Source: an uncultured virus (IMG/VR IMGVR_UViG_3300027896_000016)
Lineage: Duplodnaviria > Heunggongvirae > Uroviricota > Caudoviricetes
IMG/VR virus record: IMGVR_UViG_3300027896_000016
DNA length: 64,000 nt
Reading direction: 5' to 3' (one strand)
Under the pieces are notes generated by a model. It was given only the letters and a program-made list of their open reading frames with translations, was not told the DNA's origin and searched no databases. The position numbers were made by a program, and so were the translations under genes. Within the stretch, counting starts at the first letter, position 1. Each line of letters opens with the position of its first letter. Below, piece by piece: positions 1-64,000 of the stretch.

Positions 1-31
1 AGTCCTTTTGTTGAGACATGTGTAAATAATT

Positions 32-379
32 GTGGCAAGAAAGGTGGTGAAGATGACAACTGGCGTTCAGGTTCAACCGGATGAAAATGGCACCTATAGT
101 TTATTTAAATTGTCGCCAACGGGCAAAAGTTTAAAGTTGGCCGAAAATATTAAGACCAAAGAAATTGCCGGTTATCTGGCAAAATGTGGGGAAGTTATAG
201 ATTTGCAAACACAAATTGCATTTCTTACAAAGATTGTGACGTTTTGGGAGGGGTGCAAAATATTGTCTATGGATCATTTGCCGACGTGTCACTCTAAGAC
301 AAATAAAGAAAGTAGAATTTGTAATTGTGGCCACAAAGAGGCTATGGCCCGTGTTAGGGTAATTATTAAGGAGAACTAA
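32..379 (+). CDS. hypothetical protein near the end of the plus-strand arm
   Basis: 115-aa ORF coupled to the next ORF by a TAATG overlap; C-terminal H..CH..C.C cluster; start uncertain. Confidence 0.6.
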   Translation: MARKVVKMTTGVQVQPDENGTYSLFKLSPTGKSLKLAENIKTKEIAGYLAKCGEVIDLQTQIAFLTKIVTFWEGCKILSMDHLPTCHSKTNKESRICNCGHKEAMARVRVIIKEN

Positions 380-609
380 TGCGAATAAAAATCCCAAAAG
401 AAATAGTTCTTGATAACGGTTATAAAGTAATTATTAATTTAGGTATTAATATTTTGAAAGGTCTTAAGGCAGAGGCTTTAGAAATTATTGAATTAGAGAT
501 CTATAAAGATAATGTTCAGGTGGCGCGGCGATCAATGACGCCCGCCGAAATAATTCCAAAAGAAATGATGGACGCATTTAATGCTTATTCGACCAAGACG
601 ACAAAGTGA
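379..609 (+). CDS. hypothetical protein, last gene of the plus-strand arm
   Basis: RBS AAGGAG upstream; converges on the minus arm ending at 668. Confidence 0.7.
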   Translation: MRIKIPKEIVLDNGYKVIINLGINILKGLKAEALEIIELEIYKDNVQVARRSMTPAEIIPKEMMDAFNAYSTKTTK

Positions 610-652
610 TAATCTGTGAGCCGTCGCAACGATTGCAAGCCGATTGGGCGTT
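606..652 (+). repeat. segment complementary to 55797-55819 and 55852-55876
   Basis: 630-652 pairs with 55797-55819 (1 G-U); 606-629 pairs with 55852-55876 (1 G-U, 1 bulge). Confidence 0.9.
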
Positions 653-667
653 ATTGTTTTATTTTAG

Positions 668-919
668 CTAGACCAAATGTCTTTGCCAATGCTTTTCATC
701 CAAATCACCCATTGCCCAATTTTTATGAGCCAAAATTCTTAGACTTATTGAGATTAGTTTATCTAGTTCTTTTTCTGTAGGGCATCCGTGTTGTCTAAAT
801 ATTAGAATCCAGCCAAAACATTTTGGGCATTTTGTGACTATACCGTATTCATCTTCATAGAGAATAACCGAATCTTTTGGCAAATTACAAAGAGGGCATT
901 CGCTGTATTCATTGTTCAA
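668..919 (-). CDS. small Cys-rich protein, possibly HIT-like zinc-binding
   Basis: CPLC..ILYED..CPKC..H pattern; last gene of the minus arm. Confidence 0.55.
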   Translation of the reverse strand: MNNEYSECPLCNLPKDSVILYEDEYGIVTKCPKCFGWILIFRQHGCPTEKELDKLISISLRILAHKNWAMGDLDEKHWQRHLV

Positions 920-1268
920 TTAGCTTCCTTTCATCTATTGTGAAAGGTCCAGAGGTTTTGGTCTTAACGCACAAAATCGCTAGATCTTTCACCGTTAGCC
1001 TATAGTCTTCTTTTGCGTCGGCATTGTTCAAGAAAAAGTCTTTGCCGTATAATGTTTTGCTTTCAGGTTCCCATATTAGACTATAATCTTGCGTATTAAG
1101 TTCGACCCAGGCATGACCGCCGCGTTTGTATTGTCCGGTATTGGCGTCTTTTACTCTTGCCGTGCCGTGAATTACAAAAACGCTGTCAAAATCGTCCAAG
1201 TAGGGAAGATTTTTGTCTCCCGATATGACGGCTTGCATGACTGTATGAAAACAGTGACCGTAGGGCAT
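909..1268 (-). CDS. putative transglutaminase/papain-fold protein
   Basis: GHCF ... VIHG ... GHAWVE ... WEP: Cys-His-acidic triad spacing. Confidence 0.55.
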   Translation of the reverse strand: MPYGHCFHTVMQAVISGDKNLPYLDDFDSVFVIHGTARVKDANTGQYKRGGHAWVELNTQDYSLIWEPESKTLYGKDFFLNNADAKEDYRLTVKDLAILCVKTKTSGPFTIDERKLIEQ

Positions 1269-1287
1269 TGCGCGCCACCAATTTTTG

Positions 1288-3354
1288 CTATTCTATCTTT
1301 ATGGTTTCTTTTCTTAATTTTTGCAAGCCATTTTCGAGAAATTCGGTCATTCCGTGCATACCAACAGCCGTTATTAAATTAGTTAGTTTATAGAAATTTG
1401 CCGCCATTCTTGAATGATAATCTCCAAGGGCACTTTCAAAAGCCCTGCCGCAATCGCCATAATCTGTCACGTAATGCGTACATTCGTGAACGGCGACTTC
1501 GTAGATACGTTCAAGATCCTGCCTGTCAGTGGGCCAAAAAATTTCATCGCCGCGCATTGGATTGAACAATATCCAATTATTGTCTTTTATTTGCAATCCA
1601 GCCAATTCTGAGTCTAGGACAAAGCCGGTATTGAAAGTTGTCTTGTCGCAGTTCATTTGTATAAGTATAAATCGTACTAACTCTGTCCAGAATTTTGCAA
1701 GACGCAGCGTATTTGGTTTCATATTTTCTAAATGTAATCCAATAGGTATCTTAGTATCGCCCTTATTATTTAAGATTAAGAATTCTGGCTTCCAAGTTAG
1801 TAATTTAAGTGCCGATTCTATATGACCTTGGCCAACGAATTCTATGTCTAGCAAGACTTTTGCTATATCATAGCTAACATTTGCGAGCAAATTATCATCT
1901 TTTCTTTCAGCAAAATGGCCATATGCCTGTGCTGCAATAGCGCCCAAAATTTTCGGCGGAATGATTCTTACTTTTCTTTTCTTGATAAATTCTGTTTCTG
2001 TCAGCAAATTAACTAATTCTGCCGACCTCGTATCGAAATTTATATTATCAGACCGGGGATCTGACCAAATTTCTTTGATTTTCTTGGATTTTTCTTGTAA
2101 AATTACAAATTTATCTCGTGCCAGTTTTTCAAGAAATTCGCCAATGCCTTCTCTTAATGTAACATTAGTAAAGTCCAGTCTATTTGGCATTAGAACATCT
2201 ATGGATTTTACTTTTAGTTTGACCGTAACTTTAGCGTCACAATTTCCGGCGTATTTACTAAACATGTGTTGGCCGTCGCTTGTCATGACATATAGTCGCG
2301 CACTTTGATCTCTATCACTTAGTTTTATTTTTCGTGATGTAATATCACAAAAATCGACTAAATTTCTCGCATGTACTTCCATATCAATGCGCCGACCGGG
2401 ATCGAAATCTGCCGCGACTTCTTTTTCTGTAACTGCATCTTCATAATTATCATAACCCTTGACCAAGAATTTCACACTAGGTAGCCGACATCTTTGAATA
2501 TAAGCTATTGCGTCAGAAGTATTAACGGCACGATCTTTGTTCATTATGACACGAATATAGGTTCCCTTGAACATCTCTTTTGTTTTACTTACAGTAATCT
2601 CTAGATTATCTTCCGGGGCGCTTTGGGCTTCGTTATCTAGTGTTCGAATATAATAAGAAATATGTGGCAATAGCAACAATTCTTTGGCCTTGCCGAAACC
2701 GCCAGTAGTTCCCTTGCCGCGTTTGCCAGTTTCACCCAAGGAGAATAGCAGATTCTTTAACTCTTCTTCCGTCATTCCTGAACCATTGTCCATGCATGTT
2801 GCAGTTATGGTATTATCGCCATTGTCTTTTACTTCGCAAAGTATTATCGTTGCACCGGCATCAACAGAGTTTTGTATGGCTTCCCGCCACCAACAGATTT
2901 TCCAGTCTGAACCATATTCGCGCTTCATATTATCAAAAAAGTTTGGCGAGAATTTCCAAGAAATTTTTGGGTTTGCTGCAAATTTTGTGTTGCCGATTTT
3001 TACTAATATTGCCTTGCGCCCATCTGACAAAACTCTTTCGCCCATTTGATAAATGTATCCAGCCATAGCCAAAGCTCGCAGCTTGGCATAGCCCGGTGTG
3101 TCAGAGACGGCCATGTATAGGCCCGTCCGTAGCTGGCGCGGGTCGAAGTCCCGTTTGACAAAGGTTATGTTATCGGGCATGGCGTTTTTTCTCACTTCTT
3201 TTTGGGGTTCTCTATATTGTCTTATAATTTCATCTTGTTCATTAGCTTTTTTATCATAATAATCTTTTTCATCTTCTCTAGCGTGTACTTGCATATGTCG
3301 ATAGTATCTTCGTAATTCTAAATGATCCCTTAAAGTTAGTTTACCTTCCGCCAT
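1288..3354 (-). CDS. GHKL (HATPase_c) ATPase fused to a C-terminal HExxH zincin-like domain
   Basis: REAIQNSVDA, DNGSGM, TGGFGKA GHKL boxes; VAVHECTHY near the C-terminus. Confidence 0.85.
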   Translation of the reverse strand: MAEGKLTLRDHLELRRYYRHMQVHAREDEKDYYDKKANEQDEIIRQYREPQKEVRKNAMPDNITFVKRDFDPRQLRTGLYMAVSDTPGYAKLRALAMAGYIYQMGERVLSDGRKAILVKIGNTKFAANPKISWKFSPNFFDNMKREYGSDWKICWWREAIQNSVDAGATIILCEVKDNGDNTITATCMDNGSGMTEEELKNLLFSLGETGKRGKGTTGGFGKAKELLLLPHISYYIRTLDNEAQSAPEDNLEITVSKTKEMFKGTYIRVIMNKDRAVNTSDAIAYIQRCRLPSVKFLVKGYDNYEDAVTEKEVAADFDPGRRIDMEVHARNLVDFCDITSRKIKLSDRDQSARLYVMTSDGQHMFSKYAGNCDAKVTVKLKVKSIDVLMPNRLDFTNVTLREGIGEFLEKLARDKFVILQEKSKKIKEIWSDPRSDNINFDTRSAELVNLLTETEFIKKRKVRIIPPKILGAIAAQAYGHFAERKDDNLLANVSYDIAKVLLDIEFVGQGHIESALKLLTWKPEFLILNNKGDTKIPIGLHLENMKPNTLRLAKFWTELVRFILIQMNCDKTTFNTGFVLDSELAGLQIKDNNWILFNPMRGDEIFWPTDRQDLERIYEVAVHECTHYVTDYGDCGRAFESALGDYHSRMAANFYKLTNLITAVGMHGMTEFLENGLQKLRKETIKIE

Positions 3355-3520
3355 TTTTATTCACTTTCTTAACAATCCTCGCGCCGCCAGCGATGATAAA
3401 GCCAAGCAATATAATTCCCATGATTCCAATAAAGAACCAAGGTTGAGGATCGGCTTGCTCATAAATATTAGGCAAGACTTTGGCCGGTTTGGGATCTTTG
3501 CTAAAAAGGCCGCTTATCAT
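3341..3520 (-). CDS. small single-TM membrane protein (59 aa, not in ORF track)
   Basis: MISGLFSK...WFFIGIMGIILLGFIIAGGARIVKK; RBS GGAG upstream. Confidence 0.7.
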   Translation of the reverse strand: MISGLFSKDPKPAKVLPNIYEQADPQPWFFIGIMGIILLGFIIAGGARIVKKVNKNGGR

Positions 3521-3521
3521 G

Positions 3522-4700
3522 TTAGTCTCCTTCGGGATTTAGAATAACCTTAATATGCCAGTGTTTTAAGAAATTGTCCAATATATCTCGAATTAAATCT
3601 GTACTAAATGAAGAACCAGCATTTGATCTACTAAGTATTTCGGTATATTGCCTTACTGTTATTGTATTATAATTAATATTATATTCTTTAAAGAAATCAA
3701 ATAAAGTTTGTCCGTGTATTTCAAGAGGTCTAGGTCTAATATAAGAACCAGAATTTTCAAATTTTTTGTTATCTATTTTGTCTACTATTTGGTCTATAAA
3801 TACTTTTTTGCCAAAATCAATTGATTGCATCCATTGACCGATGCGCTTTTTATATTCAGGTTTAGGGTTACTATTAGAATGACCTTCTATGTCTACAAGT
3901 TCCCAAAATTTGTCAGTATAATCAGTAGCATTATGGTATCTCGGTACAAATGCCGCTGTTACATGCGGTTTATTTTCCTGGTCGCGCAACGAAATAACGT
4001 TCATGTTATATTCTAAAACTTGGTCCCAATAAGAGGCAATACAATGATTCATTCGATTGCCTTCAACCGTGATATCATTCTCAGTCGTTATTTCTTGTAT
4101 TGTCCAATTGTCGGGCCAAGTATAAAGTATATTTGGCGTGTAAATCGGCTCATAGACTAAATTTTTGCCTTTTTCGGCTTGGGCTTTGTGCCAGCGAATA
4201 CTGGCAAGTTGGGCTTGTATAAAGTCATAGCTGGCAAGTCTAGGATGTTCGGCGTTGTACCAGTCTATTAGTGTCCAAATTGTGCCTCTTAAATCTGATC
4301 GATCAACATAATCAATTGTTTCTTCGTCATGATAATTTAAAATTGGAAATTCTTGATCATATACAATTTCACCCTTAATCATATATTTTTTAGTTCTATG
4401 TTTAATTATTTGTATTGCTACCCAATCTATCATTTCTTTAGCTATATTAACATCATTTAGCTTTAATACTCTTAAAAATGCTTCTTCATAATAATCTAAT
4501 TTTATTTCTTTTGGTTCAAAACTGGCCGCTAAATCTTGTATTTGGCCCAAATTTAGCCCGCGATTTTTGCGCAGTTCGTTAACTATCTTGCCCTGTATCT
4601 TAGAATCTGACAGAAATTTGACAAAATCTACAATTTCTTGCGAGATGCCCAATCTTGCAAGATAATCTTCGACGGGATTTTGGCGATATCTATAGCGCAT
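3522..4700 (-). CDS. PcfJ-like domain protein (paralog 1)
   Basis: EGNRMNHCIASY ... ISLRD..NKPHVT motif; N-terminal MRYRYRQNP. Confidence 0.75.
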   Translation of the reverse strand: MRYRYRQNPVEDYLARLGISQEIVDFVKFLSDSKIQGKIVNELRKNRGLNLGQIQDLAASFEPKEIKLDYYEEAFLRVLKLNDVNIAKEMIDWVAIQIIKHRTKKYMIKGEIVYDQEFPILNYHDEETIDYVDRSDLRGTIWTLIDWYNAEHPRLASYDFIQAQLASIRWHKAQAEKGKNLVYEPIYTPNILYTWPDNWTIQEITTENDITVEGNRMNHCIASYWDQVLEYNMNVISLRDQENKPHVTAAFVPRYHNATDYTDKFWELVDIEGHSNSNPKPEYKKRIGQWMQSIDFGKKVFIDQIVDKIDNKKFENSGSYIRPRPLEIHGQTLFDFFKEYNINYNTITVRQYTEILSRSNAGSSFSTDLIRDILDNFLKHWHIKVILNPEGD

Positions 4701-4996
4701 TATTCGTCCGCTAAAACTGTCTTGCCACAGTTATTGTCAAGATACTCTTGGGCGGCTTGTATCATTTCACTGACCGTTGCGCCACATTCGCAATCTACTG
4801 TTTCGTCAGTCGAGCCGCTTTGGCAAATTTTTCGGTCATCCATAGCGTCTCTGTGGCCACTATAACCAAATAATCTCGCTAAGAAAGGAAAATCCCAATC
4901 AGTTTGAAAGATTTCGATAATCTCGCCACGGCATTCTATGCCATAACCACAAGGAACGCCACAATCTCTCCCATCGACCAAAGTAATCTTTTTCAT
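4700..4996 (-). CDS. hypothetical Cys-containing protein
   Basis: start MKKITL from ATGA overlap with the upstream stop; QTDWDFP and TVDCECG motifs. Confidence 0.7.
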   Translation of the reverse strand: MKKITLVDGRDCGVPCGYGIECRGEIIEIFQTDWDFPFLARLFGYSGHRDAMDDRKICQSGSTDETVDCECGATVSEMIQAAQEYLDNNCGKTVLADE

Positions 4997-6120
4997 GATC
5001 GCCTCATGCGCCGAATTTTTTGGTATGCCCGGTGCCACTCACGAATTGACTGTAATTTTTGTGCCTTACTTATTTTTCGGGGCGGATTACTTCTTTTCGC
5101 CGGATCGTAAACCGGTACATTTTTAAATCCGGCAGTTTCGCCATCTCTAAAGCAAGTTTTAAGTGATACATGACGTATATGACCGCTATCCATTTCGATA
5201 GTAGCTTGATTATTATGATAAGGAGCCTTTCCTATTCTTACGATTGTCCCCCAACGATCCGGTTCGTACCAATTAGGACATACACGATCACCAATTCTAA
5301 ATGGTTCTTTACTAAGTTTTCTCTTTCCAAAATAAGACGGATTCTCGCCAATGCGCCGATATTGCCATTTATCGTCGCCCGCGCTATCAGTCGTAAATTT
5401 TTCGGGCACGTAGATATTTTTTGGCCGCGCTATGTTAAACTCGCCGCGTGAAATGGCTTTTAGGTCGTCTATAGAATAATTGTTATTAAATAGGTCTTTA
5501 ATTTTTATGGAATAATTCGTGCCCGTGCTTAATTCTTCTACATATATTTCCTCGTTTGATTCTTCTAAATTATCTACATCGTCGTCTCTTAACTCTCTTA
5601 GTTCATTTTCCCAATTTTCGAAACTTTGTATTCGATCTCTCGCTTCGGCGTCAAAAACCCATGTTTGAAAACTGAGTCCAACTACTCTTATCCAGCCGTC
5701 GGATTCCATAGCGTATTCTCTTGGATCTTCGCCTAACACTATCAAATGCCAAATGCCTTCCGTATTGCCGCCAGCATCAAGAATTTTCTTGATTGTAATA
5801 AAATCTTCTGGATCGAAATAGCCTTTATTTTCTACAAGTCTTAGTTTAAGTATATTCGCTTCGCTAATCTGGCCATTTTTTATGGCCTTATTTATATCGC
5901 CTTTATTAGCTTCTATCGCGTCGGCAATATCTGCAATATTTTCTACAGTATCAAAAAATTCCAGATATTTCGGATTATAACCAAATTCAAAGTCAAAATC
6001 TATTTCCTCGAAACTTATGCCCAACATTGACTGATAGGCTTCTCTTTCGTGATTAGTATCGACAACATCACCATCGCAATAGATGGTCTGATTGATATCC
6101 TCTATCCAGTATTCGCCCAT
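4993..6120 (-). CDS. hypothetical acidic protein with possible C-terminal SH3/KOW-like domain
   Basis: 375-aa ORF; FRIGDRV..WGTIVRI; ENP and RSNP motifs; basic tail. Confidence 0.7.
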   Translation of the reverse strand: MGEYWIEDINQTIYCDGDVVDTNHEREAYQSMLGISFEEIDFDFEFGYNPKYLEFFDTVENIADIADAIEANKGDINKAIKNGQISEANILKLRLVENKGYFDPEDFITIKKILDAGGNTEGIWHLIVLGEDPREYAMESDGWIRVVGLSFQTWVFDAEARDRIQSFENWENELRELRDDDVDNLEESNEEIYVEELSTGTNYSIKIKDLFNNNYSIDDLKAISRGEFNIARPKNIYVPEKFTTDSAGDDKWQYRRIGENPSYFGKRKLSKEPFRIGDRVCPNWYEPDRWGTIVRIGKAPYHNNQATIEMDSGHIRHVSLKTCFRDGETAGFKNVPVYDPAKRSNPPRKISKAQKLQSIREWHRAYQKIRRMRRS

Positions 6121-6132
6121 TGGCGCGTATCC

Positions 6133-6429
6133 TTAATATTGATTATATGACTTGGAATATTCTTCTAATAAAGAATTTAAAAAATCTCCAATATTTTCAT
6201 CTTTATTTCCTTTTCTTTTCATTTCTTTATCAATAATATGCATTATAAAAAGAGAATCGTTAATTTTATATTCACAAAAATCCTTAATCTCTTTAAGATG
6301 TCTCATAGAATATCTTTTATGTTCAACAAAATCTTCTGCTCTATGTTCTTTTTCAAGAATTTTTTCAAATTCTTCTACCGAATTTCTATAATCCTTATCA
6401 TTTGGAGCACCCCAAATACCGTAACTCAT
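6133..6429 (-). CDS. hypothetical protein
   Basis: RBS AGGAG; fits operon spacing. Confidence 0.65.
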   Translation of the reverse strand: MSYGIWGAPNDKDYRNSVEEFEKILEKEHRAEDFVEHKRYSMRHLKEIKDFCEYKINDSLFIMHIIDKEMKRKGNKDENIGDFLNSLLEEYSKSYNQY

Positions 6430-6446
6430 GTTATTCTCCTAATTTA

Positions 6447-7295
6447 TTAATTTAGGCCCAAAATTTCCATGAAGTCATTAATCAAAATTTCGGCAATCGC
6501 ATCTTTGCCCCGATCTATCTCGCGGACTTCCTTGACTGTATAGAATCTCTTTCTAAATTGATCCAGTCGCCGCACGTCGTGAATTTCTTTTTCTATACCT
6601 ATGTCTCTAAGTGATTCGGGCCTATTGACGCTCAAATAATCGGCCATTAGGTCTATAAGATTGAGAAGATTGGCATTTTTGTAGTCTATATAGAAAGTCT
6701 CGCCGCTGCGCTTGACTATGGCCTGTCTGTCGCCACGCTTGCGCTTCGTGACTATTATTAATCGGGGCGCTTTGACGCCGTATTTTTCGGCAACTTGGGC
6801 CAATAAATTATTGTAACTGGCCAGCGCAACGTCGGCGGTGCTTAATGCGCGAATTTTTTTGGGCCTACTTAAATCTTTTTGAACACTTGCCCCGAGAGGG
6901 ATTTTATAAGTGATATTTTTAATCTTGCGCATTTCTATAAGATAATTCATTGCTTCGGCAAAGGAATTAAATACTTCTTTAAAATACTTATCGTGTTTGC
7001 CTGTTTTACTTATGTCTTTAATAAGCAAAAAATAATGCGTCATTTCGTGAACGATATCTAAAAGAGTTAGCTTATTATAGTCAGCAAAGCTTAAATTGTC
7101 AATATCTTTGCGCTCGCCAACGTCGATATTGGGTGTTGGCACTTTGGCGAATTTGCTTAATTCTGTCACGACAGCTTTAACGCTCATAAACGGTATATTG
7201 GTCAAATTCTCGCGTTCGACCATTTGCCGAATGTTTTCGGGCATGTCGGCCAAAAGGCTTTTGTATTCTTTTAGGTCATTGTTTATGTCGGGCAT
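6447..7295 (-). CDS. putative SprT-like zincin metalloprotein
   Basis: IVHEMTHYF ... GKHDKYF; second half looks like a degenerate repeat of the first. Confidence 0.6.
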   Translation of the reverse strand: MPDINNDLKEYKSLLADMPENIRQMVERENLTNIPFMSVKAVVTELSKFAKVPTPNIDVGERKDIDNLSFADYNKLTLLDIVHEMTHYFLLIKDISKTGKHDKYFKEVFNSFAEAMNYLIEMRKIKNITYKIPLGASVQKDLSRPKKIRALSTADVALASYNNLLAQVAEKYGVKAPRLIIVTKRKRGDRQAIVKRSGETFYIDYKNANLLNLIDLMADYLSVNRPESLRDIGIEKEIHDVRRLDQFRKRFYTVKEVREIDRGKDAIAEILINDFMEILGLN

Positions 7296-7314
7296 GGCCG
7301 GTTCTCCCGATTGC

Positions 7315-7653
7315 TTATTCTATGTTAATCCCCGCTGGCATGATCCATAGTCTCTTTATATTCTCGTTCATAGATAGTTTATTCATAACACCTAGACTAT
7401 CATCGAACATGACATCTATAGACAATTGTTTTATAACGCTCGTCTTAAGATCAATATTTTGGTCGCACATGTAAAGTTTATGATATCTTATACCGTAAGT
7501 CTTAAGATCTGCCATAGTCTCTTCACGAATAAATTCTGGTCTTAAAGTAATTACGTAAACCTTGTGGCCCATTACTTTGAAAGCTCTTGACAAGGCCGCG
7601 AAAAATTCTGGCATTCCAGTGATTGTACCATCTATGTCAATGCCGATGTTCAT
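7315..7653 (-). CDS. minimal HAD-superfamily phosphatase
   Basis: IGIDIDGTI motif I, ITLR motif II, K, MFDD motif IV. Confidence 0.8.
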   Translation of the reverse strand: MNIGIDIDGTITGMPEFFAALSRAFKVMGHKVYVITLRPEFIREETMADLKTYGIRYHKLYMCDQNIDLKTSVIKQLSIDVMFDDSLGVMNKLSMNENIKRLWIMPAGINIE

Positions 7654-8309
7654 GCTAAATACGCCTTTAAGTATTTTAGATTTTCGGCGTTAAGTATTTT
7701 TCCAAAAATATCGCCAAGATATGTCTTAAAATACGCTTTTCTTTCGTCGTCTTCAATATCTAAAAATTCACTATAAAGTTTACTTAAAAAGAATATATAT
7801 TTAGCATTATTTTTAAGATCGTAAATAACATAAATACTGCCCATTTTAAGATAATTTCTCGTATCTTTAGATTTTCGCGTACACCAAACTGTTCCTTGAC
7901 TTTCATATATAACACTTGCTATACTCGGGCATTTGATTATTAAATAATCTTTGTCTTTATATAATATTTTGCTATCTTTATGCAATATAATTTCACTTAA
8001 TTCTGTTCTAACAGTAGGTTTATATTCATAATAAAGATCTTTTAGCGAAAATATATTATATTTGCCTATATCGCGCTGTTTTGGTTCTAGATTTTGTTTA
8101 TTTTGGTCAAACCATGTTAAAATTCTCCTAATTACACTCAAAGGTACTGGAAAATAACATTGTTGCAATTGTCTTAAATTATCACCTAGCCATAAAACAT
8201 AAGATTTTTTTGGCGTAGGATCTGCCAAAAAAATATGTTCTATAGTCTCTGAGTCAAAGAACTCAGAGAGAATCTCTTGCTTGCTAGGATTTTGTAGGTA
8301 ATTTAACAT
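7650..8309 (-). CDS. hypothetical phage protein with GTxWC motif
   Basis: ADPTPKKSYVLWL and QGTVWCTR; N-terminal MLNYLQNP. Confidence 0.7.
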   Translation of the reverse strand: MLNYLQNPSKQEILSEFFDSETIEHIFLADPTPKKSYVLWLGDNLRQLQQCYFPVPLSVIRRILTWFDQNKQNLEPKQRDIGKYNIFSLKDLYYEYKPTVRTELSEIILHKDSKILYKDKDYLIIKCPSIASVIYESQGTVWCTRKSKDTRNYLKMGSIYVIYDLKNNAKYIFFLSKLYSEFLDIEDDERKAYFKTYLGDIFGKILNAENLKYLKAYLA

Positions 8310-8315
8310 AATTTG

Positions 8316-8486
8316 CTACGCATTAGGCGGTGCATTAAAAGAACTTGGTATCAGTGTCGATAGGCACCAAAGAGACAGACCCATGTACATCATGGACCAA
8401 GTGCCGGTTTGTGCCTGGAATAGACCAAGTACGAAACAAATTGTTGCGGCTAACCGCAAGATCCAACTGATAATTGATCCGTTCAT
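8316..8486 (-). CDS. small two-TM membrane protein (56 aa, not in ORF track)
   Basis: RBS AGGAG; MNGSIISWILRLAATICFVLGLF... Confidence 0.7.
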   Translation of the reverse strand: MNGSIISWILRLAATICFVLGLFQAQTGTWSMMYMGLSLWCLSTLIPSSFNAPPNA

Positions 8487-8506
8487 TGCTTTCTCCTAAT
8501 TTGGGC

Positions 8507-8680
8507 CTAGTCTTCACTTCTCGTAAGCCAAAACGCACCGCCACCGATGACGGTAACAATAAGCAAAGCAATTAGCACCCATGCAATAGTTTTGGTTTTT
8601 TGCTGTTCTTGTAAAGTAATAGCATCTTCTTGGGCCTTAACTTCTTTGGCCGATGGACCTTTGGTCGCTTTGCCTAACAT
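8507..8680 (-). CDS. small single-TM membrane protein (57 aa, not in ORF track)
   Basis: RBS GGGAG; MLGKATKG...IAWVLIALLIVTVIGGGAFWL. Confidence 0.7.
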   Translation of the reverse strand: MLGKATKGPSAKEVKAQEDAITLQEQQKTKTIAWVLIALLIVTVIGGGAFWLTRSED

Positions 8681-8735
8681 GTTAATTCTCCCAAATTAGT
8701 GTATGAACAGAGTTTCTCTATTATTACTTTTTTAT

Positions 8736-9020
8736 TTAGGTTTCACGTCGTTTCCTGCGTTTTCTATATCTACGCAATCTATTCTGTGCCAATTTACGTT
8801 TTTTCTTATTCATCGCCTTACCGGCAAACATCCCTAATGCACCCATACCGATTACTAAACCTACACCAATTGCCGCCCAAGGCCAGCTAATATTTGCTTT
8901 TGACGGTATAAATTGACCACCGGCAGAACCACCGCCCGGTGCTTTAGCTGTTGCTGCTGCGGCAGTTTGGGCTACTGCCATTGCCGCTCCTACTGCTGCT
9001 AGAATTAACGGGAGTGGCAT
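8736..9020 (-). CDS. membrane protein with Arg-rich tail
   Basis: start MPLPLIL after GGAG; TM followed by QNRLRRYRKRRKRR. Confidence 0.75.
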   Translation of the reverse strand: MPLPLILAAVGAAMAVAQTAAAATAKAPGGGSAGGQFIPSKANISWPWAAIGVGLVIGMGALGMFAGKAMNKKKRKLAQNRLRRYRKRRKRRET

Positions 9021-9292
9021 ATATTTTTCTCCAAATTTTTTAACCAAACACCTAAAGTATTTTGATTTTGTATATACCCACAATCTTCTGGTAAATGGCC
9101 CATTTTTATAGCAATTTCCATACTAATGCAAGTTGGATTTAGTAAATGTCTATTTTTATAAATTTTACAAAGATTTGTTTTAGTGTCTAAATATTTGCAA
9201 GCAATTTTCGTATCATGAATTTTACCATTGATTAATATTTTATAATAACAACATTTGCCACATTTTTTACAAATACTTTCGTCCATTTTCAC
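9005..9292 (-). CDS. CxxCxxCC (YkgJ/YcgN-like) cysteine-cluster protein
   Basis: CKKCGKCC...CKYLD..TNLCKIY..R...C...LPEDCGY. Confidence 0.85.
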   Translation of the reverse strand: MKMDESICKKCGKCCYYKILINGKIHDTKIACKYLDTKTNLCKIYKNRHLLNPTCISMEIAIKMGHLPEDCGYIQNQNTLGVWLKNLEKNICHSR

Positions 9293-9606
9293 ACGCCGCC
9301 AAATTTTCGCACTAATTTCTCGGCAATGACCAAAAGTTTTGGGTCTTGCAGTTCTATTGCGCCTTGATAATTACTTATATTAGCCACATAGGCGCAATCA
9401 TCGGGCAAATAGGCTTTTTCTATAGCTGTCTCTATGTTCGCACAAACGGGGTTAAGTATATGCCTATTATTATATACGCGGCATAAGTTTGTCTTTGTAT
9501 CTAAATATTGGCACGGTATCGTCGTTATATAACTTTTGTTATTTATGAGCAGCTTAAAATAGCAGCATTTGCCGCAGCGTTTGCAGATAGATTCTTTGTC
9601 TGCCAT
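9289..9606 (-). CDS. CxxCxxCC (YkgJ/YcgN-like) cysteine-cluster protein, tandem paralog
   Basis: CKRCGKCC...CQYLD..TNLCRVY..R...C...LPDDCAY. Confidence 0.85.
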   Translation of the reverse strand: MADKESICKRCGKCCYFKLLINNKSYITTIPCQYLDTKTNLCRVYNNRHILNPVCANIETAIEKAYLPDDCAYVANISNYQGAIELQDPKLLVIAEKLVRKFGGV

Positions 9607-9613
9607 AAATTGC

Positions 9614-10126
9614 CTACTTCTTAAAAAGTTTATAAATTAGCCACGCGCCAAGACCAATCAAAGCAGCAGTTCCCAAATTCATAGGCCAATTTACGCCGCT
9701 TGCTGGCACATCGCCCAAACCACTTAAATCGCGCTTGTTTTTTTCGGTCACATTAAAATAACTCTTGAAATTACTAGCAGCCGGATAGTATGGTTCTTGG
9801 TCTAGAACTTCGCTGTCTATATTATCATCTCGCATAGAAGGATCGTCAGAGTCTTCATAACTTAGTTCTTTGGGATCTTGTGAAATATAATCGGGATCGT
9901 AATGCGTTTCTGTCGATTTTTCTTTAATTTGCGGATCTATCATCGGTGGGGGCATGATAGCCCGATTTTCTTCGATAAGTTCCATATCGGTTTTGTTAGT
10001 ATCTTCTCTTGGCTCATAGTACGGAAAATTAGATTCTGAGGGCCAATTTTCGGGCCGCATAACGTCTTTCTTGGTCAAAACCCGATAAGAATCTTTGAGT
10101 CTGTCGCCTTGCGTGTAGTAGGACAT
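9614..10126 (-). CDS. acidic protein with C-terminal TM
   Basis: DLSGLGD followed by TM and KK. Confidence 0.75.
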   Translation of the reverse strand: MSYYTQGDRLKDSYRVLTKKDVMRPENWPSESNFPYYEPREDTNKTDMELIEENRAIMPPPMIDPQIKEKSTETHYDPDYISQDPKELSYEDSDDPSMRDDNIDSEVLDQEPYYPAASNFKSYFNVTEKNKRDLSGLGDVPASGVNWPMNLGTAALIGLGAWLIYKLFKK

Positions 10127-10145
10127 TTGCTATACTCCTATTCTA

Positions 10146-11384
10146 TTAGTCACTAACACCTATGCCTAGTTCTTTAAGTTTTTTATTGACTTTTTTGATA
10201 CACTTTAATCTTATTTCGTTTTTAATTCTTTCATAATTATGATTATCTTTTACAATTTCATAACTTAGATCTATATTTATTAAATCACTTAATTCTAACG
10301 TATCAGAACAAAGATATTGAAGATTTTTACAACGATCTAAAATTTCATAATAATATTCTTCTAATTCTACAATTAAATCGCCATATTGCTTAGAATCTAT
10401 ATTTTTGCCTTTAAATAAATCATAGTCTTTTAGAAATCTATTATCTATCTGATTAAGTTCTAATCGAATAAAATTTATTATACGCCGATTTTCTTTTAGC
10501 CAATCCAAAGTTTTGAGCCATTGGCCAATGCGTTTTTTATAAGTCAATTTCGGATCACTATTGCCATAGCCGCGAATTTCTCTCGCAAAATATTGACCTT
10601 CCGTATCTCTACTTAAATTTATTGTAACATGTGGCATATTTTCATCATCACGCAAACTAAATATTCGTCTTTCTTTTGTTTTGACAAATTGATAGTAAGC
10701 TCCTACACAGTTATGCATTAAATTACCTTCTACTTCTAAGTCATGAGCACTTGTAATTTTTATAATGAACCAATTGTCAGGATAAACAAATTGTATAAGA
10801 TCTTTGTCTATTGGATCATACTTATTATGCTTAGTTAAAATATCTTTATGCCATTGTAATGTTTCTTTTTGGGCTTGCACAAAATCATAACTGGCGATTT
10901 TTGGTTTCTTATCCTCATACCAATCGTAAATTTCGTTAATTAAATTATCAAAATGTAATCCTCGAAAATTTGCGCAATTTTCAAAATCAAGATATTTAAT
11001 TTCATTAGTTTCTGGAATAACAATTGGAAATTTATGTATAAGATAAGTTTCATCTACAAATTCTACTATTTTACCAGTTCTATATTTAAGCAATTGCGTT
11101 TTTAGCCAATGATAAAAATCCGAGTCTACGTTATTATACCTATAAATATTAAGTATGTTCTCTTCATCATAATCCCAAGTTATTTCTTTTGGGCCGAAAC
11201 TTTCGGCTAAGTCTTTAATTTCGGCCAATGCCAAATTTTTATTCTTACGCAGTTCATTTACTATCTTGCCTTGTATCTTGCTATCGGCCAAATTTTTGAC
11301 AAACGTTATGATCTCTTGCGATATGCCTAATTTCGCAAGGTAATCGTCAACCGGGTTACGCCTATATCTACAAGCTCGCAACAT
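10146..11384 (-). CDS. PcfJ-like domain protein (paralog 2)
   Basis: EGNLMHNCVGAY...FSLRD..NMPHVT; N-terminal RYRRNP. Confidence 0.75.
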   Translation of the reverse strand: MLRACRYRRNPVDDYLAKLGISQEIITFVKNLADSKIQGKIVNELRKNKNLALAEIKDLAESFGPKEITWDYDEENILNIYRYNNVDSDFYHWLKTQLLKYRTGKIVEFVDETYLIHKFPIVIPETNEIKYLDFENCANFRGLHFDNLINEIYDWYEDKKPKIASYDFVQAQKETLQWHKDILTKHNKYDPIDKDLIQFVYPDNWFIIKITSAHDLEVEGNLMHNCVGAYYQFVKTKERRIFSLRDDENMPHVTINLSRDTEGQYFAREIRGYGNSDPKLTYKKRIGQWLKTLDWLKENRRIINFIRLELNQIDNRFLKDYDLFKGKNIDSKQYGDLIVELEEYYYEILDRCKNLQYLCSDTLELSDLINIDLSYEIVKDNHNYERIKNEIRLKCIKKVNKKLKELGIGVSD

Positions 11385-12483
11385 TTTGCATGATTTCCAA
11401 GAAATTCTCGCTGTCGCTCTTTGCTAAATCTACTAAGCTATCTACCAAAGACCTGCCTTTATAAGCGCCCAAAAGTTTTCGCCATAACTCTGTGCCAATT
11501 TGTATTTCCCACGGCTCGTAAACCAATTTATCGGCTGTCTGTATAACTTTCAGATTTTGTTCGTAGTCTAAATTGCTCAAACCGTGCATCATTAGTAATT
11601 CTATCACGCCTTTGGTTAACTCTTACATCAAGATCGGGAAACAAACACCTTGCGCTGTCACCGTTGCCTGTTCTTGATTATCATATTCTATTTGCTCAAG
11701 GCCAGTCGCATTTTCGACCAATTGCATTCCATCACTAGGTTCCGTAGGCAAATCCATTGACCAATATATTAGCATAACACCTAGAATTAAATTATCATAA
11801 AGAGTCACTAGTCGATCATCTATATTATCCAAATCTTCTTTTACCATATGATGCGCCGATAACATAATATGAACTGCACCGCCTTGGGTCAAGATATTGC
11901 AAATTATGCGCTTATTGATTTCGGCCCGGTCTGACTCTGACAATTCACTCGGGTCAAAATCAGCGTTTGTATCTTCATCAAAAAGCTCTTTGCTGACCGG
12001 GCCGATTTCGCCGTTTAGCCTATCGGGCAGAATGCCCCATAATTTTATTGTTATGTCTTTGGCCAAGGCTTCTAATTGGCCTTTATTTTCCCTTTCGATG
12101 CCCTGAATTTCACGATAGCAATTATAAACATGCGCCATGTCTATATTAAGATTTTTGGCATGTACTTTGTTCGCTACATACCCAAAACTTTCGCGGCTAA
12201 GGCGCAAACCGTTAGAAACTAAAAGCGCATTCTGGCCGAACAAGTGTCCCGAATCTCGCAAGCCGCGCCAAAATGCGATAATTTGCCTATTGGCGTAATT
12301 CTCGAAAGTTAGCTGATTGCGCCGATAGAGAATAGCTTTTGGTTTCGGCAATATGTGCGGTTTCGGCACGTTAAACGGGTCGCGCTTGGGACTAGGTGCC
12401 GGTCCCGGTCTAGTAGGGCTTGGCGCGGGCCTAGTTATCGGTTCTTTAACCGGAGCCACGGGATTATAACGTCTACGGGACAT
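11368..12483 (-). pseudogene. single gene interrupted by an in-frame TAA at 11623-11625
   Basis: reads FPILM*ELTKGVIELLMMHG in one frame; 1116 nt = 372 codons. Confidence 0.75.
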
Positions 12484-12498
12484 TTTGATACTCCTATA

Positions 12499-13017
12499 TT
12501 ATATGGCTATTTGATTCAAAAGAGTAAAGAACTGTCTGCCACTAGGAGTCTTAAGGCTATTAATATAATTTACAAAATTAGTATCTATTGGAATCTTTAG
12601 TTCGCTTAAATGTATTCTATAACCAGTACCACCACCTATCATTCCAACTGGCGGCTTACTAATTATATATTTTTGATCTTTGGGATTGACACCTGTTTTT
12701 GCATAAAAATCGTTAAATTGCGCCTGTGTCAAAGTTTCATTTGGGCTAAGAGATGCATTTGTGTAATATTCCATATAACTAAATAATGGTTGTGTTGGAG
12801 TAACCGGTACGGATTGTATAATGTTTCTTATTGGTGTTATTATATTGTCTAGCCAACTTATTTGGGTCGGTGCGATTGGTGTAGGTGTAGGCTGTATAGG
12901 TGTTGTCGAAACACCCGTAAAATATTTCTTATAAATATAATAGCCCACTACGGCCATAACACCTAATATGGCCACGTCAAAAATTGCGCCATTGGGCCGA
13001 AATTTTCGTCGCGCCAT
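12499..13017 (-). CDS. N-terminally anchored membrane protein
   Basis: MARRKFRPNG, TM, YKKY, Pro/Thr-rich linker. Confidence 0.75.
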   Translation of the reverse strand: MARRKFRPNGAIFDVAILGVMAVVGYYIYKKYFTGVSTTPIQPTPTPIAPTQISWLDNIITPIRNIIQSVPVTPTQPLFSYMEYYTNASLSPNETLTQAQFNDFYAKTGVNPKDQKYIISKPPVGMIGGGTGYRIHLSELKIPIDTNFVNYINSLKTPSGRQFFTLLNQIAI

Positions 13018-13295
13018 TATTTAATTGCCTTTTTCATGACATTATAGCCGACCAAACTAATAACGGCAATTACTGTCCCAAGTAAGGCATAATCCAGCCA
13101 AGTTTTCTTATAGGCCAAATTGGCCATTTTTGTTTGCCGCGCCAATTCTGCTTGTTTCTTGGGACTCGCGCCACCTGTCGCGGGTGCTTGACTGCCTTGC
13201 GTCATGCCTACAACGGTCTTGGCAACGCCAGCGGCGGCAGTTAGCCCTTGCGTCAGTGCGCCCCAATCGAAACCTGTCGCGCCGTCACCTAACAT
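13017..13295 (-). CDS. small C-terminal TM protein
   Basis: MLGDG start; C-terminal hydrophobic helix followed by KK. Confidence 0.75.
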   Translation of the reverse strand: MLGDGATGFDWGALTQGLTAAAGVAKTVVGMTQGSQAPATGGASPKKQAELARQTKMANLAYKKTWLDYALLGTVIAVISLVGYNVMKKAIK

Positions 13296-13316
13296 TCTAT
13301 ACTCCTACTTATACAC

Positions 13317-13772
13317 CTATTCTAGACGTTCAACATTAAAATCCGGCTCAGTGTCAATTATTTCTTGTTCAGATTCTTCGTCGCCATCAGCCGATTGGGC
13401 TTCTTCTGCGCCTTCGTCGGGTTGTTCAATAATTTCGTCGTCTGCTTGGTCAAAACTTTGTTCGACTTGCTCGTTAAAGTTTGCTTGATCCAAAGTCGCC
13501 ACCATTTGCGTAAGTTCTTCGGCAAGTTCTTTCGCATCTTCAATTTGGGCAAATCTTGGATTGGCAATAATGCGATCAACGACCTTTTCGAAAAGATCTT
13601 CGTGGCCGTCGCAATCGTATTCGTCTGGATCTATTAATTTATTTTCGGCGGCGAGCAATATGACCAAACTATGCAAGCCTTGAAGGGCCGATCCGTAGAG
13701 TTTTTCTTGCATAAGAAACGGCTTGATCTCTTCCAGCACTAACCCGTAGGTCGCAACAGTGTTCGCTATCAT
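13317..13772 (-). CDS. acidic hypothetical protein
   Basis: RBS AAGGAG; D/E-rich C-terminus. Confidence 0.7.
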   Translation of the reverse strand: MIANTVATYGLVLEEIKPFLMQEKLYGSALQGLHSLVILLAAENKLIDPDEYDCDGHEDLFEKVVDRIIANPRFAQIEDAKELAEELTQMVATLDQANFNEQVEQSFDQADDEIIEQPDEGAEEAQSADGDEESEQEIIDTEPDFNVERLE

Positions 13773-13835
13773 CTTTTGTCTCCTTGCGCCCGCGAGGGCA
13801 TGTTTGGTCCCAATGGGACATGATCTAACAAATTG

Positions 13836-14060
13836 CTATTTCCCTGCTTTTACTCCCGTCAGCGCGCCAAAATACGCACTAACAAAAACAACAAACGCCA
13901 AACCGGCGACAATCGTGTATTTATTCTCTAAGAACCAATCAATATCGGGACTAGCCGCGTTATATTGCGCTATTGCTTTTGTCAAAGTCGGCTGCGCTTC
14001 TTGCAATGCGCCCGCCGCATCTGAGATGTTTGTCAGTAAATTTGCCGCTACGTTGGCCAT
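13836..14060 (-). CDS. small C-terminal TM protein
   Basis: RBS AGGGG; TM YTIVAGLAFVVFVSAYFG. Confidence 0.7.
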   Translation of the reverse strand: MANVAANLLTNISDAAGALQEAQPTLTKAIAQYNAASPDIDWFLENKYTIVAGLAFVVFVSAYFGALTGVKAGK

Positions 14061-14075
14061 TGTCGCCCCTTTCCG

Positions 14076-14419
14076 TTATTCCTCAATGCATCTTTTAGAC
14101 TGAAGATCTTCAACTATAAGAGAACATGCATCACTATCTACTGCATCGACAACCCATTCTGGAAATAATTCTCTAGATTCTGTAGATGCTGCCAAAAAGT
14201 CTAATAAAGATTCTAAACCCATTTGTAAATCACCACCGTCACAACCTGACTGTAAATCTTCTTTTATATAGCTTTTTCTTTTACTATCCAGATAATATTT
14301 ATATCTAGTCCTGCCTTCATCTCCTGATTTTTAGAATATTCTATACTTACTTCCAGATCACCACAGCGAACACCGGGTAGCAATCTTGATGTAATAATAA
14401 CAGGATCTTCTAAACGCAT
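14076..14419 (-). pseudogene. hypothetical phage gene with a 1-nt deletion in an A-run at 14328-14332
   Basis: MRLEDPVIITSRLLPGVRCGD...EYSK continues in another frame as SGDEGRTRYKYYLD...DLQSGCDGGDLQ; 344 nt (one short of a codon multiple); fills the gap between neighbours. Confidence 0.7.
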
Positions 14420-14420
14420 T

Positions 14421-14963
14421 TTACGCTCCTACTGTCATTAGATTGCTTGCTTTTGCCGCTCGCTTGTCCTCAGAGTTAAGCCAATATATACCTACTATTG
14501 CTATCGCCGCTGCGTCGGCTTCGTGTTCTGTAATATTGGCTTCTAGGCCGAACATGTCTTTTATTTTGGCTATCATATCTAACTTAGAACTTAGGCCATA
14601 ATCTGTCAAAGCCTTTTTAACAACATTCGGCAATATTTCGATAAGTCTAATTTTATTATCAAATGCACAAAGTTTAATCACGCCTATATTTTCTGTTATA
14701 TTATTGCCAACAAAGCTAATATGGGCATTTATTGATTTTTCTATGACCAAAATATTTAGCTTATTGTTAACTATAAGCTCTTGTGTCTTGTTATATAATA
14801 ACCTAAAACGCTCGGGGTCTTTCTCTTCACCTAAGAACTTAAATAGGCTTATATCTAGTAATTTTGCTGCACCGTCACTAAATTCCAAGGCGCATAGGCC
14901 GAAATTTCTGAAACTTGCGGGATCTATGCCGCCTATGCGAATATTATTGTATAAACTAGGCAT
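14421..14963 (-). CDS. ruvC: RuvC-like Holliday junction resolvase
   Basis: GIDPA, LVIEK, P..VKKALT.YG..SK, HEADAAAIA. Confidence 0.85.
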   Translation of the reverse strand: MPSLYNNIRIGGIDPASFRNFGLCALEFSDGAAKLLDISLFKFLGEEKDPERFRLLYNKTQELIVNNKLNILVIEKSINAHISFVGNNITENIGVIKLCAFDNKIRLIEILPNVVKKALTDYGLSSKLDMIAKIKDMFGLEANITEHEADAAAIAIVGIYWLNSEDKRAAKASNLMTVGA

Positions 14964-15502
14964 TATAACAAGCCTTTCTTTTTTAGTTCTGTTACAAATT
15001 GTACAAAACGCTCATCATAAAGAGCTAATAATTTTATGACAGATAAATAATGATTATATAAATTTTTGTTCTTTTCCTTATATTCTTCGGCAGTATTTAT
15101 ATATAAAGTACCTAATGTTGGTATAACTTCAAACATGTTAGTATTTAACGCAAAAAAGTGAAACAAATCATAACTATCTTCTCTAGACATCTTGTTTAAT
15201 TCATTGTAAAAATGTAAATTTTTGACATCATCTAATAAATAAAGATTTTCTATATTTAATTTTTTTATTGCATCTTGTGCCAAACGACATGACCCCATAT
15301 TAAATTCACATATAGCTACCGATCCTATCATTCCTATATCTGTTACTTGATCTTTAAGTGTTTGTGAAAAGCGCCAATAGTTTTCGAACCAATTAGATAA
15401 ACCATACTTATTAACTAACCACGTAAAGTAAATATTGATATTAATATCTGGCACTTTCTTACCAGATTTCCTAAAATCTATGTTTTGCTTATAACTAGCC
15501 AT
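14963..15502 (-). CDS. hypothetical protein
   Basis: 179-aa ORF coupled to ruvC. Confidence 0.65.
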   Translation of the reverse strand: MASYKQNIDFRKSGKKVPDININIYFTWLVNKYGLSNWFENYWRFSQTLKDQVTDIGMIGSVAICEFNMGSCRLAQDAIKKLNIENLYLLDDVKNLHFYNELNKMSREDSYDLFHFFALNTNMFEVIPTLGTLYINTAEEYKEKNKNLYNHYLSVIKLLALYDERFVQFVTELKKKGLL

Positions 15503-15505
15503 TAT

Positions 15506-16696
15506 TTATCGCCTAGATTTGCGCCTTCGGCCCCGATTAGATTTAATCGGCGCTGGCAGTATACCCTTAACTGTATCGGTCAAAGATTTCGTAACGCCGG
15601 GAGAACCTTTAGATTTGTACTTTTTTGCCGCCAAATAAACTATTACTGGTACACCTATAACCAATGCCGCGATTGCGACCCATTTGATAGAACTGGTCAT
15701 GCCACTAAGAATACCGCCTGAAGTATCCGTTTCGCCAATCAATTGCAATATATTCGCGCGTTGCGCGTCACTAAGATTAGGATTTTCTAACTGTTGCTGA
15801 TATATCGCCAATTTTGCCTTGTCAACTGTGGTCCAAATATAAACGCAAAGCGGCGTGGCGATACAAATAGCCGTGAATGCCACAGCAATTGCAATTGCGG
15901 CAAGCGCGACCATGCCCGCAACGACTAAGCCGCCAATTACCAATGGCGCTACGCCCAAATCACCAAGGCCGGAAACGCCGCCTGTTTGGGGATTCAGGCC
16001 CGCATTGGCCAATTTTTGCTGTACGTAAGTATACTGATAATCTGCCTGTGCATTGTTAATCTGTATTTGGTTCAAAGTATCGAGATCAAAAGCGCTCGGA
16101 TTTTGCATGGCCCAATTGTAAGAGTCTTTTGCTTTCGCGTAATTGTCATAGAATTCGTTCAATTTATCCGAAAAATTGCCCGCGATAAAGCCGACCAAAT
16201 CACTTTGGCCCTTCTTAAGAATGCTATAAGCCGAATCCCAAAAGCCGTCATAGAGACTTATAGCCGATCCCGCGATTGCATCGGCACTGGCGCGGTCGTA
16301 AATTTGGCCGATCTTAAGAGCATTAATATAGAAACCATAAAATCCGTTATAGTCCCACCAATAACGTCGCGCTTCTATTTCTAATTGATCGGTAGTGTTC
16401 AGGAAACTAGGGCGAAAAACGAATCCGCCCGCCGCGAGAGATTGCGCGCATACATATTCTCTGTCGCCAATACGCCCGCTGCTATGGGCCGATTCGATAA
16501 GACCCATTAGCTGATTATATAACATTTGTTTCATGTCGAGCGGCATGGATTCGCTCAAATAAAGCTGCGAAGCCATTACAGTGCCCGACATATCGCTAAA
16601 TGTACTGCGCAACGAATTAAGATTGCCTTGCACTTGCTGCGAAAATGCCGAATAATTTCCGCCATAATTAGCAGTAATCACGTCTTGGATTGCCAT
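15506..16696 (-). CDS. membrane-associated virion-type protein
   Basis: VSGLGDLG, long hydrophobic segment, second TM, tail KSNRGRRRKSRR. Confidence 0.75.
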   Translation of the reverse strand: MAIQDVITANYGGNYSAFSQQVQGNLNSLRSTFSDMSGTVMASQLYLSESMPLDMKQMLYNQLMGLIESAHSSGRIGDREYVCAQSLAAGGFVFRPSFLNTTDQLEIEARRYWWDYNGFYGFYINALKIGQIYDRASADAIAGSAISLYDGFWDSAYSILKKGQSDLVGFIAGNFSDKLNEFYDNYAKAKDSYNWAMQNPSAFDLDTLNQIQINNAQADYQYTYVQQKLANAGLNPQTGGVSGLGDLGVAPLVIGGLVVAGMVALAAIAIAVAFTAICIATPLCVYIWTTVDKAKLAIYQQQLENPNLSDAQRANILQLIGETDTSGGILSGMTSSIKWVAIAALVIGVPVIVYLAAKKYKSKGSPGVTKSLTDTVKGILPAPIKSNRGRRRKSRR

Positions 16697-16725
16697 GTTG
16701 CCCTCGCCGCGCCCACCGCGAAAAA

Positions 16726-16962
16726 TTAACCAACTCTTGTTATGTAAAAGACCGCACTTGGCCTATTAGCGTCGTAGAAAATGTGTCTTTGGCCGGGCAT
16801 TTTTATATAATCAACGTTACCCAAAGTCTCTAGCGCGTCGATTTTACTTCGCGCCTTGATAATTACGGGCCGCTTAAAAACAGCCGCGTCCAAAAGATCG
16901 CTTACGGAGCAATAGCGCAATTTGCGCCAGTCGATATTTGATTTTAGCACTTCGAAGATCAT
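16726..16962 (-). CDS. hypothetical protein
   Basis: probable start MIFEVLK just after the upstream stop. Confidence 0.55.
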   Translation of the reverse strand: MIFEVLKSNIDWRKLRYCSVSDLLDAAVFKRPVIIKARSKIDALETLGNVDYIKMPGQRHIFYDANRPSAVFYITRVG

Positions 16963-16969
16963 GTTTGGC

Positions 16970-17410
16970 CTATTCTTTCTTAGTGTCGAAAGATGCCGCA
17001 GTGGCATTTGCAAGTTTTGCTTCATAAAATCTAAGTCCAATATAACCGGCAGAAAGCAAGGTTACTACAGCACCAAGAACGGCAATTAATTTAATAACAA
17101 TTGGCATTGGTACATTATTATTATTGTTACTTCTAGGTATTTTCTTAACTTCTTCAACGCCATTATTCGCTCTTTTTACTTCAGCATCAACGCGGGCCAT
17201 TTCAGCGGTAATTCTACCTGCTTCGGCTGAAACTCTACTGGCTTCAGCTTGTCTCCTTTCACTCTCAGTACAGAGAGTTCTAATTTCTACTTCATGTGCT
17301 GATATCATAGAACTACACTTTTTACAGCCTTCGGCAATACCGTCTAAACGAGTATGTACCCTTAGAAATCCATCTTCTACAGTCTTGCGTAAATCGCCAA
17401 GATCGCTCAT
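16970..17410 (-). CDS. coiled-coil protein with C-terminal TM (XhlA/holin-like architecture)
   Basis: heptad region, CKKC, then TM. Confidence 0.6.
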   Translation of the reverse strand: MSDLGDLRKTVEDGFLRVHTRLDGIAEGCKKCSSMISAHEVEIRTLCTESERRQAEASRVSAEAGRITAEMARVDAEVKRANNGVEEVKKIPRSNNNNNVPMPIVIKLIAVLGAVVTLLSAGYIGLRFYEAKLANATAASFDTKKE

Positions 17411-17434
17411 TGGTGATACCCCTATTGTGTTATA

Positions 17435-17761
17435 TTAGTGTGCTCCACCGGATGTCAACAGACCGAGAGATTTGTATCTTGCCATTATCTCCTGCTTCAT
17501 AAATATTTTCGAAAGACTATCATAAGATGGATTTGCGTCAATAGCCGCTATTTCTGCATCTTGCATTGCCGCCAATTGCTCTTGCTTAATAGCCTGTTCT
17601 TTGGGCATAGCCGGTGCGGCTTCAGGTACAGTTGTCGGGCTAACTTGTGTCGCCGCACTGGTAGTAGTCGCGTTAGCCGTTTTGCCCTTTGTAATCAAAT
17701 AATATATAACATAAATAACCGCAGCTATAGCAAGAACATTAATTATCGTTTCTTTTTTCAT
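17435..17761 (-). CDS. N-terminally anchored membrane protein
   Basis: TM; C-terminal EIAAIDAN..K..MKQEI.RY shared with 17758-18024. Confidence 0.75.
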   Translation of the reverse strand: MKKETIINVLAIAAVIYVIYYLITKGKTANATTTSAATQVSPTTVPEAAPAMPKEQAIKQEQLAAMQDAEIAAIDANPSYDSLSKIFMKQEIMARYKSLGLLTSGGAH

Positions 17762-18024
17762 GACTTCAGGCCCATATAAGAGTACCTAGTGTCTACTTCC
17801 TGTTTCATGAGCAATTTTGCCGCAACGCTCAGAGCATTATTAGTATCAATCATATCAATTTCGGATGCTTTCGCATTGGCCAACTTTTGCTGTTGCAATT
17901 CTTCGGCAGTTGGCAGCATCGGTGTTACAGTAGCCGCAACAACAGGCTTCTTAATAAATATCTTATACACTAAGTAACCTACAACGCCAATAACTGCGAT
18001 TTTTACTATCGTACTAGTATTCAT
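17758..18024 (-). CDS. N-terminally anchored membrane protein, paralog of 17435-17761
   Basis: EIDMIDTN..K..MKQEV.RY. Confidence 0.75.
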   Translation of the reverse strand: MNTSTIVKIAVIGVVGYLVYKIFIKKPVVAATVTPMLPTAEELQQQKLANAKASEIDMIDTNNALSVAAKLLMKQEVDTRYSYMGLKS

Positions 18025-18044
18025 GACTTTCTCCCAATTAAAGA

Positions 18045-18665
18045 TTACACATTCTTCGTAAACGTTGCACTTTGTACACCCGCAATACCCTTGATACCAT
18101 TAATCTGATTTGCATTCAGTGTTTGCAGATTAGTAAAAGACATCTTAACCTGTCGCCTATTTGGATCTACCGTTTGCACATTAGTACCAGTAGTATCGGT
18201 TGTGGTATACTTATAATCCTGATCGTACTGCGTAACGTCAATACCCAATAAACTATTAATCTTAGGAATAACAGTACCTTGATAATTCTTATCATAAATA
18301 ACCGTAATATTATTGACATAGTATGGCGTCACCGCCGGTTGACTAATTGGCTGATAATACTGTTGCTGCGTTGGCGAATAATATTGCGGCTGTTGTGTAT
18401 ATCCAGTCTGTTGCGCTCCATAACCACTACCAGTATCTACACCCTGATTTTGCAATTGTATGGCAGCACTAGTAGAAGTTCCAAATGGATCAAACAGGGT
18501 CGCAAAATATCCTGACTGTGGAACGCCACCCTGCGTAATAATCTCAGTATTTTGCTGAATATACTCTATGTATTTATAGGCTGCATACGCAATGGCAGCA
18601 CCAGCAGCAATATAAAGATAGTTATAGTACTTACTGACTTCAAAATTTCTCTTGTAGCGCGCCAT
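18045..18665 (-). CDS. N-terminally anchored membrane protein
   Basis: MARYKRNF, TM, Q/Y-rich linker. Confidence 0.75.
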   Translation of the reverse strand: MARYKRNFEVSKYYNYLYIAAGAAIAYAAYKYIEYIQQNTEIITQGGVPQSGYFATLFDPFGTSTSAAIQLQNQGVDTGSGYGAQQTGYTQQPQYYSPTQQQYYQPISQPAVTPYYVNNITVIYDKNYQGTVIPKINSLLGIDVTQYDQDYKYTTTDTTGTNVQTVDPNRRQVKMSFTNLQTLNANQINGIKGIAGVQSATFTKNV

Positions 18666-18684
18666 GACTCTTCTCCTAAATTAT

Positions 18685-18903
18685 TTATCCTGGTATTTTG
18701 CTAGCCGCTAAATTTCGATTTTTCTGTTGTGCCGCAATATCTTGTTGTTGCTGCACAGTAGAAACTTGCTGACTTAAAGTATTCACAGCAGTACTCAAAT
18801 TACTAATAGTTGACGCTTGCTGACTAGACGACCAAAGCCGGTAGATAATGTATCCACCGACAGCAAGAACTATCGCACCAATTATTATGGTCGAAGTTTT
18901 CAT
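18685..18903 (-). CDS. small N-terminally anchored membrane protein
   Basis: TM plus Q-rich coil. Confidence 0.7.
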   Translation of the reverse strand: MKTSTIIIGAIVLAVGGYIIYRLWSSSQQASTISNLSTAVNTLSQQVSTVQQQQDIAAQQKNRNLAASKIPG

Positions 18904-18909
18904 TAGTTA

Positions 18910-19185
18910 TTATTCGTCGCTATCTTCAGAATCCAAATCATCTTCAATATCGGGAAGATCAATATCGGTCAAAATAATATCTTCACCGGGATAATAACCT
19001 TCCCATACTAGGCCATAGCCAGAACCGTAGCCGCGCCCACGTCCACCGTGACCATGATGCCCACCATGTCCACCATGACGACCTAAGCCCAATATACCAG
19101 GACCAGAACGAATATACTTTTTATAAAGCAAGTATACGCCAATTCCAGCAAGCGTATAAAGAATCACACTTTTAATACTTGGCAT
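18910..19185 (-). CDS. membrane protein, KKY..GPG.LGLG family
   Basis: TM, GPGILGLG, Gly/His-rich then acidic tail. Confidence 0.75.
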   Translation of the reverse strand: MPSIKSVILYTLAGIGVYLLYKKYIRSGPGILGLGRHGGHGGHHGHGGRGRGYGSGYGLVWEGYYPGEDIILTDIDLPDIEDDLDSEDSDE

Positions 19186-19556
19186 TAGAATTCTTCGTCA
19201 TTGGCTATCATATCGTAGCCATCATAAAAATCGGTCATTTTCTTCGGAACAGAAAAATACCGAGGCATATAAACTCCCGGCTTTTCATCACCACTCGTAT
19301 CGCCAGCAGTATCAGTTTGTGCAGTAGTCGTTGCGCCAGTAGCCGCGTCACTAGCAATAATATCGGCAGCAGCAGTGGCAGCAGTTCCCGCTGGCACGGT
19401 AATAGGCCCACTTTGTTTCTTACCAAAACGGCCCCTGCCACCATGTTTGCCTAATCCCAATAGGCCCGGACCCTTACTTACATATTTCTTATAAAGAATG
19501 TAAGTAACAATTCCGGCCAAACCGTAGGTCAAAATCGTCTTTGTCTTGGATGTCAT
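19185..19556 (-). CDS. membrane protein, KKY..GPG.LGLG family
   Basis: MTSKTK, TM, GPGLLGLG. Confidence 0.75.
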   Translation of the reverse strand: MTSKTKTILTYGLAGIVTYILYKKYVSKGPGLLGLGKHGGRGRFGKKQSGPITVPAGTAATAAADIIASDAATGATTTAQTDTAGDTSGDEKPGVYMPRYFSVPKKMTDFYDGYDMIANDEEF

Positions 19557-19581
19557 GACTTTCTCCTAAAATTAAAAAAGC

Positions 19582-20106
19582 CTATGCCCGTAAACTTTCG
19601 AGGAACAAGTCTAACTTATTATCAAGATTAGCCTTCAATGTATATAATGCATTTGAATCATCTTTTAAATTGGGATTATAGATAATCTCTTCACCAATTA
19701 TAGCCTGATAAACTTTATTCTTAGCAGCCATACGCTTATTCAGTTCTTTTTGCGTAGGAGTTACGTCTGTTGCCACAACATCATTGCCCAAATAACCCTG
19801 CATAGCCGCTACTCTATTTATAATATCTACCTTGGTCGTAAACATTGCATTCGGATCGTTCTTTAAGTTAGGGTTAGCATCAACGGCCTCTTTGAGCAAT
19901 TTAGCAATAAGTTGATTCTTGTCTTTTATTGCCGCTGCCGCTGTTTTTCTCGTTTGCTTTTGAGCTTCTCGTTCTGTCTTTAACAATTTAGGCACTTTTC
20001 CAAGACCCAATAAACCAGGACCAGTACTTACAAATTTCTTGTAAGCAATATAAACGCCAATCCCAATCAAACCGTAAGTAACCAATTGCTTCGTTTTTGG
20101 TGTCAT
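19582..20106 (-). CDS. membrane protein, KKY..GPG.LGLG family
   Basis: MTPKTK, TM, GPGLLGLG; internal repeat NPNLK.D.NA. Confidence 0.75.
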   Translation of the reverse strand: MTPKTKQLVTYGLIGIGVYIAYKKFVSTGPGLLGLGKVPKLLKTEREAQKQTRKTAAAAIKDKNQLIAKLLKEAVDANPNLKNDPNAMFTTKVDIINRVAAMQGYLGNDVVATDVTPTQKELNKRMAAKNKVYQAIIGEEIIYNPNLKDDSNALYTLKANLDNKLDLFLESLRA

Positions 20107-20108
20107 GA

Positions 20109-20459
20109 CTAAAATACCTCGTATGCAGAAACGCCACCAGTATTAGTCAAAATTGCGTCAAGAGGAATAGGAGTTTGTGCTTTTTGTATTTTTTCTATTC
20201 GTTTACCTAATTTTTGTTCAGCTTTATGGAGCCACTTTTGTTTTTCTATTTCTTTCTTATCCGCTTGTGACATAAATTTACCAATTGCTTTTTGTATTTT
20301 TGATGCCTGTTTTGCGGCAACTTTTTGTGCTTTAATATATGGGTCAGTTTTACCCAATCCCAATAATCCAGGACTCTTGCTTATAAATTTCTTATAGATC
20401 ACATAAGCGCCAACAAAAATTGCAGCGTAAGTAATTATTTTCTTAGTTTTAGCTGTCAC
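20109..20459 (-). CDS. membrane protein, KKY..GPG.LGLG family (GTG start)
   Basis: MTAKTKK, TM, SPGLLGLG; ends GGVSAYEVF. Confidence 0.75.
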   Translation of the reverse strand: MTAKTKKIITYAAIFVGAYVIYKKFISKSPGLLGLGKTDPYIKAQKVAAKQASKIQKAIGKFMSQADKKEIEKQKWLHKAEQKLGKRIEKIQKAQTPIPLDAILTNTGGVSAYEVF

Positions 20460-20460
20460 G

Positions 20461-21024
20461 TTAGAAAACCTCGTATTCCGACACACCACCGGAAGCGGCG
20501 ATATTCGCATTAATTGCATCGGCAGTCGTCACAGCAGAATCCGCCGGAATCGGTGTTGCGGTTAACGTAGTTGTAACGATTGTATCGGGCGCAACAATTG
20601 GTGCAGACTGTTCAAGAGTCGGCTGCGTTGGCGCAACAACCGGAACAGCCGCAGTTGTAGCATGTCGCTTGCCTACCGGTAAGAAAGATAGCTCTTTGAT
20701 CCAGCCCTTGCGTACCGCTTGCTTATAGCCCCAATAGAAAACTATGCCAAGACCAATGTACATGAAAACTTTACTCGGTGAAAAATTTTTGCGATACGCC
20801 ATCTTCGATCTCCTTCTTCTAAAATTGCTCACACTATTATTGTCGAAAATTGACCACTTAGCCAATTCTCGCGTTTCTTGTTTGGACTTTCGCGGCACTC
20901 GATATTTTCCCAACCTACCGCTTAACAATTCACGACCAGTATAAGAGTCTCTCTGAGAAAAACGACTCGCTCGCGCCCGCCCTTTGCGAGAATACAAATC
21001 AAAAAAACTAATAATTTCGCCCAT
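20461..21024 (-). CDS. membrane protein; a second in-frame start with strong RBS at 20802 (MAYRKNF)
   Basis: TM; ends GGVSEYEVF. Confidence 0.7.
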   Translation of the reverse strand: MGEIISFFDLYSRKGRARASRFSQRDSYTGRELLSGRLGKYRVPRKSKQETRELAKWSIFDNNSVSNFRRRRSKMAYRKNFSPSKVFMYIGLGIVFYWGYKQAVRKGWIKELSFLPVGKRHATTAAVPVVAPTQPTLEQSAPIVAPDTIVTTTLTATPIPADSAVTTADAINANIAASGGVSEYEVF

Positions 21025-21032
21025 TTTGCGCC

Positions 21033-21461
21033 TTAACCCTGTACTAAACGGGCCTGTTGAACAAATGCTAACTGATTAAGCTGATTTACGAAATTCTCAG
21101 TATCACCAGCAACATAAGTAATCGGAATTCGTGCCAGAAGACCATATGTAGTCTTTTTGCCCTTAGTAACACTATCAATATAACTAGTATCAAAACTCGG
21201 TATCATGAATTTAAGATCGGTTATATCCTGTTCCTTCGGTGCTTTCTTAAATTCAATGAAAATCTTATATGACCCCGTAACAGTTGGACTAGGCACAGAA
21301 CCAGTAGTAGGGTTAACACCGGGAGCATAAGGCGTCGTGTTCAAAAACCTACTCGCAAAATATTTATAACCATAGTATAAAATAAGACCAACGCCGACTA
21401 ATTCAATAATTGTCAACCAAATTGGCCCATTTTGCTTAATTTGTCTCTTGCCACTTGGCAT
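21033..21461 (-). CDS. N-terminally anchored membrane protein
   Basis: MPSGKRQIKQNG, TM. Confidence 0.75.
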   Translation of the reverse strand: MPSGKRQIKQNGPIWLTIIELVGVGLILYYGYKYFASRFLNTTPYAPGVNPTTGSVPSPTVTGSYKIFIEFKKAPKEQDITDLKFMIPSFDTSYIDSVTKGKKTTYGLLARIPITYVAGDTENFVNQLNQLAFVQQARLVQG

Positions 21462-21486
21462 GTTAATTCCCCTATTCTATCCAAAA

Positions 21487-22173
21487 TTAGGCAAACATAC
21501 CAAGACGATTTCGTCGCTGACGATTTGCCGCAACAGCCTTGACACTTCGCGGCTTTCGTGCGTAGAACATTCCGCCAAGAACAACAACTCCTACTGCCGC
21601 AAGAATAACATAAAGAAGAGTATTGTCAGACTTAGGAACTGATATAATCGGCTTAGGTGTTGCCGCTGTCTTTTTTGACATAAATGCCGGTGCAACTGAA
21701 CCTGCAACAGCAGCAGTTACTCCAAGCGTCTTCAGAACATTATCCCATACACTACCAGTAGAGGCAGCGGGTGTAGGAGTCATTGGGCTTAATTTAATAG
21801 AAGACTGTGCGCCAGGAGTATATTTGAATGAACTTGCCGAAACATCAATCGGCGGAATATAAGCACCCGGAACGCTCGGGAAAATACTTGTAAGATCATA
21901 CCAAGTCTGTGCTGCGGGTGCAGCAGTAGCCGGTGCAGCAGGTGCGGGCGTAGTATAAGTAGGTGTAGAAGCAGGAACCGGATTAGGATATAATGCGTTT
22001 ATAGCATCAAAATTAGGCAATGGCACAGAAGATTCATCTTGCGCCAAATAACCAACATTCCCAACATTGCCAATACCAAACAACTGATTACTTTCGACCA
22101 GTTCGTCAAACGACATATCTTCGGGATTTAAATCATCTGGCATCAAATCATCCGTAGTTAACCAAAGACTCAT
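21487..22173 (-). CDS. Pro/Ala/Thr-rich protein with C-terminal TM
   Basis: start MSLWL after AGGAG; TM then ANRQRRNR. Confidence 0.75.
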   Translation of the reverse strand: MSLWLTTDDLMPDDLNPEDMSFDELVESNQLFGIGNVGNVGYLAQDESSVPLPNFDAINALYPNPVPASTPTYTTPAPAAPATAAPAAQTWYDLTSIFPSVPGAYIPPIDVSASSFKYTPGAQSSIKLSPMTPTPAASTGSVWDNVLKTLGVTAAVAGSVAPAFMSKKTAATPKPIISVPKSDNTLLYVILAAVGVVVLGGMFYARKPRSVKAVAANRQRRNRLGMFA

Positions 22174-22207
22174 GACATTTCTCCTAATCAAAAATTGTTC
22201 AAATTCT

Positions 22208-22540
22208 CTATCGCTTCATCACGTAAATGACAGCAACAGCAGAAAGACCAATTACTAAAAACCACTTGTATTTGTCCAAGAAACTTAAAGCGGAATTTGA
22301 CGAACGATATGCCGAAGCTAATGTCGGATTATAACTTGAAGAAGCACTGTCGAAATTCTTGGCAATATAATTGAATATCGTCGGATCGTACTGTTGCAAA
22401 ATCGGCAATAGTTGCAATTCTTGAACATAACCCGCCGTATGATGTGTAAAGCTTGTCGGCACTCCCGGCGTATCGGGATTGCGAACAATTATACCCTGTG
22501 CAATAGCATAGCCTTCAGCTTGATCCAGTTCAATTGCCAT
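22208..22540 (-). CDS. C-terminal TM protein whose 5' end is duplicated at 23870-23900
   Basis: MAIELDQAEGY...; RBS AGGGG. Confidence 0.8.
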   Translation of the reverse strand: MAIELDQAEGYAIAQGIIVRNPDTPGVPTSFTHHTAGYVQELQLLPILQQYDPTIFNYIAKNFDSASSSYNPTLASAYRSSNSALSFLDKYKWFLVIGLSAVAVIYVMKR

Positions 22541-22579
22541 TGTAATTCCCCTATCTAAATTTACAGAGTGCTGTTGTCT

Positions 22580-23604
22580 TCAGGCAACAGAATTTTCTTT
22601 TTTGTAAAATCTAAAACTACTATAACATTTAAATTTAATATCTTCCAATTTAGCGCTTTGACAAATTCTTTCGCCATTTATAAGTGAATGTAAACTTAAT
22701 TTATTTTTAAAAGGTGTACCGCCAATATAACAAAGTCCATATTTAGGATGAATTACTAAACTTCCTCGTTTCAATCCAAGACTTCTTGTACCTCCATATT
22801 TTAATCGTTTTCCACCTTTAGAAAACTGAAGATGATGTAATTGTCTCCTATGAAATCTCAATGGAACCACAATTAATAAAGATTTATTATCTGGATTTTT
22901 CTTTCCGCCAACTTCACTATAAGCTAAAATCCAACTATCAACATTATGTGCAGAAAATTCTTCCTTTAATTTTGAACAATTTTTTCTAATCCAAGTCGAT
23001 TCCTTAAATCGGATGTTTCCCGTCCTTGCATAATTTTAACAGAAGCAATCTTTTTAAGTTCTTCATAAAACCACTTTTTACCAACTTCCAACAAACTAAA
23101 ACTAGAATCCCACCTTCTTTGACCAGTTTTCTTAGCCTTAACATCCTCAACTATAAATTGAGAAATTGGGAATATTTTAATAAATTTATTGACAATTCTA
23201 AGTTTTAACTGCCATCTAGCCTTAGTAGAAAACGGTAATTTTCTTCCTCTTCTATTTTGTCTCGGTTTTCTATATGGCGTTTTTCTAAATCTGCGAGCTT
23301 TACGCATATTCCTGCGTACCTCAACTGCGTCTTTTACCCAAGTAACCGCATACGATAAAACATTTAAATAAGTTTTCCTTTTTGATTTAACTGTAAATGC
23401 TTCTCTTTTACTCCCTGGATCAATACCTACTACTATAGGCTGCATATTTCTGGCAGAAGGTTCTACGTTTAACCTAACACAAAATACGCCTAGCTTATAA
23501 AAATAGGTAGCCTTTCTACTTCTAATCCACTTAGAGGCCCTTCTACGAGTAGTTGGCATAAGTGGTTTATTATTTTTATCTACAACTGGAACCATGTTTT
23601 TCAA
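22580..23604 (-). pseudogene. isrB: isrB, frameshifted by a 1-nt deletion near 22980
   Basis: KPLMPT, GIDPGSK, IVEDVK, then SAHNVDS in a shifted frame; GAAAAAATT versus GAAAAAACTT in the intact paralog; no HNH. Confidence 0.85.
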
Positions 23605-23611
23605 ATTACAT

Positions 23612-23869
23612 TTCCTTAAAATCTTTGAATTGTTGTAAGCAATTCAAAACTCGAATAAGTATATACCCCTTCGACACTGACAGCCACAGGGATTACGGAT
23701 TAGGGGAGCGTCTGTAATATGTCTTACCCTGCCACGAGTTAGGCTGTTCAGTTTGATTGGACTTTTGTTTTACCTCCTTTCCAATCCATGTCTAGTTAAC
23801 ACTTACGTCGGAAGGTCGCCTATTGGCTAGGTCATTCCGAACCATCTTTTAAAAACAATGGCTGTTAAC
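23612..23869 (-). ncRNA. omega-RNA scaffold of element 1
   Basis: GTTAACA...TGTTAAC closing stem followed by TAGAC; colinear with 25660-25917; directly upstream of isrB. Confidence 0.8.
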
Positions 23870-23909
23870 AATTTTCGGCCTGATCTAGTTCGATTGCCAT
23901 TTTACACCC

Positions 23910-24056
23910 CTATCTTAGTAATTTGCCATTTGGATCATCCAGACCAAACAGGCCCGGCCATTTTTTCTGCAAATTTCCGACAATAATATATAATAAAATA
24001 CCGCCAATTACAAATAATACAATTTGTTCAACCTGTTTATTAGTTTTACTTGACAT
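23910..24056 (-). CDS. small TM protein
   Basis: start MSSKTNK; TM; PGLFGLDD. Confidence 0.65.
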   Translation of the reverse strand: MSSKTNKQVEQIVLFVIGGILLYIIVGNLQKKWPGLFGLDDPNGKLLR

Positions 24057-24066
24057 ATTTATCGCC

Positions 24067-24591
24067 TTAACTGCCTTTCGGTCGGCCACGCTTTTTGGGC
24101 ACAACTGGCGCTGGCGAAATTTCTTCTATTTGTGTCACTACAGGCTCTAATTCTTTGGTTTCATCTTTTTCTACTTTCGGCGCGGGTGCAATTTTGGGTT
24201 CAGGAAGTTTAACAATTGCAAGGCCGACCGAATCGCCAATTCTAACAATTGTTATAACCGTGCCAACTTCTAGATCCTGTATTTTCTCATAAATCGGCAT
24301 TATCAATTCGGCACATGAATCGTGAAGATTGGGATTATTGTTAGTTTTCTGCGCGATATATCGGCCAATCGTTACGCAAAACGCATTAAAAGTTCGCCCC
24401 ATTCTTTCCGCGATTTCGCCCAAACGACCGTCATAATCACAAACAATTGCCTGTGCGCAATCCTTGTTCGAATCTATTCCGACAAAGCGATTCGCACAAC
24501 CGCATTCGCATTTTTCGCGGCACATTTGGTCTAACACCAAGATCTCGTTCGGATCACAATCTTTTGACTCAAACGGCTTTAGCATTTTCAT
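24067..24591 (-). CDS. Cys-rich protein with C-terminal AT-hook-like motif
   Basis: CREKCECGC; ends KKRGRPKGS. Confidence 0.7.
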   Translation of the reverse strand: MKMLKPFESKDCDPNEILVLDQMCREKCECGCANRFVGIDSNKDCAQAIVCDYDGRLGEIAERMGRTFNAFCVTIGRYIAQKTNNNPNLHDSCAELIMPIYEKIQDLEVGTVITIVRIGDSVGLAIVKLPEPKIAPAPKVEKDETKELEPVVTQIEEISPAPVVPKKRGRPKGS

Positions 24592-24614
24592 AAATATTTC
24601 GCTAAACCATTATT

Positions 24615-25649
24615 TTAAGCAACAAATGGATTAGCGATATCCTCCTTTCTGTAAAATCTAAAACTATTAAATGCCCTAAATTTAACATCTTCTAATTTCG
24701 CGTTTTGACAAATTCTTTTACCGTCTACAAGTGAATGTAAACTTAATCTTCCTTTTAATGTTCCACCAATATAACAAAGACCATATTCGGAATGATCCAC
24801 TAAACTTCCCCGTTTCAAACCAAGACTTCTTGTTCCTCCGAATAAACGTCGTTTTCCTCCATGAATAAATTTAAAATAATGTAATTGTCTTCGATGAAAC
24901 CCCAAAGAAACCAAAATTAACAAAGATTCATCTTCTGGTTTTTGTTTACCACCAACTTCGCTCCAAGCTAGTAACCAACTATCGACATTATGTGCAGAAA
25001 ATTCTTCTTCTAATTTTGAATAAGTTTTTTCTAATCCAAGTTGATTTCTTAAATTATATGTATCCCAACCTTGCATAATTTTAATAGGAGCAATTTTACC
25101 GAGTTCTTCATAAAACCATTTCTTTCCAACTTCTAAAGGACTAAAACTAGAATCCCATCTTTCTTGTCCAATCGTTTTAGCTTTAATATTTTCAATTATA
25201 AGTTTGGAAATTGGAAATATTTTAACAAGTTTATTAATAATTCTGAGCTTCAACTGCCATCTAGCTTTAGTAGAAGGAGGTAATCCACCCATTTTTCTAT
25301 TTTTTCTTTGCTTTCTACATGGAGTCTTTCTAAAACGACGATTTTTACGAGCACTTTTTCTATTTTCTACTCTATCTTTAACCCAAGTAACTGCATATGT
25401 TAAAATATTCAAATGTGTTTTCTTTTCTGATTTAACAGTAAATGCTTCTCTTTTACTACCTGGATCAATACCTACTACTATAGGTTGCATATTTCTTGCA
25501 GAAGGTTCTACATTCAATCGAACACAAAATATACCATGTTTCCAAAATGGAGTAGCTTTTCTACTCTTAATCCATCTAGCCGCTCGCCAAGATGTTGTTG
25601 GCATAAGCGGCTTTCCATCTTTGTCTACTACTGGTACTGATTTTGTCAA
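24615..25649 (-). CDS. isrB: IsrB RNA-guided nickase (PLMP domain, split RuvC, bridge helix, no HNH)
   Basis: 344 aa; KPLMPT, VGIDPGSK, Arg-rich RKSARKNRRFRK, IIENIK, HNVDS. Confidence 0.9.
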   Translation of the reverse strand: MTKSVPVVDKDGKPLMPTTSWRAARWIKSRKATPFWKHGIFCVRLNVEPSARNMQPIVVGIDPGSKREAFTVKSEKKTHLNILTYAVTWVKDRVENRKSARKNRRFRKTPCRKQRKNRKMGGLPPSTKARWQLKLRIINKLVKIFPISKLIIENIKAKTIGQERWDSSFSPLEVGKKWFYEELGKIAPIKIMQGWDTYNLRNQLGLEKTYSKLEEEFSAHNVDSWLLAWSEVGGKQKPEDESLLILVSLGFHRRQLHYFKFIHGGKRRLFGGTRSLGLKRGSLVDHSEYGLCYIGGTLKGRLSLHSLVDGKRICQNAKLEDVKFRAFNSFRFYRKEDIANPFVA

Positions 25650-25659
25650 TTTCTTTTCC

Positions 25660-25917
25660 TTAAAATCCTTGATTAGCTGTAAGCAGGTTCAAGGAAACCA
25701 TACTGTGTACAACCCTTCGACACTGACAGTCACAGGGAATGCAAACTAGGGTGGCATTCGCAATGTGTTTTATCCTGCCACGGATTAGACTGTTCAGTTT
25801 GATTGGAACTTTCTTTTGTCTTTTCCTCCTTTCCAATCGTTGTCTAGTCAATGCTTGCGTTGAAAGTTGCCTTTTGGCAAGGACTTTCAAACCGTTATTT
25901 ATAAAACGGTCATTGAC
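25660..25917 (-). ncRNA. omega-RNA scaffold of element 2
   Basis: GTCAATG...CATTGAC closing stem then TAGAC; compensatory changes relative to copy 1. Confidence 0.85.
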
Positions 25918-26209
25918 CCGCCTTAAGTTTAAAGTGGTCAGTTTTTATTTTTTCAATGTGTTTTTTGGCCGAGACATAAAAGTCTGTATTGTGTTTGTTT
26001 AATAGTTTTAAAATAGCTTGAATTTTCTTAATATTTTCAGTTAGATCGTCCGTATCCAAAGTATCCAAATTTTCATAAGCATTGTCGATATTATTTATAA
26101 GCATAAGAGCCATATGTTTAAGCGTTTTATATTCAGTTTCAGCTTGGTCCAGATAACTTGTTTTATTATTTTCTTTTCCTAAATCTGTGAGTTTGCTAAG
26201 TAAATCCAT
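25910..26209 (-). CDS. helical hypothetical protein whose stop codon lies inside element 2
   Basis: start MDLLSK after AAGGAG; ends AAG GCG G|GT CAA TGA. Confidence 0.7.
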   Translation of the reverse strand: MDLLSKLTDLGKENNKTSYLDQAETEYKTLKHMALMLINNIDNAYENLDTLDTDDLTENIKKIQAILKLLNKHNTDFYVSAKKHIEKIKTDHFKLKAGQ

Positions 26210-26226
26210 AATGCTCCTTTGCCGCA

Positions 26227-26262
26227 CCTTCTAGGAGAGAGCTAGGCTCAATCCCCTAGAAG
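26227..26262 (-). terminator. stem-loop downstream of the holin-like gene
   Basis: CCTTCTAGG...CCTAGAAGG inverted repeat; no clear U-tract. Confidence 0.4.
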
Positions 26263-26278
26263 GTTTCGGCAATTAGAG

Positions 26279-26536
26279 TTATTTCGGATTTGCCAATAAA
26301 GCCGTCTTTTTAAGATCCACTGCGTTTGCAATAGAACTTGTCTTGCCCATTGAGCCGCTATCGGCAATACCTTGGCCAACGCAGAAAGAAGATACCATAG
26401 CAGCTATTCCACCAATTACATACTTCATATTCTCTGGAGTAATATTACTATATAATGCAATAACCGTTACGCAAATCATACCGGTTATACAAACTACCAT
26501 CTTTTTGCCGCCAAACGTTGCGAATAAGCTATTCAA
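26279..26536 (-). CDS. holin-like two-TM protein
   Basis: GGKK followed by two TMs and GQGIAD. Confidence 0.6.
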   Translation of the reverse strand: MNSLFATFGGKKMVVCITGMICVTVIALYSNITPENMKYVIGGIAAMVSSFCVGQGIADSGSMGKTSSIANAVDLKKTALLANPK

Positions 26537-26537
26537 T

Positions 26538-27707
26538 TTAGATCTCCCGTAGAATCGACGGAATCCTCATGTAAACAATGTCCGCATTTCGAACGTTTGC
26601 ACCATCACCATGATCGACCGAAATATTTCCGGTTCCCATTGCAGTAGCAACAAACCATACACAAGTAGCCTGATTATTCTTGGAAATCGGAATCACGATA
26701 TCAGGAGCAACTGAAACGCCGTTTTCCAGCAAGAGAGGATTATAAACATCCGGCGTCCCGCCAGTTACCGCAACGTTCTGTCTTACTTCGATATATTTCT
26801 GAGTAGCAGAAGTGGCAGTAAATATAGTCGGTAGGAACCAAGTAAATAGATCATGGTTAGCGGGGGCACCTGAACCATTGATATACTGTAAGTTACCGGT
26901 AGCAAGCGGCGTAGTCGTAACGCCAGAACTGCGATCAATTGCACCAAGACTGGCTTTAGGAACACACCACGCAAATGTCGGAATCTGTAGAACGTTTGCT
27001 TGCGTGAGCAATGCGTCATTATTAGTTCCAGCATTTGAAATAGAAATAGCCTTTGCGCCATGACTATACTTATTTTGTGCAGTACCAAAACGCTGAACAG
27101 CAATCGTGATAGTCGCATCAGTTACAGCCGCACCATTCTGAGTAACACCGATTGTACCAGCAAACGAATGGCCAGTCGCAGGAGTTAAAGTCATAGCACC
27201 AGTACCGTTTCGAGTACCGGAAGCAATAAGAGCACTTCTTGCAGCATCAAGATAAACACTCAGTGTAATATTAAGCGCACCGTCTTCAACGAAAGTCAGA
27301 TAACACATTCCTGACGGAGAACAATCAAAATCTTTGTTAAATGCTGTCAAAGTCCACGGTGTAGTAGCGGGAGCAAGACGAGTGCTTGCATCCAAAACGA
27401 TATCGACGGAAAAACCAGCATCGCCCGCAAAAGTTGACATAATAGAATGTACACGCATCATAAGAATATCGAAATTGCGAGCATTACCAGCATCGCTATG
27501 ACCAACCGTTACGGTCGCACTGTAAGGTATAAGACTTGTCGAAACATAAGGAAAACAACCGTTGTCAGACTTCGGAACAGCAAAAACAACATCGGGCATA
27601 ACCGCAGTTTCAACACCACCAACTAAATCTCGCAATCCATGTGTAATAGCCGTACCCGCCGCCGCAATAGCAGTGTTCTGAACGAGATGGAAAAGCTTTA
27701 GTGCCAT
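26538..27707 (-). CDS. beta-rich structural protein with internal repeats
   Basis: start MALKLF after GGAGGG; repeated VPKS/N.RN.DI..MR..SI units. Confidence 0.75.
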   Translation of the reverse strand: MALKLFHLVQNTAIAAAGTAITHGLRDLVGGVETAVMPDVVFAVPKSDNGCFPYVSTSLIPYSATVTVGHSDAGNARNFDILMMRVHSIMSTFAGDAGFSVDIVLDASTRLAPATTPWTLTAFNKDFDCSPSGMCYLTFVEDGALNITLSVYLDAARSALIASGTRNGTGAMTLTPATGHSFAGTIGVTQNGAAVTDATITIAVQRFGTAQNKYSHGAKAISISNAGTNNDALLTQANVLQIPTFAWCVPKASLGAIDRSSGVTTTPLATGNLQYINGSGAPANHDLFTWFLPTIFTATSATQKYIEVRQNVAVTGGTPDVYNPLLLENGVSVAPDIVIPISKNNQATCVWFVATAMGTGNISVDHGDGANVRNADIVYMRIPSILREI

Positions 27708-27894
27708 CTTACTACCCTCCAAATTAAAATTGAGAACCAATCAACAAACACTTCTCCCACAATGGGAGAAAATTGCTCACGTATTAAGTTTTGCATGTTT
27801 TACTCTTACTCGATATAAGCGAGTAATTGTTAAATAGAAATCAATAAACTTAATTACTAATAATTTCAATACTGGACTCTGGCATATCACTCTT

Positions 27895-27923
27895 ACTATA
27901 CCTTATACTTTAACAGAAATCAA
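27895..27923 (-). promoter_or_regulatory. sigma70-like promoter
   Basis: TTGATT-17-TATAGT in a 370-nt intergenic gap. Confidence 0.55.
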
Positions 27924-28079
27924 GCAAATTCTCGTTTATCTTCTGGTCGTAACCCTATACGCACCAAGGACTTGTAGAAAAACCCAAATTTCTATGCATT
28001 GTCAATACGGCATTATATCGTCAGAATGACATCATATCGGACAGAATAGCGTTTATTGTGATATAATGTATGCATATTG

Positions 28080-28466
28080 TCATAGTGGCTCGTCTTCTTT
28101 AATTTCTTCTTTAATTTCTTCTTTAATTTCTTCTTTAATTTCTTCTTTAATTTCTTCTTTATCAGATTTCTTTATGACTAATGCCGCGACGGCAGAACTG
28201 ATATCACCCTGAATAACCATTGTCTTAACATAAGCATATTTATTGTCAATTGCGCTTTTTTCTGCCGCGATTTTTTCGTCAATATCGCCAATTTCGTTTA
28301 ATTGAATAGCAGAACCCAATGCGAGAGATGCATCGGTCAAGATACCTTCTCGAAATGCTCGGTCGGCATTATCTGGATTTGCTTGTGCTAACATTGCCGC
28401 TCGTGCTTGCGTTACACTTATCGTAACTGTCACGGTTCCATCGTCATTTACTTGAATTGAAATCAT
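28080..28466 (-). CDS. hypothetical protein with (KEEI)5 tail
   Basis: 128-aa ORF in the operon. Confidence 0.7.
   Translation of the reverse strand: MISIQVNDDGTVTVTISVTQARAAMLAQANPDNADRAFREGILTDASLALGSAIQLNEIGDIDEKIAAEKSAIDNKYAYVKTMVIQGDISSAVAALVIKKSDKEEIKEEIKEEIKEEIKEEIKEDEPL
28093..28161. repeat. 12-bp tandem repeat, 5 full copies plus a partial
   Basis: TCTTCTTTAATT units. Confidence 0.95.
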
Positions 28467-28481
28467 TGAAAGACCCTTTCT

Positions 28482-29255
28482 TTAGGCTTTATAATCAATG
28501 CGTAAATTCGCAAAAGTAATAGACAATGCTGTTGCCGCACCATCTCTTTGTGCAGCCATAAATACATCCCATGTCGAAGGCGCATAATTTGTTTTAGCGG
28601 TTGCCATAAATACTAAACCATTATTACCGTATACATTAAACGAAAATAAAGGTTGTAAAGTGCTTAACGCTGGCCATCCAGCAGACCAAGTGCCAGAATA
28701 AGCCGTTCCAAATCCAGCCATTACACCACAAGGTAAATCTATAACCATTACATCTTGAGCAAAATATGCGGCAATTTGTGACTCAGTAGGATAATTATTC
28801 TGAGAAATATTAATTCTTACTTTATGTCCAGTAGTTGTGCTATATCCTCTCCAAAGAGAATAAAAGAAACTATTTCTAACTGATGCATTATATGTATCTA
28901 ATGCGAGAATTGCGGCGTCATAATTAGCAGCGGAATTATTTGCTGAATTATATGCCCATATTCTAATCGGCGTATCAAAAGAAAAACTAGATATCACTTG
29001 CTGGATATTAAGAGCCAACATTGGTAATTTACGAAAATCGCCCCGCCATTCAGCTAAACAAGATGAATTATCTCCACCCTGAGTAGGTTGGATAATAACT
29101 CCAGAACCGTTTGTAAGTGTCATTGCAGAAGATTCTTCGGTTGACCATAATTTTCGAAACGTAAGTCCCGCAATGGTATAATTACCATCCGGGGCTAAAG
29201 TTTGAGTACCTTGAGCCGCAAAATCAAGATCTAATATTGTTGTCCACCCTGCCAT
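28482..29255 (-). CDS. beta-sandwich structural protein, triplet A member
   Basis: WTTILDLDF..QG.QTL.PDG.YTI; GTWSAGWP. Confidence 0.75.
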   Translation of the reverse strand: MAGWTTILDLDFAAQGTQTLAPDGNYTIAGLTFRKLWSTEESSAMTLTNGSGVIIQPTQGGDNSSCLAEWRGDFRKLPMLALNIQQVISSFSFDTPIRIWAYNSANNSAANYDAAILALDTYNASVRNSFFYSLWRGYSTTTGHKVRINISQNNYPTESQIAAYFAQDVMVIDLPCGVMAGFGTAYSGTWSAGWPALSTLQPLFSFNVYGNNGLVFMATAKTNYAPSTWDVFMAAQRDGAATALSITFANLRIDYKA

Positions 29256-29264
29256 GTTTAATCC

Positions 29265-29999
29265 CTAAATTTTGTATTCTACTTTCATATTCTTAAAAGT
29301 AACGTTCAAAGCAGTCGCACTTCCAGCACGAAAAGCACCAATAACAACTTGCCAATTTGTTGCAAGACCACCAAATGAAAAAATATTAATAGATGTTCTA
29401 TAAAGCATTGTATAACCTGTTACTGGCAACATATTACCTACTGCGGGCCATCCTGCCGCCCATGTTCCCGCAAGACTAATCGCTTTTCCCGATTCAACAC
29501 CAAATGGACATTCTAAGGTAAGAACGTTAGTTGTTCCATAACCGGTAACTGAAATATCTCCTTGAGATACGTTATTTAAAAAACCCTGATCGTAATGTGA
29601 TATTCCACCAGCAGCGGCATAATATAATAATCTATGCTCATAACATAAATTAAATGCTCCATTATTAATAGTAAGCATAGCGCCGTCATAATCTGCACTT
29701 AAATTACTAGTAAAATAAACCCAAACCCGCAACGGAGTATCCATAGCAAAACTAGGATATGCTGTTAATAAATTTAAATTAAGTCCAGGTAATGTTGCAG
29801 ATCCGGGTAGATAATCTGTAGCCGCAACAGGAATTATCACAATACCGGAACCACTTGTAAGAGCCATCGCAGTAGCATCATTAGCTGAATTAAATTTTGT
29901 AAAAACATAGCCACCAATAGTATAATTACCATCAGGAGATAATGCTTGATCTCCTAATGCAGTAAAATCAAGATCAAATAATGTTTTCCATTCTGCCAT
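29265..29999 (-). CDS. beta-sandwich structural protein, triplet A member
   Basis: WKTLFDLDF; GTWAAGWP. Confidence 0.75.
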   Translation of the reverse strand: MAEWKTLFDLDFTALGDQALSPDGNYTIGGYVFTKFNSANDATAMALTSGSGIVIIPVAATDYLPGSATLPGLNLNLLTAYPSFAMDTPLRVWVYFTSNLSADYDGAMLTINNGAFNLCYEHRLLYYAAAGGISHYDQGFLNNVSQGDISVTGYGTTNVLTLECPFGVESGKAISLAGTWAAGWPAVGNMLPVTGYTMLYRTSINIFSFGGLATNWQVVIGAFRAGSATALNVTFKNMKVEYKI

Positions 30000-30008
30000 T
30001 TTTAAATC

Positions 30009-30797
30009 CTAAATTCTGTAATCAATACGCATATTCACAAAAGTACAAGAAAATCCTACTCCACCACATGCTCCAATAAGAATATTCCATCCAGACGCAA
30101 GACCAATATTAGAAGAATCACCAATTGAACCATCAAACATTTGGTGTGTCCCTATAGGTTGAAGTGTGTTTAACGCTGGCCATCCGGCAGACCAAGTACC
30201 TATGAATGAACATGCCCAACCTTGTGCAACACCCAATGAACATTCAATCATTAAAACATTATTCGCGCCATATCCAGAAGCAGGACCAGAATCATAACTT
30301 AGTGTGGTAAAATTATAAAGGCTTCTGAAATAATAATTAATATCACCAGGAGGAACTAAATAAAAACGTCTATTGTTAATAAACGCATCGCCAACAGTCC
30401 AATTTTCTATTGCAGCATATGCATAACTATAACCAATAGAAGTAAATGTTGAATTATAAAGCCATATTCTGATTGGTGTGTCTAATCCATAACCAGTAAT
30501 AATTTGCGCAAAATCAAGTGTCAACGCCGGAAGTGTTCTCGTTGCACCAACAAAATCACCGGCATTCGGTTGAATAACTAGACCGGAACCATTGACTATA
30601 GCGGCGGGAACTTGATCGTTAGCAGAATTTATTTTGTTAAACGTTAAACCGCCAATTGTATAAGCAATATCTGATCCTAATGTTTGATTTGACTGTGTGG
30701 ATAAATTAAAATCTAATATTGTTACCCATCCCTCAGATGGTGGTGGTGCAGAAGGATTCACAAACAACATCGATTTTGCTGCCGCATGGAAAAACAT
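30009..30797 (-). CDS. beta-sandwich structural protein, triplet A member
   Basis: WVTILDFNL; GTWSAGWP. Confidence 0.75.
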   Translation of the reverse strand: MFFHAAAKSMLFVNPSAPPPSEGWVTILDFNLSTQSNQTLGSDIAYTIGGLTFNKINSANDQVPAAIVNGSGLVIQPNAGDFVGATRTLPALTLDFAQIITGYGLDTPIRIWLYNSTFTSIGYSYAYAAIENWTVGDAFINNRRFYLVPPGDINYYFRSLYNFTTLSYDSGPASGYGANNVLMIECSLGVAQGWACSFIGTWSAGWPALNTLQPIGTHQMFDGSIGDSSNIGLASGWNILIGACGGVGFSCTFVNMRIDYRI

Positions 30798-31147
30798 TAT
30801 TTGCTATCCGCACTGGATCTAACAGCATGCCAAGTTGTTCCACCATCAACTGTCATCATCGTCAAAATATCTACACCAGTAACGGTCATTGTCGGGGCCG
30901 AACCACCCGGCCATTTTGGTACAGGACTCCAAGTAATATTCGTACTTGGATTGGTCAGAATAAAAACAGCAGTTGCGACAGTTCCAGAAGGCGGAACATT
31001 TATAAAACTCCAAGTACCGGCACCAGTCAAGGTGGCTGTAATAACATTTCCCAACGACAAATCTATAACTGTATTTGTATTTCTATTACCAAGCACTTGA
31101 ACTGTTTGTTGAAGTGCAGATGCAATACCGTATACAATGGCTACCAT
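30797..31147 (-). CDS. small fibre-associated beta domain protein
   Basis: IDLSLGN..TLTG...KWPGGSAPT..DIL..DGGTTW pattern typical of fibre adaptor domains. Confidence 0.7.
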   Translation of the reverse strand: MVAIVYGIASALQQTVQVLGNRNTNTVIDLSLGNVITATLTGAGTWSFINVPPSGTVATAVFILTNPSTNITWSPVPKWPGGSAPTMTVTGVDILTMMTVDGGTTWHAVRSSADSK

Positions 31148-31158
31148 TTTATTGCCCC

Positions 31159-34100
31159 TTAAACGTCAATTGTCCATGTACCAATTACACTACCAGCGTA
31201 CCACTCTGTAGCGTTAATTGCCACTAACTCTATATAGGCACCAATTTCTACGGATTTTATATATCCAGCCGCAGCGGAAACGTTAACACCGATCCTAATT
31301 GTATCTCCACCGGAAGCAGTAATAACTATTCCATCTACGTCTTGACATGCGAATTTAAATACTAGTCCCGCCACAGCAGTAGGAAGTGTATTGTATACAA
31401 GAGCACCGGGAGCACCTTCGTTAGTAATTACTTTTCTAGATTGCGGCGAAGTAAGAATATTGGGAGTACCGACACCGGCGGTAATTTGTTGAACAACATA
31501 GGAAGTCAATAAACCACCTATATTGCTAAAAGAGCTAATGATAGTTCCCGCCGAATTCTGAATTTCAAAAGCATTCGCAGTTTGAGCCGACTTCATTTGC
31601 AAGACTAGAGCTTTTTGTGTCGTTGCGCTTGCGCCAATTATAATATCTGCCAAAGAATCGGGAACAGTCGGCGTTGCGCCTAAACGCAAAACAGGATTAA
31701 TTGTAAATGTAACAGCAGCATCGGCAGTCAAACCTTCGATTGCATGTGCGGAAGCAACAGTAAATGTAGTAGTAGTCGGCGTTGCCGTGATTAAATACGC
31801 GCCATTATAAGTTGCATCGGTACAAAGAGCAACCGTGACTGTCTCACCAGTCAAAAACCCATGTGCAACATAAGTCGTAAAAGTTGCGGTCCCAGCCCCA
31901 TCACACTGACGCTTGTTATTTGCGTTCGCACCAATTGCAGTTGGGACATAGGCCGAAATTAGACCACCGGACTTTACTGCGCCGCCGTTGAGAATTTGAA
32001 ATGCGGTGACGTTGTTGTTGCGAGCCAGGAAGATCGCGTCCGTTGCCGTGAAATTGTCGCAAATCAGGGCGGCGGAAACAGTCGGAATGACAGTTTGTCC
32101 AAGCGTGAACCATCCACCAACCTGGACCGGCGATGTCCCCCCGTTTATTCCAACTCCCATCACTCCCACGTTGTGCCCAGAATTCTTGTCGGTGTTCACG
32201 AGCCCGTATACTCCGACGGTAAGTTCCAATCCTCCGTATGCGCATCCGATTATTCCCGCGCTTACATAATTCGAGTTTTGGCGTTTCATTCCAAGGATTG
32301 CGCAGCTTAGCGCGGGAGGGTTTGTTTGGGCCGGGAACAGCGTGTCTCCTGTTGCGGCATCGTTGTCACTGATTGCGTAGATGGAGGCATTGTATCCCGA
32401 TCCGTTGTACGATTGGGGATAAGTTACATACAGACCGTATTGCGATGCGGTGGATTTTGATACCATATAAACGCCGGTATCGTAAGCGGCACCAGCAAGA
32501 CTGTGACCGAAATAGAGCATGCTGTACGATGCCCCCGCCCCGCCGCCCGTGGGTACGTTCCATATTGCCCAGTCGCTGGTCTTGTCCGCGCCCGTATCCC
32601 ACACATGCCCGCCGAGCCGCAGGCGCGGAGAAACCTGCTGCGTTCCGACCGTCGCCACCGTGGTGTTGCAGAGGGCCACGCCATCGGCGGTCGCGGCGGC
32701 GAGCGCGTTCACGTCGCACTCGATGTTGCCGAAGAGCGAGACGGTGTTGGTGCAGGAGGTCATGACGCGGTTGGTGCCATCTCGTGACACGCCAACAAAT
32801 ATAGACCTTTCAGGTGACCAACAAATAGATGTCCAATGACTTGCTACCGCAAAAGTTCTAACGGTCCAATTTATCCCGTCCGGTGAAGTGGAAACCCTGT
32901 TCGCATCTGCGCCTGATAGTGAAACGAAAATGGACTTTTCTGGCGACCAACAAACGCAGTATCCTTGATTTGTACAAGTTCTTGCAGTCCAACTTATCCC
33001 ATCTGGAGAAGTCATGGCACTGTCTACATTGTCAAGAGACGTAGCAACAAAGATAGATTTCTCAGGTGACCAACAGACGGAATACCAGTTATTGCCTTCG
33101 TTTGACGAGACTCTACCAGTCCAGGTGATACCATCAGGACTAGTAATAACCCTATTAACCCCTGCACCGGAAACGGCAACAAAGACAGATTTCTCGGGTG
33201 ACCAACAAATGCTGTTCCATCCATTGTTCGGCGTTGTCCTGGATGTCCATGTTAAACCATCGGGAGAAGTCATGGCTCCGTTTACGGTCAAATCCGACGA
33301 TACAGCCACAAATAAGGATTTTCCAGAAGACCAGCAAACACTACTCCAGGCAACTGCATCGTTGGCAGAGTTATGCCCCGTCCATGTAACGCCATCTGGC
33401 GAAGACATTGTTCTGGAACCTGCTCCACTAGCAGCTACAGCAACAAAGATGGCTTTTTCAGGGGACCAACAAACGCTTACCCAAGCAAACGCCGATGAAG
33501 CCACGCGCGCAGTCCATGTGATACCATCGGGCGATGTCATGACTAGATTTCCGGCACCGCTTTGAGCAACCGCAACAAATATACCCAATTCCGGGGACCA
33601 ACAAACAGATCTCCAACCACTCGTTTCTACGGCGGACGTTCTAGTTGTCCATGTAGTTACTTCATACGTCCCCGTACTTGGCTTCTTCAGCGCCCCAAAC
33701 GTATTTCGTTGCAACGCCATATTTGACGTATTTATAACATTGTTATATGGCGAAGCAGAACTAACCCAAGGCCCAATACTAGTTTGGGCGACCGGCGTAA
33801 TTGTGCCAACAACAGTCGCATTGCCCGTTAAATTCGTGCAGCCAATGCGAAAAGTCGTTGCACTTGGACAATCATAAATAGAAAAAGTATTGTTAATCGG
33901 CAACGGTGAAATACTTGCCGGAACAGAAACCCAAGTCCAATCAGTGCCTACACCAAAATATTTGCCCAAAGTAACTACTTGACTAGGAAAAAATCCGTGC
34001 GCAGCCTGAGTGGTAATTGTTACATAAGTTCCGTCCGTAGTATGATCGGCCAAAACTGCGCTAGCTAACGGTACAGCCGGGGCAGTATTAGAAATACGCC

Positions 34101-34740
34101 CGCCGGCATAAATAGTATTCGTGCTAAGGGTTAAATTATTATTAACATATGTAAAATTAGTATTACCGGTAAGAGCCGCTGGACCAGACCAATAAGTAAC
34201 TTGGCCCAAAATACCAGATCCAGATATACCGCCAAGAGTACCGAAAGCACCACCGTTTTCGCTCAATAAAAGCTTATTAGTGCCCAAATCATAATACATT
34301 CTCGCCGTTCCGACAGCAGAAACCGGCGGTGCAGTTATATTTTGATAATCTATGCAACACTGAAGACTGACAGAACCGGGAGCACCGGCAGAACCGCCGC
34401 CAAAACCTGCACCGGGAATACCAGCAGCAAATGTTAAAGTTCCGGCATTGCCGCCATTCGTTACACCAGCACCAGCATTGCCGCCATCGCCTAATTGTAT
34501 AGTCTTATTTGCGGCATTAAAACCAGCACCCGCCGGATTATTTGCGCCGGATTCGTAACGTTCATAGAAATTATGTCCAGCACCGGCACTGGAAAAAGCC
34601 GCTGGTAGTGTAGTTTTCGCGGCAAATATTTTGACGCCGTTTTCTTGTATAATAAGAGTATCATTATAGTCAATACCGCCACTGGTAAAACCAATGACGG
34701 AAGTTACGGCAGTTTGCTGGCCGATTGTATTAATTGCCAT
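31159..34740 (-). CDS. large spike/receptor-binding protein with beta-propeller (Asp-box-like) repeats
   Basis: about 7 repeats of W.SVCWSPE..IFVAV...MTSPDG.TWT. Confidence 0.8.
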   Translation of the reverse strand: MAINTIGQQTAVTSVIGFTSGGIDYNDTLIIQENGVKIFAAKTTLPAAFSSAGAGHNFYERYESGANNPAGAGFNAANKTIQLGDGGNAGAGVTNGGNAGTLTFAAGIPGAGFGGGSAGAPGSVSLQCCIDYQNITAPPVSAVGTARMYYDLGTNKLLLSENGGAFGTLGGISGSGILGQVTYWSGPAALTGNTNFTYVNNNLTLSTNTIYAGGRISNTAPAVPLASAVLADHTTDGTYVTITTQAAHGFFPSQVVTLGKYFGVGTDWTWVSVPASISPLPINNTFSIYDCPSATTFRIGCTNLTGNATVVGTITPVAQTSIGPWVSSASPYNNVINTSNMALQRNTFGALKKPSTGTYEVTTWTTRTSAVETSGWRSVCWSPELGIFVAVAQSGAGNLVMTSPDGITWTARVASSAFAWVSVCWSPEKAIFVAVAASGAGSRTMSSPDGVTWTGHNSANDAVAWSSVCWSSGKSLFVAVSSDLTVNGAMTSPDGLTWTSRTTPNNGWNSICWSPEKSVFVAVSGAGVNRVITSPDGITWTGRVSSNEGNNWYSVCWSPEKSIFVATSLDNVDSAMTSPDGISWTARTCTNQGYCVCWSPEKSIFVSLSGADANRVSTSPDGINWTVRTFAVASHWTSICWSPERSIFVGVSRDGTNRVMTSCTNTVSLFGNIECDVNALAAATADGVALCNTTVATVGTQQVSPRLRLGGHVWDTGADKTSDWAIWNVPTGGGAGASYSMLYFGHSLAGAAYDTGVYMVSKSTASQYGLYVTYPQSYNGSGYNASIYAISDNDAATGDTLFPAQTNPPALSCAILGMKRQNSNYVSAGIIGCAYGGLELTVGVYGLVNTDKNSGHNVGVMGVGINGGTSPVQVGGWFTLGQTVIPTVSAALICDNFTATDAIFLARNNNVTAFQILNGGAVKSGGLISAYVPTAIGANANNKRQCDGAGTATFTTYVAHGFLTGETVTVALCTDATYNGAYLITATPTTTTFTVASAHAIEGLTADAAVTFTINPVLRLGATPTVPDSLADIIIGASATTQKALVLQMKSAQTANAFEIQNSAGTIISSFSNIGGLLTSYVVQQITAGVGTPNILTSPQSRKVITNEGAPGALVYNTLPTAVAGLVFKFACQDVDGIVITASGGDTIRIGVNVSAAAGYIKSVEIGAYIELVAINATEWYAGSVIGTWTIDV

Positions 34741-34762
34741 TTTTTAAGCCCCGATTGCTTGT

Positions 34763-35161
34763 TTATGGTTTTTCTTTGGCTTTTTCTTCTTTGGCCGCTA
34801 TCACTTCTTGACTAATAGCCTTATCTGCATCGGACATTATATCGTCTAGTTCACTCATAGCACTGATAAAATTAGCGTCAATGCCCAATTTAAACCACTC
34901 TTCAATATATTCCTGAATTAATTCAATTTCCGCTCGTTCAAGATCAATCTCGCATTTAACAACTTTATTATCTACTGTTATTTCCTTAAATTTCTTTTCA
35001 ATGCGGCGATGCAATTTTCCTTTTGCTTTGCCTTTGACCATTCTTTGACTTTGGGCCTGACCATTGGGCAAAATTAAATTATTGCCACTGTCCTTCGGTG
35101 CAGACCTTATAGCAACAAATAAACACGCAACGGCCACTTCTTCGGACATTTGAATAATCAT
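34763..35161 (-). CDS. hypothetical protein, possibly a fibre chaperone
   Basis: RBS AGGAGAGG; charged and helical. Confidence 0.65.
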   Translation of the reverse strand: MIIQMSEEVAVACLFVAIRSAPKDSGNNLILPNGQAQSQRMVKGKAKGKLHRRIEKKFKEITVDNKVVKCEIDLERAEIELIQEYIEEWFKLGIDANFISAMSELDDIMSDADKAISQEVIAAKEEKAKEKP

Positions 35162-35189
35162 TTCCTTGCCTCTCCTATTTTAAGGCTTT

Positions 35190-35528
35190 TTAAGTCCCTT
35201 CGGGGACTTTAGTTTCTTTTTTCGGCGCTGCAAGAGCAGCCCTAACCGTATCTTCTACAGTGTTGCCCTCTATAACAGGCACTTGCAATAAAGCACCAGT
35301 TCGATCTTGCGCGGCGATTTCTTGATTTAATATATAACAAAAAATATCGTAGATTTTTTCTTCAATATCGGCATTGTCCAAGATAAATTCCCGGTTAAAT
35401 GGCCCGCCCTGAATAATAATTTTATTGCCCATTTGTTTAATATGACATTCTGTAATTGCAATAGTTTGAGCGGGAATTTCATAAGACGGGATGGTTTTTG
35501 TGGCCAAATCGGCTTTTACGATTCGCAT
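35190..35528 (-). CDS. hypothetical protein
   Basis: RBS AGGAG. Confidence 0.65.
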   Translation of the reverse strand: MRIVKADLATKTIPSYEIPAQTIAITECHIKQMGNKIIIQGGPFNREFILDNADIEEKIYDIFCYILNQEIAAQDRTGALLQVPVIEGNTVEDTVRAALAAPKKETKVPEGT

Positions 35529-35546
35529 TTTACGGCTCCTATTAAC

Positions 35547-36284
35547 CTATTTTAATTTTTCAATTTCTATAAAATCTACACTTGCAAAATGAGTAACATT
35601 TTCCCGTGTAACTATATAAAATACAAAATAATAATTATCTGCCGTTAATTTTTTAGTTATACCTGCATTAGAAATTTCAGTTATAATTGAAGTTGCTGAT
35701 TGTCCCCAATGAATAGTACCATCTGAATCAAGCCAAAGTTCAAGATAATCATCAACACCAGCACCGACAACACCGCCTACTGTTGATCCATATTCTGCAC
35801 CCGTAGAATCATCCATAGTCAATCGCCAATGGGAGTCTAAACTAGGATTAAATTCTATCCATGCATATTTATTCGCCGCATTATAAAACCCCATTCTAAA
35901 TTCAGTATTAATATTATCAGTAAGTACCTTAATACAAAATCGTGGAATTTTAACACGATTAACGCAAGCCAATACACTTCGAGTACCTTCTTTATTTGTA
36001 TTTAACGCACCAGTCGTTAAATTTGCTCTTGAAACATATGAAGGAAATGGCGGAACAATAGTATTCGTACCAAGACCTGATTTAAATTCAGCAGCAGCCA
36101 AATTATAAGTACTGGCATAAATCGATCGCGAATAAACATCAAAACAATCTTGAAATAGGATAGTTTTCATCCGAGTATAATTAGACAATTCATTACCAAG
36201 ACTAGCATAAACCTTTTGGCCAGTAGTCGGATCAATGACCAAAGATTTGCTATTAGCAGAATATATTGTTGGAATTTGGGCCAT
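35547..36284 (-). CDS. lectin/ConA-like beta-sandwich protein, triplet B member
   Basis: QIPTIYS..KSLVIDPT; FRMGFYNAA.KYAWIEF. Confidence 0.75.
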   Translation of the reverse strand: MAQIPTIYSANSKSLVIDPTTGQKVYASLGNELSNYTRMKTILFQDCFDVYSRSIYASTYNLAAAEFKSGLGTNTIVPPFPSYVSRANLTTGALNTNKEGTRSVLACVNRVKIPRFCIKVLTDNINTEFRMGFYNAANKYAWIEFNPSLDSHWRLTMDDSTGAEYGSTVGGVVGAGVDDYLELWLDSDGTIHWGQSATSIITEISNAGITKKLTADNYYFVFYIVTRENVTHFASVDFIEIEKLK

Positions 36285-36290
36285 TTTATT

Positions 36291-37028
36291 TTACCCCAAT
36301 TTGAGTTTTTCTGTTTCAAACATATCAACTTTCGCAATTCTAGCAGCAGCACCAGCTAAAGCTTCGACTCTAAACAGCGTATAATAATTATCAGCAGTTA
36401 CTTTTTTAGATATGCCAGTAGTAGCTAGTTCTGTTATAACCGAAGTAGCCGACTCCCCCCAATGAACAGTTCCATCTGACGCGAGCCAAAGTTCAAGATA
36501 ATAATCAGTTCCAAGAACAACAACATCACCTGTTACGGCACTATATTCAGCACCAGTACTATCATTCAAGGTCACACGCCAATGTGCGTCTAAACTACTA
36601 TCAAATTCTATCCATGCATATTTTGCCGCTGCATTATAAAACCCTAATCTAAAGTTTATTGTAGTTACATCGGGAAGATTAACCTTACACATAACTCTCG
36701 GAAGTTTAGATCTTAAAATAAATGCCTGATTACTTCTTGTTCCTTCTGCATTATTTATAAGTGCGCCAGTGGTCAAGGTCGCCATAGAAATATTGTCAGT
36801 AACATTATTAGTTCCACCACCAACATGAAATGCCGCTAAATTATAAGTACTAGCGTAAATAGATTGCGAAAAAGTATCAAAATCGTCCTGAAATAAATTA
36901 CTGATACGCCGATTGTAATTAGAAGTTAGATCCCCCAATCCAGAAAAAGTCTCTTGACCTACAGTCGGGTCAATAACAAGAGATTTTCCGGCACCAGAAT
37001 AGATAGTCGGAATTTGTGGCGCTACCAT
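36291..37028 (-). CDS. lectin/ConA-like beta-sandwich protein, triplet B member
   Basis: same motifs. Confidence 0.75.
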   Translation of the reverse strand: MVAPQIPTIYSGAGKSLVIDPTVGQETFSGLGDLTSNYNRRISNLFQDDFDTFSQSIYASTYNLAAFHVGGGTNNVTDNISMATLTTGALINNAEGTRSNQAFILRSKLPRVMCKVNLPDVTTINFRLGFYNAAAKYAWIEFDSSLDAHWRVTLNDSTGAEYSAVTGDVVVLGTDYYLELWLASDGTVHWGESATSVITELATTGISKKVTADNYYTLFRVEALAGAAARIAKVDMFETEKLKLG

Positions 37029-37042
37029 TTAATCACTCCAAA

Positions 37043-37783
37043 TTAAGATGTTTTGAGTTTTTCGTATTCGATCATGTCTACTTTTGCTACTTTTGCCGCA
37101 ACGGCCAAACTACTTTCCAAAAATTGAAAATAATAACTATCCCCCGTTAATTTTTTAGTTATTCCGGCAGTCACAATTTCAGGAATAATCGGATTAGAGG
37201 CTATTTCGCCCCAATGCATTGTTCCATCAGAAGCAGACCAAAGTTCAAGATAATAATCAGTGCCCGCACCAACAATATCACCAACTGTAGTACTATATTC
37301 GGCACCAGTATTATCATTAAGAGTAAAACGCCAATGCGTGTCTAAACTACTATCAAATTCAATCCACGCATATTTAGCAGCAGCATTATAAAAACCCAAT
37401 CTAAAAATTACATCAGCATTACTTACAAGATTAACCTTACACATAAGTCTAGGCAATTTTGATCTAATAAGAAATGCCTGAACACTTCTTGTTCCTTCAG
37501 TATCATTAACATGTGCATCGGTAGTTAATGTTACCATAGAAATATTGCCAGAAATATTGTTAGTGCCAGCAACACCAACATGAAGTGTTGCTATATCATA
37601 AGCACTTGCATAAATTGACTGCGAATAAGTATCAAAATCGTCATTAAAGAGAATAGTTTGAGAACGATTATAATTTGCCAATAGTTGACCTAATTGGGTA
37701 TAAGTTTGCTGACCCAAAGTAGGATCAATGACAAGACTCTTACCGGCAGCAGAATACAAAGTTGGTATTTGCGGTGCTACCAT
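37043..37783 (-). CDS. lectin/ConA-like beta-sandwich protein, triplet B member
   Basis: same motifs. Confidence 0.75.
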   Translation of the reverse strand: MVAPQIPTLYSAAGKSLVIDPTLGQQTYTQLGQLLANYNRSQTILFNDDFDTYSQSIYASAYDIATLHVGVAGTNNISGNISMVTLTTDAHVNDTEGTRSVQAFLIRSKLPRLMCKVNLVSNADVIFRLGFYNAAAKYAWIEFDSSLDTHWRFTLNDNTGAEYSTTVGDIVGAGTDYYLELWSASDGTMHWGEIASNPIIPEIVTAGITKKLTGDSYYFQFLESSLAVAAKVAKVDMIEYEKLKTS

Positions 37784-37805
37784 TTTTCACCCAATCTCGC
37801 TTTGT

Positions 37806-40790
37806 TTACCAATTGGCGTCAGTAAACGTAATAACCGCAGCACCGGCAGTCTGAACAATACCGGCAAGAGTACAATTGGCAACTTTATAAGTTGCTGAAT
37901 CGACACCACCGTTTATAATACTGTTTCCACCACCGCCACCATAAACTCGCGTTTCGGCAGTCTTAAACAATGTAACATTCGCGCCAGTGACAATACTAAG
38001 AGTTCCTTCAATCGTGCAATTAGCAAAATAAAGCGCGGCTATCGCAGCAGCCCAAGTCGGGGCGTTTGTATAAAGCAGGAAGTTATTAACAAAAACACAG
38101 TTATGATAATATACACTAATATTTGTGCCAGTAATAGTAAATGTACCAGCAGTCTTAGTAAACATACTAAACGCTATTTCAATAAAACTTAGTTTAGTCT
38201 TGATCGCAAAAGCGCCACCGGGATTGAGCGTAAGAGTACTGGCAGCATTTGCAGTAATAAAAAGATCAGCCGTCGTAAAACTGCAATGTTCAAGCAAAAC
38301 TGTTCCAGAACTAGGGGTAAACGTCAAAGTACCATTCTGATAAGCTCTGCCAACTATCACGGCATCAACACGCTTAATAATTGGAATAACAGTTCCGGTA
38401 ATCGAAATAATATCTGCAATACCACCAAGCGAGCCGGAATCAGCATATATTACAGTCGAATCAAGAGCGTTAATATTAAAATTAATTACCCCGCCACTAT
38501 GTGTCACGGTAGATGCAAGAGAACTACCATAAGACCTCAAACAAACATAATTTACACCTTCCATCATACCATTGAAATTAATCGTTCCGGTACTAATCGT
38601 CGCTGTCGCACCATCGGAAGCGTGAGCAACAGCGGCAATTGGTTTAACATTTGCAGCAGCACCAGAACGCTCCTGAAAACCATCCAAATATAATGAATGT
38701 GTTCTGGCATTCGTAGTCGCAATACTGGCACCCGTTGCAGAATAAAACATCGCTAACGCAGTATCAGTGCTTGTATTGAATGAATAATCATTGAAAACGC
38801 AATTTGCAATCGCAACAGAACTGTCATCAATTGCACCAACCGCCGCGCCAGGAGTCAAAACTGTTCCCGCACCAGCAGCATAGAACTGATAGAATTTGCT
38901 CAGATAAGAACGAATAAATCTTGCATAACCACCATTGATAATCATGGCACCGCCGGAAGCGGCATATTGCAAACAAATCATTCCGTTTTCATGCGTCAAT
39001 CTGTCAACTTGTAAATTAAAGAAATCCTTGGAATTAAGTAAATTCCCGTTCAAAATAACGTTTTTAAACTGTATCATGCCACCATTGCCAGCACCAGCGG
39101 TAAACGTGAATACATTTGTTATAGTACTACCAACACGACAATCATCAAAACTAAACATAGCATATCTTGCAGCACCAACAGCCCAACTTGCCGTGCGTCC
39201 AAGAACACTTACTTTTTCAAATCCGTGGAATGTATCGGCAGTAGGAACAATTTGAGCAACAGGAATAATTGTATCGCAATCTCGCCCACGACCGGTAATA
39301 ATAAAATGCTTGTCAATCAATAAATTTTCTGTCCTGATACCCGGAGTACCTTGAATATTGATACGTATGGGATTAATTAATTCGCAAGTAATCGCACCAC
39401 CAGTTTGCTGAAGTTCACGATCAACAGCAATTGTAGCAGTAGCACCAGTAAAACCAACAACTCGATAAAAATTATTCAAACCTGGATTAACTGTAACATC
39501 GGTTATATGCAAAATCCATCCAGCATAAGCGTCATTTACCAATGAAAGTCCAGCACCGGCAAGAACACTGGTATTTCCACCAGCAGTCATATTTGCGGTA
39601 AGCGTAGGAACAACAATGGCATTTTCAGTTGCCGCAACCGCAGCAATCGTTGGATAACGTCGATTGCCAACACGATAAACTATATCCTTAGTCGTTAAAT
39701 TCCAAGTTGCAAGAGCACCGGTAAGCTCTGTCCTATAGAAAGTATCGTCAGCATAAATAACCGCTGCACCACCAGCACCAATCGGAATTGCGGCGGCAGC
39801 AGAAATGTCTACGTCAGTGATATTTAGCGTATAACCGGCAGCACCAGCACCGAATATTGTTGCACCCATACCAGTAAAATTAACTTGGTCAATTTGCAAC
39901 ATCAAAGTACTTGCGCCAACAGAATTTGCAAGAATTCCGCCCGCAGCGCCCAAAATTGCTACGTTTTCTAGTTCAACAAAATTAGTCGCTGCGCCGGTCA
40001 TGGCAAAACCGGTTTGAGCATTTGCAACGTTTATTCGCACTTTCTTTAATAGCGCGTTATTGCCAATAAAGCTGCCGCCATTGAATGTGATCGTAGGCAG
40101 AATGCCAGCAGCATTACCAGTACTGCCGGTAATTATAATTTTGCTTATATTAGTATTTGCCGCTAATGCGGGCGGATCGGCAGATAATTGAATAATGCCG
40201 CCTTCACGAAGATTCAAATAAGTTGCGGCAGCTTCTATCGTAGCATAATCAACAGGAACGTCTACTATATCCCCATTTGCACCAACACCAGCAACAATTT
40301 CGTCAATTGCATTCTGAACGTCTGTGCTAACTAAGCCAGAAACAGTATTATTGTACGGTATACCGCGAGCGCGACGTGTTAATTGTCCACGCGCGTTATC
40401 TTCGCCATTATTTTGGTTGGTATTATATAATACAACCGAGTAATAAGTTTCATAGCTATTATGCATATCGGGCTTTTTAACAACTACTCTAGGTGGGGCA
40501 ATATAATTCAGCGTCATACCAGTATAAAAGGCATTCAAAGCCGTTGCAAGCGCAGTAGTAGTTTGTGCGCTGAAAAATTGAATGACAAACGGATTATAGG
40601 CGGCAATCGCAACATCACTATAGCGTATAACTATTCGATCCGGTGGACTAATATCCATCGCATCTTCGTCAATACCGTACTCATAATCCCACAAAACATA
40701 AATAGGATTTGCCGCTAGCCAAGCATTTGCCTGAACAACGGCAGAACCAAGAACTGAATTGGACTGAAAAACTACGTTTGCTAGAGCCAT
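37806..40790 (-). CDS. large spike protein with probable beta-helix domains
   Basis: SGLVSTDVQNAIDEI fibre motif; VPVDYATIEAA and YPTIAA beta-helix caps; Ala/Gly/Thr/Asn-rich. Confidence 0.75.
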   Translation of the reverse strand: MALANVVFQSNSVLGSAVVQANAWLAANPIYVLWDYEYGIDEDAMDISPPDRIVIRYSDVAIAAYNPFVIQFFSAQTTTALATALNAFYTGMTLNYIAPPRVVVKKPDMHNSYETYYSVVLYNTNQNNGEDNARGQLTRRARGIPYNNTVSGLVSTDVQNAIDEIVAGVGANGDIVDVPVDYATIEAAATYLNLREGGIIQLSADPPALAANTNISKIIITGSTGNAAGILPTITFNGGSFIGNNALLKKVRINVANAQTGFAMTGAATNFVELENVAILGAAGGILANSVGASTLMLQIDQVNFTGMGATIFGAGAAGYTLNITDVDISAAAAIPIGAGGAAVIYADDTFYRTELTGALATWNLTTKDIVYRVGNRRYPTIAAVAATENAIVVPTLTANMTAGGNTSVLAGAGLSLVNDAYAGWILHITDVTVNPGLNNFYRVVGFTGATATIAVDRELQQTGGAITCELINPIRINIQGTPGIRTENLLIDKHFIITGRGRDCDTIIPVAQIVPTADTFHGFEKVSVLGRTASWAVGAARYAMFSFDDCRVGSTITNVFTFTAGAGNGGMIQFKNVILNGNLLNSKDFFNLQVDRLTHENGMICLQYAASGGAMIINGGYARFIRSYLSKFYQFYAAGAGTVLTPGAAVGAIDDSSVAIANCVFNDYSFNTSTDTALAMFYSATGASIATTNARTHSLYLDGFQERSGAAANVKPIAAVAHASDGATATISTGTINFNGMMEGVNYVCLRSYGSSLASTVTHSGGVINFNINALDSTVIYADSGSLGGIADIISITGTVIPIIKRVDAVIVGRAYQNGTLTFTPSSGTVLLEHCSFTTADLFITANAASTLTLNPGGAFAIKTKLSFIEIAFSMFTKTAGTFTITGTNISVYYHNCVFVNNFLLYTNAPTWAAAIAALYFANCTIEGTLSIVTGANVTLFKTAETRVYGGGGGNSIINGGVDSATYKVANCTLAGIVQTAGAAVITFTDANW

Positions 40791-40844
40791 TGCACTAGAC
40801 TCCCTTCGCTAAAATGCCTAACTTCCCAAAACTAGCCAAACTAA

Positions 40845-41621
40845 TCATGCCACGCGCATAATCAGGTGTAATTCGACGTAAGCCGGTATATTGTTAGCCG
40901 GATCAATCGCACCTACCAACGGGTGATTATGATCTAATTCAAGAGTAACACTATTTGCATGAGAGCCGTCAGCAATTATACTGTGAGTATGATTCGCCAC
41001 AACACTAACAGAATGATTATGTACCGGACTCGCAGTAGTTATTGTATTGACATGCACTATTTCATTATCTGTATATAAACTTCCACCCCAAGTATGAGAA
41101 TGCGTCCCAGCATTTGCAGTATCGGGCATACTATGTCCGTGTGGTTCGCCAGGAATTGCATTTGCGCCCGGTGTACTTCCTAAAGTAGTGGGAATCGAAC
41201 CGGAAAATATACCACCAACACCATGAAAATGATCTGGTACTGTATTAGAAGAAGCCGATCCTACAAGAGTATGATTATGCGTAGTAGCATTTGTTACGTG
41301 GGTATGTCCAGCAACGTTTCCTGTTGCTGCTCCATGACTATGAGTACCGGCAGCACCAGAAACCGCACCATGATCGTGATTAGCAATTGTGCTAAAAGTA
41401 TGAGTATGATTTCCAGCTAAATCAACTATAACAGTTCCTAACGCATGATTATGAGTGTTCAAACCGCCAGCAGCACCGCCCGGACCAATACCTATTGGCG
41501 CTCTTACCATTAAATTGCGCATATCAATAGTTCCGGCAGTACCATCGCATAATTGCCAATCTGCCGGAATAGAAGCTACACTTCCAGGCCAATAAGCTAT
41601 AGAATTTATGGGCAGCTTCAT
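40845..41621 (-). CDS. tail-collar-domain fibre with HxH repeats, triplet C member
   Basis: WPG..IP..WQLCDG..DMR; many HxH; NIPAY.ELH. Confidence 0.8.
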   Translation of the reverse strand: MKLPINSIAYWPGSVASIPADWQLCDGTAGTIDMRNLMVRAPIGIGPGGAAGGLNTHNHALGTVIVDLAGNHTHTFSTIANHDHGAVSGAAGTHSHGAATGNVAGHTHVTNATTHNHTLVGSASSNTVPDHFHGVGGIFSGSIPTTLGSTPGANAIPGEPHGHSMPDTANAGTHSHTWGGSLYTDNEIVHVNTITTASPVHNHSVSVVANHTHSIIADGSHANSVTLELDHNHPLVGAIDPANNIPAYVELHLIMRVA

Positions 41622-41631
41622 CGTTCAAACC

Positions 41632-42516
41632 CTATACTTTTATAATAAAATGCAATTCCCTGTACACCGGAATATTGTTTGCACTAGCAAAAGCACCGCC
41701 CATTGTGTGTGTGTGATCTGGATCTACAGAAATCGTATGACTATGATCCGCTTGCAATGCAACAGTATGTGCATGATCTGCCTGAGTACTTATAGTGTGC
41801 ATATGGTCCGAATCCATAGAAACCGGATGCGTATGAGAAATTTTATTTCCAGTTACTTGTCCACCAAGAAAACTATGAGAATGTCCACCACCTACTTGAG
41901 TATTTATTCCCCCTAATCCATGAAAGTGAGCTGCTGGGACACCTGTTCCGCCAGCAGCAGTATTTGTAACCGTTCCGGCAACGCCAGTAAAACCAGCACT
42001 AAAACCATGTAAATGTGAATTACCATAAGCCGCTAAAAGACTTGAAAGACCATGAACATGCATATCCTCCGCGTCTGTATTTCCACCATGATCGTGAGCA
42101 CCGTTTAATCCAGTATTTCCAGTATGATTATGAGAACCGGAATCCCCTGTAACACCAGTATGACTATGAGAACCGGCAAAACCTGATAATCCACCATGAC
42201 TATGAGCACCAGCACCTAAAGTCGCTAAAGTACCATTTGTATGAGTATGGGTATTAGAACCTCCAGAAGTACCACCCGGACCAATGCCTAAAGGAGTTTT
42301 TGCAAAAATCCCTCGCATATCTGGATTGATTAAACCCAAAGCAGTCAAACTTGCATATATCGCCCCATTACAATAACCCCAACCCGAAGGAATTGAAGCC
42401 ACATTTCCGGGCCAATGGACAATAACACCTATTGGAACCTCTGACGGTGGCAATATGCTACCAGTTCCAGATTCGACTTGAGCAAATGTACCAACACCTA
42501 AGCCACGAGAAATCAC
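41632..42516 (-). CDS. tail-collar-domain fibre with HxH repeats, triplet C member
   Basis: IPSGWGYCNG..PDMRG; NIPVYRELHFIIKV. Confidence 0.8.
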   Translation of the reverse strand: MISRGLGVGTFAQVESGTGSILPPSEVPIGVIVHWPGNVASIPSGWGYCNGAIYASLTALGLINPDMRGIFAKTPLGIGPGGTSGGSNTHTHTNGTLATLGAGAHSHGGLSGFAGSHSHTGVTGDSGSHNHTGNTGLNGAHDHGGNTDAEDMHVHGLSSLLAAYGNSHLHGFSAGFTGVAGTVTNTAAGGTGVPAAHFHGLGGINTQVGGGHSHSFLGGQVTGNKISHTHPVSMDSDHMHTISTQADHAHTVALQADHSHTISVDPDHTHTMGGAFASANNIPVYRELHFIIKV

Positions 42517-42518
42517 AT

Positions 42519-43397
42519 TTAAACCTTAATCATAAAGTGTAATTCTTTGTAAGCCGGAACATTGCTCACAATCGTTAAAGAACCACTTATTGAATGGGTA
42601 TGAGCCGCTTGTACACTTATATTATGACTATGATTATCTTGATTATTTATAACGTGCAAATGATCCGCTTGTAATGCAATAGTATGTTTAACATTCAAAA
42701 CAGAAACTATCGGATGCATATGGGCACTTTCGTTTTGTACAGCTTGACCAATAGTATATGAATGCGTATGATCTCCAACAGGAAAAGTATTACCGGATAA
42801 GGAATGCACATGATCTGCCGATATATTTCCTGCAACAGAAGCAGTATTAGTACCTACACCAGAAGATCCGGTACTTCCAGCGAGTAAATGTTGATGTCCA
42901 CCACCTAAACCTGTATTTACAGTATTTAAAAGATGCCAATGTGCAGTTCCGGCACCGGTTAATCCACCATGAGTACTATAATCATCATCTGCCGTATTTC
43001 CAGTATGATCGTGAGAACCGGCATTTCCGGTATTTCCACCATGACTGTGAGTACCGGCTAATCCCGAAACACCACCATGAGAATGAGAATCGGCCAAATC
43101 TGCCAATAAAGTACCATTTGCATGTGTGTGTGTATCAGAACCGCCAATTGTGCCACCCGGACCAGTTCCAGACGGCGCTTTTGCAAATAAACCTCGCATG
43201 TCGGGATTAACCAAACCAACAACAGTCAAACTTGCATAAACTGTTCCATCACATAAAGCCCAACCTGCCGGAATCAACGCAACTGCCAAAGGCCAATGAA
43301 TAATAGTTCCCACCGATATACTAGGCGACGGTAATATTACACCGCTACCGGAAGAAATTTGAGCAAAAGATCTTATACCCAAACCCTGAGAAATCAA
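42519..43397 (-). CDS. tail-collar-domain fibre with HxH repeats, triplet C member
   Basis: IPAGWALCDG..PDMRG; NVPAYKELHFMIKV. Confidence 0.8.
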   Translation of the reverse strand: MISQGLGIRSFAQISSGSGVILPSPSISVGTIIHWPLAVALIPAGWALCDGTVYASLTVVGLVNPDMRGLFAKAPSGTGPGGTIGGSDTHTHANGTLLADLADSHSHGGVSGLAGTHSHGGNTGNAGSHDHTGNTADDDYSTHGGLTGAGTAHWHLLNTVNTGLGGGHQHLLAGSTGSSGVGTNTASVAGNISADHVHSLSGNTFPVGDHTHSYTIGQAVQNESAHMHPIVSVLNVKHTIALQADHLHVINNQDNHSHNISVQAAHTHSISGSLTIVSNVPAYKELHFMIKV

Positions 43398-43399
43398 GA

Positions 43400-43735
43400 T
43401 TATTCCCCAATTTGAGTTACGGCAATTAGGCCAACACCTGTTTTAATATATACTTGAACGGTTTCATCTATGGAATATTCAACATAACCACCGTTACCAT
43501 CACCAGGATTAATTTCTGCCTTTAATCTATTAGATCCACCAGTTGGAGTAAAAGAAACTTCAATAACATTGACCGACTTATTTTGTATTCCGACAGCCTT
43601 ACGTTTTAATAATGGCACTATAGTACCAGTTCCAGCACCAATATTAAATAAAGCGATAGGCGGTGCGACGGAAGTAAAATCGGTTATAACTGCCTGTTGC
43701 GGAGTTCTTAGATTAACGCCTTCTGGAGTAGCCAC
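43400..43735 (-). CDS. small beta-rich structural protein
   Basis: RKAVGIQNKS...IEVSF pattern; adjacent to the capsid cluster. Confidence 0.65.
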   Translation of the reverse strand: MATPEGVNLRTPQQAVITDFTSVAPPIALFNIGAGTGTIVPLLKRKAVGIQNKSVNVIEVSFTPTGGSNRLKAEINPGDGNGGYVEYSIDETVQVYIKTGVGLIAVTQIGE

Positions 43736-43765
43736 TTTTAGTCTCCAAAACTTAGTTTATTTTAT

Positions 43766-44455
43766 TTAGTCGATTTTGCGCGGATCAAAATTGTCGTTAT
43801 CAAGCCACATCCACCCAAAGATCCTTGCCGAAGCAACAGTTGCGCCACCAGTATTGTTAACTATAATAGAAAGTGTCTCTTGCTCACGTAAAATAAAATG
43901 CGAATTTGCCAAATCTGGCATTGTGATAGAGTTATTACTATAATCAGTAGTAAGCAAAGTGCTCACAGGATAATTTATGTATTGATTCGCGCCATGATTA
44001 ATTCTAAATGTAAGATTTGCCCAATTTGCCACGGGAGCAGAATAGCCAAATCGTGTTATAATACCCTTGAATCCTGTTGGTATCGCAAAAGATAGAACAG
44101 TTATATTATTAGTCAATGCCGCTATCGCAGTACTTTTAGCTTGCATATCGATAATAATACTACCCCAAAACGGAGCATAGTCCTTTGGCAACACTATATA
44201 ATATGGGTTCTTATGAACACCCCGAATAGAATCTATCAATTGCTTCCAAAGTGAAATAACCCATGTAAGAGCACCTGGGAATATTTCATCATAAGCAGGT
44301 TCCGCTGGAATTATATTTTCATTTGATTTCTTTAGGTCATCTGCACCAGCTTCTTCTTTTAAGGCATCAGCCCAAAAAGGATTTTGAAATTCGCCAAGAC
44401 CTTTATTATCATCTGACGGTTTGGGCCGATTATCTGGTCTTCGTCCAAGAGCCAT
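43766..44455 (-). CDS. putative jelly-roll minor capsid/penton protein
   Basis: FAIPTGFKGIITRF...LREQETLSIIVNN...ARIFGWMW strand pattern. Confidence 0.5.
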   Translation of the reverse strand: MALGRRPDNRPKPSDDNKGLGEFQNPFWADALKEEAGADDLKKSNENIIPAEPAYDEIFPGALTWVISLWKQLIDSIRGVHKNPYYIVLPKDYAPFWGSIIIDMQAKSTAIAALTNNITVLSFAIPTGFKGIITRFGYSAPVANWANLTFRINHGANQYINYPVSTLLTTDYSNNSITMPDLANSHFILREQETLSIIVNNTGGATVASARIFGWMWLDNDNFDPRKID

Positions 44456-44470
44456 GAAAATGCCCCTTAT

Positions 44471-45349
44471 TTACCGAACGTAAATCCGCGTTGCACCGAA
44501 TGTAAAGTAGATCGTATTACTAAAAACAGCAGAATCATTCGTAAAGACCACTTCCATAACCGTATCGCGTTCAGCTAAATAGCTTGTCGGTAGAATATGT
44601 GGATATTCAGCAGTACCAGCACCACCAACATTACTAATTGTACCAGACATCAAACTTGCTCTTGATCTAGAATCCTTGATTTCATAATGAAACGGTTGAT
44701 CGGAAACCGACATTATTTTCTTTATTTCCAAATGACCTTCAGCATTGATTGAAAAATTGACGCTTCGAATTTCGCTAGGATTCAAAACTATCGGCACGTC
44801 GCTTGTTAACCAATATGGCGTCATAACAAGATTTTCAGATATCTTTGCTGCCTTGATTTCATCGAAAATACCACGCGGCGCGGATTGCTCGTAATATCGA
44901 ATACCGGAGAGATAAAATTCCAACTGATTAGCAAGACCAGAAAGGTCCGTCGCTGAAATCGTCAAAGATCTTCGTTGTTCAAGGAATACCCAATGAGGCA
45001 GAATATATGGTCGCTGACCAGAACCCATAACCGTATTTATATGACATGGCCTATTCATCCAACGTCTTCGTGCGGCAGTATCTTCGATTTCAATCGTACA
45101 TGGTGCTGTGCGTCTTCCTTGAACAAAAACACATTCCATCGGACCTTCTTGCGAAACTGTCATAGGTGTAGGTGCAGAAGGACCGCCAGCAGGAATAGTA
45201 ATTGTACGATTGGGATTATTCGTAGTTAGCCAGAAAGGACGAATCAAAAATTTATAGGAGTTTACGTTTGGAATCGGGCGCTCACCGGGTCGTTTTGTCC
45301 AAAATACTGATTTAGTAAGATCTGGATTTATCTTCTTGTTTTCTGCCAT
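44471..45349 (-). CDS. putative capsid protein made of two tandem homologous beta domains
   Basis: PFWLT/PYWLT, IEIED/YEIKD, G...PYILP/G...PHILP, GIRYY/ATRIY. Confidence 0.55.
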   Translation of the reverse strand: MAENKKINPDLTKSVFWTKRPGERPIPNVNSYKFLIRPFWLTTNNPNRTITIPAGGPSAPTPMTVSQEGPMECVFVQGRRTAPCTIEIEDTAARRRWMNRPCHINTVMGSGQRPYILPHWVFLEQRRSLTISATDLSGLANQLEFYLSGIRYYEQSAPRGIFDEIKAAKISENLVMTPYWLTSDVPIVLNPSEIRSVNFSINAEGHLEIKKIMSVSDQPFHYEIKDSRSRASLMSGTISNVGGAGTAEYPHILPTSYLAERDTVMEVVFTNDSAVFSNTIYFTFGATRIYVR

Positions 45350-45401
45350 TGCCGAATCCCCTTATTTGTTTGTGCGTCGTCTGCACAAAACACTGCGTAT
45401 T

Positions 45402-45460
45402 AAAAAAGAACAAAAGAAGGGGTGGGAAGAGGTTTACTTATAATTTTCTTCCCACCCCTT
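45402..45460 (-). terminator. intrinsic terminator after the putative major capsid gene
   Basis: 14-bp stem AAGGGGTGGGAAGA/TCTTCCCACCCCTT, then CTTTTGTTCTTTTTT on the minus strand. Confidence 0.75.
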
Positions 45461-45510
45461 GCTAACCTATATTACCGATGTAATACAAATATAGCCAAAC
45501 AATAATAAGA

Positions 45511-46152
45511 TTACAGGCTGCTATAGTAAATCCCGAGCATGTACACAGCAAGGTTCGTAGCAGCAGTCAGAACCGGAACCGTTGTCGGGAAATCCAACCG
45601 AACGCTGAAAGACTCGTTCGAATGAATGCGGATCGGATTCTTGCCAACCGTAAAGTTCAGATAATTACTGACATGGGCAACACCATTCCGGTACGTCGAA
45701 AGAGTCGTTGCGCCAACAGTCGTTGAAACAATACCGTCCTTACCAACACCGGACGGAACGTAAATCAGCGGAACAATCAGCCAAGGACGATTCTGGCCGA
45801 AATAGAAGCTGAATACTCCGTTGTTCACGAGTCCATCATAATCCGCCTGTACGATATTGACCGGGAATTTAATTTGGAAACCGAATACGTCAAACTGATT
45901 CGGCGTTCCAAGCTGCCCGGCCTGTGTCATATTCGTGTGGATCGCAGTCTTATTGACCGCGCCCGCAAGAACCTGTCCCTGCGGAACCTGGAAGAAAGAC
46001 AGGCTATTCACGCCCGCGCCATCGACCGGGTACTGACTTGTGTCATAAAGCGGCTGCTTCAACGGACGGAGATAAGCCGGGGGCGGCTGCGTACCAAGAA
46101 CAACCTGATAACGCGGACGCGCCTTTTTGACTGTCTTGACTGCACCTAGCAT
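45511..46152 (-). CDS. putative single jelly-roll major capsid protein
   Basis: PLYDT...FFQ...TNM.QAGQL..P..F.V.GF pattern; all-beta; distinct C-ending codon bias; own terminator. Confidence 0.55.
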   Translation of the reverse strand: MLGAVKTVKKARPRYQVVLGTQPPPAYLRPLKQPLYDTSQYPVDGAGVNSLSFFQVPQGQVLAGAVNKTAIHTNMTQAGQLGTPNQFDVFGFQIKFPVNIVQADYDGLVNNGVFSFYFGQNRPWLIVPLIYVPSGVGKDGIVSTTVGATTLSTYRNGVAHVSNYLNFTVGKNPIRIHSNESFSVRLDFPTTVPVLTAATNLAVYMLGIYYSSL

Positions 46153-46364
46153 GGTTTACACTCCATTCCAAGAAAGGTATCTGGTTTTCTGCGCGAAAAA
46201 CCGTGTTATTTAGATCCTTTCTTGTCCGACAAAGCGTTAAAACTAAATTTATCCCACAAGAGATAAATAATTAATCTTAACGTTTTGTGTCTTTCCTATT
46301 TGACACTCTTGCTCGCTACTAGGCGCATTGGAGCAAAACTACATTTTTCCCAATGGGATGAATA

Positions 46365-47873
46365 TTAGAACTCATCATTACCATAAATTTCCATTTCCGC
46401 GCTCATTTCCTTTGCCGAGCTAACATCGGACGGACTGATATACTCAGAAAGCGTCTCAGCACTTTCGAGCATCTTCGGGTCCATATAATCGTCCGTACCG
46501 TCCAATGACGCCATCTGAGAATCAATTTCGGCCTCAATTGCACTTCTCAGATCGTCGTCATTGGCATAATACTCCACGCCACTAATCTTCGTCCCAGGAA
46601 CCGGCGACGTGATTCCGAACTTAACAAGCAAGTCCTGAATCAGAGTTAGTGTAGTATAGAGCAATCCGCCGAAAATCATGTTGCGAGCAAGACGTTCATT
46701 CTTCACAACCTTGCTTGCAGCAAGACCAAGCAATGCAGAACTGCCGAAATTGCTCAACAGGCGATACCACATAGCATAAGGAGATGCAGTTGTCTTCAGC
46801 GTATTCTGGATATAATTGGAAACTGCTACCGTTCCAACAAATCCAAGACCCGCTTCGCCAACGTCCATCAAATTAATGCCATGCGTCCACGTTGCGACCA
46901 TCGACCGAACGCCACCCATACCGAGATTCATGCCGAAAATCTCGAAATTCTTGCGATAGCGGCGACAAGACCGGCGACGTGTAGACCGACGCCTTCGCGG
47001 ATTCAGATTAAGATATTCATTCCGGCGATAGCGCCGAACTTTCCTACGACGACGATTCTTTGTAACACGAATCGAACGCGGCATCATACCTTCAATTTCG
47101 CCCTTACCAACTGAAATACCATGTGCCGATTTGAAATAACGGGCCAAACGCCTTGCACTAACCCGAGGCGAGCGGCGACGACTTCCGCGCCGACTTCTCC
47201 GACGAATAATCCGCCGTGTCTTCAGTTTCCTACGTCTTCCCCGCTTGCGCGGCCTACCAACACGCCGCCTATGCGAAGATTTGCGACGACCTTTATGCCG
47301 CCTTCGGCGTCGAAGCATTCGAGACGCCTTGCGAACACCATACTTCTTTACGAGCTTCATATACCGACGAAGTTTTGCTGATTTCCTCCGACGCCGACCC
47401 ATCGGGTGCTTTCTCCAACCTCTCTTAGCAGCACCCCTATGACGACGGGCAACGCCCTTAACTTTGCGCTCTTTCCAGTAATTCGAAACAAACGGGTTTG
47501 CTTCCATTAGATTTCTCCTGAGTGCCTTCCTGTGCCGAATACGCCGAACATGCCGAACACGCCGCTTGAAATTCCGCCTAATGCGCCGCTTAAGACGCCG
47601 CTTTAGACGCCTTTTCAAACGCCTCTTACCTTTCTTCCCTTTGCGAAAATGCTTCTTCGCACCTTTTACACCATACTTTTTAACCAATTTTGCCCATACA
47701 CTCTTTGCGCGTCTCTTTCGACCTTTTCGCCTTACTTTGGGATTTGCAGAAAGAGACTTGATAGCAGATTTATCCCCACCTAATGCTCTTAGGTGTAAAT
47801 CCGAAACGTTCCGGCGAAATTTCTTCATTCGCCTTCGACGCCTTGACGGTGGATTAAACACTAGACCAATCAT
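46365..47873 (-). CDS. Arg/Lys-rich protamine-like core protein with C-terminal membrane domain and acidic tail
   Basis: about 310 aa dominated by R/K and punctuated by Asn; then hydrophobic helices. Confidence 0.8.
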   Translation of the reverse strand: MIGLVFNPPSRRRRRMKKFRRNVSDLHLRALGGDKSAIKSLSANPKVRRKGRKRRAKSVWAKLVKKYGVKGAKKHFRKGKKGKRRLKRRLKRRLKRRIRRNFKRRVRHVRRIRHRKALRRNLMEANPFVSNYWKERKVKGVARRHRGAAKRGWRKHPMGRRRRKSAKLRRYMKLVKKYGVRKASRMLRRRRRHKGRRKSSHRRRVGRPRKRGRRRKLKTRRIIRRRSRRGSRRRSPRVSARRLARYFKSAHGISVGKGEIEGMMPRSIRVTKNRRRRKVRRYRRNEYLNLNPRRRRSTRRRSCRRYRKNFEIFGMNLGMGGVRSMVATWTHGINLMDVGEAGLGFVGTVAVSNYIQNTLKTTASPYAMWYRLLSNFGSSALLGLAASKVVKNERLARNMIFGGLLYTTLTLIQDLLVKFGITSPVPGTKISGVEYYANDDDLRSAIEAEIDSQMASLDGTDDYMDPKMLESAETLSEYISPSDVSSAKEMSAEMEIYGNDEF

Positions 47874-47885
47874 CAAGAAACTCCC

Positions 47886-49031
47886 TTATCGTTCAAGCCA
47901 CTCTCGTACCTTTAACGTCCCATCTGGCAACGTAATAGTAGATTTTCCATCTGCCGTACTTGCCAGAGTCGGCTTTTTACCTCCATGTTCACCAGTTGTA
48001 TGAACCCAAATAGTGCCCGCCTTGTTTGATTTCATTCCAGAAGGAATAGTATAACTTATTGCCGGTGCTTTTCCAAGCGCAGCAAAAATCTCAATATCGT
48101 CTTTGTTCCCCATACCTTTGATATTAATAACGTTCATCTTTTCAGGCAAGGCATTGTGGAATTTACAATAACGCTTAAATCCTTGAATAAATTTCTTTAT
48201 AAGTGATCTATTGCCAGTCTTATAAACATAATCCATTGCCATTGAGATATCCCTTGGTACTTTACCCAACTTCTGTTGATATAAATTATAAATACTCTTA
48301 AACTCGCCCCGATAAACTTCTTGCGGGTTCCTTACAACTAGTAGTGAGGCATTTGCACTTATGCCCCTTTTATGACGACCATTAGCGCGTGTCAAAACGG
48401 ATTGCACTTCCGTTCCAACTTTGCACTTTCCGGTTCTAGGTGAATAGTACTTCTTAGGACAACCAATTACAAATTTATGTCTTTCGCTTCCATGTGGTGC
48501 TATTGTCCGAAAACTTCTTGAATCAAATTCTCGCGGACTTGCAATTCTGTGACGATAGTATTTACCGTGTTCCCCAATATCCCCCATTCTCTTTCGTGCT
48601 TCAATCGCCCGACTTACTTCTTCGCGCCGTCGCCGTCTTTCTTCCATTGATAAAGGCCGTTCCATTCTGGCACGAATTGCGGGATTTTCGTCAATTTCAT
48701 CTTCGCGTTCGCAAATTTCGGGATCGTCATTCCTACCATAAATTCCTAAATTTTCGGATTTATCTCTACTTATTTCATGAGCATCGGCTCTACCTTGATA
48801 ATATTGTGATAGCTCATGTTCATCACTTGCTTCTTTTTGGTCTGCCTCTAATTGTGCTTTTTTACGTTCAAAATCATGATATTCTTTACCTGGATTTCTT
48901 GAAACATCTAACAATCGCTGAATTTCGTCGGTTTCTCGTTCAGACAAATTGCCACGCGAAACCCAATGACGGGCTAATTGGGAATCGCCCATTCGGGCGG
49001 CACGTCGCGCTTTTTCGAAGAATAAATTCAT
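47886..49031 (-). CDS. basic multi-segment virion-type protein
   Basis: SRNP, DENP, VRNP motifs between segments. Confidence 0.75.
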   Translation of the reverse strand: MNLFFEKARRAARMGDSQLARHWVSRGNLSERETDEIQRLLDVSRNPGKEYHDFERKKAQLEADQKEASDEHELSQYYQGRADAHEISRDKSENLGIYGRNDDPEICEREDEIDENPAIRARMERPLSMEERRRRREEVSRAIEARKRMGDIGEHGKYYRHRIASPREFDSRSFRTIAPHGSERHKFVIGCPKKYYSPRTGKCKVGTEVQSVLTRANGRHKRGISANASLLVVRNPQEVYRGEFKSIYNLYQQKLGKVPRDISMAMDYVYKTGNRSLIKKFIQGFKRYCKFHNALPEKMNVINIKGMGNKDDIEIFAALGKAPAISYTIPSGMKSNKAGTIWVHTTGEHGGKKPTLASTADGKSTITLPDGTLKVREWLER

Positions 49032-49033
49032 GA

Positions 49034-49996
49034 TTATTCCTCAGAATCGTCTAGCTCATCTTCATCAAGAAATTCATCATTTTCTTCGATTTTCTTAGCT
49101 TTCTTATGTTTAAGATAGAAATAACCACCTACCCCAACAACTGTAACTATACCCAATCCCGCCAAAATCTTTTTCCATGTCCAAAATGACTGAGCAATTA
49201 CCGCTGGAATCGGCGCGACTTGGGTTTTTCCTAAATCAGCCATATTGCCTAGCCCCTGTTCTGGAACTACTTCGTCACGTTTTTGAATCGCTGTTATTAC
49301 TTCTTTTTCTTCTTCGGGTTCAGGAATAACCTCTTCTTTCATTTCTTTTCTAACAAAAGACTTGGCCAAAGAAACCACGCCAGCTTTTTCTGAATTCTTT
49401 CTTGTTATAATACTCGCCTTTGCAAATTTATTTATATCTATATTTCCTATATTGCTATAAACAATATAAATATCCGTCAAACGCCAATCAAATTTCCTTT
49501 CTTTTGATAAACGGGCGCGTTGCTTAATCGCAAAATCTATTAGTTCTGATTCTTCTTTATTAAATAATTCAGGAAGCTTCTTACGCGCTTCAATTGCAGT
49601 CAAGAATAAACAAAGCTTGTTTACCCATTTGCTTTGATCTGAACTGAAAAATGGCCATTCTAATTTGTTTACACATTCTGCCGGATTCCCCATATCTTTT
49701 GCAAGTTTAATTAAAAAATCCGTTACTGTACAAATAGTAAATTGCAAATCTTCTAGACTAATATTACTGTTTTTATTTGCAAAATACCAATTTGGTAATA
49801 TGATTAATACGGAATCATAAATATTAGTATCTTTCAAAGTATTATATAAAAACTCTAACGCTACTTGAGCTTTTTCTGGCTTAAATTGGGGAAATTTTGA
49901 CCCAATAAAGCCGACATAATCCTTACTCAGATCAACCGAAGTATCAATTTGATCTTCGATATCGACTTCTTCAGCTTTCTTTACTTCTTCAGGCAT
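49034..49996 (-). CDS. protein with C-terminal TM
   Basis: QGLGNMADLG, TM, KHKK, acidic tail. Confidence 0.75.
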   Translation of the reverse strand: MPEEVKKAEEVDIEDQIDTSVDLSKDYVGFIGSKFPQFKPEKAQVALEFLYNTLKDTNIYDSVLIILPNWYFANKNSNISLEDLQFTICTVTDFLIKLAKDMGNPAECVNKLEWPFFSSDQSKWVNKLCLFLTAIEARKKLPELFNKEESELIDFAIKQRARLSKERKFDWRLTDIYIVYSNIGNIDINKFAKASIITRKNSEKAGVVSLAKSFVRKEMKEEVIPEPEEEKEVITAIQKRDEVVPEQGLGNMADLGKTQVAPIPAVIAQSFWTWKKILAGLGIVTVVGVGGYFYLKHKKAKKIEENDEFLDEDELDDSEE

Positions 49997-50021
49997 TTTA
50001 GCGCCCTTTATTTAAGGCCAT

Positions 50022-51542
50022 TTACGCCTTTTTCGCAGTTCGCTTTGACATTGATTTTACGAAAACGTAGCCAACAATTGCTGCAATTCCAGCCCCTAAA
50101 GCAATCGCTGTCCAATTTGTCTGTTGTTTCGGAGGAATTATAGGAGTTATTGTTTGCGGAACTTCTTCACCCTTAATAGCGGCAACACTATTCTTAACCA
50201 TATTCGCCAAACTAACCCTTGAACCATCATCCTTCACAAAGAAAATGCCATTTTCTGTATAATCAACCTTGGTTTCACCTAATGCACCTAAACCTCGAAG
50301 AACGGCAGATTTTACGGATTCGTTCAAGCCACCTAAACCATAAAGTGAACCACTATCACCTTCATCAAAATCATATTCGGTTTCATCAGCTAGTGGAACG
50401 CCACTTGTATCGTCGCCATACATTTTTTGCAGGGCATATTCTTCATCAACAATATCAGTATCTAGCGTTTCAGCTTCATAATCTGGACTAATACGATCTT
50501 CATCCGAAATAGATACGCCTTCTTCTGACTGAAATTCTACGTCGGTAGTAACAGTCGGCAAGGACGTTTTAGGCATAGGTTCACCACTTTGAGATTGAAT
50601 ATAAACAGTCGGCTTAATTATAATTTCAGGTCTTGCGCCTGTCGTTTGATCCTGTTCAGGTGTAATGTCCATTGTTTCATCTTGAGATTCTATTGCCTGA
50701 TCGTCAAAATATTGGGATTCATCTTGAGAAACCACTTCATAAGAAGCCGGCGTTGCTTGTTCAGTATAATCTTGCTGCATTAATTGAACGGCTTCTTGTG
50801 GAACCGAAGAATAATCATATTGAGAAGATTGAGCCTGTTGCTGATATGGATTAATGGCTTGCTGTTGATACTGATATGGATCAACTACTTGCTGTTGATA
50901 TTGATACGGATCGACTATTTGCTGACTTGTATCAACAATTTGCTGACCAGTCGTATCATATACAGTAGTATCAACAGGAATTTGTTCAGTTGTGGTACTA
51001 TCATCAGGACCAACCGGAGTTACGTTAGTAGTAATTGCCGTAGATTGTGGCAATGTTGGTAATGTTCCACCGCCACCACCGTATTTTGCCTGTTGTTTCG
51101 CCAATTTTGCGGCAGCTTTTGCAGCAGCGGCATCTAATTTTGCTTTTTGTTTTGCAGCAGCAGCATCGGCTTTTGCTTGCGCTTTGGCCAATTTTGCCTG
51201 TTGCTTCATTGCGGCTAATTGAGCTTTATAGTCGGCAGCAGTAAGAGCAGTCGTAGTAGTCGTAGTATCAGTAGTTCCCGTAGTATCAGTAGTTCCCGTA
51301 GTATCAGTAGTTCCCGTAGTATCAGTAGTTCCCGTAGTATCAGTAGTAGCGGTTGTAGCAGTTGTAGACGTTGCATATTTTGCCAATTTAGCAGCTTGTT
51401 TTGCCGCTTTTGCTGTAGCCTTTGCTTCTTTCTTTGCAGCTTTTGCTGTAGCCTTTGCAGCCTTTTTTGCGGCAGCAACCGTAGGATCTTTCTTACCTAA
51501 ACCTTCAATATCATTCAAAAAACCGAGTCCAAAAAGTGCCAT
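50022..51542 (-). CDS. low-complexity membrane-anchored protein
   Basis: AK-rich, TTDTTG repeats, Q/Y-rich and acidic segments, four GLG motifs, C-terminal TM. Confidence 0.8.
   Translation of the reverse strand: MALFGLGFLNDIEGLGKKDPTVAAAKKAAKATAKAAKKEAKATAKAAKQAAKLAKYATSTTATTATTDTTGTTDTTGTTDTTGTTDTTGTTDTTTTTTALTAADYKAQLAAMKQQAKLAKAQAKADAAAAKQKAKLDAAAAKAAAKLAKQQAKYGGGGGTLPTLPQSTAITTNVTPVGPDDSTTTEQIPVDTTVYDTTGQQIVDTSQQIVDPYQYQQQVVDPYQYQQQAINPYQQQAQSSQYDYSSVPQEAVQLMQQDYTEQATPASYEVVSQDESQYFDDQAIESQDETMDITPEQDQTTGARPEIIIKPTVYIQSQSGEPMPKTSLPTVTTDVEFQSEEGVSISDEDRISPDYEAETLDTDIVDEEYALQKMYGDDTSGVPLADETEYDFDEGDSGSLYGLGGLNESVKSAVLRGLGALGETKVDYTENGIFFVKDDGSRVSLANMVKNSVAAIKGEEVPQTITPIIPPKQQTNWTAIALGAGIAAIVGYVFVKSMSKRTAKKA
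51261..51347. repeat. 18-bp tandem repeat, 4 full copies plus a partial
   Basis: CGTAGTATCAGTAGTTCC units. Confidence 0.95.
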
Positions 51543-51561
51543 TTTTAGCCCCTTATTAAAA

Positions 51562-52098
51562 TTACTCCAAAGAGCCTTTCCAAACTTTTAGGCCAAAAAA
51601 TCTACCGGGATACCAACCAAGATATGATTCTTTCACAGTACAATCCGCTGGAATAAGTTTTTTCCCATATTTTACTACTGGAAAAACATGTGAATACTCA
51701 TCTGGTCTTTCTTTATCCGCCTTAACACATACAAAATAAGTTCTTAGTCCAATACATTCAGCCAAGGTGGTAAATAAAATGACTAAATCATCACAATCCC
51801 CGGCTTTTCTTTGGAGCGTCCTAATGGGACTTTGGAGCAATTCGACCTTATAAGGGTCATATACATATCTAACATAATTTTTAACAAAATCAAAAATACA
51901 TTGTAATTCACCAATTTTATCTTTATAATCACAATTTTCAATAAGTTTAGCAGCCAATCTTAAAAAGAAATCCCAATTTTTCTTACTTTCAGTGACTAAC
52001 TCTTGCATTTTTTGAATTGTATCTTCAGTTCCTCTCCAATCCGAAGGGATGTCGTATTCCTCTGAGTGACTACCTATATTTCTGAGAAAATTTAACAT
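51562..52098 (-). CDS. transglutaminase-like cysteine protease
   Basis: VRYVYDP...GDCDD...SHVF...ADCT: Cys-His-Asp triad. Confidence 0.85.
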   Translation of the reverse strand: MLNFLRNIGSHSEEYDIPSDWRGTEDTIQKMQELVTESKKNWDFFLRLAAKLIENCDYKDKIGELQCIFDFVKNYVRYVYDPYKVELLQSPIRTLQRKAGDCDDLVILFTTLAECIGLRTYFVCVKADKERPDEYSHVFPVVKYGKKLIPADCTVKESYLGWYPGRFFGLKVWKGSLE

Positions 52099-52102
52099 TT
52101 AT

Positions 52103-52516
52103 TTAGCCCGCTGAAATTTTTACCTTGGGTATTTCTAGCTTAACTGGTGCAACCTCTTCTTTCGGGCCAAATGACAACATGTTCAAACTTTTACAACCCG
52201 AACCTTGGCACTTTACCTCAAGACTAAAATCAGATTTGGTATTCTTTACGTAAACTTGTGCCATAAATCGGCCACACATGCGGCATTGTAATGAATAAGG
52301 TATTAAAGCTTTTGTCTCGTTATTGTATATTCTTGCATCTTCAAGTTTTTTCGTCGTGTCGATCTTGGGCGAAAACGGAAAAATATTCAAAGCCTTGCAA
52401 TGTGAACGTTGACATTTTACCTTAAGTATAAAATCAGATTCTTCTGCTAAAATAGAGACATTAGCAAAAAATCTGGCACATTTAGAACATCGAAGTTCTT
52501 TAACCAGAGGCTTCAC
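52103..52516 (-). CDS. tandem Mu Com-like zinc-ribbon protein
   Basis: two copies of [RQ]CxxCxRF...VKCQxxxCKxLN. Confidence 0.7.
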   Translation of the reverse strand: MKPLVKELRCSKCARFFANVSILAEESDFILKVKCQRSHCKALNIFPFSPKIDTTKKLEDARIYNNETKALIPYSLQCRMCGRFMAQVYVKNTKSDFSLEVKCQGSGCKSLNMLSFGPKEEVAPVKLEIPKVKISAG

Positions 52517-52538
52517 GCATTGCCCCTTAAATAAATTA

Positions 52539-52988
52539 TTAAACGATTTTTGCCTTTACTGTCTTTACCGCTACTCCATTATCAAAATTGTCTGTTGGAA
52601 CATCTCCATCTGAATCATCGTCGTCATCGTCATCTTCGTCGTCTTCATCACCATCTTCAATAGGCTGTTCTACAAATTCTTCATCATGAGATGCTAACAC
52701 TAAAAGAGCGCAATCTTTCGGACTTAGCGGCTTATCCACAGCGGCCATTTTACATATTTCTAGCAAAGAATTTCCTAGCCAAGTAGCGATTCCAGAAACT
52801 TCTTCAAGATTTTCGGCCAAATCCTCAATATCTAATCCTTTCAAAATACTATTTAATTTCACAATATTTTTATTCAAAATCGCTAATTGTTCAAGAATAG
52901 CCGAATTTTCACTTTGAGAACCTTTTATTGCCGCCTCTAAAAGTCCTGCAACAATATTAGGCTTCTGATTCTGTTGATTCTGATTCAT
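52539..52988 (-). CDS. coiled-coil protein with acidic tail
   Basis: probable start MNQNQQ after GGGGA. Confidence 0.65.
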   Translation of the reverse strand: MNQNQQNQKPNIVAGLLEAAIKGSQSENSAILEQLAILNKNIVKLNSILKGLDIEDLAENLEEVSGIATWLGNSLLEICKMAAVDKPLSPKDCALLVLASHDEEFVEQPIEDGDEDDEDDDDDDDSDGDVPTDNFDNGVAVKTVKAKIV

Positions 52989-54933
52989 CGGAATCTTCCC
53001 CTTCATCTTCGTCACCATCCGGCGACTCTTCACCATTTTCCTCTTTTTTAATATCTTCAAATTCGGACTTAACAATAGCAAAACAACTTATACCCCATTT
53101 AATTACAGCCGGATTCTTAAGAAGCGCAACTAAATTAGCAATAAGATCTGGATTGGCATATTTGTTCAAAAAATCTACTACTTGCGGTTTACCAGTAAAA
53201 GACATTATTTCTTCGAGCATTTCTCGCGGTAATTTCGTTATAGCAAATTCAACCCAATTCGGTTCATTCTGCATAATTTTCGCGTCTTCGATCATCATAG
53301 CAAGTAATTCGTTTGTGTATTTATGCCAAATCATTTCTTTTTCTTGAACTGAAAATTGTGGCGCTTCAACAACTTGAACCTCTTCTTGTTTTGGCTGTTC
53401 TTGAGCCACAGGTGCCGGTTCCGATGTTTGCACTTGTGCTTGAGGCGTAACCCCTTGCTGCACCTGGACTTGTGGCACAACCAGCTTTGATTCCTGCGTT
53501 TTCTCCTTCCTTATCATAGTCGGTTGTGGTGCTGTCTCGGTTCTATTCAAAAGTCCAGGTTTTTCTTCTGTCACTACTTCAAGCATTTTTGGCGGTTTTA
53601 CGATAATTGGCTGAATCGGCTGAACTGACTGAACTGGCTGCATTTGCGGTGGATTCTGAACACCAGTCAATTCAGGCATTCCCGATTTTCCAGCGAAACT
53701 AGCAATTAACGGAACCGCCTCACTAGCCAAATCCTTTATTACTTCACCAGCGTCTTTGATCCAAGATTGTTTGCCGCTAGCATCGGCGGCATGATCCAAT
53801 ATCACTGTCATCATTTTCATTAAACTTTCGGACTTATCTTTCTGAGATGCAATTATCATCTCAGTCATAGCCTTCATCGTTTCCATACTACGGGCCATTG
53901 ATTCGGCCTGAACACGACTCATATCGGCTTTTACTTTTTCGAGACTTTCGCTAGATCTTCCATCACGATCAGCCTGAATTTTCATAGCTTCAATTTGGGT
54001 TCGCATATTTTCAGATGCCTGTTGCGATTGCATTTTGAATGTTTCTGCGATCATATTACTCTGTTGTTTCATGGCTTCGATCATTACTTGCTGAGAATTT
54101 GCAGTATTTGTGCTTTCTTTTGAATTAGCAATAGCAGCAACGAGAGCTTCAAAACCCTTAGAAACGTCGGCTTTTAGTGCTATAATCTTTTCTTCTTGCG
54201 CCCTGAATTTTTCGTCGATTTTCTTCTGTTCATCGACATCCTTCATGAATTCTTTAATAGTATCGTCTACATTTGGTTCATTAGACTTATCTTTTTCTAG
54301 TTCTTTTAGCTCTTTTTCTAATTCAACAAGCCGCTTTTTTCTATGGGTTTCCTGAATTTTTTGCTCTAAATCCTGGCAACGATCTGATTCAATTGTCTTA
54401 AATTTGCCATTTCCACCGTTATCACCAGCACCAGAATCTAATTTATCCTCAGCTTCAATGGGATCGCCGGAAACTTCGGTCATGAAATTGCTGTGTATAG
54501 CGCCGGAATCATCATAAACTAGAATCCTGTACTTGCCACCACCGAACAATTTTCGTATTGTTTCTTCTAATTCAAGTTTATTTGAAGGCTTTGTTTCAGA
54601 ATGTAAATCGCGCTCTGGATAAATCTTGCCACTTTTAGGATGCTTATAAGTAGGTTTATTAACTTTCACGACCCATCCTTCATAATCTGTCGTTCCAATA
54701 AGCTGCAAAATATCCCAATTATTGCGAATTACACTGCCAATTCCAATAGGTCTATCAGGTTCTCGCAAAAAAGATGGAACTTCAACCCGATCCCTTTCGC
54801 GTTCTCGTATTGATTCCCGCCGATCTTCCCGAATTTTCCTTTCTTTGTCTTCTTCGGTTTCTTGAATAGGTTGAACTTCTGTCTCTTTAATCTCCCTCTT
54901 AATTGTAATCGCTTTCTCTTTTTCTTCGGCCAA
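52957..54933 (-). CDS. large coiled-coil protein, first gene of the late arm
   Basis: TTG start after AAGGAGG; M/Q/E/K-rich heptads; GGGKYRI. Confidence 0.75.
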   Translation of the reverse strand: MAEEKEKAITIKREIKETEVQPIQETEEDKERKIREDRRESIRERERDRVEVPSFLREPDRPIGIGSVIRNNWDILQLIGTTDYEGWVVKVNKPTYKHPKSGKIYPERDLHSETKPSNKLELEETIRKLFGGGKYRILVYDDSGAIHSNFMTEVSGDPIEAEDKLDSGAGDNGGNGKFKTIESDRCQDLEQKIQETHRKKRLVELEKELKELEKDKSNEPNVDDTIKEFMKDVDEQKKIDEKFRAQEEKIIALKADVSKGFEALVAAIANSKESTNTANSQQVMIEAMKQQSNMIAETFKMQSQQASENMRTQIEAMKIQADRDGRSSESLEKVKADMSRVQAESMARSMETMKAMTEMIIASQKDKSESLMKMMTVILDHAADASGKQSWIKDAGEVIKDLASEAVPLIASFAGKSGMPELTGVQNPPQMQPVQSVQPIQPIIVKPPKMLEVVTEEKPGLLNRTETAPQPTMIRKEKTQESKLVVPQVQVQQGVTPQAQVQTSEPAPVAQEQPKQEEVQVVEAPQFSVQEKEMIWHKYTNELLAMMIEDAKIMQNEPNWVEFAITKLPREMLEEIMSFTGKPQVVDFLNKYANPDLIANLVALLKNPAVIKWGISCFAIVKSEFEDIKKEENGEESPDGDEDEGEDSDESESTESEA

Positions 54934-55128
54934 GGCAAATCCTCCCTTTTCTAATTGGGCTTCCAAGCCCTATTTTCTGAAACTATAGGAATTGACACCT
55001 ATTACGAAATTACAGTTTAACAATTATGAAATAGTTAATTAATTTGATAATTCGGCAATTCGATTATTTCTGTGTTCTGCATTTTTATGTTGGGCCAAAG
55101 CCTTAATCGAAAAACAATTCTTGTCACC

Positions 55129-55157
55129 ATTAGACCCTATAAAACTTTAAAAGTCAA
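55129..55157 (-). promoter_or_regulatory. leftward promoter
   Basis: TTGACT-17-TCTAAT within GGTCTAATGG. Confidence 0.65.
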
Positions 55158-55225
55158 GCCCTTTTTTAAGATATTTCGTGCATAAGCGCAAAAATGACCT
55201 ACATAGTGCAATCCAAACGTTAAAC

Positions 55226-55453
55226 TACCATTAGTGGTATTACCAAATGGTAACACCACTACCAGTAGTGGTTTCATATACTAACCTTGTTAAGATTAGC
55301 ATGACATAACCCTGCAAGGTGCAGACAAAATCAAGCAATCACCTATCAGAAATTGCCTAGATTTACTCTTTTTTCTGCAAATTGGGCCAAGGCTACCCGT
55401 CGGTAGGATCATACCTAGCGGTAGCCCTAAACCAAAAAGCTACCATTTGGTAG
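55226..55453. promoter_or_regulatory. cluster of TACC-Nx-GGTA palindromes (operator or origin candidates)
   Basis: TACC-N4-GGTA at 55241, 55394, 55412, 55441, plus variants. Confidence 0.55.
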
Positions 55454-55581
55454 GATTCTCCCGGTAGAGCATAATATTCGTCGGTAGATTTGCGGACAAC
55501 GCATATTATGCACCCGTGGGGCAAGGCATAACTCACAGTAAAACAAGGGGTTATGACGGCAAAAATAATCGAAAATTCGAC

Positions 55582-55609
55582 TTGACAACGGGGTACCTCA
55601 TGGTCTAAT
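55582..55609 (+). promoter_or_regulatory. rightward promoter
   Basis: TTGACA-16-TCTAAT within GGTCTAATGG. Confidence 0.65.
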
Positions 55610-55614
55610 GGGTG

Positions 55615-56040
55615 TAGCTTCCATCGGTAGGGGTAGACACAAGCCCGCTACCCGGTAGCGTGTTACACGATCCTTGACAATCGCGGCGGTTCTGAGGCAC
55701 GTAGCGGGAGATTACTTTCCCGCCGAACGGAAAACCGGCGATTTGCTGATTATTTGTAAAATCCGTAAATCTCAACCGGGAAAACGAAACGCCTTAAACG
55801 CTCAATCGGCTTGCAATCGCAAATTTGCGGTTTTAACCGTAAATTTACCGATTGTGACGGCTCTACAGATTATCACGCGGTAGGGGTGTTTATTTCCCCC
55901 TGCCGCTTTTCAGCGATTTGCGGTTTTTCTCGCAAATTTGCGAATCCCTGAAAAGCGGCAGTAGTGCCGTTTAGAAAATCGTGCCGATTTTGCGGTAATC
56001 GCACGATTTTAACAAAATACCGCAAATGAGGGATTAGTAA
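55615..56040 (+). ncRNA. long structured 5' leader of the early arm
   Basis: successive stems including TGCCGCTTTTCAG/CTGAAAAGCGGCA (55901-55960); no credible ORF. Confidence 0.55.
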
Positions 56041-56041
56041 A

Positions 56042-56488
56042 ATGGCTAAGAAGACTGAAGTTAGTGCGGTCCCGGTTGTCCCGGTAGCGGCTGCACCCGT
56101 CGCGCCCATGGCCCTTCCCGTCGCGCCCGTGGCCCCTGCCGCGAGCGTTCCGGCTCCCGAGGGTAAGGGGAAGCGGGGACGGCCAAAGGGATCGAAGGTT
56201 GAAGCGGTTCGGAATAACTACGCTTCCCTTATTTCGGCTGTAAGAGTTGATAAGGCCGAAAAGGTTACTCCCGATATGATCGAAAAGTATCGGGCCGAAA
56301 TGGTAGCTTTCTACAGCGAAAAGGGTAATTTCGCTACGGATAAGCTTCCGGTCAAGATCTTGGAGCGTATGGGGATTGCGGCTCCGAAGTCCAGTAAGAA
56401 GGATTTGATTACGGAAGTCGCAAGCCTTAAGGCCGAACTGGAAATGTTGCGCGCAATGAAGGCGCAAATGGAAGGGGGAAAGAAGTAA
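56042..56488 (+). CDS. first early protein; AT-hook-like motif and C-terminal coiled coil
   Basis: RBS GAGGG; KRGRPKGS; KKDLITEVASLKAE. Confidence 0.85.
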   Translation: MAKKTEVSAVPVVPVAAAPVAPMALPVAPVAPAASVPAPEGKGKRGRPKGSKVEAVRNNYASLISAVRVDKAEKVTPDMIEKYRAEMVAFYSEKGNFATDKLPVKILERMGIAAPKSSKKDLITEVASLKAELEMLRAMKAQMEGGKK

Positions 56489-56510
56489 CAAACTGCAAGT
56501 AAGGCAATTA

Positions 56511-56545
56511 AGCCCGAATGGGAAAATTCCCGTTCGGGCTTTTTT
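56511..56545 (+). terminator. intrinsic terminator
   Basis: AGCCCGAATGGGA/TCCCGTTCGGGCT followed by a T-run. Confidence 0.8.
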
Positions 56546-56552
56546 GTTATAT

Positions 56553-56672
56553 TGGGAATGGCCGAAGAATAAAGGGCCGATAAAACCGCGTTTTTTACAG
56601 AAAACGCGCAATAATCGACCGCCCGCTGTAACGGGAAAGAAGCCAAATAAGGCTTCCGGCCAAATTTTCCCA
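56553..56672 (+). ncRNA. unrecognised kissing-loop RNA, copy 1
   Basis: loops TTACAG (56595-56600) and CTGTAA (56626-56631) are complementary; closing stem present. Confidence 0.75.
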
Positions 56673-56772
56673 TATTTGTAGTACTCCCCGATAGGTCTTT
56701 CCGGCCTATCGGGGATTTTTTGTTATATTGCCGGTACTTAGCTGCGCAGCAAGCGGCAGCACTTACCGACTT

Positions 56773-56884
56773 GGGCATAGCCGAAATTAAAGGGTTGAAT
56801 AAAATCTTGCTTTTTTGCAGAAAACAAGATTGAAACAACCGCCCCTGCAAGGGAAATTGGCGCATAAGCCAACGACTATTGCCC
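56773..56884 (+). ncRNA. unrecognised kissing-loop RNA, copy 2
   Basis: loops TTGCAG (56815-56820) and CTGCAA (56845-56850); same linker motifs as copy 1. Confidence 0.75.
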
Positions 56885-57006
56885 TTCCCCGATTGTCCTT
56901 ACCGGGCAATCGGGGATTTTTTATTATAGGCTATTATTAGCCGACAATATTCGCTAGAGCGTTCTAGCGAAAATCGAATAAACCCGAGGGATCGAAAGGG
57001 GATCGT

Positions 57007-57525
57007 ATGGCGAATCGAAAGGATAGGTCAATTGCTAGCACGTCTTTTGTGTCGTTTGTTGAGAAGCACAAAGGCAAGACAAAAAAGATTTCAGTCGAAA
57101 AGTTAGACGAATTGCGCGAAGAGTATATAGACGCAATTGGGGAAAACGATAATTTTGAATATGAAGCCGTTCCGATTTCACTGCGAAATATGGTCGAATG
57201 GGAAGATGAAGACGATAATTCGGACAACGATTCGGACGATAATGAAGATATTGACGATGAAGACGATGAAGACGATGAAGACGAAAGGCCGCGCCGAAAA
57301 TTGCGAAATTCGCGCAAATCGCGCAAAGTCGGCAACGCCGATATTTTGGCTGCAATTGTCGGCCTAACGAATGCAATTGCAGGAAAGACAACGCCAAAGC
57401 CGGAACAACCGGAAAAGCCGGAACCTAAACCGGAAACAAAAAAGGATTTGCGGGATCAAGTCGCGGCGCTTAAAGCCGAAATTGCGGCACAAACGGCGCA
57501 AACGGCAACGCCACAAAAGCCGTAA
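57007..57525 (+). CDS. early protein with long acidic tract
   Basis: D/E run; KKDLRDQVAALKAE. Confidence 0.8.
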   Translation: MANRKDRSIASTSFVSFVEKHKGKTKKISVEKLDELREEYIDAIGENDNFEYEAVPISLRNMVEWEDEDDNSDNDSDDNEDIDDEDDEDDEDERPRRKLRNSRKSRKVGNADILAAIVGLTNAIAGKTTPKPEQPEKPEPKPETKKDLRDQVAALKAEIAAQTAQTATPQKP

Positions 57526-57708
57526 TAAATTGAAAATCGGTAGCGGTGCAAAATCCGGGCGAAAGAACCGGACTGCACAGAGTAATTAAGCCGACGTTGC
57601 GAATCGGTCTACCGATTTTCTTTTAACCCCGGTTGCTCGAAAGGGCTTCCGGGGTTTTTCTATTGTGTAGTGTTGGGCAAAGGGAAATTTGGCAAAAAGG
57701 AGAAAAAG

Positions 57709-57966
57709 ATGCATTGGAAATGTCCAATAGAAGATTGTTCTAATTGCACCGGATATCTTTGCGACAAAGCCGATGAAAATGACGATGATTTGTTAGATGA
57801 GGAAATAGATAATAAGCCTTATTGGTTTTGCGAAATGTGCGGATACAAAAACGAAAAGAAGCCTATGCCGCTAGATCGTCAGAAATTTTACGATAAAGTG
57901 GCAAGTTCTCACGCGCCAATTTGCCCGAAATGCAAATCCGAAAGCCTTATGCCAGTAGGATTTTGA
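57709..57966 (+). CDS. zinc-finger protein
   Basis: start after AAGGAG; CPIEDCSNC, CEMC, CPKC. Confidence 0.75.
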   Translation: MHWKCPIEDCSNCTGYLCDKADENDDDLLDEEIDNKPYWFCEMCGYKNEKKPMPLDRQKFYDKVASSHAPICPKCKSESLMPVGF

Positions 57967-58060
57967 ATTAATCCCCAGTAGGCCGAAAGGCTTATCGGGG
58001 ATTTCTTATTTATAGAGAGTTTGTACAAAGGAGAAAGGAATTAGCATAAAGGAGAAAGAA

Positions 58061-59635
58061 ATGGAATTGCTGACAAATGCGCTTAAGGCGCGGATTCCGG
58101 GGATACATTTAAGATCCCTAGAAGAACGGCGAGCACTTGAAACAATTCTGAATTCGGTTCAGGAAATTAATACCGTATCCAAAGACAAAAAAGAACTATG
58201 GATATGGACGCTAAACGCCAAAGGCGCATTTCGAGTCAATCCGAAAAGCACAAAATGGGAATTAGAGCCAATTGGCGACGACACTATTTCTTTCGATCAG
58301 GCTATGGATAAGTTTAATTCTTTGGGCGACAACGAAACAAATCCACGAATTGTATTTTGTCTACTCGATCCTTGGGATAGCTTGACGCAAGCCATAAATT
58401 TGCGAATTTTGCGCGATTCTCTGGCTAACTCCCGAGCAAACGGACAATGTATTATTCTTTTGGGCAAATCGTGGCAGATTCCAGAGGAAATTCAACAAGA
58501 TGTTATGATCTTAGATATCAATTTGCCAACAGTTGACGAAATTATTTATTATATCGGAGCCTTGTGCGATCAATACGTTCAAAGATTTGGCGGAAAAATT
58601 AAAGTAGAAAAAGATATTATACCGGAGTTCGCAAAAGTATGTTCCGGTTTGACATTCAACGAGATTAAGAATATCGTCAGTCTTTCTATTGTAGAGTACA
58701 AGGAAATTTCGCCCAAATGTATCGCGCTTGCTAACGATAATAAGAAACAAATCGTTAGCCGGGACGGTACGCTTTATTTCGAGGAATTGCTAAAGAGCAT
58801 AGACGATATCGGCGGCATGGGCAATTTGAAAAGATGGATTTTCCGGCGCAAAAAGACGAATCAAGACGCCGCGCAAAAGAAAGGTATCTATAACCCAAAG
58901 GGTGTGTTGCTTATTGGCCCGCCGGGTACGGGAAAGTCGGCTTGCAGCAAAGCCATTTCGACTATCTTTAATGTGCCGCTTTTAACTCTGAATATGGATC
59001 GAATATTGAATAAGTGGGTAGGGGAAAGTGAAAGCAATATGAGAAAAGCCTTTAAAACGGCAGAGGCATGTGCCCCGTGCTGTTTAAGGATTGACGAAAT
59101 TGATAAAGCATTTGCCGCCGACACTTCGGGAGTCGGCACAAAGCTATTGGGACAAATTTTAACGTGGATGCAAGAAAAAACGGCTAGAGTCTTTATTATT
59201 GCTACAGCTAATTCGATTGAAAACCTACCTGCACCCCTATTCAGAAAAGGACGATTCAATGCGCTTTTCTTTGTTGATATGCCCGGCCTATCGGCTAGGC
59301 GCGACATTTTCAAGATTTACCTGAAAAAGTGCAAATTTGAGATTTCCGACAAAGATCTCAATATTCTAGCACAAAAGACCGATAATTATAATGGCGCGGA
59401 AATTGAAGATATTGTTCAAGATGCTTTGATCGAAGCGTTTGACGCCGATAGGGATATGGTAATTGACGATTTGCTCAGAGCAATTTCTGAAGCAACGCCG
59501 ATTGCTATAACAATGTCGGAACAAGTTGACGCTATTCGGAAATGGGCCAAAGACAAAAAGGCCCAAATGGCCGATTTGCCCGAAAAGGCCGAAAAGAAAG
59601 GGGGGCTTTCTCTCCCCGATCTAGATCTAAACTAA
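58061..59635 (+). CDS. Ycf46-like AAA+ ATPase
   Basis: GPPGTGKS, KWVGESE, IDEIDK, ATAN, RKGRF; degenerate N-terminal AAA domain. Confidence 0.9.
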   Translation: MELLTNALKARIPGIHLRSLEERRALETILNSVQEINTVSKDKKELWIWTLNAKGAFRVNPKSTKWELEPIGDDTISFDQAMDKFNSLGDNETNPRIVFCLLDPWDSLTQAINLRILRDSLANSRANGQCIILLGKSWQIPEEIQQDVMILDINLPTVDEIIYYIGALCDQYVQRFGGKIKVEKDIIPEFAKVCSGLTFNEIKNIVSLSIVEYKEISPKCIALANDNKKQIVSRDGTLYFEELLKSIDDIGGMGNLKRWIFRRKKTNQDAAQKKGIYNPKGVLLIGPPGTGKSACSKAISTIFNVPLLTLNMDRILNKWVGESESNMRKAFKTAEACAPCCLRIDEIDKAFAADTSGVGTKLLGQILTWMQEKTARVFIIATANSIENLPAPLFRKGRFNALFFVDMPGLSARRDIFKIYLKKCKFEISDKDLNILAQKTDNYNGAEIEDIVQDALIEAFDADRDMVIDDLLRAISEATPIAITMSEQVDAIRKWAKDKKAQMADLPEKAEKKGGLSLPDLDLN

Positions 59636-59731
59636 AACATATTAATTAAAACCCCGATAGGCTTAATTGCTTATCGGGGTTTTATTATGTGTGGACATTT
59701 TTGTTAGGCTTTAGCAAAAAGGAGAAAGAAA

Positions 59732-59926
59732 ATGGCTGCGGGAGATTTGATTAAAGTCGAAATTGACAAAGAGGGAAAGGTACGACTTTCAATAATCTCG
59801 AACGATCCCAAACACGGGGATCTATTAGAACCATTCGAAAATATAGTTTCGAATGGAAATGCGAAATTGGTTGAAAAACACCGTTGCGATCATTCGCATA
59901 GTGTTGGGCATACGCATAGCCATTAA
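59732..59926 (+). CDS. DUF2997-like small protein
   Basis: IKVEIDKEGKV; His-rich end; context next to the Ycf46-like ATPase. Confidence 0.6.
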   Translation: MAAGDLIKVEIDKEGKVRLSIISNDPKHGDLLEPFENIVSNGNAKLVEKHRCDHSHSVGHTHSH

Positions 59927-59963
59927 TTGTGCGAAATTAAACCTTAAAATAAAGGAGAAAATC

Positions 59964-60287
59964 ATGCCTTGCTGGACTGTCGTAAAAGTGCCTTTAGAGA
60001 TGGACATTAAGGGCAACAATAAAGACATAGAAGAAGCCCTAAATAGAATGGGCTATGGAATTGACGTTAAGCGCGAGGGTTTTATTCGTGCAGATAACGT
60101 TACTTTGACAAAAACCGGCGATTCGTGGCGTCTTTCGACGCCGAACAAGACTTTCGATAGAAAGAAGTTTATTCAGGAAATGAGTCGGGCAAAAATCTTG
60201 AATGAGGCCAAGCGCAAAAATTATAAGGTCATTCAAGATGAAATTGACAAAAACGGCAATTTGTTAATGCGAATGATGGTGAGATAA
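59964..60287 (+). CDS. DUF1257/Ycf35-like protein
   Basis: start MPCWTV after AAGGAG; EALNRMGY...AKRKNYKV...NGNLLM. Confidence 0.65.
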   Translation: MPCWTVVKVPLEMDIKGNNKDIEEALNRMGYGIDVKREGFIRADNVTLTKTGDSWRLSTPNKTFDRKKFIQEMSRAKILNEAKRKNYKVIQDEIDKNGNLLMRMMVR

Positions 60288-60296
60288 CCGAAAATA

Positions 60297-60422
60297 AAAT
60301 TGGGTAACGATTTGCAGCGTCTTTTGGGATGGATTTTTGGTGATTTACTCTGCAAAAACCAAAGACCATTAGCCCGACTGGCTTATATTTCTTTAGCTAG
60401 GAAATAATAAGCTACCCAATTT
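60297..60422 (+). ncRNA. multibranch RNA with possible loop-loop pairing
   Basis: closing stem AAATTGGGTA/TACCCAATTT; TTTGCAG (60311-60317) complementary to CTGCAAA (60350-60356). Confidence 0.55.
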
Positions 60423-60511
60423 GGCCCCGATAGCCTTCCCGGTTGTCGGGGCTTTATTATTGACAGACATTGTGTAGTCAAAGGCGAAATTTTAGCAAAA
60501 GGAGAAAGATC

Positions 60512-61561
60512 ATGGTTGTAAAAGAAATTTCGGACATTGGTTACACTTTTTTTACTGATAATTTGCCCGCTGCAATTACAGTAGAAAAGGTCAAGTCGGC
60601 CCTTGAAGTCGCAAATCTCGATCCAGAAATGGCGCGAGAATTAGCAAAAAGGTTCTGTTTCGCACGGGCCAAAAACCATATGCATGATTTGGGCTTGATA
60701 GATCAAGTTATTGAAGACGAAAAACGCTGGATGTTCCAGTTAAGTAAGCGTTATTTCGAGCAAGAAGGAATTACTTACGAGAAACAAGCAATATTCTGGT
60801 ATAACAAAGAAAGCCAAAGTATTGACTCTGACGACGAAAAAGTCAAAGCCAGAGTTGAAGAGTTATTTGCGCGTTTTGGTGAAGTTTACTTGCCGTCGGA
60901 TTTGACGAAAATAATCAACAAGATCTTTAATCGTCAAAAAGGTATGATTGCCCTTAGACGGCATGGCGCAATTTACTTTGTGCCCGAAAAGTATCGGGAA
61001 CTGCTAGACAAAATAATAATCTTTATGTGTGAAATCAGCGCTGATTGCGTTGTCTGCAATGTCGGCGCAAGTTCAAAGGGCGGAGTTAAGGAAAAAGCAA
61101 TGTCGATGTTGAAAGACGACGTTCGCAATTTCCTTGAGAAAGTCAGTCAAGATGTTAAAGACCTTGACGCGGCTGTTAAGAACAAAGACGGCCCGAAGAA
61201 ACAAGAACGGCGTATTTTGCAGAACCGCTTTGACGAATTGTTCAATGAAATACAGAGAATCGCCAATTTCTGTATCTCGTGCGGCGAGGATTTTGCCAAG
61301 TATATCAAGGAAATCAAGACCGAAGAAATTAATTTGGCTGCAATCTTCGAAGCTGACTGCGATCCGGCAATTCTTGCAGCCGTCGCGCAAGGCGGCAATT
61401 TGTCGCAAACAATGGCGCGAATTGTTAAAGGTATCACGTTAGATCAGGAATTGCCCGTTGTAGACGTGGCAAAAGTTCAGGCAGTCGAGCTAATTTTGGC
61501 GGAATCCAAGAAAAAGCCCGATTTGCCCGTTGTGCAAGTCGGAGCAATGCCGCAAATTTAA
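60512..61561 (+). CDS. DUF6744/DUF3150-like protein
   Basis: start MVVKE after AAGGAG; LRRHGAIYFVP motif. Confidence 0.65.
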   Translation: MVVKEISDIGYTFFTDNLPAAITVEKVKSALEVANLDPEMARELAKRFCFARAKNHMHDLGLIDQVIEDEKRWMFQLSKRYFEQEGITYEKQAIFWYNKESQSIDSDDEKVKARVEELFARFGEVYLPSDLTKIINKIFNRQKGMIALRRHGAIYFVPEKYRELLDKIIIFMCEISADCVVCNVGASSKGGVKEKAMSMLKDDVRNFLEKVSQDVKDLDAAVKNKDGPKKQERRILQNRFDELFNEIQRIANFCISCGEDFAKYIKEIKTEEINLAAIFEADCDPAILAAVAQGGNLSQTMARIVKGITLDQELPVVDVAKVQAVELILAESKKKPDLPVVQVGAMPQI

Positions 61562-61638
61562 CAAAGATCCCCGGTAGCTACTTAAAGCCACCGGGGATCT
61601 TTGTTTAGGCCGAAATTTTTAATAAAGGAGAAATAATC

Positions 61639-61863
61639 ATGGTTTGGTCAGATGAAAAAGAAGCCGAAATGATTAAATTTGTCGAAAATAAGTTTGATTT
61701 AACTTTTTGTAAGGCAATAACCTATACTTCCAGTCAAGAACAGCCAAGATGGATGGAATTTGCTGATAAAAGACAAAACAGTGTTTTGTTTTACTTCAAT
61801 GGTGAAGAGTTGTGGGGACCGTGGATTACGCGCGAAAACCAGCCAATTTGGAAATTGGAGTAA
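61639..61863 (+). CDS. hypothetical protein
   Basis: RBS AAGGAG. Confidence 0.7.
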   Translation: MVWSDEKEAEMIKFVENKFDLTFCKAITYTSSQEQPRWMEFADKRQNSVLFYFNGEELWGPWITRENQPIWKLE

Positions 61864-61868
61864 TAATC

Positions 61869-62186
61869 ATGCCGCCAGAAAATTACGCTGAATTAACATC
61901 AAAAACATTTCAAGCTGTACTTAAAACAATTGAAAAATGGCGGATTAATAAAGAAATTACCAAACAAATGAATGAATATAACAAAAAAATATTTAAAGAA
62001 GTCGGTTGTATTTATGGGGATGAAAATTTAATGATGGATGATAAAGACAGTGAATGGAGCGAAACTACGCCATTAGACGAAAATCTAAGAGAAGAGATTA
62101 ATAGAAATCAAAAGCCAAAACCAGAAACACCAGAAATTACTGGAGAATTGCCGATTGTCGAAGGTAAAATGCCAATTCCCAAATAG
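61869..62186 (+). CDS. hypothetical protein
   Basis: start MPPENY after GGAG. Confidence 0.65.
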   Translation: MPPENYAELTSKTFQAVLKTIEKWRINKEITKQMNEYNKKIFKEVGCIYGDENLMMDDKDSEWSETTPLDENLREEINRNQKPKPETPEITGELPIVEGKMPIPK

Positions 62187-62196
62187 GGGATAATCC

Positions 62197-62655
62197 ATGC
62201 CGAAAAATAGCACACTAAAAATAGTGATTTCGTGGGACGAAAACGAAATTGTTCAAAGAGAACGAGATCGGCGGGCCGAAAATTGCCGCACTTTTGGCGA
62301 ATATGAAGTAATTGACGAAAAGATTTGGAATGACGGCAAATTTTGGGACCGCGAATGCGAAAAGGCCCGAAAGGCAATTTTTGAATTGTCCCGGCGGCAT
62401 ATTAAACGCGGCCAAATTTGGCTAAAATTAGATTCTAATGGGTTCAGTAATCAATCAAGATCTTATTTAAACAATTTCTTCGCAGATTTCGACGATTGCG
62501 AGTATGAATCTTTTAAGATCTATGAATCAGAGGCCCAAATCGTTGTTAAATTATTTAATCCAGACGACGATAAAGAAATAACATTTAGTTTAGAGGCAAT
62601 AGATAGGCCGAAAATTCGCAAAAGAAAGATTAAACCAAGAAAACACAAAAACTGA
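62197..62655 (+). CDS. hypothetical protein
   Basis: RBS AGGGG. Confidence 0.7.
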   Translation: MPKNSTLKIVISWDENEIVQRERDRRAENCRTFGEYEVIDEKIWNDGKFWDRECEKARKAIFELSRRHIKRGQIWLKLDSNGFSNQSRSYLNNFFADFDDCEYESFKIYESEAQIVVKLFNPDDDKEITFSLEAIDRPKIRKRKIKPRKHKN

Positions 62656-62717
62656 ACATAAGCCTCTGAAGAGGCAAGTTTTATTAAGTCTCTTTTTAGA
62701 GACAAAAGGAGAAAGCA

Positions 62718-63278
62718 ATGAACACGATTTTGGAGCAATTGGGATCTTTGAGCAAAAGAATCGAAGAGCAAGAAGTTGATCTAGTCGAGCAAATCGACAT
62801 GCTCAGATTGCTATGGCAAAAGAAATTAAACGATCAGTTTACATTCAAAAAGGACGATATTATCAAGCCCTGGACGCGCAAGGTCTTTGTCGAGCAAGTA
62901 TCGGTTGAGCCAAACATTGAATTTTCGATTTGCTTCGATGGATACGAGAGAACCGGAACTTTGCTTACTATGCGAAATTTCGAGGGTACGAAAGACATTT
63001 TCTATTGCCATATTGCTCAAAGTAAAGAATTGCGTATTTTGGCTTATAGAACAAGTAACGGTGTGCGGCGATATTTTCTTAGATACGTCCCGCCGCAATT
63101 TTATACCTATAGAGACGGAGAAGACCCGGCGAAAGTCGGCGCTTTGAAGGCTATTTTGATTAACGGGCCGCAATGGCCTAGCAAGATTATTCACACGATT
63201 GAGATTATTCGTTGGGGAAAGAACCGTAACCCTCAATATACTGCACCGCGAAGCATTTTGTGCAAGATTATTGATTAG
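62718..63278 (+). CDS. hypothetical protein
   Basis: RBS AAGGAG. Confidence 0.7.
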   Translation: MNTILEQLGSLSKRIEEQEVDLVEQIDMLRLLWQKKLNDQFTFKKDDIIKPWTRKVFVEQVSVEPNIEFSICFDGYERTGTLLTMRNFEGTKDIFYCHIAQSKELRILAYRTSNGVRRYFLRYVPPQFYTYRDGEDPAKVGALKAILINGPQWPSKIIHTIEIIRWGKNRNPQYTAPRSILCKIID

Positions 63279-63288
63279 AAAGGGGAAT

Positions 63289-63489
63289 ATGAAACCATAC
63301 CTAGTAACACGAAAAATTATATTCGAAACTGAGCAACAAATCATATGCAATAACAAACGCGAAGCAAAAGCATCAGATATGAAAATAATAAGTGCTGCTA
63401 TTGCTGAAATGGTAAGAAAATATAATCTTCATAACCCCTACGAATGTCTTGAAGTAGAAATCAAAAACGTCAAAATCGAAGAAATGTAA
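63289..63489 (+). CDS. hypothetical protein
   Basis: start MKPYLV after AAGGGG. Confidence 0.65.
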   Translation: MKPYLVTRKIIFETEQQIICNNKREAKASDMKIISAAIAEMVRKYNLHNPYECLEVEIKNVKIEEM

Positions 63490-63562
63490 GATCAATCCCC
63501 GGTAGCTTCTTATAGAGGCTATCGGGGATTTTTGTTTGGGCCACAAAAAAAAGGAGAGAGAA

Positions 63563-63805
63563 ATGACAAAAGAAGAGAAGACCGAAGTTTTGAGAAATGC
63601 GCTCGTAATGGAAATCAAAAATCGTATAATAATTGCAAGTTGCAAGAGAAAGGCGGTAATTTGGACAAATTATCTCAATAAAGTTGATAAAAATAAAAAA
63701 TTACCGCAAAATTCCGACGTAGTAGATGTATTTGTATGGATTTGGAGAAATATGAAATGTATTCGCGGAAATTATCAAAAATTCTTTAATATTTTCTTTG
63801 CTTGA
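63563..63805 (+). CDS. hypothetical protein
   Basis: start MTKEE after AAGGAG. Confidence 0.65.
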   Translation: MTKEEKTEVLRNALVMEIKNRIIIASCKRKAVIWTNYLNKVDKNKKLPQNSDVVDVFVWIWRNMKCIRGNYQKFFNIFFA

Positions 63806-63887
63806 ACTAATCCCCGGTAGCTTATAGTATAGGCTATCGGGGATTTATTATTTACACATACAAATTGCCAATAAAAGGAGAAATAAA

Positions 63888-64000
63888 ATGGCTGAAACAA
63901 TAATGCGCCAGTTACAAAATGCAGTACCGGAAATGGCAAAAGAAGCAATGGCTATTCAAAAGAAACAAGAATTCAATCTAGAGGCGAAAATTAAAACTTT
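63888..64000 (+). CDS. hypothetical protein, truncated by the window edge
   Basis: AAGGAG then MAETIMRQLQ, open to the end. Confidence 0.65.
   Translation, partial: MAETIMRQLQNAVPEMAKEAMAIQKKQEFNLEAKIKT

Follow-up and report, generated by a model that had tools for sequence, protein, structure and literature searches.

A 47-nt segment at the end of the plus-strand arm of a tailed-phage-like element is complementary to two blocks of the plus-arm leader

Why should the segment that closes a plus-strand gene arm be complementary to the leader of plus-strand genes, at the far side of a 54-kb block of genes pointing the other way? The question arises in a 64,000-nt stretch of DNA from an uncultured virus (IMG/VR record IMGVR_UViG_3300027896_000016), which we call the window. 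Plus-strand genes end at position 609. The minus-strand arm extends from 54966 to 668, and a gene-free region of 1.07 kb separates its first gene from the next plus-strand gene, which begins at 56042. The window has only two strand switches, and a copy of the repeat sits exactly at each; both pairing segments are outside reading frames, at the ends of the plus arm. We found that the complementarity is real, and we consider its interpretation as RNA pairing to be plausible and partly supported, though short of proof. The elements of the two sites, in order of position, are the following.

379..609, plus strand: last gene of the plus arm, 76 aa, with no family match.
606..652, plus strand: trailer copy of the repeat, 47 nt, starting 1 base before the TGA stop (607-609) of the last plus-arm gene.
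651..666, plus strand: T-rich tract directly 3' of the trailer copy; the 50 nt before it fold at only -11.9 kcal/mol.
668..919, minus strand: last gene of the 54-kb minus arm, converging on the trailer.
52957..54966, minus strand: first gene of the minus arm, 669 aa, without a family, 830 nt from the leader copy.
55797..55819, plus strand: leader block 1, pairing with 630-652 through 23 pairs including one G-U, and carrying two CAATCG hexamers 11 nt apart.
55820..55851, plus strand: insert present in the leader only, 32 nt, an 11-pair hairpin with one G-U.
55852..55876, plus strand: leader block 2, pairing with 606-629 through 24 pairs including one G-U, with one bulged T.
55877..56041, plus strand: remainder of the structured leader, upstream of the first plus-arm gene, with more long hairpins at about 55901-55963 and 55974-56003.
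56042..56488, plus strand: first gene of the plus arm, 148 aa, with no family match, followed by the first strong terminator at 56510-56541.

The original prediction had the 47-nt trailer pairing with two leader blocks and the 32 nt between these blocks folding as a hairpin of their own, and both statements proved correct in coordinates and letters. The segment 606-652 is the reverse complement of 55797-55819 plus 55852-55876. When both partners are read from the plus strand, all 47 trailer bases are paired, 45 in Watson-Crick pairs and two in G-U pairs (G647-T55802 and G626-T55855, at the two substitutions, as had also been claimed), and one leader base is bulged. The stretch 630-652/55797-55819 (23 nt, 96% complementary) is entry I10 among the 397 inverted pairs returned by a repeat search of the window, and 606-629 departs from 55852-55876 by a single G/A difference and one additional T in the leader. 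The longest exact run of the repeat is 17 nt, and this 17-mer core has two sites only in the window even with up to 3 mismatches allowed. An alternative alignment extends the likeness into the T-tract, matching GGCGTTATTGTTTT with GGCGTT-TCGTTTT beyond a 9-nt leader insert. Chance is excluded as the origin of this complementarity, because the 47-mer aligned to the reverse complement of the window with a Smith-Waterman score of 25.25, compared with a mean of 10.5 (sd 1.1, maximum 15.75) in 200 shuffles; the runner-up site outside the leader scored 10.

A chance match is one part of an alternative that also comprises an assembly artefact and the terminal repeats of an inserted transposable element, and we regard it as very improbable as a whole. 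With regard to an artefact, this DNA is listed in one DNA sequencing run, probably its source, and in no RNA run; an independent contig set of that run reproduces the leader junction, in that one contig of 5965 nt spans 51318-57282 in the orientation of the window, with no differences and no joint. With regard to a transposable element, the 55-kb segment 607-55875 would have TG...CA ends, but neither possible boundary shows a target-site duplication, and no transposase domain was found in the 87 of 90 frames scanned. The tetranucleotide correlations of the plus arm with pieces of the minus arm (0.62-0.89) overlap in range with those among minus-arm pieces (0.74-0.95), two values lying below. 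The transposable element was rejected as a candidate for want of a target duplication and a transposase. A dispersed bacterial repeat of the REP or MITE type was rejected as well, as there are two copies in the window and bacterial matches of the core are at chance level: a search of 596 billion bases of bacterial genomes with the 17-mer gave 69 exact matches, as many as chance would yield, with no extension beyond about 21 nt in any of them.

The element looks like a tailed-phage-like one from fresh water, and the window most likely represents almost all of a circular genome of roughly 64 kb. Known families are nearly absent from it. Domain scans covered 32 proteins with PHROGs and 87 of 90 frames with Pfam, three short frames being left out, and the family matches consist of an AAA ATPase (58061-59635), a RuvC-like nuclease, two RRXRR nucleases, two PcfJ-like proteins and a GHKL ATPase. 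Matches to tail-collar proteins in the window are weak. No tRNA was found in the window, and the proteins flanking the repeat could not be assigned a function by sequence searches of ESM Atlas, NCBIfam and PDB. Beside the trailer end lies the gene for the GHKL (MutL/MORC-like) ATPase, at 1288-3354, and near the leader end that of a small Com-like zinc ribbon protein, at 52103-52516; both are weak matches. The window also contains several internal repetitions. A tandem duplication of about 2 kb (22596-25817, 77-80% identity) carries the two genes for RRXRR (HNH-like) nucleases, at 22966-23604 and 24615-25649. At 35547-37783 lie three paralogous genes in tandem, each coding for about 245 aa, with 64-79% DNA identity over the repeated parts, and a gene for 1193 aa contains seven units of about 130 nt (32792-33622). 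A 9-nt tandem repeat lies inside a gene for 506 aa (51235-51378), where one minor contig has a 3-nt deletion at 51277, and a 12-nt tandem repeat lies at 28093-28164; the public contigs break off within both the 9-nt and the 12-nt repeat, in each case after exactly 30 nt of it.

Whether leader and trailer belong to one arm depends on the joint of position 64000 with position 1, which is marked by a stem with the following two arms.

63847..63879, plus strand: 5' arm of the junction stem, pairing with 3-30 and covering the ribosome-binding site of a small frame that starts at 63889.
3..30, plus strand: 3' arm of the junction stem, directly after a TAG made of base 64000 and bases 1-2.

This nested complementarity comprises 26 pairs. 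Joining the two pieces gains -16.7 kcal/mol, compared with -7.0 +/- 3.2 in shuffles, a gain that was reached by 1 of 300 shuffles and by 6 of 300 random pieces of the window. Between the ribosome-binding site, within the 5' arm, and the TAG at the joint, which serves as its stop, the small frame counts 37 codons, and such a nested stem around a small gene suggests a circular joint together with a 'panhandle' small gene. Moreover, a public contig covers 57255-64000 and continues for 6226 nt past 64000; the two ends of the window show no overlap. Hence, position 64000 is probably contiguous with position 1, with no gap or a short one, and on this basis the plus arm would measure about 8.7 kb. 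The circular genome on which the original prediction was premised is in this sense backed by a stem that spans the joint and by a contig that continues beyond 64000, at a level of support that stops short of proof.

The plus arm is rich in sites that resemble intrinsic terminators.

56510, 56685, 56886, 59647, 60423, 63494 and 63809 (span 56510..63845), plus strand: strong terminator-like sites, each a hairpin of 12-17 pairs followed by T residues.
About 57627, 57970 and 61565, plus strand: further terminator-like hairpins, identified visually.

An identical scan of the 54-kb minus arm returned one weak terminator only, and the regime of transcription seems to differ between the arms. A plus-arm terminator is followed by the next start within 43 nt in 5 of 10 cases. 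Gaps of this size leave little room for promoters, so that the distal genes seem to depend on read-through, and read-through of the arm would hold leader and trailer on one RNA. Several of the plus-arm terminators share CCCCG(A/G)TAG arms, and two that are near-identical (63494-63530 and 63809-63845) bracket one gene.

The last gene of the plus arm is alone in having no hairpin before its T-tract. The trailer copy occupies most of the 58-nt spacer between the convergent genes. It had been claimed that a T-rich tract follows the trailer and that a local terminator hairpin is missing, and both observations hold. Of the hallmarks of an intrinsic terminator, the U-tract (651-666) is present and the local G+C-rich hairpin in front of it is absent. 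The plus strand of 596-670 folds at -14.1 kcal/mol (z +0.42), with 129 of 200 shuffles folding equally well, and no terminator-like site was called at the trailer on either strand. The stem energy upstream of 651 amounts to -11.9 kcal/mol, as compared with about -25 kcal/mol at the true terminators of the arm. The repeat also contains an ATCTGT, which we take to resemble the class II stop signal of T7.

Our preferred reading is that the leader and the trailer of the plus arm pair as RNA, in cis or in trans. We advance it tentatively, as an explanation that may well be wrong. Plus-strand RNA reaching the end of the arm would pair with leader RNA. The latter could be part of that same molecule, provided that transcription continues past the internal terminators, or it could come from a separate and abundant short leader transcript. 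The product would be a duplex of 47 pairs, broken by the leader's own hairpin and adjoining the U-tract, and it would supply the stem that is missing from the last terminator of the arm. Alternatively, the duplex might act as a cutting and end-protecting site for a double-strand nuclease, as in rRNA leader-trailer helices. We infer plus-strand transcription of both sites, their meeting and the consequences of pairing. Only the RNA reading explains the G-U pattern, the hairpin that folds on its own between the two blocks, the start of the repeat at a stop codon and the stemless terminator.

The leader itself gives this reading mixed support. The plus strand of 55780-55890 folds at -35.1 kcal/mol (z -3.6), which was matched by none of 200 shuffles, and the minus strand at -26.4 kcal/mol (z -1.0), matched by 29 of 200. 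Over the full 266-nt leader (55780-56045), folding is equal on both strands (z -5.9 on the plus strand versus -5.7 on the minus strand). Within the leader fold, block 2 has a local partner at 55964-55974, and the inner 7 nt of blocks 1 and 2 pair with each other; these local partners would compete with the trailer. No Rfam match at the gathering level was obtained in the window, and none at E up to 1 in 54900-56100. Promoter scans gave matches at chance level only, and no transcription start could be placed with them. A motif of 15-21 nt, TTTTTTCTGCAAATTGGGCCAA, occurs in the same orientation at 55370-55391, 6783-6803 and 23961-23975 and could be a promoter-like signal.

Several considerations weigh against pairing as RNA. 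Judging from the predicted terminators, at least seven of which lie in the arm, a clasp in cis would need an antitermination system. The leader copy may lie upstream of the promoter. In addition, the likeness that continues into the T-tract may fit a copied DNA module better than the design of a terminator. To our knowledge, the largest span of an rRNA leader-trailer helix is one third of the 8.7 kb separating the two sites here. The original prediction saw the early transcript, or plus-strand ssDNA, clasping its own ends if the genome is circular. The premises of that proposal, namely non-coding sites, G-U pairs and a U-tract that lacks a stem, stand; the clasp itself stays hypothetical, and at least seven strong predicted terminators between the two ends and the strong local partners of the leader blocks speak against it.

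In one variant of this reading, the leader could be an antitermination RNA that remains tethered to the polymerase through about 10 terminators, until pairing with the trailer, just ahead of the U-tract, at once builds the stem and deprives the polymerase of this RNA. We consider this quite improbable. If true, the first half of a terminator would be transcribed 8.7 kb before the second, the end of the early arm would be set in this way, and early transcription would be kept from running antisense into the late genes.

The differences between the two copies bear on the choice between RNA and DNA. The duplex of leader and trailer has an energy of -89.8 kcal/mol when both partners are plus-strand and of -81.9 kcal/mol when both are minus-strand, a difference that is due to three G-U pairs: the two differences between the copies and the single mismatch of the insert hairpin all pair as G-U in plus-strand RNA, whereas minus-strand RNA would have A-C at these places. 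Assuming that about 1/3 of random differences give G-U on the chosen strand, two of two differences would do so with a probability of about 0.11 (about 1 in 9), and three of three, with the hairpin included, with a probability of about 0.04. The pattern had been taken to favor single-stranded pairing. The stronger duplex of the plus strand agrees with that claim, which is tempered by the chance figure for the two differences and by the fact that a DNA repeat fits the position of the copies equally well. An all-against-all RNAduplex comparison of the intergenic regions produced huge internal loops and was uninformative.

A DNA explanation is that the copies form an inverted repeat tied to inversion of the arm, either past or occasional, by general or phage recombination, with the RNA-like details being coincidental. 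We judge this somewhat unlikely. The copies lie precisely where inversion between inverted repeats predicts them, at the two strand switches, a RuvC-like resolvase is encoded at 14421-14963, and phages offer precedents for large segments that flip between inverted repeats. In freshwater cyanophages of the A-1(L) group, a region of about 30 kb flips between repeats of about 500-700 bp (10.64898/2026.02.14.705889), and the jumbo phage Matilda is described with terminal segments between repeats of 1.5 and 18 kb (10.64898/2026.10.21.760668). As in these phages, and as in the G segment of Mu and the C segment of P1, inverted repeats border a block of tens of kilobases in the window. But the known invertible segments, as their reports describe them, have repeats of 0.5-18 kb, or short sites with a dedicated invertase, and both isomers have been shown, whereas the repeat here measures 47 bp, no invertase was found among the frames scanned and the leader contigs contain no second isomer.

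The repeat would also be a poor substrate, since it is 47 bp long with one copy split by 32 nt and with no exact run beyond the 17-mer; the flip-flop of the A-1(L) group and of Matilda involves repeats of hundreds of bases or more. Of the hallmarks of a site-specific switch of the Gin/Hin/Cin type, the inverted repeats at the borders are present and a recombinase gene was not found, as none of the 87 frames scanned with Pfam has a serine or tyrosine recombinase, resolvase, integrase or DDE/transposase domain. The bridging contig bears on the inversion check that had been proposed along with the original prediction. The public-contig comparison covered 44001-64000, the leader side, and there the orientation of the window is the main one; none of the 6 loose contig ends listed, out of 24, falls at 55797-55876. 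This single orientation is a weak argument against inversion, since assembly into contigs loses rare forms, and any rare isomer with them. Finally, inversion leaves the G-U pattern and the missing stem of the last terminator unexplained.

Alternatively, the copies could be paired binding sites of one DNA-binding protein (a regulator, a roadblock or a loop-former) that mark the borders of the early arm, which we deem unlikely. The CGATTG hexamers of the repeat are spaced by 11 nt, about one helical turn, and the insert of 32-33 nt is near three turns. Moreover, the pattern CGATT(T0-2)G is densest in the kilobase of the leader, with 7 copies versus a mean of 1.3 per kb, and the leader resembles a protein-binding control region in having seven copies of CGGTAG on the same strand. 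On the other side, this enrichment is modest, and 6 copies occur in another kilobase; no protein emerged as a candidate, and binding sites need neither a near-identity over 47 nt nor differences of the G-U type. The CGGTAG copies extend over 480 nt (55401-55878), where about 0.1 would be expected; several of them make mini-hairpins of the type CTACC...GGTAG, and the array, lying between the arms, could be a control or origin-like array.

A further possibility is a module of a hairpin and a T-rich tail, used in the same sense on opposite strands at the two ends of the plus arm, where each copy would point outward and halt transcription leaving the arm. T-rich sequence does follow both copies when they are read outward (ATTGTTTTATTTT at the trailer and TTTCGTTTTCC at the leader), and the leader copy forms a long hairpin on either strand. 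But neither copy was called as a terminator in the outward sense, the leader hairpin is weaker in that sense (the minus-strand fold given above), its T-run begins about 10 nt after the stem, and the trailer copy has no hairpin core. This possibility appears improbable to us.

Relatives could have helped through covariation of the two sites, but none close enough was present in the collections searched. The DNA of both sites matched none of 50,697 phage records, and the 17-mer core had no match in viral contigs. The AAA ATPase of the arm has relatives at 14 loci of viral contigs (at most 36% identity), in cultured phages (at most 29%) and in metagenome contigs, where the best 80 of 525 relatives reach at most 46% identity over a part of the protein and at most 39% over most of its length. 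No relative of the 669-aa first protein of the minus arm was found in viral contigs. A degenerate pattern of the arm's terminator hairpin hit 17 viral loci, none of which resembles the window in protein or DNA. When 24 proteins of the window were compared with the relative loci L001-L094 by tblastn, the ATPase alone matched, together with one further gene in 2 loci, so that synteny was of no help. A search for long-range inverted-repeat seeds in 58 relative loci of at least 8 kb revealed no common layout. Locus L018 has an inverted pair of 53 nt. Locus L032 has two inverted modules of 110 nt (628-740 and 8145-8246), each upstream of an operon, and the internal hairpins of these modules differ by compensating changes; they are a repeated leader or promoter module and form no long-range clasp.

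Returning to the pairing of leader and trailer as RNA, a close parallel is found in bacterial rRNA operons, where complementary non-coding segments likewise bracket a long unit on the same strand (PMC10250234). In the account given there, pre-16S rRNA was first drawn with a 44-bp helix broken by two leader helices, and leader-trailer helices measure 25-44 bp, are interrupted by leader hairpins and are linked with antitermination through internal terminators (PMC10250234). Unlike in those operons, which enclose 1.5-2.9 kb of rRNA, the segments of the window enclose about 8.7 kb of protein genes with at least seven terminators, and the helix here is a predicted one. The untranslated ends of a message are also described as pairing in icaR of S. 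aureus (PMC3868564) and hbs of B. subtilis (PMC5737220). In these messages of one gene each the pairings are short, whereas a multi-gene arm would be enclosed by 47 pairs in the present case. With respect to intrinsic terminators, the likeness is a U-tract directly after a segment that can be fully paired. The difference lies in the partner, which is 8.7 kb away (or 55 kb) rather than a few bases upstream. In 1999, Yarnell and Roberts reportedly obtained release in vitro by providing a complementary strand in trans.

If the repeat is the footprint of an inversion, then a repeat of less than 50 bp is enough to mark the two-arm layout of a phage genome, and perhaps to bring it about. If instead the ends of the plus arm pair as RNA, a whole multi-gene arm of a phage would join rRNA among the units enclosed by leader-trailer helices. 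Such pairing would provide a natural example of a terminator stem that is supplied from afar, and it could reveal how early transcription is kept out of the late genes of a phage.

Follow-up and report, generated by a model that had tools for sequence, protein, structure and literature searches.

Organization of the duplicated IsrB locus

How can a transposable IsrB element come to lie exactly between two diverged copies of the same gene start, with the interrupted gene nonetheless whole? We addressed this question in a freshwater phage, whose analysed DNA, here called the window, is a stretch of 64,000 nucleotides. The element, E1 (isrB with its omega-RNA), occupies positions 22557-23869 on the minus strand and is bordered on both sides, with no intervening base, by one copy of the repeat. 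A second element, E2, lies nearby. The features are:

22208-22540, minus strand: gene Y, coding for a 110-aa orphan protein with a hydrophobic C-terminus
22506-22509, minus strand: ATGC at the counterpart of the insertion site; fits an NTG-type TAM, not the ATGA dominant in relatives
22510-22556, minus strand: right (downstream) repeat copy, beginning directly after the last base of E1; AGATAG, SD GGGG, spacer AATTACA, ATG, codons 2-10 plus one base (MAIELDQAEG)
22557-22590, minus strand: right end of E1 (LE-like), with a hairpin CTGTTG..CAACAG (22571-22590) over the isrB stop, plus the tail CACTCTGTAAATTT
22580-23604, minus strand: isrB pseudogene of E1, two ORFs (22966-23604 and 22580-22990) in different frames
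23605-23869, minus strand: omega-RNA scaffold of E1, starting with GTTAAC, which pairs with a later GTTAAC
23870-23915, minus strand: left (upstream) repeat copy, adjoining the first base of the scaffold; the two final codons of gene X (AGA TAG), SD GGGG, spacer TGTAAA, ATG
23910-24104, minus strand: gene X, a small ORF with its stop codon inside the left copy
24592-25917, minus strand: E2, intact and canonical; isrB at 24615-25649, 344 aa

Both copies consist of AGATAGGGG, a spacer and ATGGCAATYGAACTRGATCARGCYGAA. Read from 23915 to 23870, the left copy is AGATAGGGG TGTAAA ATGGCAATCGAACTAGATCAGGCCGAAAATT, followed by GTTAAC. Its AGATAG contains the stop codon of gene X (ORF 23910-24104), and its coding part holds the ATG, codons 2-10 and one further base (MAIELDQAEN); as an ORF it runs to a stop within the scaffold (..AAT TGT TAA). 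The last 20 nt at its 3' end are presumed to be the omega-RNA guide. The right copy, from 22556 to 22510, is AGATAGGGG AATTACA ATGGCAATTGAACTGGATCAAGCTGAAGGCT, followed by ATGCT, and forms the functional start of gene Y (ORF 22208-22540), whose protein matched no Pfam or PHROG family.

A 6,362-nt contig of a JGI metagenome (L002), which may share the sample of the window, is 100% identical to it and spans both junctions. The right junction (22556/22557) is supported by the window contig and by this identical 6,362-nt contig; the Logan contigs listed do not cover it. One DNA sequencing run (X1) contains the stretch and may be its source, and no RNA run is listed as containing it. The Logan contigs of X1 include many diverged IsrB copies and break in the E1 region; the pieces listed lack 21000-22600 and show no joint across an empty site.

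E1 is an IsrB element with a single coding lesion

The first-pass annotation had identified the element as IsrB, and the domain and structure matches agree with it. Pfam RRXRR (PF14239) matched the N-terminal ORF of E1 (E=4.2e-33) and E2 (E=5.4e-32), and the best PDB match was IsrB 8DMB (E=3.6e-34) over residues 4-315, whereas the IscB structures cover only 5-121 (or 7-155). The HNH family, which separates IscB from IsrB, was not among the Pfam matches. The other IsrB hallmarks are present as well: a PLMP/RRXRR N-terminus, a split RuvC and a length of about 350 aa.

Both tblastn, with matches in two frames, and alignment indicate that isrB of E1 is one nucleotide short of E2 (a 1-nt deletion), just after an A6 run at 22980-22985. 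Its pieces share 68-77% identity with E2, P0003 and P0004, the three other IsrB paralogues attributed to the phage, all recorded as intact. The deletion is the single lesion in about 1 kb, which suggests that E1 was under selection until recently.

Across 38 loci the conservation of the omega-RNA begins exactly at GTCAAC/GTTAAC and the sequence to its left is unrelated, corroborating the earlier proposal that the flank 5' of the scaffold supplies the guide, as Meers et al. also state. The corresponding scaffold pair in E2 is GTCAAT/ATTGAC. Compensatory changes were found for 27 of the 34 consensus pairs (20 sequences), and the omega-RNA of E1 retains 31 of the 34. Rfam yielded no family for this RNA, either at the gathering threshold or at E<=1.

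The first omega-RNA stem is the RE hairpin of E1, and subterminal hairpins are thus present at both ends; in relatives the two terminal hairpins resemble each other (L016, L063, L035, L015 and others). The LE hairpin (22571-22590) was also picked up in the promoter/terminator scan, and the promoter and terminator scans of the locus were at chance level. A Pfam scan of 72 ORF translations from the window gave no Y1_Tnp domain (TnpA). This is usual, since Meers et al. report tnpA in the vicinity of about 1.5% of iscB genes.

Canonical ends of related elements

E2 has no flank duplication. Its scaffold start gives the last two codons and the stop (GQ*) to the upstream ORF 25910-26227, and its other end (..GCGAAATATTT) runs straight into the ATGA with which a 174-aa gene (24067-24591) starts. 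The end of the related locus L001 (..GTAAAATTTT, then ATGA) aligns with the E1 tail, as that of E2 does, and in E2, L001 and most relatives an AT-rich tail ends directly at ATGA. Searching for a loose LE motif and then the first ATG, we found ATGA at the element end in 40 of 50 viral loci and in 52 of 55 bacterial ones, and ATGC after canonical ends in 4 of the 50 and 0 of the 55. ATGA was also found in 44 of 65 first downstream ORFs. The rule drawn from the survey is that such elements normally lie directly 5' of ATGA, in viral contigs usually the start codon of the next ORF.

In E1 the canonical last base is 22557 (..GTAAATTT), and next comes AGATAGGGG, that is, AGAT and no TAM. Because relatives end at ATGA and the end of E1 meets AGAT, the right copy lies outside the canonical element, and one abnormal junction alone needs explaining. 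The ATGC that follows the right copy does have the NTG expected from the first-pass annotation, and it fits the IsrB TAMs given by Hirano et al. (NTGA, NTG and NTGG). The fourth base in relatives is mostly A, in the same 40/50 viral and 52/55 bacterial loci, so that ATGC is at best a weak TAM for the clade of E1.

The two copies diverged like working genes

The layout first noticed, an IsrB element between two gene-start copies that differ at 7 of 31 nt, was recovered at exactly the positions given. Counted from the junction, the differences are at -23, -17, -11, -8, -4, -3 and -2, and those at -23, -17, -11 and -8 all fall on synonymous third positions. In codons 1-9, where 16 of the 81 possible single changes are synonymous, all four differences are of this kind (P(4 of 4)=0.0015). 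The stop codon plus SD (AGATAGGGG) is identical at 9 of 9 positions, and the spacer has 3 mismatches in 6 positions plus an indel; the overall divergence of the repeats is about 25%. Functional sites kept and neutral sites scrambled look, from the letters themselves, like two orthologous alleles and not like directed recoding. The synonymous-only divergence in codons 1-9 is the pattern expected of two alleles that each evolved as a working gene; a dead copy beside a live one would differ from it. In addition, the repeats differ by about 25% while isrB has one lesion, so their divergence probably predates their juxtaposition.

Relative to the 20-nt guide, the right copy has 6 mismatches, 3 of them within the 4 TAM-proximal bases; the proposed seed mismatch of the intact copy is therefore real, and the own ribosome-binding site ascribed to the rescued gene is likewise present as the SD of the right copy. 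Of the seven coding differences in E1, three lie within the 4 junction-adjacent bases (P=0.028, in a test chosen post hoc).

The similarity of the copies is above chance, with a local-alignment score of 21.5, whereas none of 524 mismatched locus pairs scored higher than 14.5. In a wider test E1 ranked second of 67, the 99th percentile of 658 null pairs being 13.0 and one null pair reaching 20.5. Two other window genes (17410 and 21461) also initiate at ATAGGGG-N6-8-ATG, and for this reason the ribosome-binding part speaks less strongly for a duplication than do the 27 coding bases.

A second locus with the same topology

The survey for further recoded flank duplications that had been proposed gave one additional case, the viral contig locus L059 (IMG/VR), and only one: the layout occurs in 2 of 145 distinct loci and was not seen in the other 143. 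In L059 the repeat is 38 nt long with 35 identical positions, and the right copy is followed by ATGG. The mismatches are at -2, -5 and -12, all three within the 20-nt guide window, and two of the three fall in the last 5 of the 38 nt (P=0.040, again in a test chosen post hoc). Its isrB is intact, and its join removed the LE altogether. The same topology as in E1 with the LE lost at the join indicates illegitimate recombination rather than transposition. The downstream gene of L059 matched only itself in IMG/VR.

Other candidates were discarded. L016, L063, L035, L015, L017, L050, L150, L124 and others show similarity between their terminal hairpins and not flank duplications; L061 (a 15-nt A-rich exact repeat) and L152 (16/18 nt) are within the null range or of low complexity. 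Our full-text literature search found no description of a long, diverged repeat of an interrupted gene's start on both sides of an IS200/IS605-type element.

Origin of the flanking copies

We propose that the locus arose by a single illegitimate join of an occupied allele to an intact, diverged allele, and we give this reading a probability of about one half. E1, an element of the IS200/IS605 type, or its ancestor would have inserted beside an NTG motif, 31 nt inside gene Y, in one phage lineage, whose allele we call D. The occupied allele D would run through the last base of E1 at 22557 and be fused there to an intact diverged allele, R, picked up at 22556 and beginning with the two codons that close gene X. 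Such a join would have made gene Y whole again with its own SD, and would have left the guide, fixed by the left copy, without a matching target in cis (6/20 mismatches). It would also have made E1 immobile at this site, neither excisable nor re-homable, because the LE no longer abuts a TAM; the frameshift in isrB shows that the element is decaying. We infer this order of events and the two-allele origin. The boundaries fit a join: where the left copy stops, the conserved scaffold begins, and the right copy directly follows a canonical-like tail. The phage encodes a RuvC-type resolvase, in line with recombination-dependent replication, and has further IsrB copies (E2; P0003 and P0004). Against the join, its microhomology amounts to 1-2 nt at most.

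The clustering of mismatches at the TAM-proximal seed in both E1 and L059 also counts against it. It is predicted by selection for escape from self-targeting, unlike simple allele divergence.

If two alleles were joined, element-free genomes of two types are expected, reading ..GCCGAAAATTATG.. and ..GCTGAAGGCTATGC.., and we searched several collections without finding an element-free, allele-D or allele-R relative in any of them. Searches with nucleotide sequence gave no blastn match for 21000-27000 among 50,697 phage records, and no match in IMG/VR for a degenerate DNA pattern covering both copies. For protein Y, IMG/VR gave 40 pattern matches with 0 confirmed, a word-indexed protein search returned the protein itself only, and HMMER against 1.84 billion representatives returned it together with one 1267-aa protein (E=5e-05) given without a matched stretch. 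In the JGI metagenome contigs gene Y was found in L002 alone, identical to the window. The neighbouring DUF7715 protein was not found in IMG/VR, and 0 of 20 neighbouring proteins matched PHROGs.

An origin within one genome is unlikely. An aberrant insertion or repair event would have duplicated the 38-47 nt to the left of the insertion site, either by a nick-primed copy of the element re-annealing upstream or by a staggered break filled in as in a target-site duplication, and the copies would then have diverged, with escape mutations favoured in the one that bears the TAM. The exact flanking of E1 by the repeats agrees with such an event, as do the L059 copies, still 35/38 identical with 3/3 differences in the guide window, and escape from self-nicking is expected to give the seed clustering seen at both loci. 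The left copy, however, would have been dead and would change at every codon position, while in E1 the differences are 4/4 synonymous (P=0.0015); moreover, a repeat divergence of about 25% contrasts with the single isrB lesion, and the other 143 loci have no such duplication. To our knowledge, IS200/IS605 elements make no target-site duplications, which also counts against this origin.

Similarly doubtful is a gene-sparing homing cassette in which the diverged copy has a function of its own, the reading to which the first-pass annotation had come closest. The guide would target the original allele in competing phages (..GCCGAAAATT+ATGC, if this improbable reading is right), and the element would be copied by recombination together with the seed-mismatched gene start, leaving the insertion harmless and the carrier immune. 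An NTG after the right copy in both E1 (ATGC) and L059 (ATGG), mismatches crowded at the TAM-proximal end in both, and in L059 an intact isrB with 3/3 mismatches inside the guide window all favour it, and so does the recurrence of the layout in L059. The omega-RNA of E1 looks intact (31/34 pairs) and intact paralogous IsrBs exist (E2; P0003 and P0004), but these are only 68-77% identical, so any trans-complementation of E1 would be conjectural. Non-restorative OMEGA homing between phages or plasmids appears as a theoretical possibility in a review (PMC13565253). The nuclease gene of E1 is nevertheless frameshifted and the right copy is outside the canonical element end, two points that weaken the cassette reading; ATGC is rare after canonical ends (4/50 viral, 0/55 bacterial), and the architecture was found in 2/145 loci only. 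The divergence also extends to the spacer and to -23, beyond any 20-nt guide, which speaks against directed recoding. That phage IsrB elements can become gene-sparing, self-immune cassettes, of which E1 and L059 would be independent snapshots, seems improbable; if true, such a unit could be copied into, or damage, competitors with the ancestral allele during mixed infections.

We consider an assembly artefact, with strain variants joined in a chimera, or a chance similarity of initiation regions very improbable. The window is a metagenome contig from a sample with many related IsrB copies, the Logan contigs break there, and ATAGGGG-N-ATG recurs as an initiation context. Yet the 6,362-nt contig belongs to a different assembly collection and matches the window at 100% identity over both junctions, the element end and AGATAGGGG have no shared k-mer to link them, a resemblance of 27 coding bases in which all 4 differences are synonymous greatly exceeds chance, and the unrelated contig L059 has the same topology.

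Three other ideas were rejected. A canonical insertion before the ATGG of gene Y would require that two additional segments be explained separately; re-insertion of an extended element by TnpA is expected to give tandem and not flanking repeats; and a regulatory (TldR-like) guide directed against Y would have mismatches at 6 of its 20 positions.

Comparison with known systems

Phages and islands that integrate in tRNA genes bring a replacement end for the split gene and leave a truncated pseudo-copy on the opposite side; their recombinases are site-specific, and crossover takes place at the identical core. E1 resembles them in that the insertion is made harmless by a duplicate gene end beside the element, and differs in that its copies are diverged, the 5' end of the gene is the one replaced and the element is a transposon of the IS200/IS605 type. 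The target-site duplications of DDE transposons, which are 2-15 bp long, identical at formation and derived from staggered cuts, are likewise direct repeats exactly at the element edges; the repeat described here is 38-47 nt long and, in E1, 25% diverged in the manner of coding sequence. The role generally ascribed to OMEGA nucleases is to help their transposons by cutting the empty donor site.

The review (PMC13565253) discusses OMEGA homing or exclusion between competing phages as a possibility only. As cited there, in the intronless homing of T-even phages (SegF and others) a nuclease gene likewise lies beside a conserved gene, the target copy of the carrier differs, that of the related phage is the target, and flanking markers are co-converted. 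The specificity of E1 would reside in an RNA guide hard-wired by the left flank and not in protein-DNA contacts, and the difference between self and non-self would sit in the duplicated gene start.

With the IsrB/IscB OMEGA elements of Hirano et al. 2022 (DtIsrB, PDB 8DMB; PMC9581776) and Meers et al. 2023, E1 shares an RRXRR/RuvC protein that lacks HNH and measures about 340 aa, an upstream structured RNA about 265 nt long whose guide derives from the flank 5' of its scaffold, and hairpins at both ends; NTG(A) at the far end is found here in E2 and most relatives. E1 departs from these elements in its 47-nt diverged direct repeat flanks, its LE without a TAM and its frameshifted isrB, and it has no TnpA found in the window and an omega-RNA missed by the Rfam models. 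The locus shows one way for a compact phage genome to tolerate an OMEGA element inserted within a gene, and it provides a natural triplet of guide, target and escaped target for studying self versus non-self discrimination by IsrB.

Diverged copies of a gene start around E1

In this part of the window every gene is coded on the minus strand, where a frameshifted IsrB/omega-RNA element (E1, 22557-23869) separates a left and a right copy of the start of one gene:

23910-24104 (-): ORF X, with the 3' end ..AGA TAG, read 5'->3'
22208-22540 (-): ORF Y, 110 aa, of which the right copy is the start
22506-22509 (-): ATGC, an NTG at the position homologous to the end point of the left copy

After the stop codon of X, the left copy reads GGGG TGTAAA ATG GCA ATC GAA CTA GAT CAG GCC GAA AAT T, followed by GTTAAC... 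The right copy, about 1.3 kb beyond it, reads AGATAG GGGG AATTACA ATG GCA ATT GAA CTG GAT CAA GCT GAA GGC T, followed by ATG CT... The 31-nt coding stretch holds seven mismatches, four of them synonymous third positions (-23, -17, -11 and -8 from the junction) and three at -4, -3 and -2 that turn AAT (Asn) into GGC (Gly). A repeat search of the sequence gave 84% identity for the pair, and the local alignment of the flanks (upstream of the scaffold against downstream of isrB) scored 21.5, with a null maximum of 14.5 over 524 mismatched locus pairs. Because the sequence readout, the mismatch positions and the score above the null all agree with it, the duplicated and diverged gene start reported around E1 by the first-pass annotation is correct to the base.

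Identity of the element and its guide

The ORFs at 22966-23604 and 22580-22870, between the copies, jointly form one IsrB match (Pfam RRXRR, E=4.2e-33). A second IsrB element, E2, lies nearby:

24615-25649 (-): isrB of E2, 344 aa, intact, 2 kb upstream of E1

In tblastn the E2 protein matched E1 in two frames (residues 1-217 and 206-337), the lesion being one base absent relative to E2, directly past the A6 run at 22980-22985; DNA identity between the two elements is about 78% and protein identity about 70%. The E2 protein also matched the solved IsrB structure 8DMB over residues 4-315 (E=3.6e-34). Judged from these sequence matches, the element protein is IsrB, with mostly cyanobacterial relatives, and E1 belongs to the IsrB/omega-RNA, IS200/IS605-type family; no TnpA was found among the 72 ORFs of the window. 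An identity as IscB was rejected, as the match of IscB structures was confined to the N-terminal third of the E2 protein and no HNH family was present among the Pfam matches.

An Rfam search for the omega-RNA gave no match. About 265 nt upstream of both isrB genes nevertheless align with the same region in viral relatives and have a common fold, with compensatory changes in 27 of 34 predicted pairs (20 sequences), and E1 keeps 31 of the 34. Among 38 aligned loci, conservation runs from GTCAAC.ACC onward (GTTAAC in E1, GTCAAT in E2) with unrelated sequence to the left, which places the left boundary of E1 at 23869|23870 and therefore makes the 3' end of the left copy the guide. This bears out the earlier proposal of a guide taken from the flank 5' of the scaffold and agrees with the IscB omega-RNA described by Meers et al., a transposon-end scaffold with a 5'-adjacent guide from outside the boundary.

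Element ends and TAM

Element ends were surveyed in 80 IMG/VR loci collected by IsrB alignment, 80 more from a second alignment (11 of them new) and 80 bacterial loci, mostly from cyanobacteria. Most of them show a hairpin after or across the isrB stop and, beyond it, a short AT-rich tail that leads into ATGA. The first ORF of at least 40 codons beyond isrB starts with ATGA in 44 of 65 cases (ATGG 13, ATGT 6, ATGC 2; six loci have no such ORF) and overlaps the isrB stop in 12 loci. With a loose motif for the right end (LE) and the first ATG at most 40 nt away, the 82 viral loci gave ATGA 40, ATGG 5, ATGC 4, ATGT 1, no ATG 9 and no motif 23, and the 70 bacterial loci ATGA 52, ATGT 2, ATGG 1, no ATG 2 and no motif 13. 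Such ends fit the published TAMs: NTGA for DtIsrB, NTG for four orthologues and NTGG for one, and TTCAT, in opposite-strand notation, for GstIscB.

The end of E2 is canonical (..GCGAAATATTT|ATGAAAATG, its ATG being the start of a 174-aa gene), as in a canonical relative, L001 (..GTAAAATTTT|ATGA). E1 has its hairpin at 22571-22590 and the tail ..CTGTAAATTT, then AGATAGGGG, with which the right copy begins. Since the tail directly adjoins the right copy, the repeat sits exactly at both boundaries of a canonical element, which does not include the "recoded" copy. ATGC at the homologous position agrees with an NTG-type TAM, but ATGA is what this clade prefers. What is unusual at E1 is a long diverged direct repeat, a TAM lost at LE and the restored start of the interrupted gene.

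Rarity of flank repeats

For each locus, sequence at the scaffold start and upstream of it was compared with sequence at the isrB stop and beyond it. The first viral set contributed 67 distinct loci (including E1 and E2), to which 11 new viral and 67 bacterial ones were added. The only outliers were E1 (21.5) and L059, another viral IsrB locus (31.0); in the null (658 pairs) the 99th percentile was 13.0 and one pair reached 20.5. With two cases in 145 loci, the architecture is rare but recurrent. Each was found in viral sequence and has an NTG where its second copy ends. The 67.8-kb viral contig of L059 has three IsrB copies. Its 38-nt direct repeat reads ATTCGTGGAAGAACATGCATATTTAA[T/C]GCTAGG[A/T]TG[C/T]T; the left copy adjoins the scaffold (|GTCATAACCCC), and the right copy, followed by ATGG, opens a 142-aa ORF from GTG. 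L059 has no LE: its homology to the sister copies ends where the right repeat begins, and its intact isrB ORF extends into the repeat.

In every case, other high scores reflected similarity of the element's own two terminal hairpins. In eight loci (L016, L063, L035, L015, L017, L050, L150 and L124) the RE-side first omega-RNA hairpin is nearly a copy of the LE-side hairpin past isrB (CCCCnnnCTAAAGnnnGGGGCTT vs ..GGGGTTT), and in several of them differences at paired stem positions preserve pairing in each stem. At L018 (2222-2253), the 32 nt left of the scaffold are themselves copied, in diverged form, from a scaffold start (CAACTACCCACAAATAAATTCGTGGGCTTGAA), as if this element had inserted beside or within the remnant of another.

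Origin of the E1 layout

The E1 copies agree in all nine bases that carry the X stop codon and the SD, and their 6-7-nt spacer has three mismatches and an indel. Every difference in codons 1-9 is synonymous; as just 16 of the 81 single changes possible there are synonymous, four of four has P=0.0015. This pattern fits two alleles that would have evolved in separate genomes, each with a working X-stop/SD/Y-start. Divergence between the repeats is about 25%, against a single isrB lesion, and is therefore probably older than the juxtaposition.

We give a probability of about one half to a heteroallelic illegitimate join. Its left part would be the occupied allele, ending with the final base of the element (for L059, somewhere within the element), and its right part an intact diverged allele entered just upstream of the gene start. 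A single such join is the simplest history: one abnormal junction is enough, because the apparent right boundary T|ATG would be merely the end point of the left copy. The recombinant would restore Y and would be favoured in a phage replicating by recombination; the window encodes a RuvC-type resolvase:

14421-14963: gene for the RuvC-type resolvase

The first-pass annotation had instead proposed a cassette with a start recoded for self-immunity, harmless to its carrier and perhaps driving against the original allele. Selection against self-nicking would crowd mismatches near the TAM, because the right copy with its NTG would otherwise be a target of the element's own guide. Three of the seven coding differences in E1 fall in the last four bases (P=0.028). 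The 38-nt repeat of L059 has three differences, all inside a 20-nt guide window and two of them within its five final bases (P=0.040). Both tests were chosen after data inspection and rest on small numbers. The nuclease gene of L059 is intact, and E1's phage has intact paralogues in E2, P0003 and P0004. The crowding, the intact nuclease and the paralogues leave room for self-immunity and for a duplication in situ followed by escape mutations. The earlier interpretation is supported in part: the guide source and the NTG at the homologous position speak for the cassette, whereas the copy outside the element, the mismatch to ATGA and the divergence reaching beyond the guide window speak against it, and we consider the cassette unlikely. 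Duplication in situ, a possibility especially for L059, is equally unlikely, as a left copy dead since then should vary at any codon position but codons 1-9 of E1 do not. That the layout is an artefact seems very improbable.

Returning to the join, no element-free relative was found in phage records, IMG/VR and JGI metagenome contigs, where the sole DNA match was an identical 6.4-kb contig. No empty-site joint was seen in the contigs, which break in repeats, of the one sequencing run that contains the stretch and is maybe its source. Among 5.8 billion clustered proteins, a word-indexed search recovered Y alone, and a full HMMER search of 1.84 billion representatives recovered Y and one 1267-aa protein (E=5e-05, without a matched stretch); Y appears to have no real homologue.

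Some integrating elements bring a replacement gene end, and E1 is similar to them in logic. It is also like intronless homing by free-standing phage endonucleases, in which, according to the review PMC13565253, carrier and target differ by substitutions. Full-text literature outside subscription journals yielded no description of flank duplications at IsrB/IscB/TnpB elements in phages.

Other IsrB copies and the rest of the window

P0003 and P0004, intact IsrB proteins from outside the window, are 79% and 76% identical to E2 and recorded on a 134,025-nt contig, which we infer to be the window's own, as that length is also recorded for the proteins of the window; the phage therefore probably has at least four diverged IsrB elements. 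The upstream ORF 25910-26227 takes its final two codons and its stop from the start of the E2 scaffold, and the end of E2 adjoins the ATGA that starts the 174-aa DUF7715 gene. In the inferred empty site (..CTTAAGGCGG|ATGAAAATG..) an SD-like AAGG would lie 9 nt upstream of the second ATG; the insertion therefore parted this gene from its likely RBS. From L003 to L242 (IMG/VR and bacterial genomes), IsrB elements of this clade lie directly 5' of ATGA, which in viral contigs usually serves as start codon for the following ORF (44/65) and in 12 loci overlaps the isrB stop as the classic coupled stop/start motif; the following ORF would have lost its RBS. Just upstream of E2, CTGGACCAAGCTGAA at 26138-26152 (-), in a 105-aa ORF (..SYLDQAETEY..), matches CTGGATCAAGCTGAA of Y (LDQAE) at 14 of 15 nt; with a chance expectation of 0.10 per window at ≤2 mismatches, the match could be coincidental or reflect a short conversion tract.

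The window (1-64000) is nearly without database matches. None of 20 neighbouring proteins matched PHROG, and the only phage-typical Pfam matches were a weak tail-collar and the resolvase. The Pfam matches comprise:

Weak tail-collar, RuvC, AAA ATPase, HATPase, transglutaminase-like and a few DUFs
3522-4700 and 10146-11384: two PcfJ-like paralogues

The small ORFs at 20109-21024 (-) and 23910-24104 (-) have short motifs in common: two neighbouring ones end in GGVS(A/E)YEVF, and X and ORF 20109-20519 have a PGL(F/L)GL..DP motif past a hydrophobic stretch. They may be a family of small membrane proteins without a database match.

Follow-up and report, generated by a model that had tools for sequence, protein, structure and literature searches.

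The sequence of the window, the whole 64-kb stretch of uncultured phage DNA analysed here, gives good support to a structured RNA whose family is new in sequence and which occurs there in two diverged tandem paralogues. Copy 1, delimited by folding and by a covariance model, occupies positions 56553..56672 on the plus strand (120 nt), and copy 2, with the same four-way junction as copy 1, positions 56772..56885 on the same strand (114 nt). The first-pass annotation had described two units of common layout in this place, which the reading of the sequence bears out. As an overall explanation, to which we give a probability slightly above even, these paralogues of a new non-coding RNA family may represent free-standing plus-strand cassettes which end at ordinary terminators; free-standing status, strand, pairing of the loops in cis or in trans and biological role are what we infer from the features of the units and their surroundings.

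Folded each alone, both copies adopt as MFE structure the identical four-way junction composed of P1, P2-P2a, P3 and P4, with z-scores of the core of -5.1 (copy 1) and -4.1 (copy 2). The closing stem P1, which joins the 5' and 3' ends and comprises 12 bp in copy 1, is divided by a bulge into P1a (56553-58/56667-72; stem and junction coordinates are those of copy 1, plus strand) and P1b (56559-64/56657-62) and leads through a 10-nt A-rich strand, J1/2 (56565-74), to P2 (56575-79/56616-20). P2 continues over an internal loop into the hairpin P2a (56587-94/56601-08), at the apex of which UUUU/AAAA encloses a 6-nt loop, UUACAG at 56595..56600 (plus strand) in copy 1 and UUGCAG at 56815..56820 (plus strand) in copy 2. 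In copy 2, P2a is longer (AAUCUUG-c-UUUU/AAAA-CAAGAUU, 11 pairs versus 8 in copy 1), and the internal loop of P2 is shorter (5 and 4 nt) than in copy 1. One nucleotide past P2 follows P3 (56622-25/56632-35), a short hairpin of the form CCC(G)/(C)GGG with 3 bp in copy 2, which again carries a 6-nt loop, CUGUAA at 56626..56631 in copy 1 and CUGCAA at 56845..56850 in copy 2 (both plus strand), each the exact complement of the P2a loop of the same copy. P3 is connected by AAA to the hairpin P4 (56639-44/56651-56), the loop of which has AUAA at its 3' end, and the 3' strand of P4 continues without linker into the 3' strand of P1, which leaves 0 nt for J4/1 and 1 nt for J2/3. Junction strands and P4 loop are A-rich and common to both copies, with A accounting for 26 of the 38 unpaired nucleotides of copy 1 outside the kissing loops (68%). 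The arms that carry the two complementary loops are very unequal, about 13-16 bp plus an internal loop versus 3-4 bp.

As MAFFT alignments of the two copies misaligned P2 and P4 and were left unused, the model was built from copy 1 (given twice), and copy 2 was aligned by it. The covariance model of copy 1 alone finds copy 2 in the 64 kb with 54.6 bits and an E-value of 1.7e-10 and detects no third copy there; beyond copy 2 it matched only one hairpin in mirror image and, at 13 bits, a site attributable to chance. In the model-made alignment (A5), which is fitted to a structure derived from these same two paralogues of one genome, 41 pairs were counted, 35 nested and 6 loop-loop, and standard pairs fill 96.3% of 80 cells, the three mismatched cells being two C.A (in P2 of copy 1 and P1b of copy 2) and one U.U. 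Nine pairs are changed on both sides (one each in P1a, P1b, P2 and the kissing loop, two in P2a and three in P4), and not a single pair is altered on one side only. The stem sequences of P2a and P4 are wholly replaced between the copies with the pairing retained, so the earlier observation that the stems diverge but keep pairing is borne out. When the partners were slid by 1-3 columns as a control, pairing was 33-48%, and the observed values were reached by none of 500 shuffles.

The complementarity of the two loops extends over all six nucleotides in each copy and differs between the copies by a single compensatory swap, A-U in copy 1 versus G-C in copy 2, exactly as had been noted in DNA letters (TTACAG with CTGTAA, TTGCAG with CTGCAA). 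A scan of the whole window for hairpins with a Watson-Crick stem of at least 3 bp and a 6-nt loop, which lie within 60 nt of each other and have perfectly complementary loops, returned the two copies as the only such pairs, whereas in 50 block shuffles such pairs numbered 0.28 on average and never more than 1. The loop-loop pairing thus characterized appears to have been kept by selection through the A-U to G-C swap, a single event seen in two sequences. The predicted energies of the loop duplexes are -4.1 kcal/mol (copy 1) and -6.1 kcal/mol (copy 2) for self-pairing and -1.2 and -4.1 kcal/mol for the two cross pairings; by these values, the loop swap is predicted to insulate the paralogues partly from each other. 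The wording of the first-pass annotation, direct evidence of a selected tertiary fold, is appropriate in so far as the loops covary, but is too strong for one loop-loop swap between two paralogues, with which pairing in cis and pairing in trans agree equally.

Two readings that would dispense with an RNA can be weighed against these data. That the region is duplicated intergenic DNA devoid of an RNA function, with the structure as a by-product of a hairpin-rich terminator region, is in accordance with a singleton from one genome for which no homologue was found; nine double compensatory changes next to zero one-sided ones, the collapse of pairing upon sliding, the replacement of entire P2a and P4 stems that still pair and a loop complement that persists across a change on both sides and is without parallel in the 64 kb make this reading very improbable. 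With respect to coding capacity, the units had been called free of open reading frames, which does not apply literally, as mechanical ORFs of 45 and 37 aa (TTG starts, plus strand) and of 184 and 200 aa (antisense) overlap them. In substance the description can stand: when the copies are compared, 7 of 8 gap runs comprise a single nucleotide, which together with the compensatory stem changes argues against a coding reading.

The novelty of the family was assessed by searches on several levels. Rfam 15 (4227 models) gave no match at gathering thresholds in the whole 64-kb window, in agreement with the earlier statement that the RNA matches no known family. At E<=10, the region 56450-57010 produced 12 weak matches of at most 17.6 bits, mostly sRNA families over a terminator hairpin, and riboswitch, ribozyme and phage RNA families (among the latter pRNA, manA, ROOL and GOLLD) were absent from this region even at that cutoff. 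Models of self-cleaving ribozymes (hammerhead, twister, twister-sister, pistol, hatchet, HDV-like) were likewise not among the Rfam matches at E<=10 and, because no ribozyme family appears at this cutoff, the ribozyme reading, one of the functional ideas put forward earlier, is without support. Retron msr-msd, omega or bridge RNA, type III antitoxin repeat and CRISPR-repeat mimic were dropped as candidates as the partner genes are absent beside the units; a Pfam/PHROG scan found no reverse transcriptase, TnpB, IscB, IS110 recombinase, toxin or cas gene adjoining them.

Pattern scans that combined blocks conserved between both copies yielded at least 314 loci from IMG/VR, JGI and GTDB together, 98 of which (those of the TAAAGGGNNGA pattern, JGI, GTDB and the 3' half pattern) were scored with the covariance model R2 and 96 of which were judged by reading. 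In IMG/VR, the pattern GCCGAA..AAAGGG..ACCGCCC occurs at 63 loci, none with the downstream layout of the unit as judged by eye, and AAAGGG..ACCGCCC..GGGAAA at 33 loci, again none with the unit layout by eye. The pattern TAAAGGGNNGA.TAAAA..CCGCCC has 9 IMG/VR loci, without a homologue also by R2, a loop-based pattern has none, and a 3' half pattern has 13, which with a best R2 score of 14.7 bits are not homologous. A two-block 5' pattern matched at least 120 IMG/VR loci and, among the matches listed, a regular-expression filter found none with the downstream blocks correctly placed. The scan of the JGI metagenomes (15 loci) gave no homologue, that of the GTDB species genomes (61 loci) a best score of 15.9 bits, with the best two loci inspected and rejected, and blastn against GenBank phages only short chance matches. 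Nor did R2 match any of 14 loci around distant relatives of the ATPase described below or 5 whole large-phage records, negatives of little weight given that R2 is known to match the window alone. The window sequence itself is absent from the collections searched. As the scans require exact conserved blocks, diverged members may have been missed; the RNA family is known from one genome only, an orphan so far among the collections searched. Covariance-model searching, a check proposed in the first-pass annotation, recovered copy 2 and found no homologue among the R2-scored loci. A search of sequencing runs matched one freshwater metagenome DNA run, probably the source of the sequence, and listed no RNA run; the contigs of this DNA run contain no variant in the RNA region.

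By its appearance the window derives from a phage that is large and very novel. Genes on the minus strand make up a block of 55 kb, to which a plus-strand block is joined, the GC skew flips near 55-56 kb, and the switch region is a 1-kb non-coding stretch (54967-56041) rich in short repeats. The first plus-strand gene after the switch region (56042..56488, plus strand) encodes a 148-aa protein without Pfam or PHROG family, which carries a GRGRPKGS stretch that we take to be AT-hook-like, and both RNA units sit in the 518-nt gap ahead of the next gene (57007..57525, plus strand), the 172-aa product of which has a very acidic centre and no convincing family. By eye, the C-terminal KKDL..V..LKAE motif of the 172-aa protein is similar to that of the 148-aa protein. 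A Pfam or PHROG family was found for few of the 69 proteins scanned in the window; these few include an AAA ATPase, RuvC, two RRXRR and two PcfJ-like proteins, a transglutaminase-like domain and a tail-collar domain. For the AAA ATPase, the best identity among 5.8 billion clustered proteins, from which the window's own protein is absent, is 40%. Genes for tRNA or tmRNA were not found in the window. On the preferred explanation, the units are encoded on the plus strand in the early part of a novel freshwater phage, close to the switch region.

The terminator-like hairpins that had been noted to bracket the units proved to be real and are all located on the plus strand. T1 (56510..56546) follows the 148-aa gene with a stem of 12-14 bp and a subsequent T6 run, T2 (56685..56721) follows copy 1 as a member of the UCCCC...AUCGGGGAUUU terminator family of the phage, and T3 (56886..56922), of the same family as T2, follows copy 2 and is 84% identical to T2 with compensatory stem changes. 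UCCCC..AUCGGGGAUUU hairpins are found at 56685, 56886, 57972, 63496 and 63811, the latter three after protein-coding ORFs. As the hairpin recurs behind protein genes, T2 and T3 are ordinary phage terminators and no dedicated expression platform. The duplicated unit (repeat family D1) takes in the plus-strand terminator, which fits a gene cassette that consists of RNA and terminator. We suggest that each unit would be its own gene cassette, ending at the ordinary intrinsic terminator of the phage, and no ligand-controlled leader.

The same positions directly upstream of an intrinsic terminator, in the gap before 57007-57525, might also be occupied by tandem cis-regulatory leaders, either riboswitches or protein-controlled attenuators, which gate the 172-aa gene and the region beyond. 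Tandem complete riboswitches are known, the junction strands are conserved and purine-rich like aptamer cores, and copy 2 offers a possible pairing of AUUGCCC, the 3' strand of P1, with GGGCAAU, the 3' arm of the terminator. However, when the P1 5' strand was blocked in a riboswitch test, the terminator hairpin remained in the MFE structure of both units and, as there is no competitive antiterminator alternative, a riboswitch is unlikely. A leader of either kind we likewise regard as unlikely, given that the terminators are generic and used behind ordinary genes, that P1, with 12 bp in copy 1, forms a long and stable helix, that copy 1 lacks a comparable antiterminator, that T1 already halts transcription ahead of copy 1 and that the pattern scans of IMG/VR, JGI and GTDB gave no homologue upstream of any gene class.

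A further cis-acting possibility is processive antitermination, as exerted by the put RNAs of HK022, two related early-region RNAs upstream of terminators with a structure backed by paralogue covariation; analogous RNAs would bind RNA polymerase and let it read through terminators. The plus-strand block is rich in strong terminators (56510, 56685, 56886, 57628, 57972, 63496 and 63811), so distal genes need read-through or many promoters, and the units are close to the start of this block. On the other hand, T1 lies upstream of copy 1, the two copies are in tandem in one operon, unlike putL and putR, and the four-way junction with kissing loops differs from put, where each operon has a single RNA of about 70 nt with two hairpins. 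Such a function appears quite unlikely to us on this balance.

Under the preferred reading of free-standing cassettes, the origin of the 5' ends needs to be considered. The motif TGTTATATT, which resembles an extended -10 element (TGnTATAAT), is present on the plus strand at 56545..56553, where it directly adjoins copy 1, and at 56721..56729, 43 nt upstream of copy 2; extended -10-like matches number 18 in the window versus 10 expected. By the sigma-70 rule, the first TGTTATATT would presumably put the start site near 56560 and, as this site falls inside P1, a promoter role of the first motif is doubtful. Between the T-run of T1 and P1 of copy 1 lie only 6 nt, with no room for a promoter. A 5' end of copy 1 with intact P1 must therefore be assumed to come from processed read-through transcripts or from an unrecognised promoter. 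The 50-nt spacer between T2 and copy 2 contains a weak plus-strand hairpin (56732..56768, z-score -1.44), which has no counterpart ahead of copy 1. The perfect complementarity over 11 nt of T1 (56518-28) to the P1 3' strand of copy 1 (56663-73) does not exceed what chance would give in a region of 2.2 kb (about 0.6 expected by our own estimate).

As for the strand, terminators, neighbouring genes and GC skew all point to the plus strand, which very probably is the functional one. Folding by itself would rather favour the reverse, namely that the minus strand is the one transcribed, with the reverse complement as functional RNA and the plus-strand terminators as mere neighbours: the minus-strand folds are more stable (-54.2 versus -48.5 kcal/mol for copy 1 and -41.1 versus -36.2 kcal/mol for copy 2) with better z-scores (-6.16 versus -5.09 and -4.75 versus -4.08), and the P2a hairpin with the subsequent GUUUUAU is terminator-like on this strand. 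The better folding arises because two C.A mismatches of the plus strand become G.U on the minus strand. Against a minus-strand RNA, the unpaired positions would be about 68% U, and structured RNAs usually have A-rich unpaired strands, U-rich ones being unusual. Moreover, neither a promoter nor a strong terminator was found on the minus strand, a minus-strand transcript would continue, in antisense, into the 148-aa gene, and the duplicated cassette contains the plus-strand terminator amid genes and GC skew of the same orientation, which leaves the minus strand with a low probability.

The free-standing plus-strand RNA presumably acts through its architecture, neither by antisense pairing nor by ligand sensing. 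With J4/1 of 0 nt and J2/3 of 1 nt, coaxial stacks of P1 on P4 and of P2 on P3 are to be expected, an arrangement in which the P2a loop would cap one end and the P3 loop the other end of a rod about 20 bp in length. Pairing of the two loops in cis would require the long arm to be folded back by about 180 degrees at the internal loop of P2, which has no kink-turn signature, and the pairing takes up each six-nucleotide loop completely, with none left for spanning the grooves. By this geometric inference, head-to-tail pairing in trans, which would give a dimer, ring or filament, looks no less natural than a fold-back in cis. Among the three functional ideas of the first-pass annotation, ribozyme, decoy or anti-defence RNA, and ring-forming RNA, the ring or oligomer accordingly is, by analogy, probably the most defensible, and the decoy is pure conjecture. 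More specifically, but only as a tentative model with a probability well below even, the RNA of about 115 nt might be a self-assembling block that forms head-to-tail rings, filaments or a cage without protein, with the re-coded loops partly insulating the paralogues. For the phage, such an RNA could serve as a scaffold, a container, a protein sponge or a read-through aid.

Provided that it is real and expressed, the RNA would extend the small group of phage RNAs with programmed loop-loop pairing by a new and compact fold, a four-way junction with a six-bp, fully Watson-Crick loop-loop contact. Small size, a natural re-coded paralogue and separable interaction sites make it a tractable system for the questions of cis versus trans pairing and of its role, and the finding suggests that orphan phages from freshwater metagenomes contain RNA families missed by current libraries.

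Comparison with known RNAs places the new family next to several systems. Aptamers of the purine and lysine riboswitches possess junctions closed by P1, two loops docked in cis and an intrinsic terminator behind, and the P1-closed junction, the paired loops and the downstream terminator are found here as well; different are the very unequal arms, the fully Watson-Crick loops, the lack of an antiterminator, the generic nature of the terminators and the lack of an Rfam match. With HK022 put, the units have in common that two related structured RNAs of a phage display covariation between paralogues. The pRNA of phage phi29 (Rfam name Phage_pRNA) is the classical case in which loops, by a pairing of 4 nt, pair between molecules and close a ring. 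Similar to the units, pRNA is a small phage RNA of about 120-170 nt with a multi-helix junction and two mutually complementary, covarying loops in one RNA, as found in both copies. The pairing, however, covers 6 nt here as compared with 4 nt, the junction is four-way instead of three-way, two tandem paralogues are present, and no covariance-model match was obtained at E<=10. A phi29-like portal, packaging ATPase, terminal protein or protein-primed polymerase was not recognised among the 69 proteins, most of which are family-less, of a window that is part of a genome.

Assemblies held together by RNA alone provide the other set of relatives. The manA RNA, with less than 200 nt, forms pentamers held by the intermolecular kissing loops L5-L7' and L8-L9', and cryo-EM resolved pentamers, decamers and a 60-mer cage (bioRxiv 10.64898/2026.07.01.735769). 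The units share with manA the association with phages, a length under 200 nt and hairpins whose loops kiss, but their helices and conserved core are different, and manA is widespread in phages and cyanobacteria as compared with the one genome here. In ROOL and GOLLD, covarying loop pairs which were first read as tertiary proved to be quaternary, namely bridge B4 of ROOL and bridge B7 of GOLLD (PMC12286853). These are again phage or prophage RNAs with covarying loop pairings; they differ by a length of 500-800 nt and a location near tRNA islands, as compared with about 115 nt and no tRNA in the window here. Recent cryo-EM work shows that, where loop pairs of phage-linked RNAs covary, the contacts are often quaternary and build rings and cages. 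With the RNA-only homo-oligomers manA, ROOL and GOLLD, the RNA described here shares the prerequisite of two complementary loops on one RNA and, should self-assembly be true, it would rank with the smallest RNA-only quaternary assemblies in nature and be the first in which each paralogue has an interface coding of its own.

Near-identical terminator hairpins of the form UCCCC(G/A)(A/G)U.G...AUCGGGGAUUU make up a single family that occupies five sites in the window, all on the plus strand (56685, 56886, 57972, 63496 and 63811), the first two of these following copies 1 and 2 of the tandem structured RNAs. The hairpins recur downstream of short genes in the plus-strand block, and their stems differ from one another by compensatory changes. 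In the minus-strand block, a single hairpin (61543-61517) passes the same filter as the plus-strand terminators.

The plus-strand products encoded on either side of the RNAs, at 56042-56488 and 57007-57525, are possibly related early proteins that bind DNA or mimic it. One of them carries a GRGRPKGS stretch, which we take to be AT-hook-like; its counterpart contains a long run of acidic residues. A C-terminal KKDL..V..LKAE.. motif is common to both.

The divergent gene blocks are separated by approximately 1 kb (54967-56041), located at the flip in GC skew, in which no ORF of at least 100 aa was found, only short mechanical ORFs. This region, a possible origin or regulatory segment, is rich in short repeats, comprising GGTAG/CGGTAG words, TACCAAATGGTA/TACCATTTGGTA palindromes and GCAAATTTGCG repeats, and includes a 22-nt inverted repeat at 55900-55961.

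On the minus strand, ORFs of like size (approximately 245-295 aa) are arranged in runs around two very large ORFs of 994 and 1193 aa. These runs, at 28482-31147, 35547-37783 and 40845-45349, are probably a tail-fibre module with paralogues; a weak tail-collar match (42519-43397, minus strand) is the sole family match among the ORFs of the three stretches, the remaining ORFs having no family assigned.

Elsewhere, two PcfJ-like proteins are encoded on the minus strand at 3522-4700 and 10146-11384, both with a Pfam E-value of about 1e-8. The 688-aa protein encoded at 1288-3354 has a GHKL-type ATPase domain. Two further minus-strand genes encode paralogous RRXRR-domain proteins of 212 aa (22966-23604; Pfam E 4e-33) and 344 aa (24615-25649; Pfam E 5e-32), each preceded by a gap of 260-460 nt; an Rfam search of the window gave no match to HEARO RNA. 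RRXRR domains are found in HNH and IscB-like nucleases.
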